A stretch of 64,000 nucleotides of DNA from the NCBI RefSeq assembly GCF_018350175.1, contig NC_058368.1, positions 89,592,001 to 89,656,000 of the forward strand, given 5' to 3'. This document shows, one piece after another, positions 1 through 64,000 of this stretch. Numbering within the stretch: the first letter of the stretch is position 1; every line of letters starts with the position of its first letter. This stretch comes from Felis catus (lineage: Eukaryota). The notes under the pieces were generated by a model. The model searched no databases. It saw only the letters and a list, made by a program, of their open reading frames with translations, and was not told the origin of the DNA. Made by a program: the position numbers and the translations under genes.

Positions 1-1499
1 TGTGGTGTTTCACAAGGATCGACAGCTGTCTAAAGCCATGCTCACACCTCTACACACAGAAGACTTCTACCCTGAATGCATCCTTGGATGTGCTATGAGG
101 GTCAACTTCTCAGTAAAAATCCATCTATACTCACAGCACAGAAAACACTTCTCCCCTAAGTGTGACCTCTGATTTCTGCAAAGATTTGACTTCCAACTGC
201 AGCTTCACCCACACTCAAGGCACACGCAGGGCCGCTCCCTCACATGCATCCCCTGGGGTCTCCAGAGGGATGACTCGTTGCCAAAGCCTGCCCATAAGGG
301 CTTCTCCTCTGAGTGTGCCCCATACAAGGGAGGTTTAACTGCTGGCTAAGATCCCTTTCACACTCTGCCCAACTGACTGGTCCACATCCTGAAAAGTCTA
401 CCCCCTTCAGCCCTCTGTCTCCTCAGGGATTGCCCTCTTTACCAGGCTGGGCTCTGTGCCTGCCACTCTGCTTATCTAGTTCCTTCCCTAAGGTGTAGAG
501 GCTACCCCAGGGCTGGGCTGCAAAGTGCTGCTAGGACCCTCTGCTTTTACTTGTCCTCCATAACAAGGACTCGGTGTCTTCTGTCTCATGTGCTTCTGCT
601 TGGCCACTCTAGCGGGTTTGTGCAGAAAGTTGTTGTTCTTGTGCCTTTGGATCCTCTTGGCAAATATCCCCTGGCTGAAGGTGGTTTCCTGCACCCAAGA
701 CTGGGACGATCCTAGGGGGATGGCTGAGCCAAACATTTTGGCTGAGGAAAGGTTGACTGCAGAAAGCCAGAGGGCAATCAACAAAAAAATGGATTTCTGG
801 CTTGGTTCTGCTCAAGAGAAAGCAGTTTTTGTCAGAGCGGTCCTAGATGAAGCAGCCACTCCTCCGATCTGAAGACTTGCCCCTCCAAAACACACGTGGC
901 AGGTTTCCAACAAAAGCTCTGTATCCCACCAATAAATCCTCTACAAAAATGATTTTTCTTTCCTCTTTTACCCATAACCGAAACCCAGAAAATTCATACC
1001 AGTAGAGTTTCTAAGTGTTAGTCAGACTGGGAATCTTTCACGTAAGCAGCAGAAGCCATTCTATAAATAGCTGTAATTATAGTCAGCCTTTTTGCCCTGC
1101 TACACTTATTTTATGATATAAATATCTGACACACTGTTTTCTCCTATTGAAGATAACTTCCTTATAAAAACAGTGACTGAGTGGCACAAAAGTTGCTTGG
1201 TCTGGAGGGACAATCTCCCCTCAAATATAATGTGTAAACTAAACCTGAATTGAAGTGTCCAGCCTCAAAACAATGTGAGGACCACTGAGGACATGTGGAC
1301 ATTCAAAAGACAGAGATGGTCCAGGGCCTGATTACTGAAAGGATTTGACTTCAGATGCCCACAGCAATTCTAAGACTCTTCTCCAATTTTTTACAAATCA
1401 AAAATTAAAAATCCAGCATTCCAGACTAGAACCTGGTCATAATGTGTGCCAATTCATATTGGATGAATAGGGGTTTCTGTTCTGTTTATTGCTTTTGCT

Positions 1500-1695
1500 T
1501 TTAAGTTTTTATTTAAATTCCAGTTAATATACAGTGTTTCAGATGTACAATATAGTGATTCAACACTTACATACAACACCCAGTGCTCATCACAAGTACC
1601 CTCTTTAATGCCCGTCACGTATTTCACCCATCCTGCCATGGCTCTCTACTTTGGTAACCATCACATTGTTCTCTACAATTAAGAGTCTGTTTCCT
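1500..1695 (-). mobile_element. L1 3' UTR fragment (carnivore type)
   Basis: TTTTTATTTAAATTCCAGTT...ACAACACCCAGTGCTCATCACA is a typical antisense L1 3' end. Confidence 0.8.
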
Positions 1696-1697
1696 GA

Positions 1698-1962
1698 GGG
1701 GGCACCTGGGGGGCTTAGTGAGTTAAGCATCTGACTTCAGCTCAGGTCGTGATCTCACAGTCCATGAGTTTGAGCCCCACATCAGACTCTGTGCTGACAG
1801 CTCAGATTCTGTGTCTTCAGATTCTGTGTCTTCAGATTCTGTGTCTCCCTCTCTCTCTGCCCCTCCCCCACTCACACTCTGTCTCTCTCTCTCTCTTTCT
1901 GTCTCTCTCTCTCTCTCTCTCTCTCAAAAATAAATAAAACATTAAAAAAGTTAAAAAAAAAA
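1698..1962 (+). mobile_element. CAN-SINE with an internal 15-bp triplication
   Basis: GGGGCACCTGGG head, (CT)n tract, AATAAA/A tail. CAGATTCTGTGTCT(T/C) occurs three times at 1803-1847. Confidence 0.9.
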
Positions 1963-2014
1963 GTTAACACTCTGAATACTTACTATATACCAAAGACTGT
2001 TCGGTCACTGTACG

Positions 2015-2335
2015 TGGCTTGCCTCATTCAGGCCTCTGAACAGTCCTATTTACCATCCACTCTTTACAGATAAAGAAACCAAGCACAGTTAAAGTCATGT
2101 ATCTTGTTCAAATTAGTTTAGCTAAAAAGTGGCTGAGCTCTGTAAAAGGCCATGCACTTAACCTGTCAACCTATGAGCCAGTCCTTAAGTAAGGTTGGCG
2201 GTTTGGATACAAGGTTGGCCATGCATGAGTTGATAAGTGTAGGGTCTGGGAGATAGAGTCATAAGGAGACCTTCTATTATTTTCTCTACTAAAGTGAATG
2301 TTTGAATGTTTTCCATAATATAAGGTTAAAAATAA
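2015..2335. mobile_element. MIR fragment followed by an old L1M 3' end
   Basis: TTTACAGATAAAGAAACC resembles the MIR core; ATGTTTGAATGTTTTCCATAATAA resembles an L1MC/MD tail. Confidence 0.55.
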
Positions 2336-2999
2336 AGGTTCCAATGCCTGAAGTCTACCAGTGATGCCTGTATTTGTAAATCAGGTGCCATCTAACAGCC
2401 ACCAGGGGCTGTGACAAAGAGGCCTGGACCCAGGGGCCACCACCCTACCTCCCCCACCCAGCCACCACCAACCTCACAGTCCTAACCCTGGGAGTGGCCA
2501 GTTAATTAAGAGCCACTGTCTAAAGCAGAACCAGGCAAACCAACTGGTCATCCAGGTTTCCAGCCAAACCCAAAGACGTTTGAACCATGCCAATATCCCC
2601 CACCAGCAACAAACCATGGGACAGCAAGCCGGGAGAAAGAGAAGTTGCCCTGATCACCCAAAAACACGCGTGTAAAGGGACCTACTCCCACCCCAACCCA
2701 TTCGCACCTGGGAATATTCAGCAGTTTCCTCTAAGCCAAACTTTGTTCCACTCTCCAAAATCCCCTTTGTTCCAATCCCAAAATCTCCATGACCAAACAG
2801 CACCCCTTTCCCAGTGCGACGGGCCCAGCCAGCTTCTGCCGAACACCTTGACATCAGTCAGGTTAGAGCTCCACCACCACCACACCGCCCAGGTTTCACG
2901 CACCTCCCCTCCCACAGGAGTCACAGCGCCCCTAACCACCACCAGGGGATGTTTGCTCCCAAACCAAGACTATGTCAACACCACAAAACCCCTAAGGTC

Positions 3000-4950
3000 T
3001 TCCAACTTAAGCCCCAAATACCACGTGAAGAGAGAACTAGAGACGTGCCACCACTGCCACCACTACAGTGGCCTAGAATGGTCCCGCACGCCACCCGGCC
3101 TCAAAAGAAAAGCGTGGCTCCGCAATCCTGGGGCCCCTGCCGGGGCCGGAGACGTGCCCTGCAACCCTAGGATTCACCGCCGAGCCTCACATCACCCCTT
3201 ATTCATTCCTCTAATTCACTCCTCAAATTCATTCCTCCAGCTGCGAGTTGTTTACCCACCCACACCCACAAATAAAAAGAACAATTTGGGAAAGCAACCC
3301 TAAGCCTTGCCAGAGACCCAACCCTAGCCACTCCCAACTATCTTCCCCTTCCCCCAGACTCACTCCCGCCACACGGCCAAAGGCTGGGTGGGCCAGCACC
3401 CATCACTGCCCTGCTTTCCAAGGGACCAGGACCACAGTACCCAGAATCCTTTGAGCACAGGGATTGCCGCCGGCGCCGCGGAAAAGACAAAGCCACGCCC
3501 CCTGAACCACAGCCACTGGTGGCTCATCCGCTGTTTTTTCTAAACACGGCCGGGGTAGGCTCTCAGTGAAGCTCCGCCTCTTCTTACCCCTTCTCGGCAC
3601 AGACTACACTCCCCAGGGGCCCTTGCGGTCGCTTCCATCTGCCAGGCTTTGGGCGGACGTGTCCAGCGCGCCTGCGCAGGCGCCTTCTCCAACAAGGCGA
3701 CGGGGTTGGTTAAATTTGTTCCGGATTACCTCGGGGTGGGTCTTGAACCTCCCTATTAGCCCCATGGGCTGCCACGTTACTTCCGGAAACTGAGGTTGGA
3801 AAAGGTAAAGCTGCATGGTCGAGGTCAGCCATTACAAGGTAGACCCAGGACGAAGAGCCCACTCTCTTGGCGCGCGAAGTGTTTTTTCGAAGGACCCACT
3901 GTTGGTGCCACTCAACCCAGCTTCTGGGAGCGGGGACTCACTCTCCCTGAGAAGTGGACTATGCTGGTGCCCTCCGCCACCCTCCCCAATTCCGAAGCTG
4001 GAGACTGGTCCTCTCTTCAGTGCTTGGGAGGGTGATCCATGCAAGTACCCCAGGTCTGCCTTCTCTCGGAGAAACCCGGATAATGGCCATAAGGGCCTCT
4101 GAGGGCCAGCTTCCCTGAAATAACTTCCTGTCGTGCCTATCTCGCAATAGGCCCTTTGCCGCCTCTTAGCCTGGAGGCAGGGTTATTGGTACTGGACAAA
4201 GACAGCCCCTAAAGGGATAACCCACCCGGAGTCGACTCAGAACGGCCTCTAGTCCCTGCGGTCTCTCAGCCAGACAGTTATCCACTCTGATAATCCACCG
4301 GTCAGGGAACGAAGCGGGGCCTGAGCCCAGGCCCTCTGAGAGGAGACCCAACACTGCAGAATGGGGTGAAGTAGAATGTGTAGGGAAGAGAGCCTGGGGA
4401 CAGAGGCGAGAATGGGAGGAGTCTGGAGCCTGGAACGAGGGCAGGCAAGTCAGACCATCTGTGGTTCCAACCGTATTGCGTCCAGCATTAGCAGAACCCC
4501 AGCTATTTGATGCCCCCCATGATCTCCGCCACGCTGCCCATCTCAGAGCTCGCTGGCACCCCCCACCCGGCCCTTCCCAGCTCGCGCACCTGGCGGCCTC
4601 GGACTCAGACCCAGGCAGGACCCCAGGGAGACTTCATTTCTTCCAGGACCAGTGCACAGCAGAGCGGAGCCGAGGTCGGGCAGCTGCGGGAAAGGGGGGA
4701 TGGGGGCGTGATCGCTCCACTCAGATCCTGCTGCCCTCTTCCCATACTGAAGAGGTCCGAGTGCAGACCCCCAACCCTTTGGTTGCCCCTCATAACCTCC
4801 TGATAACAGAGCCTCATCTGCACCCTTGACTGGGCCCACTTGAGGCCCTGTAGACAGAGCTCCTGGAGCGCTGCCCTGCACACGACCCCTGGGGGCGCCC
4901 CCCAGAGCTGGCAGGTGGGGTACTGGGGTTCTTTCCTGAGACTTGCCCTA
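3000..4950. promoter_or_regulatory. CpG island / housekeeping-type, possibly bidirectional promoter
   Basis: CpG-rich. ZNF143/THAP11-like ACTACACTCCCCAG at 3603-3616, palindromic double NRF1 site GCGCCTGCGCAGGCGC at 3668-3683, ETS palindrome TTCCGGAA at 3781-3788, and E2F-like TTGGCGCGCGAA at about 3867-3878. Confidence 0.8.
3588..3700 (-). other. Candidate non-coding first exon of a minus-strand gene continuing off the left edge
   Basis: Consensus donor GG|GTAAGA on the minus strand (plus-strand TCTTACC 3582-3588) just downstream of the promoter motifs. An alternative donor GA|GTGAGT lies at about 3358-3364. The 5' boundary is uncertain. Confidence 0.45.
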
Positions 4951-5198
4951 GGTACTCTAGGGACCGTGAGCAGAAGGCGCGGACATGTCCCCTTTGCAGG
5001 CTCAGGGTCCCCGCCTGAGATGTAACTGACCAGAGATGTAACTGACCAGGGTTGAAAAAACGACTTAAGAAACCAGAGTCTTCGCCTGTGGGTATTAATG
5101 CTGTTTACTTATTCTCTGTAAACCCTGCTTGGAACTTTTCAGTCCTGGCTCAGAAAGGCAGCTGGAGAGTGTACAACCGCAGGACATTGACAGGGGAA

Positions 5199-5214
5199 CA
5201 GCGCCCCCTTGTGG
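5199..5214 (-). promoter_or_regulatory. CTCF-like motif
   Basis: Minus strand reads CCACAAGGGGGCGCTG, a close match to the CTCF core. Confidence 0.65.
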
Positions 5215-5744
5215 TTAATGTTTGGTTACTTCGAAGATAATGAGAAAACCTCACAAAATGGTGAAACTCGTAATTGGAGAATCACAGAAACAGCTGGGTT
5301 TATGAGTAGTGTAGGAACAAATTAGAACAATGGAACATTGTTTCTCCTACCAGACTGGGAAGTGTTATAAAAATAGAAAACACCCATCATAAATTGCCAG
5401 ATGGGAGATTAAAAATGAGATGCTCTCCCTGGGAACCTTTTGGAACAAGGAATCAAAAAGCTTAGAAGTGCAACCACTTTGATCTAGCTATTCCTTTTTT
5501 AGGGATTAATCCTTAAATTTCTGACAAGCAGGAAAGGGGGTAGTAAAGGATTACACAGAATCATTGGTTATCATAGCAAAATTAAGAAAAACATGCAATT
5601 GTTTAAACGCATTAAATAAGATCCATATAATGGACCACTATGCAATTATTTAAAATGGTGCTGTGAGTATTTTGTCATTGAAACGGCTACAAACATTGAA
5701 ATGGCTAAATTAACTGGAAACAGGGTTTAAAAGAATACATACAG

Positions 5745-6155
5745 TTTGTAACAAGCGAGGTCCTTCAGAGCAGATGATGGAGAGACCATGGGTAGGAAGG
5801 GAAGCAATTAGGGATAAACGTCTATGAAAGCAAGGAAAAGTGGGTTTGGGTAGAGGGAAAAGTCAAACCATAATGCAGGGCTAACAAAACCTCAGCCAGC
5901 TGACAGGGACTCCAGAACAAGCGGGATCCATCAGAGTTAGGTGGGTCAACACCAGGTGACCAGATCTTTATACCCATACCTCTCCCAGGCACAGGAAGGT
6001 GCTGCCAGGGAAGAGCCTGACCTCAGGAGGCATCTCTCTGCAGCCGAAGCCAACTGCTGAAACCCATAGCCTGGGGGTGTCCACTAAACAAACTCCTCCC
6101 AGGTGAGTGACAAGTCCTCCTTGATAGGTAGTAGACATCTCTGCATGCACCACAC
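5745..6155. mobile_element. LTR16-like ERVL solo LTR
   Basis: Motifs such as TCTCTGCAGCCGAAGC, ACAAGTCCTCCTTGA and terminal CACCACA resemble LTR16. Confidence 0.5.
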
Positions 6156-6284
6156 CCTATATCTTTGTATATATGATATATGTGTTTTCAGAAAATAAAT
6201 GACACCTGTCTACACCCATGGGGAAAAAAATCTGAAGAAAAATAAACTGTTTTTGTAGAACAACTGCCAAAAAGTGAAGAGCCC

Positions 6285-6712
6285 TGGTGATGGTTAATTT
6301 CATGTGTCAATTCACCTGGCCATGGGGTGCCCAGATTAAACATTGTTTCTGAATGTGTCTGGGAACATGTGTGTTTCTGGATTAGATTTACATTTGAATC
6401 AGCAGACTCAGTGAAGTAGATTGCCCTCCCCCATGTGGGTGGGCATCATACAATCCCTTCAGGGCCTTGCTGGAGCAAAAAGCAGAGGAACGAGGAATTC
6501 ACCCCTTTTCTACCATATTGCTTGAGCTAAGGCATGTATCTTCTGCCCTCAGGGCTCCTGGTTCACAGACCTTCAGACCTAGACTGGAATCTGCACCATT
6601 GGCTTCCTTGGTTCTCAGGCCTTGAGAGTCCAACTAAATTACACCACCAGCTTTCCTGGGTCTCCAGTTTGCAGATGGCAGATCTTGGGATTCTGCAAAC
6701 TCCATAATTAAG
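6285..6712 (+). mobile_element. MLT2-like ERVL LTR
   Basis: TGATGGTTAATTTCATGTGTCAA start, GATTGCCCTCCCC, and CACCACCAGCTTTCCTGGGTCTCCAG. Confidence 0.8.
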
Positions 6713-7388
6713 TAAGCATCTTACTCTTGATTTGGCTCAGGTCATAATCTCATGGTTTGTGAGTTTGAGCCCCAGGTCAGGCTCTACGCACTGACATCAC
6801 GGACTCAGCTTGGGATTCTCTCTCTCTCCCTTTCTCTGCCCTTCCCCAACTCACGTTCTCTCTGTCTCTCTCAAAATAAACTTTAAAAAAAACCCACAAA
6901 TTTGTTACCACACAGTCTGGAGGTCAGCATTCTTAGACTTGTCTTACAAAACTAAAATCAGTTGTCAGCAGGGCTGTGTTCCTTCTGAAAGATCTAAAGG
7001 AAAACCCATTCTCTTTCCTTTCCAGCTTCAAGAGGCTATCTGAATTCCTCCACTCTTGGCTCCTTGCACCTTTGAAGCCCAACACCTACATCACCCCAAC
7101 ATCTGCTTCCAGTGTCATCCAGTGACTTCTCCTTCTCTGACTCTGACCTCACTCTCTTGCCTCCCTCTTTTTCCTGTTGGGACTCTTTATATGTTTATTT
7201 ATTTTTGAGAGAGAGTGTGTGCAAGCAGGGGAGGGGCAGAGAGAGAGAGGGAGACAGAGAATCCCAAGCAGACTCCACACTGTCAGCACAGAGCTGGATG
7301 CGGGACTCGAACCCACCAATGGCGAGATCATGACCTGAACCAAAATCAAGAGCCGGTCACTTAACTGACTGAGCCACCCAGGGGCCCC
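6712..7388. mobile_element. CAN-SINE (+, 6712-6893), MLT1-like fragment (about 6900-7180), CAN-SINE (-, 7188-7388)
   Basis: SINE body and tail motifs; MaLR-like CAGTCTGGAGGTCAG...GTCAGCAGGGCTGTGTTCCTTCTG. Confidence 0.75.
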
Positions 7389-8216
7389 AGGACAAACCAA
7401 ATTTTAAACGCAAAAGTCGTTTATTAACCATGTAATAAATTTTTAAACTCATAAAAAGCATGAGAGGCAAAAATATAACGTGGGAAGAAAAGATAGACTG
7501 GGGAAAATGGGTATATGTGTATGTCAGGTACGTGGATAATATCAATAATATACAGCATACGGATCTTTCAAATTGAAAACAAAAGAGAAAAGCAGTCAAA
7601 GCATCTGGGTATCCTATTCACAGAGGAGCTCAACAAAATAACAAGCACATATCTGAAAAGGACTTTCCTACTAGTGGAGAAATGCAAGTTGAAATTAGGA
7701 TAAAATGATGAGACATCACCTTACGTAAGCCTATCAAACTGATACAAAATGAAAAAGCATAAAGACCCATATGGCAAGTGGTGATGCAGTGGTGTGCAGT
7801 CAAGTGTACTCTCCCATATTGAAGGTGCAATTGTAAAATGGAAAGCAATCTGGAAATAGAAATTAACACTTAAAATATAGAAAATAACGTGCTCAACCAT
7901 CACACTCCTAGAAAGCTATTCCATAGTAGTCATAGGTAAGGAGTACACACAAGGATATTTCTTCAACACTGGCCACTGAGATGCCAAAGAATGGAAAGGG
8001 AGGGAGAGGGGAGGGAAAGAATACAGGTAGGATAGATATTATTTCTTCTTTAAATGAAACTACTTGAATCTGGAAATTTTGTGAGGATGTTTATAATTAT
8101 AAATGTAATATCTTCAGTAGATTGTAGAACTATATGGACTTTTCTTTTTTCCCTTGTGTCAGTTTTTGGGGAGGGTTGAAGTTGGTTGTTTTTTGTTTGT
8201 TTGTTTTGTGTTTTGT

Positions 8217-9200
8217 TTTTTTTTTTAAGAGAGCTCACAAGCATGGGAAAGGGACAGAGAGAGAAGGAGACCGTCTCAAGCAGGCTCCACACCCAGATCA
8301 GAACCCAGAGCTTGATCTCATATCCCTGAGATCATGACCTGAGCCAAAATCAAAAGTTGGATACACCCAGGCCTCCCTTGTCAGTTTTGATCTAGACAGC
8401 ACCTTGGTGCATTTATTGATACATTCCAAGTAAGAGTTGTAATTTTATTGTTTTTTTCTATCCTTCATCTCTATTTCTTTTAATTTCTACTTTAATCTTT
8501 ATAATTTCTTTTCTTTTACTTGCTTGGCATTTAGTTTGCCTTCTTTTGCTAACTTCCTAAGGTGGGAGCTTTGATCATTTCTTTTTTCCCAATATAAGCA
8601 TTTTAAGTTATAAATTTCCCTCAATGCTTTAACCGCATTCCACAAATTTCAGTATGTTAAGTTTTCATTGGGTCTAAACTATTTTCTCATTTACCCTGTG
8701 ATTTCTTCCTCAACCCATGGGTTATTTTCTAGTGAGTTTTGCAATTTCCAAATGTTCTTTGCTTTTCTTGGATTTTTTTGTAGGATTTCAATTGCTTGGA
8801 GTCTCAAGACTTGTTTATGGCCTGCCATATGGTCTGTATTGCTGAATGACACATGTGCGCTTGAAAAACATGTGTATTCTGCAGTCCTTGAAGATATTGT
8901 TGTAGAAATGAATGTGAATTCAGGTAATGGATGCTGTCACTGTGACCTACCATATACTTCATAGTTTTGTACCTTGTTCTACTGTTTAAAGTCTGCAATT
9001 ATAATTGTGAATTTATTTATTTCTCCCTTAATTTTTCAGGTTTTTATGTATTTTAAAGCTCTATGATTATATGTATATATATTTAAAACTGTTATATCTT
9101 CCTAATGAACTGACTCATTATTATGGAGTGTCCTTCTTTGTCTGTAGGACAACTCTTGGCTATAAATCTACCTTGTTTTAACTACACCCTGACCTATTTT
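8217..9200 (-). mobile_element. Truncated CAN-SINE (8217-8376) followed by an old antisense L1 ORF2 fragment
   Basis: SINE motifs; TGTGCGCTTGAAAAACATGTGTATTCTGC resembles the antisense L1 endonuclease region. Confidence 0.7.
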
Positions 9201-9307
9201 CTCTCTCAGTGGGGCTCTGCCTCTGTTTCTATCTCTTTCATTCACTTTTCTTGCATTTTGTTTTTACACTTTGCAATTATAATAATTAAGAATTAATCAG
9301 AAATTAA

Positions 9308-9512
9308 TGGGCACCTGGGTGGCTCAGTTCATTATTAAGTGTCCAACTTTGGCTTCAGTCATGATCTCATGGTTCATGGGTTGGAGCCCCACGTTGGGCT
9401 CTCTGCTATCACTACAAAGCCATCTTTGGATCCTCTGTCCACTTCCCTCTCTGCATCTCCTGCACTCATGCTCTCTGTCTCTCTCTCTCTCTCTCAAAAA
9501 TAATAAACATTT
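9308..9512 (+). mobile_element. CAN-SINE whose tail is interrupted by an L1
   Basis: The tail motif TAATAAACATT at 9501-9511 recurs at 12839-12849. Confidence 0.85.
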
Positions 9513-12500
9513 TCCAAAACCAGAGACTCCACTAAAAAGAACTATAGACCAATTTCCCTGATGAACATGGATGCAAAAATCCTCAACAAGATATTAGCCA
9601 ACTGGATCCAACAATACATTAGAAAAATTATTCACCATGACCAAGTCTGATTTATACCTGGGATGCAGGGCTGGTTCAATATCTGAAATACAATCAATGT
9701 GATTCATCACATCAATAAAAGAAAGGACAAGAACCACTTGATCCTCTCAATAGATGCAGAGAAAGCATTTAACAAAATACGGCATCCTTTCCTGATAAAA
9801 ACTTTCAAGAAAGTAGGGATAGAAGGATCATACCTCAAGATCATAAAAGCGATATATGAAAGACCCAACGCTAATATCATCCTCAATGGGGAAAAACTGA
9901 GAGCTTTCCCCTTAAGGTCAGGAACAAGACAGGGATGTCCACTCTCGCCACTGTTATTCAACATAGTATTGGAAGTCTTAGTCTCAGCAATCAGACAACA
10001 CAAAAAAATAAAAAGCATCCAAATCGGCCAGAAGGAGGTCAAACTTCCACTCTTCACAGATGACATGATAGTCAATATGATAAGCCCAAAAGATTCCACC
10101 AAAAACTTGGGAATGCAAGCTGGTGCAGCCACTCTGGAAAACAGTATGGAGGTTCCTCAAAAAACTAAAAATAGAACTACCCTATGACCCAGCAATTGCA
10201 CTACTGGGCATTTAGCTACGGGATACAGGTGTGCTGTTTCAAAGGGACACATGCACCCCAATGTTTATAGCAGCACTATCAACAATAGCCAAAGTATGGA
10301 AAGAGCCCAAATGTCCATTGATGGATGAATGGATAAAGAAAATGTGTGTGTGTGTGCATATGTGTGTGTGTGTGTGTGTGTGTGTGTATGCGTATATATA
10401 TGTATATGTGTATATGTATGTATATATCTATATATGCGTATATATATACGCACACACACACACACACACACACACAATGGAGTATTACTTGGCAATCAAA
10501 AAGAATGAAATCTTGCCATTTACAACTACATGAATGGAACTGGAGGGTATTATGCTAAGTGAAATTAGTCAGAGAAAGACAAAAATCATATGACTTCACT
10601 CATATGAGGACTTTAAGAGACAAAACAGATGAACATAAGGGAAGGGAAACAAAAGTAATATAAAACATAAAAACAAAAAATATATAAAAAAACAAAAACA
10701 AAATATAAAAACAGGGAGGGGGACAAAACAGAAGAAACTCATAAATATGGAGAACAAACTGAGGGTTACTGGAGGGATTGTGGAAGGGGGGATGGGCTAA
10801 ATGGGTAAGGGGCATTAAGGAATCTACTCCTGAAATCATTGTTTTACTATATGCTAACTAATTTGGATGTAATTTTTAATAAATAAAAAATTAAATTAAA
10901 AAAATAAAGTAAAATAAATGTTCACACTATAAATGCTATAAAAAAAAAAAGATTCCACCAAAAAACTGCTAGAACTGATCCAGGATATAAAATGCACAGA
11001 AATCGGTTGCATTCCTACACACCAACAATGAAGCAACAGAAAGAGAAATCAAGGAATCAATCCCATTTACAATTGCACCAAAAACCATAAAGTACCTAGG
11101 AATAAATCTAACCAAAGAGATGAAAACCTATATGCTGAAAACTATAGAAAGCTTATGAAAGAAATTGAAGAAGACAAAAAAAAAGGAAAAATATCCCGTG
11201 CTCCTGGATAGAAAGAACAAATACTGTTAAAATGTCGATATTATCCAAAGCAATCTACATATTCAATGCAATCCCTATCAAAATAACACCAGCATTCTTC
11301 ACAGAGCTAGAACAAACAATCCTAAAATTTGTATGGAACCAGAAAAGGCCCTGAATAGCCAAAGCAACCTTGAAAAAGAAAACCAAAGAAGGAGGCATCA
11401 CAATCCCAGACTGCGTGCTGTGATACAAAGCTGTAATTATCAAGACAGTATGGTACTGGCACAAGAACAGACACTCAGATCAATGGAAGAGAATAGAGAA
11501 CCCAGAAATGGACCCACAAATGTATGGCCAACTCATCTTTGACAAAGCGGGAAAGAATATCCAATGGAATAAAGACAGTCTCTTCAGCAACTCGTCCTGG
11601 GAAAACTGGACAGCAACCTGCAAAAAATGAACCTGGACCACTTTCTTACACCATACACAAAAAAAACCCTCAAAATGGATGAAAGACTTCAATGTAAGAC
11701 AGGAAGCATCAAAATCCTCGAGGACAAAGCAGGCAAAAACCTCTTTGACCTTGGCCATAGCAACTTCTTAGTCAACACGTCTCCGGAAGCAAGGGAAACA
11801 AAAGCAAACATGAACTACTGGGACCTCATCAAAATAAGAAGCTTCTGCACAGCAAAGGAAACAATCAGCAAAACTAAAAGGCAACCAACAGAATAGGAGA
11901 AGATATTTGGAAACGACATATCAGATAAAGGGTTAGTGCCCAAAATCTATAAAGAACTTATCAAACTCAACACCCAAAAAACAAATAATCCAGTGAAGAG
12001 ATGGGCAAAAGACATGAATAGACACTTCTCCAAAGAAGACATCCAGAGGGCCAACCAACGCATGAAAAAATGCTCAACATCACTCATCATCAGGGAAATA
12101 CAAATCAAAACCACAATGAGATCCCACCTCACACCTGTCAGAATGGCTAACATTAACAACACAGGCAACAACAGATGTTGGCGAGGATGCAGAGAGAGAG
12201 GATCTCTTTTGCACTGCTGGTGGGAATGCAAGCTGGTGCAGCCACTCTGGAAAACAAATGGAGGTTCCTCAAAAAATTAAATAGAACTACCCTAAATACT
12301 AGGTATTTATCCAAGGGATACAGGTATGTTGTTTCGAAGGGGCACATGCACCCCAATGTTTGTAGCAGCACTATCAATGATAGCCAAAGTATGGAAAGAG
12401 CCCAGATGCCCCTTGATGGATGAATGGATAAAGAAGATGTGGTATATATATACAATGGAGTATTACTCAGCAATCAAAAAGAATGTAATCTTGCCATTTG

Positions 12501-12840
12501 CAACTATGTGGATGGAGCTGGAGTGTATTATGCTAAGTGAAATTAGTCAGAGGAAGACAAATATCATATGACTTCACTCATATGAGGACTTTAAGATGCA
12601 GAACAGATGAACATAAGGGAAAGGAAGCAAAATAATATAAAAACAGGGAGGGGGACAAAACATAAGAGACTTTTACATATGGAGAACAAACAGAGGGTTA
12701 CTGGAAGAGTTGTGGAAGGAGGATGGGCTAAATGGGTAAAGGCATTAAGGAATCCACTCCTGAAATAATTGTTGTACTATATGCTAACAGATGTAAATTT
12801 AAAAAATAAAACAATAAAAATAAATAAAATTTAAAAAGTA
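9513..12840 (+). mobile_element. 5'-truncated L1 (RT region to 3' UTR) containing a nested L1 3' fragment
   Basis: ORF2 peptides [35 protein letters not shown] and CWRGC..HCWWEC, with multiple stops and frameshifts and an A-rich tail. Confidence 0.95.
10106..10950 (+). mobile_element. Nested L1 3' fragment with microsatellite expansion (10343-10476)
   Basis: Flanked by the TSD AAAAGATTCCACCAAAAA (10088-10105 and about 10947-10964). Confidence 0.9.
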
Positions 12841-15496
12841 ATAAACATTAAAAAATCTAAAAATTATTTAAAAAGAGTGAGGCCCAATTGATGGGGTGTT
12901 GGGTTCTCTGGGAAAAAAAAGAATAAGAAATTAATAATCAGAGATTAACAAGCAAAACATTGCCAAGATAAAGTAGGGATACCAAGTAAGCTCACAACGT
13001 GATCTCCCTCTTTGAGGCACAGCACAGAAAACCATTACTGACCCTTGGCTCCAGGGACATGCTGGAAGGAATAGGAAGTCAAAATGAGATCAACTGTATG
13101 TTCCAAAGCTGTGTCTTGGACAAGTCATGTACTCGTCATATAGTCTGGATTTCCCACTCTGCCATACAGGTACCACTGGGATATGCAAGGTTACCTTTAG
13201 ACATGCATTTATTATTTTAGTGAGGAAATTATCAGAGGGGAATTTATCTAAAAATCATACCCATATCCATATTCATATCCATAGCAGTGTAAGATCTGGA
13301 TATACCTGAGGGAATTTAGGAATATTTAGGAGACATAAATGTCAAAATTTATGATTTTGACATAAATCATAGATTCATAAGATTATTAGAATCATAAATC
13401 ATTAGATTATATGTTCAAGGTGAAGAAAATGAGAGTCAAGAGGACTCAAGAGAGTCAAGGGTGAAGTTGAGTGAAACAAAGAGAAAAGCAGCCAGGTACC
13501 TGATGAGGGGATGGTTGGATTTATAGCAGTATCTCAGCCAATAATTGGAGAAAGAATGATAGACTATCACTACTTTGCATTTACACATGAAAACTGAGAT
13601 GTAAGCAATAATCACCAATGATCACCAACACCATAAAGAGAAAGACAACCAGACAACCAGATGGAAGCCACAACTCAAAAAACAAAATTGTCTTCGCAAT
13701 CAAACCTCAGTCTGACCCAGCTTCTGCAGTCAGCCACATCTAAAGATGGCTTCCCTAAGGGAGCCAGTCCCTGGAGGGGTGAGGTTGGCAATGATGAGGC
13801 TGCTGCTATGATCCAGCCTCCCAAGGTGCCTGGTCCCTGTGCAAAAGCTACCTGACATGGGTGTCCCCCTAGGAACTCTGAGATTTTGGTCTCCCCTCCC
13901 CCCAGATATATAAGTTGGCCACCAGCAGAAACTGGGGGCATGCATGAGACAATGGTGCTCTAGCTCCATGCAGTCATTTCCAGGTAAGGAGGAATAGGCA
14001 GTGGCAGAAGCCTGAGCCTTCCTCTTCCCCTTGGGGCTCCCCTCATCCTGGCAATGCATGAGTCATCAGTTAGGCAGGAATCCATAGAGCAAAAATTATT
14101 ATTCACCCTTTAGTGAGGCACCTGTAAAGTATCTGCCGGCATCAGTATTTTGTTCCAGGAGGTTAAATCCACTGAGAAGGTGGAGGATGGGAGGAGCCCT
14201 GGGGGGAGTGGGGTCCTCAGATACGTGAGCCTTCAGGAACCAGGATAAGGCTCAAATCCCAGTCGGAGTCCTGGAACTGAATCTCCCGTTACAGGCCGGT
14301 CTGTCCCACTGAATACAGCTCCAGCAAGACTCAGGAGAGGCATTCCTTGTCTCCCAGGCAGTCCCTGGTATTTGTAACCTTGAGTACCATCCCACCAGTG
14401 TGGATCCTGAATCCCTGCCCTGGGGTAGAATGCTCATCTTCAGGAGGACCCTATCTCTGGACAAGGCCTTTGCTCCCTCCTTCCCCCACCCCAAGCAGAA
14501 CGTCTCTTGACTGCCCAGGATAAAGGGATCCACAGACATCTCAGGAAAGGCTGTTCAATGAGCTGGCATTCAAGCCCTCACAGAATACTACCAATAGCCA
14601 TGAGCCCTCCTCCTGCTGCCTCAGTTTCCCTATTCACATAATGGGGTCCTCAATGTACTTTGGGTGTAAAAGTGAATGAGACAGAGCCTGTGTCCTCAAG
14701 GCAGTGGGAGAATGACTAGAATTCAAGTGCAATGGTAAGGATAAAGGTATAGGAGGGGACATGGCAGTTTCAGCTGGTAAGTTGAGTGGGGTCTATTGAC
14801 TAGGCCCCACAGCAGATCCCAGATGGAGGTTTGGGGCCCCAAAGCCCAAGTGCAGCTGTGCGGGGCTTGGAGAGGAGCATCCATGGAAGCAAAGCAGGGT
14901 GTCAGGCTTGGGGAGAGGGCAGTGATAGCTCCTCCTGAAGTCCTGGAGACCTTGAGCCCCAGAGTCATCAGTCTGCCCCCTAGGGCTTGTGTGTCCCTGG
15001 TTTTCTCTCCTGGTAGGGTAACCAGGTAGGGGCCTTAGGGAGAGGCAGGACCAAGAGTAGGATCAGGGTCTCAGGGGAGGGAGGAGACCAGATGATCCAC
15101 GTGAGAAAGTCTAGGAAGGGAAGTGTAAGAGGAAGAGTAAATAGAAGAGGTGAAAGGAGGGAGTAAGGGGAGGGGTGGGAGCTGTGTTCCTGCCCTCACT
15201 CAAGCTGGAGGTAGGAGCAGGCAGCCTGTGGGTAGGGTTGGATATGGGAGCCCCAGCTAAATACCCTCCTCCATCCAGGAAAAAAAAAAAAAGTCATGAG
15301 TCCAGTTCTGGCTAAGAGACTGTCAACAGCATGTGTGCCTCTGTGAGACATCTCTGCCTAGCACCCTCGGCCCCCAAGTCTCTGCTTACCAAGGCTGCCT
15401 CCCACAGGCCTTGGGTTACAGAGAACCGGTCCTCTGTGAGCTAGCAGCAGTTCTGGATCTTCAGTTTCCTGGGATGGGAAAGCCCATCAAGCCTTC

Positions 15497-15974
15497 TGTG
15501 GTAGGCTAAATGATGGGCCTGCGAATATGTCCACATCCTGAATCCCAGAACCTGGGGATATATTACCTTAAATGGCAAAAGGGCTTTGAAGAAGTGACCA
15601 AGTTAAAGATTTTGGAGATGGGGAGATTGTTCTGGATTATCGGGGCAGGCTGCATGCCCTAGTAAGAGGGAGGGAGGAGGAATCCATCAGAACTAAGACA
15701 GTGTGATGGTGGAAGCAGAGACTGAAGAGGTGTGATTTGGAGATGGAGAAAAGGGCCACGAGGCACAGAATAGAATACAGACAGCTGCTAGAGGCTGGAA
15801 AGGGCAAGTAAATGGATTTTCACCTCAGACCTTCCAGAAGGAAGCAGCCCTGCAGCGCATTGACTTTAACACAGTAAAACTCCTAACCTCCAGAACTGTG
15901 AGAGAATGATGTGTGTTGTTTTAAGCCACTAAGCTTGTGGCACTTTGTTCCAGTGGCAACAGGAAACTCACACA
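15497..15974 (+). mobile_element. MLT1-type MaLR solo LTR
   Basis: TGTGGTAGGCTAAAT start, TTACCTTAAATGGCAAAAGGG, and TGTTGTTTTAAGCCACTAAG...AGGAAACTCACA end. Confidence 0.85.
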
Positions 15975-16971
15975 TTCAGCCCCCAACCCCAGGGGATAGT
16001 AGGCAGGCTGCTCTCAAGGTGCCTGGAGGCAGCGGCCTCTGATCTGCCCTAAACCTCCTCGTTGCTGTCAGCCAGGCTCTCATTTGGCCTGGGGAGCTCT
16101 CTTCTCTACACCCATACCCAGCAGAGCCCCAGACCTTGGCAAGTTAGCCAGGCCCTGCCTGCTGGTCTGCAGCTGCCTTGCCAGTGGGACCCCTGCTGAA
16201 CTCGAAATGGTGAAGGGGACCAGAGATGAATTCAAGCTGCCCTGAAACCAGGATTCCCTGATTAATGTCTCCGTTTAAAGATGAGTAAGACAGTGTTCAG
16301 CTTCAAAACCTTAGAAACACTTTGGAATTTCCCCCTAGACAGCAGGAGGGAACATCTGCCCCACAGCACAGGACAGATCAATACATTAGAAGATTTGGCC
16401 TTCCATAGGAAAGTAAGACTGAAATGGAAGACCAGGGACAGAGTGGGGGAGTGTTCCCAGGGATCTGAGCCATCCTCTCCAGGATCCCCCTCCAGGGTTG
16501 AATGTTTTCATGCTGGACAAGCAGAGCTGGATAAGAGTCTCCCTCAGGTCCACCGGAGTTTCCACTGCTCTGCTTCTCACTCTCTCTTCTGCCCTTAGAG
16601 CTAAGCCAAACCTCCTAGAACCCCCAGTGGGCACTAAATGGCCACCGTTCCCCCAAACCCCAACTCCTTCCTGTCCTTGACTTCCCTTCTCCCCAGAGAG
16701 TAGGATTCCAACCGGAAGAGGCTGGTCACTGAGACCGCCAAGCCCTCACCCACCGACCCACCCACCAACCCACCGTTACCGACCCACCGTTACCGCAAAG
16801 AGGCACCTGTCACCGGAGCCCTTGTGTAGAGACAGGTGGCCCCGCCTTTATTTTTTCTCCTGCCCTCTTCATGCTGCCATCCTCCTTTTAGCCTCTTCTC
16901 TCCATTTTCTTCCCTAGAATTTCTCCACTTTTCTCCATTTTCACTATGCTTTTTAAATGAGTCTGCTCTGT

Positions 16972-17233
16972 GGTGTGTGGGTGTCTCAATCAGTTAAGTG
17001 TCTGACTTCCACTCATGATCTCAGGTTTGTGATCTCAGGTCATGATCTCACGGTTTGTGAGTTCAAGCCCCCACCTCTGGGCTCTGTACTGTCAGCTCAG
17101 AGCCTGGAGCCTGCTTTGGATTCTGTTGTCTCCCTCTCTTTCTGCCCCTCCCCTGCTGGAACTCCGTAATTCTCTCAAAAAAAAAAAAAAAAAAGAAAGA
17201 AAGAAAAGAAAGAAAAAAAGTAAGATAAAATAA
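16972..17233 (+). mobile_element. CAN-SINE
   Basis: TSD TAAATGAGTCTGCTCTGTG at 16954-16972 and 17231-17249. Confidence 0.9.
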
Positions 17234-17269
17234 ATGAGTCTGCTCTGTGCCTTAATGGAAGGAGCATTG

Positions 17270-18170
17270 CTGTCCGCAGACGACCCCTCTTAGGGTCCTT
17301 CTGGGAGCGCTCCCTCGGGTTGGGAACTCAGCTTTTGCCCAAGCACAGAAAGTCCCCCACTACAGTTGGGTCGGTTCGGTTAGCACAGAGGTGGCGCCCT
17401 GAGGGAGTGCCCCAGGGGGCGGTGCATATGCAAATGACTCGGAACCCGCTCTCCTGATTGGTCCTTCTCTGCGTCCTGCCCAGAGACGCATTCTGCCCGG
17501 CAGCCAGCTTGCTCCCGGCTGAGGCTGGGGATGCAACGGTACTTGACCCCAAGCCCCGACTCCCAACCTTCCGCGTCCTTCCAGACCCCGGAGAGGGGCG
17601 CCCTGCCAGCTCCCTTGCTTCCTTCTGCCTCTCTCCGATTCCTCTTTCCTGTATCCCTCTTTCGCCTTCTCTGAGTCCCCTTCCTTGTTTCCTTTGCCCC
17701 TGCGGGTTCTGGCCCCGGTTCTTAATTGCCAGATTCTTCCGTGTTGGGTTTTCTACCCATAATGAAACAGATATGCCCCCACTGTTTTAAGGTGCACGGA
17801 AGCTCACTCAGAGAAACTGCCGCTATCCGCAGCGCCCCCTGGCCTGATCAGGTCCGGCTCATTTAGGGACTCCAGAGGTCGGACCGCGAAGATAATAGGG
17901 TATATGTCCGTGAGCGCTGGGAATGGGCGCCCTGGCCTGAGTGGCACCAGGAGACCATCCCTCTCCCTTACTCTGTGATGAACCTACAGCCTCTCCTTGT
18001 CTGACGCTCTTCTAGGGCCTCATTCATTTCCAGGGGAGGGCACACAGGGATCCTCTGAGAACTTTAGCATGGGGCTGGAGTCTCCTTTGCTGATAGGGAC
18101 CTCAGGAGGAGTTCCTCGGCGCCCCTAAACCTTTTTAGGTTTAGGAATGAAGGGGCGGCGACCTGTTCTC
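17270..18170. promoter_or_regulatory. Small CpG-rich promoter/enhancer-like element
   Basis: GC box GGGGCGG 17416-17422, octamer ATGCAAAT 17428-17435 overlapping the palindrome TGCATATGCA 17423-17432, inverted CCAAT (ATTGG) 17457-17461, and CTCF-like motifs at about 17410-17424 and 17830-17844. Confidence 0.6.
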
Positions 18171-18504
18171 CCACCCACTTCTGGTCAATGGCTACTTCAA
18201 ATGGAGAAAAGATGGAGGTGATAAATCCTATATCTGGTTGGTGATACAGGTCCTCTCACACATCACAAAAGGAAACATCTTTCAGTCAGTTTTGGAAAAC
18301 AATTTGGCAATGTTCCATAGCATTAGAATATATCTACCCTTAGACACCATAATCTCATTCCTGGATATCTATTCTGAGGAAATAATCACTAAGTAAAGAT
18401 CACATTCAAAGATGTTATTAAGCAAAAAAATTTCCTGTACTCTTTAATAATGAGGAGGTAGGTTGCAGTTTATCTCCACCATGGACAAGGGCCTCAGAGT
18501 CACT

Positions 18505-18915
18505 CTTGGGGTTTATAGGATTAGGGCATGGGGATTAGGGTTCAGGTGAGGACCCTAATGTTAAGATTCGAGTTAGGGCCTTAAATTTAAGATCTTACGA
18601 TTAGGGCTTAGGTTGGTACTTTAGGGTTAAGATGACTCTCGGGATTAGAGTCTTTTTATTATTATTATTATTATTATTATTGTTTTAATGTTTATTTATT
18701 TTGAGAGAGAGAGAGAGACAGAGCTCAAGCAGAGAAAGAGGGAGACACAGAATCCAAAGCAGGCTCCAGGCTCCAGCTGTCAGCACAGAGCCAAACGCTG
18801 GGCTTGAACCCATGAACCATGAGATCACGACCTGAGCTGAAGTTGGACGCATGACCTGAGCTGAAGTCAGACACTTAACAAACTGACCCACCCAGGTGCC
18901 CCAGGATTAGGGTCT
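18505..18915. repeat. Degenerate TTAGGG-rich tract interrupted by a minus-strand CAN-SINE (18652-18903)
   Basis: Six dispersed TTAGGG hexamers. SINE TSD GGATTAG(A/G)GTCTT and an (ATT)n tail. Confidence 0.6.
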
Positions 18916-21857
18916 TAAAAGGAATGTGCTAGATCTCTATTAACTGATTCATGTAGATCTCTCAGATGTGTTCAGAAGAGGCAGAGAAGGCATACATTAT
19001 AACCCCATTTTCATAAAACAAATGATGACCAACTTTTTCTGTGTGCCATTTATGTGTATACATTCATATAAGAATATTGTTAACATTGGATAAATGCAGG
19101 GAGGATGGGGGAAAAATAAGACTTTTTAAAGCTGCATTATAAAAGAAGGGTGTCTTTTTACTCCACTAACTTAACAGAGAAGTAACCACTGGTCCCCCAG
19201 CTTCCCTCTTCTTCCTGGTTCTTGTCCACATTTCCACATCCAGTCACTTGTCTGTGGACACCTTGATTTATAAGATGTGAAATACAAATGGTATCCACAT
19301 CCTTCAGGAAAGATCCAGGTCCTGCCACTCATGGCCACAACAGACAAAATAGAACACAACACAAAATGCAGCATCTCAGATAATAAACCTAAGGCTACCG
19401 GGAGAGGGTCTCACCTGCAGAAGCCAGACGTTGTGTTTTTTTCAGGAGACCATTCAGAGGTGGGAGCAGTGGGGACCCCTCTCTCAGGTCAGCCCTTGCC
19501 TCCTCCAGGAGTCCAGGTCTCCCAAGTTGTGATAGACAGTCCCCTTACATGTAAGCCATGTGGGATTTAGCATGTCCTCTGAATCATCCATTACATCTTG
19601 AGGCCCTGAGCTGAGGGCCTGCTTGTTGTGTATCTATTTGATCACTGCTGGAGGAAGGACCAGGAGTTCTGGCCACAGCAATTTTCCCAGTGCCCTGGTG
19701 CCACCATCCCCTGATGCTAGGCATCAGCAGTAGTCAACAAATGCCAGATTCCAACACTAACCAACAAGGGTCATATTGTACCTGTCTCATGTCTGTCATT
19801 CCACAGTGAATGACTCTAGCCCAAGATGTGCTGCTACAGGACCTCCTCCTCCTTAGTACCCTTGAAAGATACCTGGGGGATATTTTCTCTACCTAACACT
19901 AGGCACTCCATTCAGCAGATCCGTCTCTGTCCCAATCTAGAAGAATCTAGCCCTCCTCTGGCACTGGCCTCACAGAACCCTCTGCTCTGGTGTTGGTAGC
20001 GCACCTTGCCTCAGCCTTCCCCTCCTCTTTTAGGACTTATTTCTGATTCAGGTCTCAGGCACCTCATTCTCTTTCATCTTGAAGTGTTGAAGCTCTTCCC
20101 TGTGGCTCTCACTATCCTAGAGCAGGAAATTAAATTGGATTCAGTAAAGCTAGCAATGGAGAAGATGAGTGACTGGTAGTGGTACAGTGGGATGGGAAGA
20201 CAAGGGAAATTTGGGGGGGTTAGAGGCAAGAGAGAAGGAAAAGGTTATGTGGAGGACACCAGACTGTCATCTGTCCAAAACCTGATCCCACATACTGAGC
20301 TGAGCGCCTATGGAGAAGCCCATGGTGTTACTGAAGAGAGGTTTTATGATGCTCTGTACATAAATACAGATGCTTCCATGGCATGACACAGAGAGTAAAT
20401 ATGGGAGGAAGAAGTGGCGCTTTCCCCAGGCTCTACATGGAAGACAGCACCACTGTTGGAACCCTGGGGAATGAGGAGTCAAGACGTATCTGGGCCATCA
20501 CCTCAGCCAACACATGAGCATTCCCATGATAGCCAAGGGGAAATGAGAGGATTCTCTAAAAGGCTGTGGGCTCACAGATGTGGCCAGCAGAAGGGGAGGA
20601 AATCATAAGGGATAAAATGTACTGAATACAAGTATAAGTCAGATACAACAGTTAGCACTTTAGATGATTATCTTATTTAAGTATCAAAATGACACTACAT
20701 GGAATGTAATATTGCACTACAAGTACAGAGTACAGTATATGTACTCAGATTTGAGGGTCAGCTCATATGCAGATAAGTCATGATGTCACTGTCCTCAAGT
20801 TTGCTCTGGATATTAGCTCCATCATCTGTAAAAGAGAAAAAAATAATAGTAACAACATAAATAATAAAAAAGGGTATTAGACACAAAGCACCTGCCATAG
20901 AGGAGGACTTATATAAGCACTCTGTAACTCTCACTTATGATTATCCTTATTTTATCTGTAAGTAAACAGAGGATTAGTAACTTACCCAACACACATATGA
21001 GTCCACATTTGAGTGACTGACGCTGACACAAGAACACAAAATCTTATCCATGGGAATGTACTTGGCCAACAGACTCAAAACATAGTGTCTTCACATAACC
21101 ATGCCCTAATATAAAGGTGGTAAGGGGATTTATGTATCAACCTAAAAGCCTTATACCTATCTACATTATCTTTCAAAAGTAAGGGCTAAAAAAGTCATAG
21201 TAGATATAAAATAAGAGAACTTACTCCCATACAGCCTCACTTAAAGGAACTATTTAATAATAGTATCAGAAAGAACAAAAGTGAGCCTAGAGAACAGGCT
21301 TAGAATACAGGAAAAAGGATCCCAGAAATGTATAATTATGTAATGTAATTAGTATTTTTACCCATTTAAAACACACATGTATAAAAATTGTTATTTTTTA
21401 ATTAATGGGAACAGCTGATAGGTATTGGGACGGTGATAGGATCCTTCAGAGGAGGATACAAATATGGAATAAATGAGACTTTTGTCAGCAAATTTACAGT
21501 CAAACTGACTTGGGTATGGGACTTCCACAGTGGCAGAGTGGGGTGGTCAGCAAAGCCTCTCCTCAAAAAGCAATGTTAGAGACACCAGAACCATAACAAG
21601 ATGGTATAAACTTACTACTGTTCCCTGTGTCTCCCCTCTAATGGAACAAAACACCTCATAAATTATGCAGATAGCAATAAAAAAGGCTCTGAAGACTGGC
21701 AAAATGAAAGTGGACTAACTAGGAACAGGAGGAATGACATATGACAAATTCCTTGTGTATGGGTGTGTGTGTGTGTTAATTTCTCATATATCCAGGACTT
21801 GGTGCCAGAACCAAGAACCTGGGTTCTAGAACCTAGAACCACCAATAGGCATATACA

Positions 21858-21860
<3 letters not shown>

Positions 21861-21899
<39 letters not shown>
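21861..21899 (+). repeat. (CAA)13 microsatellite
   Basis: Direct reading. Confidence 0.95.
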
Positions 21900-22016
21900 A
21901 ATCCTGCTGTCTCTGGCCAAAGGACAAGAATAGAGAAGCCCAACAGAGACTGTATGGAGAGATTCAACCCTCACTCTACAACTGAGTCATCAGCAAACAA
22001 CCCCAACTGCCCATGA

Positions 22017-22018
22017 CA

Positions 22019-22058
<40 letters not shown>
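22017..22058 (+). repeat. CAG-CAA-(CAG)11-CAA microsatellite
   Basis: Direct reading. Confidence 0.95.
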
Positions 22059-22524
22059 AGCCCTTTGTCTCTTTGCCCTTTAACAGTGGCATAAGAAGAC
22101 CTCAAAGAAATGGCTACTGATACCCTATCTTCAACAGGAGGTAGCTCAGGGATACCAGGCAACCCAGTGAACACTCACTGTCCCCACAGAGAGTACTAGC
22201 AGAATTAAGAAGTCCCAGGAGCCCCAGAAGAATAAAGTAGAACAGAATAACATTGCAAATCTCTGGAATTAAACTGTCAAGCTCACAAAAATAGGTCAGA
22301 ACATACAGGCTAACCTTAAACAGCAAAACTACCTTCTAAATAGAATATTGAAATAGGATAAAAAGTCTCTTAACAACATAACCAAAACATTGAGGATATA
22401 ACAGAAAAATCATTCCTCATACCAAGAACCAGTGAAATCACAATTTGAATAAAAGAGTTTGCTGACACCAAAACCAGGATGAGTAAGATGATGGAATGTT
22501 AAATATTTTAAAGCAGTCATCATA

Positions 22525-23341
22525 TGGCCAACAGACACATGAAAAGATGTTCAGCATCGCTCCTTATCAGGGAAATACAAATCAAAACCACACTCAGGTA
22601 TCACCTCACGCCAGTCAGAGTGGCCAAAATGAACAAATCAGGAGACTATAGATGCTGGAGAGGATGTGGAGAAACGGGAACCCTCTTGCACTGTTGGTGG
22701 GAATGCAAACTGGTGCAGACACTCTGGAAAACAGTGTGGAGGTTCCTCAGAAAATTAAAAATAGACCTACCCTATGACCCAGCAATAGCACTGCTAGGAA
22801 TTTATCCAAGGGATACAGGAGTGCTGATGCATAGGGGCACTTGTACCCCAATGTTCATAGCAGCACTCTCAACAATAGCCAAATTATGGAAAGAGCCTAA
22901 ATGTCCACCAACTGATGAATGGATAAAGAAATTGTGGTTTATATACACAATGGAATACTACGTGGCAATGAGAAAAAATGAAATATGGCCTTTTGTAGCA
23001 ACGTGGATGGAACTGGAGAGTGTGATGCTAAATGAAATAAGCCATACAGAGAAAGACAGATACCATATGGTTTCACTCTTATGTGGATCCTGAGAAACTT
23101 AACAGGAACCCATGGGGGAGGGGAAGGAAAAAAAAAAAGAGGTTAGAGTGGGAGAGAGCCAAAGCATAAGAGACTGTTAAAAACTGAGAACAAACTGAGG
23201 GTTGATGGGGGGTGGGAGGGAGGAGAGGGTGGGTGATGGGTATTGAAGAGGGCACCTTTTGGGATGAGCACTGGGTGTTGTATGGAAACCAATTTGACAA
23301 TAAATTTCATATATAAAAAATTAAAAAAACAAGAAAAAAAA
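22525..23341 (+). mobile_element. Young 5'-truncated felid L1 (ORF2 C-terminus and 3' UTR)
   Basis: Uninterrupted 189-codon ORF2 C-terminal frame with the CWRGC...HCWWEC knuckle. Perfect TSD TAAAGCAGTCATCATA at 22509-22524 and 23342-23357. Confidence 0.95.
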
Positions 23342-26300
23342 TAAAGCAGTCATCATAAATATGCATCAATAATAAATTACAAATTCTCTCTTGAAACAAA
23401 TAAAAAAAGACTAAAATTTTAAGCAATAAAATAGAAGTTATTTTTAAAAGAAAAAAATGGGGGGGGGAGAGAACCAAGAAGAATTTTTTAAATTTAAATT
23501 TTAGTTAACATACAGTGCAGTATTGGTTTCAGGAGTAGAATTTAGTGATCCATCACTTACATACAACAGCCAGTGCTCATAACATGTGCACTCCTTAATA
23601 CCCCTAACCCATCTAGTCCATCCCCTACCCACTTCCCTCCATCAACCCACAGTTTGGTCTGTGGTTTGTTTCTTGTGGTTTGTTTCCTTCTCTTCTCTTC
23701 CTCCCTGCCACCATCTCATATGTCCATCTGTTTTGTTCCTTAAATTCTACATATGAGTGAAAACATATGGTATTTGTCTTTCTCTGATGGACTTATTTTG
23801 CTTAGCATAATACATTCTAGCTCCAACCATGTAATTACAAACGGCAAGATTTCATTCTTTTTGATAGTTGAGTAATATTCCATTGTGTGTGTACACACAC
23901 ACACCCCACTTCCTCTTTATTCATCAGTCAGTGGACATTAGGACTCTCTCCACAGTTTGGGTATTGTTTGTAATGCTGCCATAAACGTTGCCTTTACCCC
24001 CTTCAAATCCATATTTTTGTATCCTTTGGGTAAATTCTGACTAGTACAATTGCTGAATTGTAGGGCAGTTCTACTTTTGGTGTTTTGAGGAACCTCCATA
24101 CAGTTCTCCAGAAAGACTGCACCAGTTTGCATTCCCACCAACAGTGCCAGAGGGTTCCTGTTTCTCTGCATCCTTGCCAACAGCTGTTGTTTCTATGGTT
24201 TTTTTTAATTTTTTTTCAACGTTTTTTATTTATTTTTGGGACAGAGAGAGACAGAGCATGAATGGGGGAGGGGCAGAGAGAGAGGGAGACACAGAATCGG
24301 AAACAGGCTCCAGGCTCTGAGCCATCAGCCCAGAGCCCGACGCGGGGCTCGAACACACAGACTGCGAGATCGTGACCTGGCTGAAGTCGGACGCTTAACC
24401 GACTGCGCCACCCAGGCGCCCCTCTATGTTTTTAACTTTAGCCGTTCTTACAGGTGTGAAGTGGTATCTAATCATGGTTTTGATTCGTATTTCCCTGATA
24501 AGAAGTGATGTTGAGCATCTTTTCATGTGTCTGTTAGCCATCTGGATGCCTTCTTTTGAAAACTGTCCATGTCTTCTGCCCATTTCATAGCTGGGTTGTT
24601 TGGTTTTGAGTTTGATAAGTTCTTCATAGATTATGGATACTAACCCTTGATCAGATATGTCATTTGCAAATATCTTCTCCCATTCCATAGGCTGCCTTTT
24701 AGTTTTGTTTTTGATTTTTATTTGCCTTTGATTTTTTCCTTCACTGTGCAGAGCTTTTTATTTTGATGAAATACCAATAGTTCATGTTTACTTTTGTTTC
24801 CCTTGCCTTTGGTGACATGTCTAGTAAGAGGTTGCTCCAGCCAAGGTCAAACATGTTGCTGCCTGTATTCTCCTTTAGGATTTTGATGGTTTTCTGTCTT
24901 ACATTTAGGTCTTTCATCCATTTTGAATTTATTTTTATGTATGGTGTAAGAAAGTGGTCCAGATTCATTCTTCTGCATGTCATGGCATCCATTTTCCCAG
25001 AAACATTTGTTGAAGAGACTGTCTTCTTCCCATTGGAGAGTCTTTCCTCTTTTGTCAAAGATTAGTTGACTATATAGTTCTGGGTCCATTTCTGGGTTTT
25101 CTATTCTGTTCCATTGATTAATGTGTCTGTTTGGGGGCCAATACCATACTGTTTTCATCATTAGAGTTTTTTTAGTATAGCTTGAATTCCAGAATCATGA
25201 TGCCTCCAGTTTTTTTTTCTTTTTCAGGGTTATTTTGGCTATATGGGTCTTTTGTGGTTAAATACAAATTTTAGGATTGTTTGTTCTAGCTGTGCAAAAT
25301 ATGCTGTTGGTATCTTGATAGGGATTGCATTAAATGTGTAGATTGCTTTGGGTAGTTTAGACATTTTAAAAATGTTTGTTCTTCCAATCCATGAGCATGG
25401 AACTTTTTCCATTTCTTTGTGTCTTCTTCAATTTCTTTCACAAGCATTCTATAATTTTCAGGTGTAGAGATCTTTTACATCTTTGGTTAGGTTTTTCTCT
25501 AGATGTCTTACAGTTTTGGATGCAATTGTAAATGGGATTAATACCTTGATTTCTCTTTCTGTTGCTTCATTATTGGTATACATAAATGCACCAATTTCTG
25601 TACATTGATTTTATATCCTGCAACTTTCCTGAATTCATGTATCAGTACCAGAAATTTTTTGATGGAGTCTTTCAGGTTTTCCATGTAGAGTACATGTCTC
25701 TACATGGAAATAGTGAAATAGTGAAAGTTTTACTTCTCTGCTGATTTGGATGCCTTTTATTTCTTTTTGTTTTCTGATTACTGAGGCTAATAGTAATGAT
25801 GAGAGTGGACATCTTTGTCTCATTCCTCAGTATAGGGAAAAAGGCTTTCAGTTTTTCCCCATTGAGGATTATATTAGATGTGGATCTTTCATATATGGCT
25901 TTTATGATGTTGAGGTATGTTCCATCTATCCATACTTTCTTAAGGGTTTTTATCAAGAAGGAATTCTGTATTTTGTCAAAATTTTTTCTGTATCTATTGT
26001 CAGGACCATAGGATTCTTATCCTTTCTTTTATTAATGAGGTGTATCTTGATTGATATACAAATATTGAAGCAGCCCTGTAGCCCAGTTGATCGTGGTGAA
26101 TAATTCTTTTAATATACTGTTGAAATTGATTGGCCAGCATCTTGAGAATTTTTACATCCGTGTTCATTAGGGATATTGGCCCATAACTCTCCACTTTAGT
26201 GGGATCTTTGTCTGGTTTTGGAATCAAGGTAATGCTGGTTTCATAGAATGAGTTTGAAAGTTTTACTTCCATTCTCTTCTTTTGGAACAGTTTGAGAACA

Positions 26301-28734
26301 ATAGGTGTTAACTCTACTTTAAATGTCTGGTGGAATGCCTCTGGGAAGCCATCTGGCCCAGGACTCTTGTTTGTTGGCAGATTTTTTATTACTGATTCAA
26401 TTTATTTGCTGGTTATAGGTCTGTTCAAATTTTCTGTTTCTTCCTGTTTCAGTTTTGATAGTTTGTGAGTGTCTAGGAATTTGTACATTTCTTCCAGATT
26501 GCCCAATTTGTTAGCATATAATATTTCATAGTATTCTCTTATAATTGTTTGTATTTCTGTGGTATTGGTTGTGATCTGTCTTTTTTTACTCATTATTTTA
26601 TCTATTTGTGTCCTTTTTATTTTCTTTTTTATATATCTGGCTAAGGGTTTATTAATTTTATCCTTTCAAAGAACTAGCTCTTAGTTTCATTGATATGTTC
26701 TACTCGAGGTTTTTTGTTTGTTTCTATATCATTTATTTCTGCTCTAATCTTCATTATTTCCCCTCTTCTGCTGGCTTTAGGCTTTATTTGCTTTTCCTTT
26801 TCTAGCTCCTTTAGGTGTAAGATTAGGTTGTATATTTGGGACCTTTCTTGCTTCTTGAGATAGGCCTGAATTGCAATGTACTTTCCTCTTAGGACTGTCT
26901 TTGCTTCATCCCAAAGGGTTTGGGCTGTCGTGTTTTCATTTTCATTTGCTTCCATGTATTTATTTATTTCTTCTTTAATTTTCTGGTTAACCCATTCATT
27001 CTTTAGTAGGATGTTCTTTAACCTCCATGTATTTGAGGGCTTTCCAAATTTTTTCTCGTAGTTAACTTCAAGTTTCATAGTGTTGTGGCCTGAAAATATG
27101 CATGGATGATCTTGATCTTTTTGTACTTCTTGAGTGCTGATTTGTGACCCAGTATATGATCTATTATGGAGAATGTTCCATTTGCATTTAAGAAGAATGT
27201 GTATTCTGCTGCTTTAGAATGAAATGTTCTGAATATATTTATTAAGTCCATCTGGTCAAGTGTGTTACACAAAGCCATTATTTCCTTGTTGACTTTCTGC
27301 TTGGATGATCTGTCCATTGCTGTGAATGAGGTGTTGAAGTTCCCTACTATTATTGTGTTACTGTCAATAAGTTTCTTTGTGTTTGTTATTAATGATTTAT
27401 ATATTAGAGTGCTTTCAAGTTAGAGGCATAATTATTTATAATTCTTAAATCTTCTTGATAAATAGACCCCTTAATTATGATATAATGCCCTTCTTCATCT
27501 CTTGATACAGTCTTTGTTTTAAAATCTAGTTTATCTGCTATAAATATGGCTACTCTGGCTTTCCTTTTAATGTCCATTAGCATGATAGATGGTTCTCCAT
27601 CCCCTCACTTTCCATCTGCAGGTGTCTTTAGGTCTAAAATGAGGCTCTTGTAGGCAGCATATAAATGGATCCTGTTTTTTTTTAACCCATTCTGATACCT
27701 TATGTCTTTTGATTGGAACATTTAGTCCATTTACACTCAGAGTGATTATTGAAAAATATGAACATTGTGTTGTCTGTAGAACTGGTGTTTCTGGTGATGT
27801 TCTCTGGTCCTTTCTAGTCATTGTTGCTTTTGGTCTTTTGTTTTGTTTTGTTTTTTCTCCACTGAAAGAGTCTCACTGTCTCACTTAAAATTTCTTGCAG
27901 GGCTGGATTACTGGTCATGAACTCCTTTAGTTTTGTTTGTCTGGGAAACTCTTTATCTCTCCTTCCATTCTGAATGACAGCCCTGGTGGATAAAGAATTC
28001 TTGGCTGCATGGTTTTCCCATTCGGCATGTTGAATATATCCTGCCATTCCCTTGTGGCCTGCCAAGTTTCTGTAGACAGATCTGCTGTGAACCAATCTCT
28101 CTTACCTTGTAGGTAAGGTTTTTTTCCCCTTGTTTTCATGATTATTTCCTTGTCTGTGTATTTGTAAATTTGACTATGATATTCCTTGGTAATCGTCAGC
28201 TTTTGTTGAACTTAAAGGGAGTTGTCTGTGCTTCTGGATTTTGATGTCTGTGTCCTCCCCAGATTAGGAAAGTTTTCAGCTATAATTTGCTCACATACAC
28301 CTCCTGCCCCTTTTTGTGTCTCTTCATTTTCTGGGACTCCTATGATATAATTGTTTTCCTCTTAATAAGTCACTGAGTTCTCTCTATGTCTTGTATTGTG
28401 GGTCTTTTGCCTTGTTTCCCACTCTTTTCAGCTTCATTATTTTCCATAATTTTATCTTCTGTGTCACTGATTTATTACTCTGCTTCATCCATCCTTGCCA
28501 TCATGGCATCCATTGGAGATTGAATCTCAATTATACCATTTTTAATTTCAGCATGACTAGATTTTAGTTCTTCTATCTCTGCAGAAAGGGATTCTCTAGC
28601 ATCTTCTATGCTTTCTTTCAAGCCCAGCTAGTATCCTTGTAATCATGGTTTTAAATTCTAGTTCAGACATCTTACTTATATCTGTATTGATTAAATCTCT
28701 GGCTGTGAGTTCTACTGCCTGTTCTTTCTTTCTT

Positions 28735-30167
28735 TTGTTACCATTTTATTTAATTTATTTTTTAAATTTACATCCAAGTTAGTTAGCATATAGTGCAACA
28801 ATGATTTCAGAAGTGTATTCCTTAATGCCCTTTACCCATTTAGCCCATCCCGCCTCCCACAACCCCTCCAGTAACCCTCAGTTTGTTCTCTTATGCTTTG
28901 TCCCCCTCCGTTTTTATATTATTTTTGCCTCCCTTCCATTATGTTTATCTGTTCTGCATCTTAAAGTCCTCATATGAGTGAAGTCTTATGATATTTGTCT
29001 TTCTCTGAATGACTAATTTCTCTTAGAATAATACCCTCCAGTTCCATCCATGTAGTTGTAAATGGCAAGATTTCATTCTTTTTGATTGCCGAGTAATACT
29101 CCATTGTATATATATACCACATCTTCTTTATCCATTCATCCATTGAGGGGCATTTGGGCTCTTTCCATACTTTGGCTATTGTGGATAGTGCTACTATAAA
29201 CATTGGGGTGCATGTGCCCCTTCAAAACAACATACCTGTATCCCTTGGATAAATACCTAGTAGTGTAATTGCTGGGCCATAGGGTAGTTCTATTTTTAAT
29301 TTTTTTGAGGAACCTCCATACTGTTTTCCAGAGTGGCTACACCAGCTAGCATTCCCACCAGCAGTGCAAAAGAGATCCTCTCTCTCTGCATCCTTGCCAA
29401 CATGTATTGTTGCCTGAGTTGTTAATGTTAGCCATTCTGACAGGTGTGAGGTAGCATCTCACTGTGGTTTTGATTTGTATTTCCCTGATGATGAGTGATG
29501 TTGAGCATTTGTTCATGTGTCGGTTGGCTATCTGGATGTCTTCTTTGGAGAAGTGTTTATTCATGTCTTTTGCCCATCTCTTCACTGGATTGTTTGTTTT
29601 TTGGGTGTTGAGTTTGATAAGTTCTTTATAGATTTTGGACACTAACCCTTTATCTGATATGTAGCTTGCAAATATCTTCTCCCATTCTGTTGGTTGCCTT
29701 TTCATTTTGCTGATTGTTTCCTTTGCTGTGCAGAAGCTTTTTATTTTGATGAGGTCCCAGTAGTTCATGTTTGCTTTTGTTTCCCTTGCTTCCAGAGACG
29801 TGTTGACTAAGAAGTTGCTATGGCCAAGGTCAAAGAGGTTTTTGCCTGCTTTGTCCTCGAGGATTTTGATGCTTCCTGTCTTACATTGAGGTCTTTCATC
29901 CATTTTGAGTTTATTTTTGTGTATGGTGTAAGAAAGTGGTCCAGGTTCATTTTTCTGCAGGTTGCTGTCCAGTTTTCCCAGGACGAGTTGCTGAAGAGAC
30001 TGTGTTTATTCCATTGGATATTCTTTCCTGCTTTGTCAAAGATGAGTTGGCCATACGTTTGTGGGTCCATTTCTGGGTTCTCTATTCTGTTCCATTGATC
30101 TTAATGTCTGTTCTTGTGCCAGTACCATACTGTCTTGATGATTACAGCTTTGTAACACAACTTGAAG
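28735..30167 (-). mobile_element. Nested 5'-truncated L1 inside ORF1 of the host L1
   Basis: ORF2 C-terminal peptides (29346-30070) and 3' UTR. Imperfect TSD TCTACT..CTGTTCTTT on both sides. Confidence 0.9.
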
Positions 30168-30953
30168 TCTACTGTTCTTTATTTTGGGATGAATTTCTCC
30201 ATCTTGTTATTTTGTCCAGAAAAGAAAAGAAGAAGAAAAAAAATAAAGAAATAAAAAGAAAAACAAGCAAACAAAAAACCACCTAGATCCTATATGTGTT
30301 TTGGTCTACTTGCTAAAGAAATCTAGATCCAAAAATAAAATAAAATATAGGAAAATAAAATAGGGGTGCCTGAGTGGTTCAGTAGGTTAAGCATCCTACT
30401 CTTGGTTTCAGCTCAGGTCATGATCTCACAGTTTTTTAGTTTGAGCCCCGCATCAAGCTCTATGCTGACAGTGCGGGGCCTGCTTGAGATTGTCACTCTC
30501 CCTCTCTTTCTCTGCCCCTCCCCTGTTCACACTCTGTCTTTGTCTCAAAATAAATAAACTTCAAAAATAAATAAACTTCAAAAAAATATATATATATGCA
30601 TATATATATGCATATATATAACAAAATATAATAAAAACAAGAAACAATAAAATTAAAAGAATATGTATACATATAAAATGTATAAATAAAAATAATAATT
30701 AAAAAAGGAATTTAAAAAACAAGAAAATAAATGAAAAATAATAAAATAAAGAATAACGGTAAAACTGAAGTTAGATCGTATTTTCCCTCGAGCTGAAACT
30801 TTGCAACACTACGATCTGTAGACTTGGTGCAAGGGAGTTGTTTGTGCTCATCTTTGCCGGAAAGTCCTGCATCACTGACTCTCAGGCTGACGTGTGTCAT
30901 GGAAACACTTCCAGGATGCAGGGGGTGGGGCTTGATGTAAGAGACTTCAGCCT

Positions 30954-30969
30954 CCACTAGATGGCGCTG
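30954..30969 (+). promoter_or_regulatory. CTCF-like motif inside an L1 5' region
   Basis: CCACTAGATGGCGCTG matches the CTCF core. Confidence 0.5.
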
Positions 30970-31934
30970 TGCTTCCCTCTGAAGCCTGATGTTGCTGGGA
31001 TTGGGGAGTAGATGGAAGATGGCATCACTTCACCCTTTAATCCCATGGGAGGGGAACTCACCTCTGTTCAGGTGGCCCTTACAGAAAAGCATCCTAGGCT
31101 TTTGTCAAATCCCTGTCCTTAACCTGTCTGTACCTGGCAGTTGGCACACCCAGCACCACAGTTCTCCTGTGTTTTATCTCTGGCTGGTGACTGTGATTCA
31201 AAACCCCAAATCTTAAAGGGCCAGGCCTGGAGCAGACCTGCTCTCTTCCTCTGCCCTTCACTGGCCTGTCCCAGAAAAGTAGTCACATGGCACGCTCACA
31301 GTGGCTGGAATATATTGTGGCACACAGTGAAAAGCTGTGATCAGGTTATTTGCAGTCTCTGTGTGCCTCTGTTCCAGAAAAGCAGTCACACAAGGCAAGC
31401 CAAGTGGCTGGAGTCTACTGCAGTGAACAGCAAAAAGCTGCAACCAGTATGTCTACCATCTGCAGGTGCTACCATAGCAACTCCCTGCTATTGAATGGCC
31501 ACTCAATGGCTCCCAACAGGACTATTGTCCTTGAAGAGACAAAACCAAAAACAAACAAACAAAAGCCCTCTTCCAAATATACACCGGGAAAGGAAGCAAT
31601 ATCTCTTAGTGTGACCCAGGGGATCCACACACTATGGGGTCTTGTGTGAATCCTACAAGTCATTCCTTCCCCACCACTCTCTCCCTCTCTTCCTGACCAC
31701 TCTCCATGAAAAAGTTTCCCTTCCTGCTGTGGTACTGAGACTTTCCTCTTCCCCAATTAATAGCTCTGAACCTCACATCTGCCATGTTCTCCCACTCCAA
31801 TTGTACAGATTATTTTCTTAATCCTTCGATTGATTTCCTAGTTGTTAAAAATAATTTGATGATGATCTAGCTGTGTTGGAAGGACGAGGCAAGCTCAGCA
31901 TAACTCCCACTATTCTGCCATTTTAACTTCTCCA

Positions 31935-32488
31935 AAACCTTAAGTGGAAATTATACAACTGAAATAAAATAACTAACGTTTAAAAACTTGCTAGATAGAC
32001 TCAATAGTAAGTGAAGATGACAGAGGACAGAATCAATGAAAACAAATGAGTAGAATTTACCCAATCTGAGTAAAGAGAACACAGTAGACCAAAAAAAGGG
32101 GGGAAGAGTGTGTGAAAGATCCTCGGGAACTTAAAAGACTAAAGAAAAAGGAGGTCTAGCATTCATAGAATTTATATTATCAGAGCCCCAGAAGAAGGAG
32201 AGGACAACGTGTGGAAATAAACATGTATTGGAAGAAATAATGGCTGAAAGTCCCAAATTTGGCAAAAGACATAATTCTACAGATTCAAGAAGTTGAACAA
32301 TTCCCAAAAAGGATAACAAGAAAAGAAAAATCCATGCCGAGACACAGCAAAACTAAACTTCTGAAAACTAACAAGGAAACAATTTTATTTGTTTTTTTAG
32401 TGTTTATTTATTTTGAGAGAGAGTGAGCATGAGCAGGGGAGGGGCAGAGAGAGGGAGAGGGAAGGAGGTATGGAGGGAGGCAGGGAGG

Positions 32489-32538
<50 letters not shown>

Positions 32539-34631
32539 CCTAAGCAGGCTCCATGCTCACAGTCCAACTTGGGGCTTGATGCAGGGCTTGATTTCACCAC
32601 TTCGAGATCATGACCTGAACTGAAATCTAGTCGGATGCTAAACTGGCTAAGCCCCCCAGGTGCCCCAAAAAGGGAAACAACTTTAAAACAACCAGAAAGA
32701 AGCAGGATATTGCATTGAAGAGAGCACCAATTTGAACGACAACAGATTTCTCATCTAAAACAATGGAGGCTAAAAAGAAAAGACACATCTTTCAGGCGTT
32801 GAAAGCAGAGAACTGTCAATTTTGAATCCCATGTCCTTCCTTCAAGAGTGAATAAGAAATAATGATATCCTAAAGCAAGGAAAACTAAGAGAATTTATTG
32901 CTAACAGACCTAGTCTTAAATACCGGCTACAGGAAGATCTCCAAATAGAAAGAAAATGATAAAACTGGAAGTAAATATAATACACAATCCTTCAGTTCAT
33001 GAGTTTCTTTAATCATATTTTATGGTTGAAGCAGAAGTTATAACACCATCTGATGTGGTACTTAAAGTATATAGTGGAAATAATTATATTTTTTAAAGTG
33101 GAAGGGTAAAGGTAGGTAAAGTTTCTACATTTCACTTGAAGTGATAAGACATCAACACCAGTAGGCTGTGATTACATATATGTATGATTATAACTAGAAC
33201 AACTACTATCAAAACTACACAAAAAGTAATATGCTGGAGAACACTATAATCAGTCAAAATGGAACTCTAAAAATGTTCAGCTAACTTACAGGATAGAAGG
33301 AAAAAGTAGCAGAAGAACGATAAATATAGGAAACAGACAACAAATAATAAAAGGACAGAACCATGCCCGAATATGCCAATAATTACTTTAAATGTCTATG
33401 GTCTGAATACACAAATTGAAAGACAGAGTTTGGCAGACCTAAACGTAGTTTGCCTGCAAAAACTCACCTCAAACATAATGACATATCTATGCTGGAAAGG
33501 AAAAGGACAAAGCATGCAAACATTATTTTTTTAATCAGAAAGGGATATATTAACATCAGATAAAGTAGACTTTGGTGCAAAGAAAGTAAGTAGGGATAAA
33601 TAGGGACATTACGTAACAACAAAAGGACCTATCCACCAAGAAGATACAGCAATTCTAAAGGTGTATGTACCAAACAATAAAGCTTCAAAATACATGAAGC
33701 ATGGGGCACCTGGGTGGCTCAGTCGGTTAAGCATCTGACTTAGGCTCAGGTTGAGTTCAAGCCCTGCATCAGACTCTGTGCTGACAGCTCAGAGCCTGGA
33801 GCCTACTTTGAATTCTGTGTCTCCCTCTCTCTCTGACCCTCCCCCACTCGCACTCTGTCACTCAAAATAAATAAACATTTAAAAATTTTTTTAAAAAAAA
33901 ACAAACTACATGAAGCAAAAAACTGAAAGAACCAAAAGAATAGACAAATTCACAAGTATAGTTGGGGGTTTCAGTCCTCATTTATCAATTGATAAAATTA
34001 AACAGAAAATCAGCAAAATAGAAGAATTCAGCAATGCTATAAAGAAAAAGAACTTGATGGACATTTGTAAAATACTCCAAAAATAGTAAAATACACATTC
34101 TTTTCTGACATCCATAGAACAATTATCAAGATAACACTTAAGGAGGACCATAAAATAAACCTTAACAAATTTAAAAGAGTAGAACTCATAGAGAAGGTTC
34201 TCTGACCATACTAGCATAAAGCTAGAAATAAATTACAGAAAGTGAACAAAAAAATCTTCAAATATTTGGAAATTAGATGTCATACTTCTAAATAATTCAT
34301 GAGTCAAAGAGAAAGTCCCACAGGAAAAAAAAATATATATATAATGTATTGAATGTAAATGAAAGCATAACTTATCAAAATTTGTAGGATGCAGCCAAAG
34401 CAGTGCTGAGAGAGGTACTTATAGCAACAAATGCTTACTTTAGAAAACAGAATTCACTAAGTACCTGGGTGGCTCAGTCAGTTGGGCGTTTGACTTTGGC
34501 TCAGGTCATAATCTCACCATTCATGGGTTTGAGCCCTGCATCGGGCTCTGTGTTGACAGCTCACAGCCTGGAGCCTGCTTTGGATTCTGTGTCTCCCTCT
34601 CTCTCTGACCCTCCCCTGCTCACACTCTGTC

Positions 34632-34674
<43 letters not shown>

Positions 34675-35115
34675 AACAAACATTAAAAAAAAAACAGAAC
34701 TCAACAGAACTCAATAATCTAAGTTCCTACCTCCAAAATTAGAAAAAAATAAAAATAAATACCAAGAAAGCAGAAGGAAAGAATTATTAAAGACAAAAGC
34801 AGCAGCCAATGAAATTGAAACAGGAAAATAGAGAAAATTAAGCAAAAACCCACTTTTCTGAAAAAAATAAAATCAACAAACTATAGAGAAGAGATGGTTA
34901 GTAGAGGGGAAGTGGGTGGGGAGATGGGTGAAATTGGTAAAGGGGATTAAGAGTATACACCTTGTTGAGCACTGGGTAGTATATAGAATTGTTGAATCGC
35001 TATACTGTACACCTGAAACAAATGTAACATTGTATGTTAACTACATTGGAATTAAAACTTAAAAACATTTAAAAACCCAACAAACAAACAAATAAGCAAG
35101 CAAAAAAAAACCCTA
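31935..35115 (+). mobile_element. Old L1M ORF1/ORF2 remnant with SINEs (32383-32666 -, 33703-33903 +, 34458-34694 +) and an L1 3' fragment (about 34885-35075)
   Basis: Degenerate L1 motifs such as AATTACTTTAAATGTCTATGGTCT and ATCAGATAAAGTAGACTT. SINE TSDs include TACATGAAGCA. Confidence 0.75.
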
Positions 35116-37334
35116 TAAATGAATTCAGAGATATATGACATGTTTATTATGTTGAGATTTTTGGTCCTTTCATGTGGTAGGTCTCTCCAAGAATTTAGAT
35201 CATCTTTTATTTCTTTCATTTGCATTTTTTATTTTTATCTCACAGATCCTGTGCATATCTTGTTTGATTTATACCTCAGTATTTTGTTTTCTCTGAAGAA
35301 ATTGTAAGTGTGTTATTGTGGCTTTGATTTTAGTTTCTACCTATTCACCATTAGTATATAGAAATGAAATTCATTTTTGTGTATTGATCTTGTATCCTGA
35401 GAGCAGGTCAAGCTCAATAATTTGCTTCAGGAGGATTTATTTTGTAGATTTTCCTGGGATTTTCTACACAGACCATCATGCCATTTGGAAATGGAGTTTT
35501 ATTTTTTTCCTTTTCAGTGAATATCTCTTATATCGCAAATATCTTCTCCCATTCCATAGGTTGTCTTTTAGTTTTGTTGTTTCCTTTGCTGTGCAGAAAC
35601 TTCTTTATTTTGATGTAATACCAATATTTTATTTTTGCTTTTATTTCCTTTGCTTCAAGAGATTTATCTAGAAAGATGTCACTGTGGCTGATGTCAGAGA
35701 AATTACTGCCTGTGCTCTCATCTGGGATCTTTATGATTTCCGGTCTCACATTTAAATTCTTAATCTATTCTGAGTTTATTTTTGTGTATGATGTAAAAAA
35801 AAAAAAAGTGGTCCAATTTCATTCTTTTGGATGTAGCTGTCCAGTTTTCCAAACACCTTTTGTTAAAGAGAATGTCTTTTTCCCATTGAATAGTCTTGTC
35901 TCCTTTGTTGAAGATTAATTGACCATATAATTACAGGTTTATTTCTGGGCTTAATATTCTGTTCCATTGATCTATGTTTCTATTTTTGTGCCAGTACCAT
36001 ACTGTTTTGATTACTGTAGCTTTGTAATATAACTTGAAGTGTAGAATTGTGATGCTTCCTGTTTTCTTTTTTCTTTTTCTTTTTTTTTCAAAGATTTGGT
36101 ATTTGGGGTCTTTTGTGGTTCCATACAAGTTTTAGGATTGTTTGTTCTAGTTCTGTGAAAAATGCCATTTGTATTTTGATAGGGGTTGCATTAAATGTGT
36201 AGATTGCTTTGGGTAGTATAGACATTTTAATAATATTGGTTCTTCCAATTCATGAGCATGGAATTACTTTCCATTTCTTTGTGTCATCTTCAATTTCAAT
36301 TTCACCCCTTTGGTTAAATTTATTCCTAAGTATCTTATTACTTTTAGTGCTACTGTAAATGGGATTGCTTTCTTAATTTCTCTTCTGCTGCTTCATTATT
36401 GGCATATAGAAATGCAGTGGATTTCTGTACATTAATTTTGTATCCTGTGACCTTGATTAATTCATTTATCAGTTCTAGTAGATTTTGGAGTTTTCTGTAT
36501 ATATAGTATCAGGTCATCTGCAAATAGTGAAAGTTTTACTTCATCTTTACCAATTCGGACACCTTTTATTCCTTTCTCTTGTCTGATTGCTGTGGTTAGG
36601 ACTTCTAGTACTATGCTGGATAACTGGTGAGAGTGGACAGCCCCATCTTGTTCCTGACCGTGGAGGAAAAGCTCTCAATTTTTCACCTTTGTCTATGGTG
36701 TTAGCTATGGGTTCTTCATAAAAGACCTTTATTATGTTGAGGTATGTTCCCTCTAAATATTTTGTTGAGGGTTTTGTCATGAGTGTATCTTACGCTTTTT
36801 CAAATGCTTTTTCTGCAGTTATGGAAGTGATTGTATGGTTTTTGTCCTTTCTCTTATTAATGTGATGTATTACATTGATTGATTTGAAAATATTAAAACA
36901 CACTAGCATCCCAGAAATAAATCCCACTTGATCATGGTGAATTTTTAAAAATATATTGTTGGGTTCAGTTTAATATAATTTTGAGGATTTTTACATTTAT
37001 GTTCATTAGAGATATTGGCCTGCGGTTCTCTTTTTGTGTGGTATCTTTATCTGGTTTTGGAATCAGGGTAATGTTGGCCTCATAGAATGAATTTGGAAGT
37101 GATCTTTCCTCTTCTATATTTTGGAAAAGATTACCTTGCTGGTAGTCTGTCTAATCAGATTTTCTATTTCTTCTTGACTCAGTTCTGGTAGTTTATTTCT
37201 TTCTACAAATTTATCTATTTCTTCTAGGTTGTCCAGTTTGTTGGCATATATTTTTTCATAAAATTTTCTTAAAATCCTTTGTATTTCTGTGGTGTTGGTT
37301 GTTATTTCTCCTCTTTAATTTCTGGGTTTTTTTG

Positions 37335-37372
<38 letters not shown>

Positions 37373-40188
37373 CCCTCCCTCTTTCCCTTTCTCTTTTGAT
37401 GAGTCTGGGTAGAAGCTATTAATTTTGTTGATCTTTTCAGAGAACAAGCTGTTGGTTTCATTGATTATTTATGCTCTAATCTTTATGATTTCCCTTTTGC
37501 TGGCTTTAGGCTTTGTTTGTTGTTCTTTTTATAGTTCATTAGGTGTAAGTTTAGATTTTTTATTTGACATTTGTCTTGCTTCTTTTTTCAACGTTTATTT
37601 ATTTTTGGGACAGAGAGAGACAGAGCATGAACGGGGGAGGGGCAGAGAGAGAGGGAGACACAGAATCGGAAACAGGCTCCAGGCTCCGAGCCATCAGCCC
37701 AGAGCCTGACGCGGGGCTCGAACTCACGGACCGCGAGATCGTGACCTGGCTGAAGTCGGACGCTTAACCGACTGCGCCACCCAGACGCCCCTTGTCTTGC
37801 TTCTTGAGGTAGGCCTGTATTGCTATTATTTTCCCTCTTAGAACCACTTTTGCTGTATCCCAAGGGTTTTGGACTACTATGTTTTCATTTTCATTTGTCT
37901 GCATGTATTTTTTGATTTCCTCTTTCATTTCTTCACTGAACTATTCATTGTTTAGTAGCATGTTATTTAAACTCCAAATATTTGTGCTCTTTCCAGAATT
38001 TTTTTTGTGGTTGATTTCTAATTTCATTGCATTGTGGTCAGAAAAGATGCATGGTATAATTTGATCTTTTTGAAATTGTTGAGACTTGTTTTGTGACTAA
38101 TATGTCATCTATTCTGGAGAATGTTTTGTGTGCTGGTGAAAAGAATGTGTATTGTGCTGTTATAGGATGAAATGCTCTGAATATATCTATTAAATCCGTA
38201 TAGTCTACTGTGTCATTCAAAGCCACCATTTCTTGGTTGATTTTCTGTCTGAATGATCTGTCCATCAATGTAAGTGGGGTATCCCCTACTATTATTGTGT
38301 TACTATCAGTTAGGTCCCTTATATTTGTCATTAACCATTTTATGTGTTTGGGTGCTGACATGTTGGGTGCATACATACTTACAATTGTTATGCCTTCTCT
38401 TTGGATTGTCTCCTTAATGATTATATAGTGTCCTTCTTTATCTCTTGTTACTGTCTTTGTTTTAAAGTCAATTTTTTCTCATATAAGTATTGCTACCCCT
38501 GCTTTTCTTTTCACATCCATTTGCATGATAAATGCTTCTGCATCCCTTCACTTTCAATATGCATGTGTTGTTAGGGTCTTACATGAGTCTCTTGTAGGCA
38601 ACATATAGATGGCTTTTATTATTATTTTTTATCCAGTCTATCACCCTATGTCTCTTAATTGGAGCATTTAGTACATTTACATTAAAAACAATTATAATAG
38701 GTATGTACTTATTGCCATCTTGTTATTTGTTTTGTGTTTCTTTTTGTGGCTTTTCTCTGTTCCTTTCTTTCCATGCTATCTTCTCTCACCATAAGTTTGC
38801 TGTCTTTAGTGACATACTTGGATGACTTTCTCTTCATTTTTTGCATATCTACTACTGGTTTTTGATTTGTGGTTACCATTAAGTGTGTATAACATCTTCT
38901 GCATACAGCAGTCTATCTTAAGTTGATGGTCACTTAAGTTTGAACCCATTCTTTACTCTTCTCCCCACGTTTTAGGTATATGGTGTCATAGTTTATGTCC
39001 TTTTATTTTGTGAGTCCCTTGACTGATATCCTTATTTTTACTCCTTTTATACTTCTTATTTTTCTAATTCTTACTTATGGCCTTTCCTTTATACTCAGAG
39101 TCCCCTTTAACATCCCTTTGCTGAGGGTTTTATCAAGAATGGGGGCGCCTGGGTGGCGCAGTCGGTTAAGCGTCCGACTTCAGCCAGGTCACGATCTCGC
39201 GGTCCGGGAGTTCGAGCCCCGCGTCAGGCTCTGGGCTGATGATGGCTCAGAGCCTGGAGCCTGTTTCCGATTCTGTGTCTCCCTCTCTCTCTGCCCCTCC
39301 CCCGTTCATGCTCTGTCTCTCTCTGTCCCCAAAATAAATAAACGTTGAAAAAAAAAAAAGAAAAATGAATTACTGGAACACGGCCAAGAACACTGCGCAT
39401 GATCTGTTCTTTAAAAAAAAAAAAAAAAAAAGAATGGATGCTGTACTTTGTCAAATGCTTTTTAACATATGTTTGCATCTATTGAGAGGATCATATGGTT
39501 CTTATCCTTTCATTTATTAATGTGGTATATCACATTGATTGATTTGTGAATATTGAACCAAACTTACAGCCAAGGAATAAGTCTCAGTTGATTGTGGTGA
39601 ATGATTCCTTTAATGTACTGTTGGATTTAATGTGTAGTAACTTGTTATGAGTTTTTGCATCCGTGTTCATCATGAATATTGGCCTATAATTCACTTTTTT
39701 AGTGGGGTCTTTGGTTTTGGAATCAAGGCAATTATGGCCTTGTAGAATGAGTTTGGAAGTTTTCCTGCCATTTCTATTTCTTAGAACAGTTTCAGAAGAA
39801 TACATTTTAACTCTTTTTTTTAATGTTTCATAGAAGTCCCCTAGGAAGCCATCCGGCCCTGTAATTTTTTTTGTTAGGAGATTTTTGATTTCTGATTCAA
39901 TTTCTTTGCTGGTTATCAGTCTGTTCAAATTTTGTTTCTTTCTGTTTCAGTTTTGGTGGTTTATATGTTCCTAGGAATTTATCCACTTCTTCCAGATTGC
40001 CCAATTTGATGACATAGAATTTTTCATAATATTCTCTTATAATTGTATTTCTGTTGGTTATGATTTCTCCTCTCTCACTAATGGTTTTATTATTTGGGTC
40101 CTTTCTCTTTTCTTTTTGATAAAGCTGGGGTTACCAATTTTATTAAGTCAAGGAACCAGCTCCTAGTCTCATTGACCTGTTCTACTTG

Positions 40189-40224
<36 letters not shown>

Positions 40225-40722
40225 CTTCTATATCATTTATTTTCAGCGAGGATCTGAGGGATTCTCAGATCACACCATCTGCTCCCAGCCCTCTCCTTGC
40301 CTTCTCCACTGGATCACTGTAGTGCCTGCCAGATTCAACACCAGCCAGGGTGTGGACCTCTAGAACTCCAGTCTTTGAGCTCTGCTAGTTGTAAAAACTC
40401 AAATAATCAGTCCCTCTCCTTTTCCCAGTAAATAGCCTTGGGGAAGTGTTTTCTTTGTGCAATCTCCTTTGTGCTGCTCTCTCTCCTCTGTGATCAGGGC
40501 TCCCTCTCCTCTGCAGCACCTGAGATCCTTTTGTTCCTCAAATCACATCTCTGCACCTCCTATCTTCCATGATGTAGTCTCTTCTCTCCCATTAATTGTG
40601 CAGTCTGCTCTCTCAGTCCTCAGATCTATTTGTTGGGTGTTCAGAATGATTTGATACTCATTTAGCTGTGTTCGAGGGACAAGGTAAGCATAGGGTCCTC
40701 CTACTACTCCATCATCTTAGCT
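35115..40722 (-). mobile_element. Composite antisense L1 block (ORF2 pieces, inter-ORF region, second ORF2 piece 39110-40235, 5' UTR 40240-40722) with young SINEs at 37581-37790 (-) and 39141-39431 (+)
   Basis: Minus-strand ORF2 peptides ([19 protein letters not shown]). L1 5'-terminal motif near 40700-40720. Confidence 0.85.
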
Positions 40723-40729
40723 CTTATCA

Positions 40730-43700
40730 TGAAGAAACTGATTTAAAAGGCATAAATTTACAAAATAATAATTATCAACCTGGGCTTATAACATATAAAC
40801 ATGCAATAGTCTCTCAGAGAGGAAAAATAATATATCTATGTTGGAGCAAAGTTTACGTTATTTACTGGAAATAAATTAGTATTAATCAATTAATTCATAT
40901 TAATCTGAGATATACTTCCTTTACATTTTATTTTGATATAATTTTATGTTTGCCAGCAAATTTGGGGGGAAGGTACAGGGAGTTTGTATGTACCCTTTAG
41001 TCAATTTCCCCCAATCACAATACCTGCATAACCATAGAACAACATAAAAACAAGAAAAATTACATTGGCACAATCTACAAAGTTTACTCATTTTTCATTA
41101 TTTTACATGTATTTATGTGTGTGTATTTCTATGCAATTCAATTACAATGTCTATGCAGATTTGTGTAACCACCACAATCAATATGCAGAACTAATCTATC
41201 ACCAAAAGCCTCCCTTGTGACATCTCTTCATAGCCATATATATCCACCCCATGCCTGACCCTTGTCAACTACTAATCTATTCTCTATTTCCATACTTTTA
41301 TTACTTCAAGAATGTTACATAAATGGAATCATATGCTATGTAACCTTTGGAGACTGACTTTATTCACTCATCATAATTCTCTTGAGGTCCATCTAAATAT
41401 CAATAGTTCATTTTTTTTAACATTTATTTATTTTTGAGAGACAGAGTGATCAGGGAGGGGTGGAGAGAAAGGGGAGACACTTAACTGACTGAGCCACCCA
41501 GGTGTTCCTCATTTATTTTTATTGCTGAATAGTATTTCATAGAATGATGTACATAGTTGTTTAACCATTCACCCATTGAAGGACTTTTGGGTAGTTTACA
41601 GTTTTGAGATATCAGGTATAAGGCTGCTATAAACATTGGTGAACATGTTTTCTCATGGAAATAAGTTTTCATTTCTTTGTGATAAATGGCCATGAGTACA
41701 ACTGCTCAGTCAAATGGTAAGTCCACTTTTGGTTTTCAAAGGAACTGCCAAACTGTTTTCTAGAGTGGCTGTATCATTTTGCATTTTGACTATCAATGTA
41801 TGAATGACCTAGCATCTTCACAGCACTTGATATCATCACTACTTATTTTAGCCATTCTCATAGGCATGTAGTAATAGCTCATTGTGGTTTTAATTTGCAT
41901 TTCCCTACCAGCTAATGGTGTTAAATATCTTTTCATGTATTTATTTGTCATCTGCATGTAAGGAGGTAGATATTTGAAAATTTAAGATGCATATTGTAAT
42001 TCTTAGAGAAACCACTATGAAAATAACTCAAAAATAGTAAAAATAAAGGGGGAAGAGAGGAGATTAAAATTATACACTAAAAAAAATCTATTTAGCACAA
42101 AGGTAGTAATGGAGCAACAGAGAAGCAAAAAACAAAAAACAAAAACCACACACGAGACAAATAGAAAATAAGTAGCAAAATGGAAAAAGTAAACCCAACC
42201 ATGGCAATAATTACAATAAATGTGAATAGATTAAAAAGTACAAATAAAAGAACAGAGACTGGATTTTAAATAGCAAGACCCATTATATGCTGGGCTATAA
42301 GAGATACAGCTTAGATTCAAGTATAAAAAACAAATTCAAATTAAAAGAATGGAAAAATATATTAATTGTAAACAGTATCCATAAGAGCTGGATTAACTGT
42401 AACAATATTTGGCAAAGCTAACTTTAAGTCTAAAAATATTACAAAAGAGAAAGAGGGACATTTCATAATGATAAAATGATCAATAATCAGGAAGCTATCA
42501 CAATTTAAAACTTATGTGCAGCTAACAACAGAGCTCCAACATCCACACAGCCAAAACTTACAGAATTGAAATGTAAAACAGACAATAAGACAATTATAGC
42601 TGAGTATTTTAAGCCTCCATTTTCAATAGCTGATAGAAAAATTAGACAGGAAATCAGCAAGAATAAAAAGACATTTTTTTAAATTTTTTTAACGTTTATT
42701 TATTGTTGAGAGATAGAGACAGAGCGTGAGGGGGAGAGGGACAGAGGGACACAGAATTGGAAGCAGGCTCCAGGCTCTGAGCTGTCAGCACAGAGACTCC
42801 AGGCTCTGAGCTGTCAGCACAGAGACGACACAGGGCTCGAACTCACAAACCATGAGCTGAAGTCAGACGCTCAACCGACTGAGCCAGCCAGGCTCCCCTA
42901 AAAGACTTATTTTTAAGTTTTGGACAACACTATCCAACAACTCAACTTGACATTGATTGAACACTCTGCCCCCAAACAGTAGAATATACCTTTTTTTAAA
43001 TACCTATGGAACATTTTCCAAAATAGAGCATATGGTTGGCCATAAAAAATGCCCCAACAAATTTAAAAGGATTGAAATCATTAAATGTAGGTTTAAGATC
43101 ACAGTGGAATAAAATTATAAATCAAAACCAGAAAGAAATGTGCAAAAATCCCCAAATATTTGGAAATTAAAGAACATACTTCTAAACTTAGGGTAAAAGA
43201 AAAAAATCATAATAGAAATTAGAACATATATTGAACTGAATGTCATCCAAACATAGTTTCAACATTATTCTAATGCCATTAAAAAGGCAAATTTATAGCT
43301 TAAAATGCCTAAATTACAGAAGAGAAAGGTCTCAAATCCCTAATCTTCCACCTTAAGAAACTTCTAAGAGAAGAGCAAACTAAACCCAAAGGAAGCAGAA
43401 AGAATTAAATAATAAAGATTAGAACCTAAATTAACAACAAAAATAGAAAACAGCAATAAAAACCACAAAAAATCAACACAATTAACAACGTTTAGACACA
43501 CTGACCAAAAACAAAGCAAGAATGAGAATGGGAGACATTTAGGTGGAGATACAGAGTAAAGTCACTAAGAAAATTAGAAATTGAAGACAGGGTATCATTT
43601 TCTACCTTACAAATATTAAGATTATAAGGAAATACAATGGACAATTTTATGCCAACACATTAGACAACTTACATGAAATGGGAAGATTCCCAGAAAGACA

Positions 43701-45330
43701 CCAGTTACTGAAACTGATTCAAGAAGAATTAGAAAACCTTAGTAGGCCTACAGCAAGATATTGAATTAGTAATTTTTAAATCTTCCCATAGAAACCCAGG
43801 CCCAGATGGCTCCATTGGTAAATCCTCCCAAACATTTCAAGAAGAAATTATACCAATCCTTCTACAAATTCTTCCAGATATATAGGAGGGAACCCTTTCA
43901 GCTCATTCTATGTGAGCAATATTACTCTGATATCAAAGCCAGACAAAAAGAGCACAAGAAAATAAAATTTCAGGCCAATATCTCTCATGGATACTCAAAC
44001 ACAGAATACTCAGACACAGAAGTACTCAACAAAATATAAGCAAACTGCACACCAAAAAGAGTGAGATTCACTGTTTGCAAATTAAAATCAACTAGATTGT
44101 TAGACTGTTAGGAGAACCCGAAATGGAATGCAGACTGTGAGAAATGAATCTAAGTGTGATACAAATGAATCACATAACCTCACTTAAAGGAAGCTGAAAG
44201 GAGCTGAACCAAGTGATTCTTAAAAGCAGTGCTGGGGCGCCTGGGTGGCTCAGTCGGTTAAGCGTCCGACTTCAGCCAGGTCACGATCTCGCGGTCCGTG
44301 AGTTCGAGCCCCGCGTCGGGCTCTGGGCTGATGGCTCGGAGCCTGGAGCCTGTTTCCGATTCTGTGTCTCCCTCTCTCTCTGCCCCTCCCCCGTTCATGC
44401 TCTGTCTCTCTCTGTCCCAAAAATAAATAAACGTTGGAAAAAAAAAAAAAAGCAGTGTTTTGGGGGCACCTGGATGGATCAGTTGGTTAAGAGTCTGACT
44501 TCAGCTCAGGTCGCGATCTCATGGTTGGTGGGTTTGAGCCCCGCATGCTGACAGGTATGAGCCTGGAACCTGCTTCAGAATCTGTGTCTGCCCCTTCCCT
44601 GCTCACACTCTGTCTCTCCCTCAAAAATAAATAATTAAAAAAATTAAAATTTTTTTATAAAACAGCACAATAATAATTGCTGTAGGCAAGATCCACTGAT
44701 GATGCAAAGTTCAAGGACAAACAATTTTTTGGTAGCATCAAAGTATGATTTCCCCCCTCAAATATTTATTACACAGGGAAAAATAACTATCCAATGGAGA
44801 ACTCTGGTATACATCACCTTAACTAGGTGATCAAGGCTAATATTTCCCATAGTAAGATATATGGATATTATGTACCCTTGAGGTGACGTGCTGAGAAGGG
44901 TACATCACCTAAGATTTTTCTTCAAAATCCTAACCTCAATGTTCTTATGAGAAAAAAGAGAAATCCAGATTGAGGGAAATTCTACAAAATACCTAACCAG
45001 TACTCTTCAGACATATCAAGGTTACACAAGATATTAAGACAGAGAGATGGTCAGTTGGGAGGAGACTCAGGAGACATGACAACTAAATCAAATTTGAGAT
45101 TCTGGACTGATACTGGGACAGAAAGAAAACTTTACTAGAAAAATTAGGAAAATCCAATTAAAGTCTGAAGTTTAGCTAATAGCATCATATCAGTGTCAGT
45201 TTCCTGGTTTCAACCATTGTTCTGTAAGATATTAACATTAGGAGAAGCTCAGTGAAGACTAGATGGGGATTCTCTGTAACTTTGTAACTGTCCTGTAAGT
45301 CTACAGTTGCATCCAATTTAAAAATTTTAA
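40730..45330. mobile_element. Old L1MC-like fragments in both orientations with SINEs (41411-41508 -, 42673-42898 -, 44233-44451 +, 44462-44650 +)
   Basis: Degenerate ORF2 (CCAGGCCCAGATGG, GAAATGGGAAGATTCC) and L1MC-like 3' UTR motifs. SINE TSD AAAAGCAGTG around 44233-44451. Confidence 0.75.
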
Positions 45331-45639
45331 AAAAGACTAAGTTGTCACAGCCATTTCATAACATACAGTAGGCATGATCAAGCCCAGAGTGATGTCAGGT
45401 GAGCCTGTGAGACACAAAAGAGGGAAAAGGCTGGTGCATGGGTTGCCACCTCATGGTCTCAAATACAAAAATCAGAAGTTAGTGTCTAGAGGCATAAAGT
45501 GGTGCTGCTTTCCCATCAGCTGAGCCACAGAAAACCTGACACAGTTAAGACCAGCTACTTGTACGAGTCAATTTTTCCTCCATTATGTTCAAAGAGAAAA
45601 GACATGGAACATTTGGCATAACAAAAAATCACACATGTA

Positions 45640-46040
45640 TTCAATATATATTATTATATGATACATATTGTATATTTTGTATATATTACACATATTATAT
45701 ACATTTTGTATGTACAAGAATTATTATATATATCACCTATATATACATATATTACATATGAATATAATGTATGCATATATTTTATATTAATTGTATGTTC
45801 TATTATTATGTATAATAATTATATATTATACATTATACACATGTCGTATGTTATATATACATATTATACATATGCATTACATATATATTATGTACATTAC
45901 AGATAGTAAATTATGTAATATATATAATACATCTAACAATACACATAATACATATTATATACATACATATTATATATGACTATATAAAACATATATAACA
46001 TATAAATATATACGACTATATATGTGTGTGACATATATAA
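45640..46040. repeat. AT-rich low-complexity tract (degenerate TA repeat)
   Basis: Direct reading. Confidence 0.9.
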
Positions 46041-46049
46041 CTTTGTTCA

Positions 46050-46055
46050 TTTATT
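46050..46055 (-). terminator. Candidate polyadenylation signal (AATAAA) for the retrogene
   Basis: TTTATT on the plus strand, about 600 nt downstream of the stop codon, within an L2-like 3'-end remnant. Confidence 0.4.
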
Positions 46056-46479
46056 GAATGTTTATGTGGTACCAAGTGTTCATATGTAGAAAGAGAAAGA
46101 CTGAAGGCTGTCTTGCCTGCTCCTGCCTGGAGAAAAACTGGTCCAAATCTTGTTCTTCGGTTGCAGGGATCACTGGGTGGGCCGGCCTAACAAGCTCCAG
46201 CCACCCAATTTCTAGGGACACATCAGGCAGAAAGACAATGGGAATGAAACATTGTCTCTATGGAGACAGCTAACCTACTTGATGGGGGTAGTTGGCCCAC
46301 AGGCACAGTGCCCTGGGCATAGCAGAACTTTGATGGTTTCCTACAATGCTCCTCCAAAGAACCAGTGAGGCCCTGCACAAAGTACTGGGGAATAAACCCT
46401 GGTGGACCAGGGAAAGGAGGACCCCTTTCTTATAGCCAAGCCAAGTAAGGCAAAGGTTTAGAGAGAACCAAGAAAAACA

Positions 46480-46660
46480 GCCCAAGGAGGTGCCCCTCCA
46501 TCCAACTATGGGAAGGCCACTGGGCCTGGGGAGTTCTGCATCTGCCAGAAGTCTTCTGCTGTGAATTAGTGCTGGGAGCTGGAGGAGGGAGTGCCTGCCA
46601 CAGGCGGGTATGGACAAGCAGGAAAGCTGAGGGGCGCTACAGTTGGAGATGGCCTCAGTC
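46480..46660 (-). pseudogene. Decayed 3' remnant of the POM121 retrocopy, now 3' UTR
   Basis: Shifted frames downstream of the stop give [16 protein letters not shown] and QMQNSPG. These resemble POM121 KSDAASNS, LAPSTNP and KMQ.P in the same order. Confidence 0.6.
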
Positions 46661-47881
46661 TTACCCTTCCCAGGCCTTGTTGATCCACTGGATTGCAGCT
46701 CTCTTCTCTAAGTCAAGGTCTTCAGCAGTGACTCGATAACCCACCTGGGGTGGTGGGAGCAGGATCAGTGAGTCATGTCGCCTAGAGGACAACAGCAGAG
46801 GAATCTTGCGCTTCTGGGGCCTGGAGCTGTCAGGCAGAGGTGAGCGATCCCTCAAACTCTGCTTCTGCCCAGAAGGTGCATCTGCAACATTTTCATGCTT
46901 GATCTTCCTTTGTGGTTCTACTGAGGCTGAAGAGCTAGAATGATAGCTTTCCTCACTGGCTTTCTTTGCGGCCACTTGGGGCTGGTATGAGGCTGGGCCT
47001 CGGATCCCAGCTGTGCCTGGGAAGCTCCTCGGCAGCGGTGGGAACCCTCGAGTGGAGCTGTAAGAACTGGTGATGGCATTGCGTTTGCTGCAGGAGCTCA
47101 AAAAGCAGGTGTGGGATTTCCTAATCAGGCTGTCTTCTAAGCTGGTAGAACAGAAGTCTCTCTTCAGAGGCCCCGGCCTGGGCACAAAGGAAGAGAGGAC
47201 TCCGTTGACCATCAGGCGCCTAAATGCTGACTGCATGCTCCCACTGCACTCGGCATCCCCTCTCATATCATCCTGCCTCTTGGGGACTGGGTGCCCTTCT
47301 CCAGGCTTTGCCAGCTCTTCCCTGCTCTCAACCAGGGAGGTCAGGTCTTTCTCTTCTTTGGCTTTCGCTTGACCATTCTCTTCGAGGGCCCTCATCAAGG
47401 TCTCCCTTCCACAAGGATTTGGGAGGTGACTAGACAGCGAAGACCACATACAGAGGACTGTCTCCTTCAGAGCCAAACGCAGCGTCAGCTTGCCCTTAGC
47501 AGATGCCATCTTCAGGATCACTGAAGTGCAGAACATCTTGGACCTGCAGGCAGACAGCACAGGCTTTGGATGGCGGGTGTGGGGCACTGAGGAAAAGACC
47601 CCCAGAAATAAACACCGGGCCTGCTGGATTGGATATTGCCGCAGATGGACTATGGCAAACCGCTGACGGTACCGACGACGACGGGGTGAAGCCACAAGAT
47701 TCTCGCATGACGGCCTGCGAGTTAGGTCCAGGGTCGGGGCCGCCGAGTGAACCCGGCAAGTCGGAGGAACACTGCGGGCTGGGTGCGCGGGCCCGAGGCT
47801 CTCAAGCGTCTCGGGCGGGTCCCCGCCTAGCAGAGAAGGGGACAGCGGCCGAGGGCGGGGCCGGCTCAGGTAACTGCCCAT
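46661..47881 (-). CDS. Intronless POM121-like (nuclear pore membrane protein 121 family) retrogene, 406 aa, lacking the TM anchor and FG-repeat region
   Basis: Uninterrupted ORF. The first in-frame ATG is at 47881 (MGSYLS...), with an in-frame TAA upstream at 47939-47941; the track ORF starts at a GTG at 47890. It carries colinear POM121-family motifs: [97 protein letters not shown]. Regions that are multi-exon in parental POM121 are contiguous here. Confidence 0.85.
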
Positions 47882-48300
47882 GAGGAGCACTTCTGCAAGG
47901 TCGGGTCCTTCAAATGAAGTCAGTGGCTCAGGTTTCCGTTAGCTGCCAAAGGGGCCAGGCAAAGCGCACACTGTTGGGTGTGCCGCCTATGACGCGTCCT
48001 TGGAACGTGTGAACAAAGAAAGGGCCGCGCGAGTACTGCACGAGGGATGGGCACGCGCACCCAGGTCGCTTCCCAACCCCTGCTTCTCATCGAAGGCACG
48101 AAATAGACCAGCTCATTGCGGGCACAGCCGCCCTTCATCAGCCAGGCCCCAGTTCCTTTGGGGGTGGGGAAGGTGCAACACCATGGTTCCCAGAACCCAG
48201 GAACGGCTCCAGGCTCAGGAGTGCTCCCTCCAATCCGGAGATTCAGAGTCAATACCGGGGTCTACCTGTGCTTACTCTAGCCCCCCATACCCAAAGGTCA
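47600..48300 (-). promoter_or_regulatory. CpG-rich island over the 5' end of the POM121-like retrogene
   Basis: High CpG density relative to the flanks. TGACG (CRE half-site) at 47990-47994 and CCGTTA (MYB-type) at 47936-47941. Confidence 0.55.
47882..48130 (-). pseudogene. Decayed 5' remnant of the POM121 retrocopy (TM/juxtamembrane coding part), now 5' UTR or promoter
   Basis: One frame reads LVYFVP...RTRHRR...APLAANGNL and the main frame reads [17 protein letters not shown]. These resemble POM121 LLYLVP...KARHRR...STANGNLLEPRTLLEGPDPAELLLMGSYLG (recalled). A frameshift near 47930 separates the two frames. Confidence 0.65.
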
Positions 48301-48537
48301 AACCACTCAGAATCTGTGGTGCCTAGATCCTAAGGGATGGTACAACCACCTGAGTGTTCAGGAGGCGGGAGGACCCCAGGAGGGAACTGGCTAGGCGTGG
48401 GACACCAGAGTGGAGTCCCTAACCTACCCTCTTCCCTTTCCCTAGAACCTGACTTTCCAGCTACTCCTCCTTGTCTCTCCTTCCCCTTTCCTGGGAAGTA
48501 AGGATTCTAGACACATTTTATAAAATCAGAACTTGTA

Positions 48538-49030
48538 GGGGCACCTGACTGGCTCAGGTCATGATCTCACAGTTCCTGGGTTCAAGCCCCACCACTGGCT
48601 TTGTGCTGACAGCTCAGAGCCTAGAGCCTGCTTCGGATTCTGTCTCCCTCTCTCTCTGCTGCTTCCCCGCTCATGCTCTGTCTCTCGAAAATAAATAGAC
48701 GTTAAAAAAAAATTTGTTATGGGACACCTGGGTGGCTCAGTCGGTTGAGCCTCCGACTTAGGCTCAGGTCATGATCTCACAGTTTGTGGTTTGGAGCCCC
48801 ACATCAGGCTCTGTGCTGACATCTTGCTCAGAGCCTGGAGCCTGCTTCACATTCTGTGTCTCCTTCTCTCTCTGCTCCTCCCCCGCTCACGCTTTGTCTC
48901 ACTCTGTTTCTCAAAAATAAATAAATGTAAAAAAAATTTTTTTTTAAATTTTTTGTTTAAAAAAAAAATCAGAGGCACCTGGTTGGCTCAGTTGGTTAAG
49001 CATCCGACCTCACCTCAGGTCATGATCTCC
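48538..49030 (+). mobile_element. Tandem CAN-SINE cluster (48538-48712, 48721-48945, head only 48973-49030)
   Basis: Three consecutive SINE heads; two have complete tails. Confidence 0.9.
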
Positions 49031-49049
49031 ATTCTCACCATTGTTGGTT

Positions 49050-51100
49050 GGTGATGTCCTCTCTCACCATTGTTGTTTAACATAGTGTTGGAAGTCCGAA
49101 CATCAGCAATCAGACAACAAAATGAAGTAAAAGGCATGAAATAGGCAAAGAAGAAGTCAAACTTTCACTTTTCACAGACGACATGATACTCTACATGGAA
49201 AACCCAAAAGACTCCTAGAACCGATATATGAATTCAGCAAAGTTGCAGGGTACAAAATCAATGTACAGAAATCAGTTGCATTTTTATACACCAATAATGA
49301 AGCAACAGAAAAGGAAATCAAGGAATTGATCCCATTTACAATTGCACCAAAAACCGTAAAATACCTAGCAATAAACCTAACCAAAGAGGTGAAAAATCTA
49401 TACACCGAAAACTATAGAAAGCTTATGAAGGAAATTGAAGAAGACACAAGGAAATAGCAAAACATTCCATGCTCATGGATTGGAAGAATAAATATTGTTA
49501 AAATGTCAGTACTATCCAAGGCCATCTACACAGTGCAATAACAATCAAAATTACACCAGCATTCTCTCAAAGCTAGAACAAACAATCCTAAAATTTGTAT
49601 GGAACCACAAAAGACCCTGAATAGCTAAAGTAATATTGAAGAAGAAAACCAAAGTGGGAGGTATCACAATCCCAGACTTTAGCCTGTACTACAAAGCTGT
49701 AACCATCAAGACATTATGGTATTGGCACAAAAAACAGACACATAGACCAATGGAATAGAATACAGAACATAGAATTAGACCCACAAATGAATGGCCAACT
49801 AAGTTTTGACAAAACAGGAAAGAGCATCCAATGGAAAAAAGACAGTCTTTTTAGCAAATGGTGCTGGGAGAACATGCAGAAGAATGAAACTAGACCACCT
49901 TCTTACACCATACACAAAAATAAACTCAAAATGGATGACAGACCTAAATTTGAGAAGGAAACCATCAAAACCCTAGAGGAGAAAGCAGGCAAAAACCTCT
50001 TCGACCTCAGCAGCAGCAATTTCTTACCCGACACATCTCTAAATGCAAGGGAATTAAAAGCAAAAAAATGAACTATTGGGACCTCATCAACATAAAAATC
50101 TTCTGCACTACAAAGGAAACAATCAACAAAACTAAAAGACAACCGATGGAAGGGGAAAAGATATTTGCAAATGACATACCGGATAAAGGGCTAGTGTCCA
50201 AAATCCAAAAAAAACTTACCAAACTGAACACCCAAAAAAAACCAAATAATCCAGTGAAGAAATGGGCAGAAGACATGAATAGACACTTTTCCAAAGAAGA
50301 CATCCAGATGGCCAACAGACACATGAAAAGATGCTTAACATCACTCATCATCAGGGAAATACAAATCAAAACCACACTGAGATACCACCTCACACCAGTC
50401 AGAGTGGCTAAAATGAACAAATCAGGAAACTACAGATGCTGGTGAGGATGTGGAGAAATGGGAACCCTCTTGCACTGTTGATGGGAATGCAACTGGTGCA
50501 GCCGCTCTGGAAAACAGTGCGGAGGTTCCTCAAAAAATTAAAAATAGAGCTACCCTATGATCCAGCACTAGCACTACTAGGAATTTACCCAAGGGATACA
50601 GGAGTGCCGATGCATAGGGGCACTTGTACCCCAATGTTTACAGCAGCACTTTCAACAATAGCCAAATGATAGAAAGAGGCTAAATGTCCATCAACTGATG
50701 AATGGATAAAGATGTGGTTTATATATTCAATGGAATACTACTTGGCAATGAGAATGAAATCATGCCATTTGCAGCAATGTGGATGGAACTCGAAGGTATT
50801 ATGTTGAATGAAATAAATCACTCAGAGAAAGACGGATATCGTATGTTTTCACTCATATGTAGATCTTGAGAAACTGAACAGAAGACCATGGGAGAAGGGA
50901 AGGGGAAAAAAATAGAGACAAACAGGGAGGGAGGGAGACAAACCACAAGAAACTATTAAATACAGATAACAAACTGAGAGTGGATGGGAGGTGGTAGGGA
51001 GGAGGAAATGGGTGATGGGCATTGAGGAGGGCACTTGTTGGGATGAGCACTGGGTGTCGTATATAAGCCAATTTGACAATAAATTATATTCATAAAAAAT
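49050..51100 (+). mobile_element. 5'-truncated felid L1 (RT to 3' UTR)
   Basis: ORF2 peptides [10 protein letters not shown] and [18 protein letters not shown]. 3' end AAGCCAATTTGACAATAAA. Confidence 0.95.
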
Positions 51101-51322
51101 AATGTCGCATTGCATATTTCAAAGTCATTAAGAAACTAAGTCTTAAAAGTTCTTACCACAAGAGAAAAATTCCGTAACTATGAATGGTGATAGGTGTTGA
51201 TTAGACTTGCTGTGGTGATTATTTTGCAATATATCCAAATATCCAATCATTATGTTATACACCTGAAATAAAATGTCTGTCCATCATATCTCAATAAAAA
51301 AGAATACATTGGATTAAAAAAA
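51100..51322 (+). mobile_element. Older L1MA-like 3' end, possibly transduced
   Basis: TGTGGTGATTATTTTGCAATATAT...TTATACACCTGAAA...TATCTCAATAAA. Confidence 0.7.
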
Positions 51323-52067
51323 TCAGAACTTAGAGGTAGCAACTTGGTATCATTTTAGACACCTAAGAGCAATATTATCTGGGCCTAAAATTTGATCCCT
51401 GTTTTCAAGGTCAGGCTTTTCTTCACCCTAATCTTTGTTTTCTGCACCTTAACAGATCCTGTAGGCCTTTGTGTCTTTCTTTTCTAATAAGTCTGAGTCT
51501 ATGGGATAAGAGACATGACCTGGCAATGCGAGGTGGAACTCAGAAGTCAGCTCCCTTACAAACACTCTGACTGAAGTTAATACGATTAGTTCGATGGTGC
51601 ACACTTTGGAATACTTAGACTATTTAAAAATTTTTGATGTTCTAATAATTACCCCCACTTCTTTGTTGTTGTTTTTTAAATCTTTTTGCCTGCATTTTAA
51701 TTATTATCACTTAGTGAATGACCCAAGTCCTTTTATTAGACCAAGTAGTTTTTCAAAGTAGTTGTGACAATCTGTACTCCTCTCAGCAAACAGAAGGAAA
51801 TATGATTCTATATAACCTATATCTAAAGGGATGTACATTAATGAGATATACAAACGGTTTCTAAAACCCAGGAATTGGACCTTCATTCTTATGCAAAAAA
51901 ATGTTGACAATATTGACTTTTCAACCTCCCAGTGTTTCATCAGCCTCTTGTGCTTCAACGCCCTTTTTAAAATAAAAAAAGAGGAAAAACTCATGATACT
52001 ACAATATGAATGAAATTATCCTAGGTGTTTAAAGGTAGCCCTCTACTCTGTTAAAGAAATAAATCTT

Positions 52068-52745
52068 GGGGCACCTGGGTGGCTCAGTCAGTTGAGGTCT
52101 GACTTCAGCTCAGGTCAGGATTTCACAGTTTATGGGTTCAAGCCTCACTTCGGGCTCTGTGCGGACAGCTCAGAGCCTGGAGCCTGCCTCAGTTTCTCTC
52201 TCTCTCTCTCTCTCTCTCTCCCCCCACTCATCACCCCCCCTGCTTGCATTCTGTCTCTCTCTGTCTCTCAGAAATAAATAAATTTTTTAAAAAAGTTTTA
52301 AAAGAAAGAAATCTTAATTGTAGACACAATAAAGTAAAACATAATCATATTTCTGTGATCCAACAAATACCATGTTGAATAATTCTTTTCAACCATTAAT
52401 TTTTAAACAGCTTTATTGAGACATAATGGACACACCATAAAATTTACTGATATTAAGATTACACTTCAAGAATTTTTAGTATCTTTACAAAGTATGTAAC
52501 TTTCGCCAAAATCTAAGTTTATAACATTTCTGTTAACCCAAAAAGAAAACTTGTGCCTGTTTGCAATCACTCCCCATTCTTACTCCCAGACCCAGGCAAC
52601 CACTGTCTCTGTAAATTTGCTTTTTCTAGACATTTCATATAAACAAACTCTTACAATATGTGTTCTTTTGTGTTGAGTTTCTTTCACTCAGCAGAATATT
52701 TTTGAGGGCCATCTATGTAGTAACATGTATTAATACTTTATTACT
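52068..52745. mobile_element. CAN-SINE (+, 52068-52300) and old antisense L1M 3' end (about 52400-52745)
   Basis: SINE motifs; AACAGCTTTATTGAGACATAAT. Confidence 0.8.
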
Positions 52746-52749
52746 GGTT

Positions 52750-54590
52750 TTTTGGCTTAAACAGAAACTTATTTGCTCATAATGCTGAGATCAACTTGTC
52801 GGCAGAGTGGATTTCTTCTGAGGCCTCTCTCCTTGGCTTGTAGATGACTGTCTCCTCCCTGTGTGCTCACATGGTCTTTCTTTCTTTTTTTCTTTATTTA
52901 ATTTTTGATTTTTTTCATGTCTATTTATTTTTGAGAGAGAGAGACAGAACGTGAATGAGGGAGGGGCAGAGAGAGGGGACGACACAGAATCCAAAGCAGG
53001 CTCCAGACCCTGAGCTGTCAGCACAAAGTCCAAAGCAGGGCTTGAACTCACAAACCATGAGATCATGACCTTGAGCCAAAGTCAGACACTTAACTGACTG
53101 AGTCACCAGGTGCCCCTCACATGTTGTTTCTTTTGTGTATGTGTGTGTCCTAGCCTCTTCTTCTTATAAGAACAAGTCATGTCAGATTAGAACCCACCCC
53201 AGTGACCTCATTTAACCTTAATTACCACTTTGAAAACTCTATCTCCAAGTACATTCACATTCTGAGGTACTCAGGGCCTCAAAGTGTGAATTGTACAAAG
53301 ACACAATTTAACCCATAGCACTCTATCCTTTGGTTCTCCAAAATTCATGTCCACCCATGCAAAATACATTTGCCTTATCGCAACAACCACAAAAGTCTTA
53401 ACCTATCCCAGCATCAGCTTTAAGTCCAAAATACCACCTGAATAGCATCTAAATCAGGTATGGGTGAGATTAGAGGTATGGTTCATCTTAAGGCAAAATT
53501 CTTCTCTAGTATTGAAACAGTGAAAACAAACAAGTTATCTGTTTACAAAATGCAACGGTAAGACAGACATAAGATAGACATTTTCATTCCCCAAAAAAAA
53601 GAAATTGGAAGGAAGAAGGGTAACAGGTCCTAAGCAAGCCCAAAACCTAGCAGGACAAATTCCATTAGATTTGTAAGTTATTCATATATTTAGTTTATTA
53701 TATCAACATCAGCACTAGAATTCACATCTTTGCTTCTTCAGCCTGCAATACTTCTACAGAACTCATTTATCAACGTGAATATATGCAGCTAATCTCAAGA
53801 TGCTTTTGTGGGAAATTCCACCAGATTTTAAGGCTAGAGAATAATCCTCTTTGGCTTAAATGTTCTGTCCTCCAGACCAGCCAAGGTAGTGGCCCTGGTC
53901 CCTCAGCCCTGAGCTGCAGCCCCAAACCCTCTAGAATGAAGGAGACAGTCTTGCTGCCTGGGCATTTGCCCTCTAAACCCATGGGGGCAGTGGCAGCCCT
54001 GCTGACCTCTGAGCTCCTTTTGGGGTCATTTTTCCGTGTTACTGAAGGATGATGCATGTTCACATGCAGAGAGCTATGCCATTCCATTTCCTGGCTGTGG
54101 AATTCCAGAAGTTTGATGGGCTTTCTTCATTTCATCCCACCTCTGGCCCTCCTCAATCCAAGCTACAGTGCTTCTACTGAGATGGTTGATTGAATCCACA
54201 TGTTCCATACCCACAATCTCTGTAATGGAGGTTGTTCAGCCACACATGGTGTTCTCTATGAGCACAGCTTCTCATTTTTTGCAATATAGATAAACAATTT
54301 TTCGAATCTTCACATTCTGGCTCCTTTTTGCTTGACAATTCCTTTTTCAATGATTTCTCTCCTCTCACATTTCACTATAAGCAGTCAGGAGAATGCAAGC
54401 CATGCTTTCAACATTTTTCTTGGAAATATCCTCAACCAAATATCCAAGTTCAACACTTACAAGTTCTACTTTTCACAACACATGGAAACATAGTTTGGCC
54501 AAGTTCAGGATTGTTCAAGTTCCAGTTTGCAATAACATATTCCTCATATTCATCTGAGATTTCATGAGGAGAACTTTTAAAGTTCGTATT
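52750..54590 (-). mobile_element. MaLR LTR (MLT1-like) plus internal sequence, with a SINE at 52876-53115 (-)
   Basis: TGAGGCCTCTCTCCTTGGCTTGTAGATG and ATTCACATTCTGAGGTACT, followed by MaLR-internal-like AAATTCATGTCC...ATGCAAAATACATT. Confidence 0.75.
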
Positions 54591-54591
54591 T

Positions 54592-55228
54592 CTCCAGAGA
54601 GGGGAGAAGAGCTGGAAATGTAGTTAATAATTTATCATGGCTAGAAAGAAAACTCCATAAAATCCCTATAGTAAGGGTGTGGAGAGCTTTGAGGTCAGTG
54701 AACACAACCATATACCAGGAGGGTGATGTGATCCAACTCTGTGAGGACAGAAGCTTCTGCTCTCAGGACCCTTCCAGATCTTGCCCAATGTATCTCCTTA
54801 CCTGGCAGTTCATCCATGTCCTTTATTATATCCTTTATTATATAATAAACCAGTAAACATAAGCGTTTCACTGAGTTCTGTGAGCTGTTCTAGCAAATAA
54901 ATCAAAGAGGAAGGGGGTGATGGGAACCTCTGATCTATAGCCAACTTGGACAGAAGTTGTGGGTAACCTAGGGACTTACTACTTGCAGTTAGCATCTAAA
55001 GTGGGGGCAGTGTTGTGGGACTGAGCCCTTAACCTGTGGGATCTGACTCTATCTCCAGGTAGATAGTGTCAGAGTGGAATTAAATGGTAGGAAACCCAGC
55101 TTGTGTCAGAATTGCTTGGTGTTGGGAAATCCCACACACATCAGGTGTCAGAAATGTGACTGTGGTAGCCATGTGAGAGTAATGGAGAAACACACAGAAG
55201 GAAGAGTGAGGATTTTTCCTACATACAA
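54592..55228. mobile_element. MER21-like LTR
   Basis: GGACAGAAGCTTCTGCTCTCAGGACCCTTCCAGA and CTGAGTTCTGTGAGCTGTTCTAGCAAAT. Confidence 0.7.
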
Positions 55229-55229
55229 G

Positions 55230-55812
55230 GTTTCAAAGGTTTGCTCTTGTGTTTTTGTTTTTTGTATCTAGAAATTGTGTAGCTTTAGCTCTTACATTTA
55301 GGTATATGATATATTTTAAATTAACTTTTGTGTGTTATGTGAAGTAATTGTCCAAAGTCATCTTTTTGCATGTGGCTATCCAGATGTAGTAGCATTATTT
55401 AGAATTTTTTTAATGCTTATTTATTTTTGAGAGAGAGAGAGACAGAGTGTGAGCAGGCAAGGGGTAGAGAGAGAGGGTGACACAGAATCTGAAGCAATCT
55501 CCAGGCTCGGAACTGTCAGTACAGAGCCCAATTCGGGGCTCGAACTCACGAACCATGAGATCATGTCCTGAGCTGAAGTCGGACACTTAAGTGACTGAGC
55601 CACCCAGATGTCCTGCATTATTTATTGAAAAGACTATCCTTTACCCCCACTGAATTGTGTTGACACCTTTGTTCAAAATCAATTAATCATAAATGTAAGA
55701 GTTTATTTCTGGGCCTCTCAATTCTATTCCACAGGCCTGTATCTCTTTTCTTATGCCACTATCAAACTGTCTGATTACTGTAGCTTTGTAACAAGTTTTA
55801 AACTTGGGAAGT
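55230..55812 (-). mobile_element. Old antisense L1 ORF2 fragment with a SINE at 55404-55613 (-)
   Basis: TTATTGAAAAGACTATCCTTT; SINE TSD GCATTATTTA. Confidence 0.8.
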
Positions 55813-58017
<2,205 letters not shown>

Positions 58018-58019
58018 TC

Positions 58020-60028
58020 TATAGCTTCATCTCTACCTCCCACTTTGTACTATTATTGATATAGATAATATATATGTTCCTTTATATGCTAAAAAGCAAC
58101 AATACAATTTTATAATTATTGTCTTACTCACTTATTTTTAAATAACATAAGAGAAAAAAGAGAAAATATATAATTATACTGTTTTATAATTATCTACATA
58201 ATTGCTTTTATTGATATTTGTTCTTTCTTCATTTACTGTCTGGTGTTGCTTATTTTCACATTGAAAAAAAAAACTTGCTAAACTATTTCTGGTAATGCAG
58301 GTCTGCTAACAGTTAATTTCTTCATTTTTGTTTATCTGGGAATGCCTTTATTTCATCTTCATTTTTGAAAAATATTTTTGCTCAGTATAAGATTCTTAGC
58401 TGAGAGGTTTCATCACACTGAATATATTATCACACACATGTGTCCTCTGTTGTTTCTGAGGAGTTAGCTTTATCTTGTTGCTTTCAAAACTCGCTCACTA
58501 TCTTTAGCTTTCAACAATTTGACGATGAGGGGACCATGTGGATGACTGAATATATCCAACATGGGGTTCATTGAACTTCTTGGATGTATGGATTATTTTT
58601 CATCAAATATTTGGGACATTTTTGGCCAATATTACTTGAGGGTTTTTTTGTTTTGTTTTGTTTTTCTGTCCTTCAATCTTTTTCTTCTTCTGGTACTCCC
58701 ATTATGCTTAGTTGTGTCCCACAAGACTCTGAGGCTCTTTTTCTTTTTCTTCATTGTTTTAACTTTTGTTTTTCAGATTGCATAATCTCTATTCCTCTGT
58801 CTTTAAGGTATTGATTCTTTTTCCTGCCAGCTCAAATCTAGAGCACCTCTAGAAATTTTTCATACCAGTCATTTTATTTTTAATTACAGAATTTTCATCT
58901 GTTTTTTTAATAATCTTTACCTCTTTAATGATAGTCTCCATCTGATGGATTATTGTCATAATTTTCTTTAATTGTTTAAATATGGTTTTCTTTAGTTCTT
59001 TGGACATATTTATACTAACAGCTTTGAAATATGTTTACTAATTTCAACATCGGGGCCCTCTAAAGACAATTTCTATTACCTAACTTTTTTCCTATTATAA
59101 ATCACATGTTCCTGTTTCTTTGTATAGATTTTTTTTGTATAGATTGTATAGATTTTTTTGAATACTGGAAACTGTAAATATCATATTGAAGTAATTCTGA
59201 ATTTTGGTCCCCTAGGGAATGTTGTTTTTACTCTTTTTTGTTTTTTCAGTGACTTTCCTTTAAACTCAGCTTTCCCTGTAGTGTGCAGCCTCTGGTGTGA
59301 CTGCTTAATAGTGTCACACTTAATAGTGAAAGACTAAATGCTATCCTCTATAATCAGAAACAAGGCAAGGATATCTCCTTACACAAGTTATATTCAACAT
59401 TGCATTAAAGGCTCTAGAAAGTATAATAACTCAAGGTAAAGATTTCCATTTAGATTTTAAAAGAAGTAAAACTCTTTATTCGCAGATGACATAATCTTTT
59501 ACGTAGAAATTCCAGTGGAATCTACCAAAAACTACTAGAAATAAGTGACTTTAGCAATGTTGCACCATACCAAATCAATAAACAAAAATTAATTATATTT
59601 CTATGGACTCACAAAGACCGTTGGAATTCAAAATTTAAAAATCAACAAAAATGATAAAACAGATGAAATAAATAAATAAAAAACACTGGAATTGAAATTA
59701 AGAAATCAAGAAACAGACTCTTAACTACAGAGAACAAATTGATGGTTACCAGAGGGGAAGTGGGGGGGGGGGGGCGATAGGTGAAATAGGTGATGGGGAG
59801 TAAGAAATGTGCTTGTTGTGATGAGCACTTAGTGTTGTATGCAAGTGTTGAATCACTGTATTGTACACCTGAAACTAATGTTACACCATAAGTTAACTAA
59901 TTGGAATTTAAATACAAACTTTTAAAAAATTAAATTAAATAAACTTTTTAAACTTGCAAATAAGTCTGATAATAAATACATATGACCCGCACACTGAAAA
60001 CTACAAAACATTGCTAAGAGAAATAAAT

Positions 60029-60075
<47 letters not shown>

Positions 60076-60300
60076 CCTCTCAGTTGATTGACCTGAAGAT
60101 GAAATATTGTTAAGGTATCAATTCTTCCCCAAATGGTCTATAGATCTAATGCAATCTAAATTTAAATTTCAACAGGCTTTTTTTTTTTAATAGAAAATGA
60201 TGACCTGTTTCATATGGAGATGCAAAAGACTTAGGAGAGCCAAAATACATTTCAAAAAGATGAACAAAATTGGAAGACTTGCACTATCTGATTTCAGGAC
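58020..60300. mobile_element. Old L1M fragments (minus to about 59300, plus thereafter), an L1 3' fragment (about 59710-59930) and a (GAAA)n tract (about 60030-60074)
   Basis: Degenerate L1 motifs such as TATTCGCAGATGACATAAT and CTGAAAACTACAAAACATTG. Confidence 0.7.
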
Positions 60301-60524
60301 TTTTTATTTATTTTTTTTCAACGTTTTTTATTTATTTTTGGGACAGAGAGAGACAGAGCATGAACAGGGGAGGGGCAGAAAGAGAGGGAGACACAGAATC
60401 GGAAACAGGCTCCAGGCTCTGAGCCATCAGCCCAGAGCCTGACGCGGGGCTCGAACTCACGGACTGCGAGATCGTGACCTGGCTGAAGTCGGACGCTTAA
60501 CCGACTGCGCCACCCAGGCGCCCC
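60301..60524 (-). mobile_element. Young felid CAN-SINE
   Basis: Near-identical to the copies at 24196, 37581, 39141 and 44233, with most CpGs retained. Confidence 0.95.
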
Positions 60525-61560
60525 AAGTATTTTGCATTTTTTGCAAAGAAATAAGTAAGTCTTAATTCATGAGTAAAAGATTCATTTCGTCATGGGTCTT
60601 CTGTGGTTTTCTTCATATATAAAGGGAAGCTTGGCTTGTTTCACCAGCTGCTTTACAAGGGCTGAGCCCCTATCACTGAAAGGATGCAAGCCAAAGCAGA
60701 GGTCCCATGCAGAGGGTACTGTGCAAGGTCAGAGGACAAGCTACCACCTCTCACGGCCCTTCCAACTTAAAGTTCCCACTGACTAGCCCTGAGAGGTCAT
60801 TCATACATGTGTCTCCAAGAGCTCCTTATACAGGCCTAATGGGTCCTTCTTGCATGAGCAAGTAAGTAGAAAATCCACAGATAATGGAGGTGTGTGGAGA
60901 TCTGGCATACCAGGCAGTGCTCTTCACCTCTGTGGCCCTTCCTGATTGCATGATGCATCCCCAAAGAGATGGCCTCTACTTGGGACCATAGGTGGCAGGG
61001 GCATGTCCAAAGTAGCGACAGAGTAATGCTATGGGGCAAGTCAGTTTCCAATAAGAAAAGTGAAGATGAATATAGTACCTACCTCACAGAGTTGTGGTGA
61101 GGCCAATAGATTACAAAGGAGCAAGGAGCTCCTACTCATTCACCCCTATATCCTGAGATCCTGTCACATAGTAGGAGTGCAAGGTGTCACTACTGAATAA
61201 ATAAGCAAATAAATAAATGCATGGAGTACTTACCATGGGGGCTGGCCAGTCAGCACTCAGTAAAATATAACTGGATTGGTCACCTATCTTAAAGAGGGGT
61301 TTTCTTCTCTAGGCACAAGCACCCAAGCACCGGTGGAAAGGGGAAAGATGGACCCTCTTGACTCACATTGTCTACACAGCTCTTCTTCAAAGTAGTGCAG
61401 CTCGTCTCTCCCTAAGTATGCTCTTCTCCATAGGTATAAATTATGTGAATTTGAAATTGCATGCTAAAAATCATTCATAAGTCCTCTCTTTGTGCACTGT
61501 TTTTAAAAATAATGTGAATCCTTCTAAATTAAAAAAAATATTGGGGCAGTGATTTTTTTC

Positions 61561-62130
61561 TTATGTTTCTGTATTTTTTTTATGTTTCTGGACTTTTTTG
61601 GTTAAGTTTTTATTTAAATTCCAGTTAGCTATCACACGGTGTAATATTAGTTTCAGGAGTACAATGTAGTGATTCAACACTTCCATACATTATCCTGTGT
61701 TCGTCATAATTGCATTCCTTAAATTCCACATATGAGTGAAATCATAAGGTATTTGTCTTTCTATGACTGACTTATTTCACTTAGCATAATACGTTCTGCA
61801 TGTCATTGTGAATGGCAGTGATTTTTTTCATTTTTAATATTTATTTATTTTAATATAACTTATTGTCAAATTGGCCAGCATACAGTGTGTAAAGTGTGCT
61901 TTTGGTTTCTGGGGTAGATTCCCGTGGTTCATTGCTTACATACAACACCCAGTGCTCATCCCAAGTGCCCTCCTCAATGCCCATCACCCATTTTCCCCTC
62001 TCCCCCACCCCCCCATCAACCCTCAGTTTGTTCTCTGTATTTAAGAGTCTCTTATGGTTTGCCTCCCTCTCTATAACTATTTTTTACCCCTTCCTTTCCC
62101 CTGTGGTCTTCTGTTGAGTTTCTCAAGATC
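61561..62130 (-). mobile_element. Two tandem short L1 3' fragments
   Basis: Two different L1 3' UTR types, separated and flanked by copies of CAGTGATTTTT. Confidence 0.85.
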
Positions 62131-62296
62131 CAGTGATTTTTATAGGTAAGCAGTTTTAGGTTCATGGCCACACAGCACAATATAGCCACACGGTGGCACC
62201 CTTTAGGAAGTAACCAAATTTTTGCTGCAGTTGCTTAGGATCTTGAAACCCAGGCTGCAATATCCCCACATCTCACCTGCAAGTGGTCTCTGACTA

Positions 62297-62381
62297 TGCT
62301 TGCTTGCTTGCTTGCTTTCTCCCTCTCTCTCCCTCCCTTTCTTTTCTTTCTTTCCTTCCTTCCTTCTTCCTTCCTTTTCCC

Positions 62382-62425
<44 letters not shown>

Positions 62426-62444
62426 TTTCTTTTTCTTTCTTTCT
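62297..62444 (+). repeat. Compound (GCTT)/(CCTT)/(CTTT)n microsatellite
   Basis: Direct reading. Confidence 0.9.
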
Positions 62445-64000
62445 ACAATGTGACTATACTATTTTAAAATTCTTATCATACTGTAAGCTGTGTTTCCCAG
62501 AAGTACCACAGTAGTGTACCACATTCATTAGGTGGCAACATTAGTGCCAGAGCTGAGAAACACAAATAAGAATCAGTGCTTGAAATTACATGTGCTACAA
62601 TGTTATGAAGCCAATGAAACTTCTACTACAGTATGACATGCTATAATGCCAGAGAGTCTGTGAGGTAAAAGAGACAATGTGGAGAAGAGAAAATACAGAA
62701 AAATTAACCTTGATAAATATATGGTTTCAACTATGCAGGGCCTTTAGAAAACTGGAACCATTCAAAAAGACTGTGTTCCTAAGTTGCCCTCCACCAGAGA
62801 CAGATGGAAGAAATCAAATCCTGTTCTCCACAATAGCCCATTAGGTATTTGAGTACCAGTACTATCCCCATGTAGGCCAATCTCAGGGGTAAACGAAATC
62901 ACAATTGTGCCCTGTGCAGTGGGAGGGAATGAGGATGAGCAGGTAGGGTGGCCTGTAGGGTGGGGTCAGGGCTGCTGGTATGTGTAGGGGGAGGGGCTCC
63001 ACCTGGGCATCTTCCTCTTCCTCCATTCAGGTGGGCCCTGAAGAGTGGAACAGCAGCACCCTGACCATGAGGCAGTGTCTCAATTGGCAGGTCCTGAGAT
63101 CTATTCATCCTTCCCACCTGTGTCCCCATCTGCCTTCCTTTCTCTCACTTAAAGGGACAATGTTTGCTCTGTCATTTGTACTTTTTTTCAGTTAATCATA
63201 TCTCAAGGGCATCTCCCCAAGTTAGTGCATATAAAGCAAGCACCACCTTTTAATGGCTATCTGGGATTTCATGATGTGAAGCTAAATTAACTTACTTAAC
63301 CAAATCCCTTCTTGAGCTTTTCTCTGTCTCACAAATGCGGAAGTTTTGACATGGACACATTGTAACTCAGAGGCACATAAACGCATGGCTCTTTATCCAT
63401 AATTGAATGAAGTTACTACTGGACAACATCCTCTGTTTCCACAGATTCTGTAAACACACTTGTGCCTACATGTCCCTTTAGTCATTTCTGAATTGAATCT
63501 CAGTTCCTCTCAAGCTAACTCAGGCTCCTTTGGGTAAATGCTTGGCATGTCAAGGTTCCCCCAATTCTCCATCAGCTCCCCTCATCCCTGAGGGTGATCT
63601 AAGTTTGGGGAGGTTATAGAGGCTCCCCAGAGTTCACTCTCCACTCTTCAACAGCTCTGGGCAGAGTTAGGGTCTCCCCTGTATGTAATCACTGCCATGC
63701 AGCTGGCTGGCCTGGTGCCATTACCTCCTGTCGTGACCCTGGCTCCTCCAGGCCACACCTGCTACAGGGTCTTATAGAAACCAATTCCAGGACCTCTCTT
63801 CAACATTCCTGGCATGCACTGCATGGGGCCTTCCCTGGAGGATGCCTTGGGCCTGTCACTCGGGGCATCTCCCTCAGCCTTTTCTTGTCTACTCTCCACA
63901 GGACCAACAGCAGTGTGCTGGACAAGGGCTTATCTTTGGTGCTCATGTTATTTCCAGGCAACCTCCAGAATATGGCACTGCCTCTGTGCCCTGAAGTAGC

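Follow-up and report, generated by a model that had tools for sequence, protein, structure and literature searches.

In the cat genome we identified an old, unnamed member of the known POM121 retrogene family with a distinctive remodelling. It encodes a protein of 406 amino acids without the transmembrane (TM) helix and the FG region of its parent, and it appears to be kept by purifying selection, which is supported by the retention of the open reading frame (ORF) and by the conservation of separate blocks within it. An earlier sequence-only reading had likewise preferred such selection to neutral decay. We are highly confident that the locus is a functional gene; with modest confidence, its product is best read as an adaptor on the nuclear envelope outside the pores, where a rebuilt hydrophobic stretch and a myristoyl group, as predicted, would take the place of the TM helix. 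The features of the gene are listed in Table 1, with positions in the window, i.e., the whole stretch of 64,000 nucleotides that was analysed.

Table 1. Features of the POM121-derived retrogene in the window (a slash in the splice donors stands for a vertical bar; aa, amino acids).
Feature	Positions	Strand	Basis or remarks
5' remnant of the retrocopy, decayed (TM-coding exon 1 of the parent)	47882..48266	minus	DNA alignment to parent mRNA
POM121-family ORF, 406 aa	46661..47881	minus	corresponds to rat POM121 129-528 and human POM121C 124-530; without FG dipeptide, without TM-strength segment
N-terminal MGSYLSR, MGxxxS-type motif, predicted N-myristoylation	47861..47881	minus	internal in parent, with Gly6
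Basic cluster new to the clade, aa 65-76, SPRRRR type; candidate NLS or patch for membrane binding	47654..47689	minus	sequence alignment
Rebuilt segment aa 115-150, proline-poor, moderately hydrophobic	47432..47539	minus	conserved in clade
Former bipartite importin-alpha NLS, disrupted	47234..47389	minus	insertion of ~17 aa, poor conservation
Conserved block aa 217-240, predicted beta-hairpin	47162..47233	minus	alignment and AlphaFold2
Conserved block aa 261-280	47042..47101	minus	motif in 45/46 clade rows and 19/19 parents
C-terminal block aa 352-406: KRK cluster, PPPQ.GY motif, amphipathic helix 386-404	46664..46828	minus	conserved
Alternative donor CAG/GTGGGT, RefSeq isoform X2	46737..46745	minus	X2 ends in exon-2 translation
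New splice donor GG/GTAAG, overlapping TAA; exon end 46665	46657..46667	minus	contig break, junction, parent alignment
3' remnant, decayed (from exon 10 of the parent)	46500..46660	minus	now intron start
Intron, 25,839 nt, GT...AG, mostly LINE-1 and SINE sequence	20826..46664	minus	junction; L1-type ORFs
Recruited second exon: TGA 20824-20822, then 3' UTR	20286..20825	minus	3' end approximate

The sequence-only reading had described a 406-codon ORF with POM121-family motifs encoding a TM-less, FG-less protein, and this ORF was recovered at 47881-46661 on the minus strand. Its product matches the Pfam family POM121 (PF15229, E 3e-88, residues 185-403), and its best 19-residue hydropathy is 1.07 (0.81-1.83 in 46 aligned rows of the retrogene clade), compared with 2.16-2.72 in 19 rows of parental POM121. 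The multi-exon parent lies on another contig of the cat genome (C41; the window is on C1), where 13 exons with GT-AG junctions were mapped. The window DNA is colinear with the spliced parental mRNA over the first ten exon junctions of the parent (nine mapped to a base, one inside an alignment gap), lacks the parental introns, and is 62-67% identical from the TM-coding exon through exon 10. Because of this low identity, the gaps of the alignment, including 24 "frameshifts" reported inside the open ORF, are unreliable, and the alignment was used only for colinearity and for an insertion at the stop codon. Parental homology extends past the ORF on both sides, upstream to the TM-coding exon and downstream for ~160 nt beyond the stop, in agreement with the earlier proposal that the original retrocopy exceeded the present ORF on either side. 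The 5' remnant is out of frame with the ORF (its outer limit past ~48170 is uncertain); the POM121-like peptides noticed there before (LVYFVP, RTRHRR, ANGNL) are in another frame and a stop precedes the ATG, and those noticed downstream (KTEAISN, PAPSTN, QMQNSPG) are spread across three frames. The earlier expression "trimmed at both ends" needs correction in that the 3' trimming is brought about by a new splice donor together with a 1-nt insertion. The retrogene was single-copy in a search of the cat genome, and is flanked by two TRIM genes, a V1R and an OR gene on one side and by a VEGFR-family gene, presumably FLT4, on the other.

A spliced transcript was detected in sequencing run X16, which was taken as RNA by guess. 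One contig of depth 721 spans 46665-47869, the flanking contigs have depths of 14.6 (across the 3' remnant, 46500..46660) and 5.4, and base 46665 is joined to base 20825 over a GT-AG intron of 25.8 kb. Exon-capture DNA as the source of this depth was rejected because of the GT-AG junction. At the second exon, the X16 contig (20286 to 20826) has a depth of 112 and carries a 29-nt loose end that equals the end of the ORF save for two letters. The same exon was located by a pattern derived from the tails of orthologues, with one match in the window (20827) where 0.02 were expected, and a strong polypyrimidine tract precedes it. Its other frames correspond to DDGAK-type tails (rodent and lemur models) and MxEL(R/Q)P tails (camel and tamandua models), both being readings of a single sequence in different frames. 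Recruitment of this exon probably dates to early placental history. The earlier description of the locus as intronless therefore applies to the coding part, which lacks the parental introns, but not to the gene, which has a new intron of 25,839 nt and a second exon. Because of the 1-nt insertion relative to the parent at the donor and stop, spliced (GAA GG/A TGA) and unspliced RNA both end in E-G-stop. The 3' flank of the retrocopy decayed because it had turned into intron.

The RefSeq isoform X2 of the cat (P0240, 394 aa) uses the donor at 46745 and reads the same second exon in another frame, dropping the C-terminal helix; its junction was absent from the sequencing runs examined. The X16 contig ends at 47869, 12 nt short of the ATG, at a place where filtering may mask further records. 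CpG-rich windows occur at 47501-48250, and the copied exon 1, which resembles a CpG island, likely serves as promoter and 5' UTR. No ATG is present between 48090 and 47881, so that Met1 is the first ATG below 48090, in a weak -3 context. Runs X15 and X17 showed flat low cover without the junction and are probably DNA, X20 showed no cover, and three single-cell runs gave 0 reads in the ~1% of each run examined. For the cattle orthologue, an NP_ record and a cDNA-derived protein exist. X16 differs from the window at 46671 and 46694; the change at 46671 gives Leu at residue 404, and since other cats also have Leu404, the Trp404 of the window may be a variant.

Orthologues are widespread among placental mammals. 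A protein search yielded 93 matches among 7991 candidates scored; the best 60 of these 93 are 44-98% identical and mostly full length (~400 aa), and derive from carnivorans, ungulates, whales, bats, moles, pangolins, colugo, lemurs, rodents, Afrotheria, and Xenarthra. Mouse, rat, and other muroid rodents were gained from a second search. Each of the four placental superorders (Laurasiatheria, Euarchontoglires, Afrotheria, and Xenarthra) thus has open copies with the same start and nearly the same end, and the gene is placental-wide, not a novelty of the cat; random stops throughout the core, named earlier as evidence that would speak against function, were not seen among the database proteins, and start and end are the same in dozens of lineages. 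Met-Gly stands at the cat start position in 70 of 88 clade proteins, and another residue in four (pig, two rodents, and one unnamed); the remaining 14 without the start motif comprise 12 fragments or downstream starts and two altered Peromyscus models. The cat stop position is the end of 53 of the 88 proteins. Losses are undercounted, because protein databases show only intact copies. A scan of metagenomes for orthologue DNA gave 179 pattern matches but no relative. In the muroid orthologues (P0067, P0078, P0215-P0232), which are mislabelled as MARCKS-like or collagen-like, the linker carries a long Ala/Gly-rich repeat insert; vole models shift frame inside this repeat, and some muroid copies are frame-broken.

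We reconstructed an IQ-TREE phylogeny from 42 of the 96 rows (LG+G4 without a mixture model), in which 18 retrogene rows from the four superorders formed one clade (100/99 support) that branched much like the species tree and was separate from POM121, POM121L2, POM121L1-like copies, and an NPAP1L-like ORF of the cat; POM121L12, NPAP1, and UPF0607 were left out. FastTree recovered the same grouping with all 96 rows (46 of them retrogene; clade support 0.68). The cattle member, LOC100125913, is located at 0 Mb on BTA7 near FLT4 and CNOT6, contains an intron, and is termed uncharacterised (PMC4253998, PMC5437562); the position beside FLT4 parallels that of the cat copy beside its VEGFR-family neighbour. 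We infer that a longer retrocopy gave rise to the gene before placentals radiated. Among the results of the protein searches and 10 further unnamed matches examined, no named protein of a monkey or ape belonged to the clade, and the matches from apes and tamarin lack the diagnostic segment 115-150, suggesting that the retrogene was likely lost in anthropoids.

Homology, the absence of parental introns, and the absence of a TM segment identify the gene as POM121-derived. With POM121 it shares PF15229, colinearity over exons 1-10, the hairpin, and the motifs of the conserved block and of the C-terminal helix, but it differs by the missing TM helix and FG tail, the destroyed bipartite NLS, the rebuilt segment 115-150, the replacement of parental introns by one new intron, and an identity of only ~40%. 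NPAP1L, NPAP1, and UPF0607 are, like the retrogene, POM121-derived, TM-less, and of placental origin. However, NPAP1L lies between TLE1 and TLE4, measures at least ~900 aa, and does not occur in rodents, and NPAP1 and UPF0607 are primate-only (PMC3942032); the retrogene lies by the gene that we take for FLT4, has 406 aa, and has rodent members. The cat copy that we named NPAP1L-like (contig C31) groups on a long branch with the retrogene clade and the POM121L1-like copies (100/98), and its ORF also begins at MG in the matching position. POM121L2 is a TM-less retrogene starting at the same internal Met, but it has ~1030-1050 aa, retains the proline-rich segment, forms its own clade (100/100), and is ~30% identical. 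Other POM121-family copies in the cat (L051, L054, L056, L058, L059) include the POM121L2-like ORF on contig C13, the NPAP1L-like one, and broken copies on C2 and C22; both intact copies start at MG at the position of the parent's internal Met.

The nearest group in the tree is formed by POM121L1P-like copies, in which the bipartite NLS is likewise missing and the C-terminal block retained; the two clades are separate (each 100/99) and joined at 93/62. In contrast to the retrogene, which is one unit, these copies are often repeated or multi-copy and lack the rebuilt segment. The human POM121L1P-like ORFs are without conservation support in the available text of PMC12679747. Repeated or multi-copy POM121L1-like ORFs occur in apes, tamarin, dolphin, ruminants, mustelids, bats, and elephant (P0069, P0075, P0080, P0169, P0182, P0186, P0285, P0286), and this group may therefore represent another old family of placental mammals instead of primate debris. 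sPom121 is TM-less as well, and its start Met is retained in the retrogene as Met116; however, it is produced as an isoform from the POM121 locus and retains both the NLS domain and the FG tail (PMC4888837, available text), whereas the retrogene has neither and is a separate, far older gene on a different contig from the POM121 locus.

In neutral simulations with assumed rates (0.05 indels per substitution, 0.1-0.2 substitutions per site), the ORF stayed open in 0 of 4000 cases, and 8-16 breaks were expected per lineage; with substitutions only, it stayed open in 3.2% (0.1) and 0.18% (0.2). Cat-dog identity is 1.00 for residues 1-10, 0.86 for 115-150, 0.96 for 217-240, 1.00 for 261-280, and 0.78 for 352-406. 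In the linkers it is 0.63-0.64, near the 0.67 simulated at a neutral distance of 0.2, which we take to be the cat-dog distance. Conserved blocks exceeded linkers in every species pair compared, and some motif columns are invariant across the clade alignment. The clade evolves fast, with a mean identity of 0.54 (parent POM121, 0.83; POM121L2, 0.68). The near-neutral linkers and some broken rodent models could be taken to indicate that the locus is a processed pseudogene which is transcribed and is still open by chance or because its decay is recent, but the common start and end in dozens of lineages, the recruited exon that the lineages share, the invariant columns, and the number of breaks expected under neutrality, together with flanks of the same age that are broken, make this very improbable, and we regard the pseudogene reading as largely refuted.

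The protein is predicted to be mostly disordered (AlphaFold2 with 49 sequences, mean pLDDT 44), except for a hairpin at 220-234 and a helix at 386-404, which falls in blocks of pLDDT 83-92 and has a hydrophobic moment of 0.65 across 394-404. Searches of Rfam and, with the clade profile, of the PDB gave no match, and the best match in the ESM Atlas (0.85, MACIR) is under the useful level. Translation would start at an internal Met of the parent. The consensus for N-myristoylation is a Met-Gly start with Ser at position 6 (MGxxxS), and the N-terminus of the retrogene conforms to it, which makes lipidation a prediction and the word "soluble", used in the sequence-only reading, doubtful. Position 6 is Ser in 55 of the 59 clade proteins with the motif and Gly in 78 of 81 proteins of the parent set; among the alignment rows, Ser6 is found in 39/46 of the clade versus 0/19 parents (Gly6 in 19/19), and Gly2 in 44/46. 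POM121L2 has 11 Ser and 12 Gly at this position. However, MGSYL is also kept inside the parent, down to amphibians, and its conservation need therefore not mean myristoylation. The SPRRRR cluster is new to the clade (28/45 rows; 0/19 parents, 0/11 POM121L2).

Segment 115-150 is conserved within the clade, yet it is the part most unlike the parent. The cat sequence is 0.81-0.92 identical to that of dog, horse, buffalo, fruit bat, and aardvark and 0.39-0.67 to that of rodents, sifaka, and armadillo, but only 0.28 to the parent. At unchanged parental length, prolines number 2.2 versus 7.9 in the parent, and hydrophobicity is 1.04 versus 0.25; Leu138 is present in 45/46 rows and Trp146 in 38/46. 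AlphaFold2 gave no confident fold for this segment. A new TM helix at 131-150 is not claimed, because only muroids and a few others attain a hydropathy of 1.5-1.8. Parental residues 292-321 match the crystallised NLS of PDB 4YI0; this bipartite NLS is found in 0/46 clade rows versus 19/19 parents, and the region is only 0.34-0.47 identical within the clade. Of the NLSs earlier ascribed to the central region, the KRK cluster is kept (43/46 rows), but the main bipartite signal is gone.

On this basis, we propose that the product is a mostly disordered, motif-bearing adaptor on the nuclear envelope, outside the pores, where the predicted N-myristoyl group and the rebuilt hydrophobic stretch would tether it in place of the lost TM helix. 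The kept motifs would bind inner-membrane proteins or scaffold nucleoporins, predicted from the mapped fragments of the parent to be LBR, ELYS, Nup153, Nup155, and Nup160. Without a strong NLS the protein would be less subject to control by importin/Ran, and would therefore tune the place or the number of pores assembled in expressing cells. An off-pore envelope adaptor is favoured because the product is nearly the 137-494/137-513 fragment of the parent: human POM121 137-494, which is TM-less and FG-less, reaches the nuclear envelope but not the pores, 137-513 binds LBR, ELYS, and Nup153 without working NLSs (PMC3069009), and 215-557 binds Nup155 and Nup160 (PMC3003318). The envelope-binding region of the parent (137-265), which contains the rebuilt segment, is only 0.28-0.41 identical, however, and since it is the most remodelled part, parental partners may have been lost; loss of Met1 in several lineages is a further weak point of the tether. 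More tentatively, the protein might be a lipid-anchored, import-independent mini-POM121 that regulates pore assembly in most placentals, and that monkeys and apes lost, using sPom121 instead. In an ancestral placental retrocopy, the internal MGSYL would then have become an N-myristoylated start and the proline-rich linker a membrane-binding segment.

Alternatively, the product could be a soluble, nucleoplasmic factor like sPom121 that uses KRK and SPRRRR to enter the nucleus and has Nup98 or the Nup107-160 complex as its partner away from the membrane, with translation perhaps beginning at Met116. This residue corresponds in the alignment to rat Met241, i.e., residue 1 of sPom121, is present in 39/46 rows, and has a better -3 context than Met1. 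sPom121 1-204, which lies within the coverage of the ORF, suffices for co-localisation with Nup98, and anthropoids, in which our protein searches found no orthologue, have sPom121 transcripts (PMC4888837). We nevertheless consider this rather unlikely: the same 1-204 region is termed the NLS domain of sPom121 in the available text of that study, and its bipartite NLS is destroyed in the retrogene; residues 1-10 and 53-92, upstream of Met116, are conserved; and Met116 is replaced in 7/46 rows. An exit from nuclear pore biology appears less probable still. The loss of the main NLS, the strong remodelling of 115-150, the fast evolution, the lineage losses, and the limitation of simian sPom121 to testis (PMC4888837) might suggest a rapidly changing protein of the cytoplasm or ER, tethered by a lipid and perhaps specific to germ cells, in which a few POM121 motifs are put to new use with other partners or which sequesters nucleoporins outside the nucleus, but the best-conserved blocks are those common to POM121 (0.56-0.76 identical to the parent), and the basic NLS-type cluster KRK is still kept.

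The earlier label "uncharacterised" holds in that we found no study of the retrogene in the literature covered (few subscription papers; the supplements of Carelli et al. 2016, PMC4772013, lie outside it), but RefSeq already models an unnamed "POM121-like" gene, and databases carry misleading names in rodents. The cattle orthologue appeared only as a GWAS neighbour in the available text of PMC4253998 and PMC5437562. The retrogene is not described in the main text or Table S2 of Neumann et al. 2014 (PMC3942032), the table containing only UPF0607, NPAP1, NPAP1L, POM121L2, and POM121C, nor in the available text of Franks et al. 2016 (PMC4888837), and the supplements of a paper on dog retrogenes contain no POM121.

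The set of nuclear pore components is regarded as almost fixed, yet this paralogue, which dates back to the placental radiation, has remained without a name. The probable reason is that humans seem to be without it and that the mouse copy is swollen by repeats and mislabelled "collagen alpha-1(I) chain-like". Cell biologists have worked with a POM121 fragment lacking the TM helix and the FG region, and the retrogene is its natural counterpart; the blocks conserved in the retrogene indicate which few motifs matter in the disordered centre of POM121. If the myristoyl prediction is true, a lipid anchor would have substituted for a transmembrane anchor after retroposition.

Elsewhere in the window, a GC-rich block (58-60%) with one CpG-rich window extends over 3000-5000; the ORF at 2587-3303 had no match in Pfam. 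About 2 kb beyond the second exon, a degenerate telomere-like tract lies at 18500-18640 (minus), with seven CCCTAA/TTAGGG hexamers in one 500-base bin (two in the next highest bin). At ~17420-17470 (minus), the octamer ATTTGCAT and a CCAAT box form a promoter-like site within a GC-rich, non-repeat stretch at 14000-18200.
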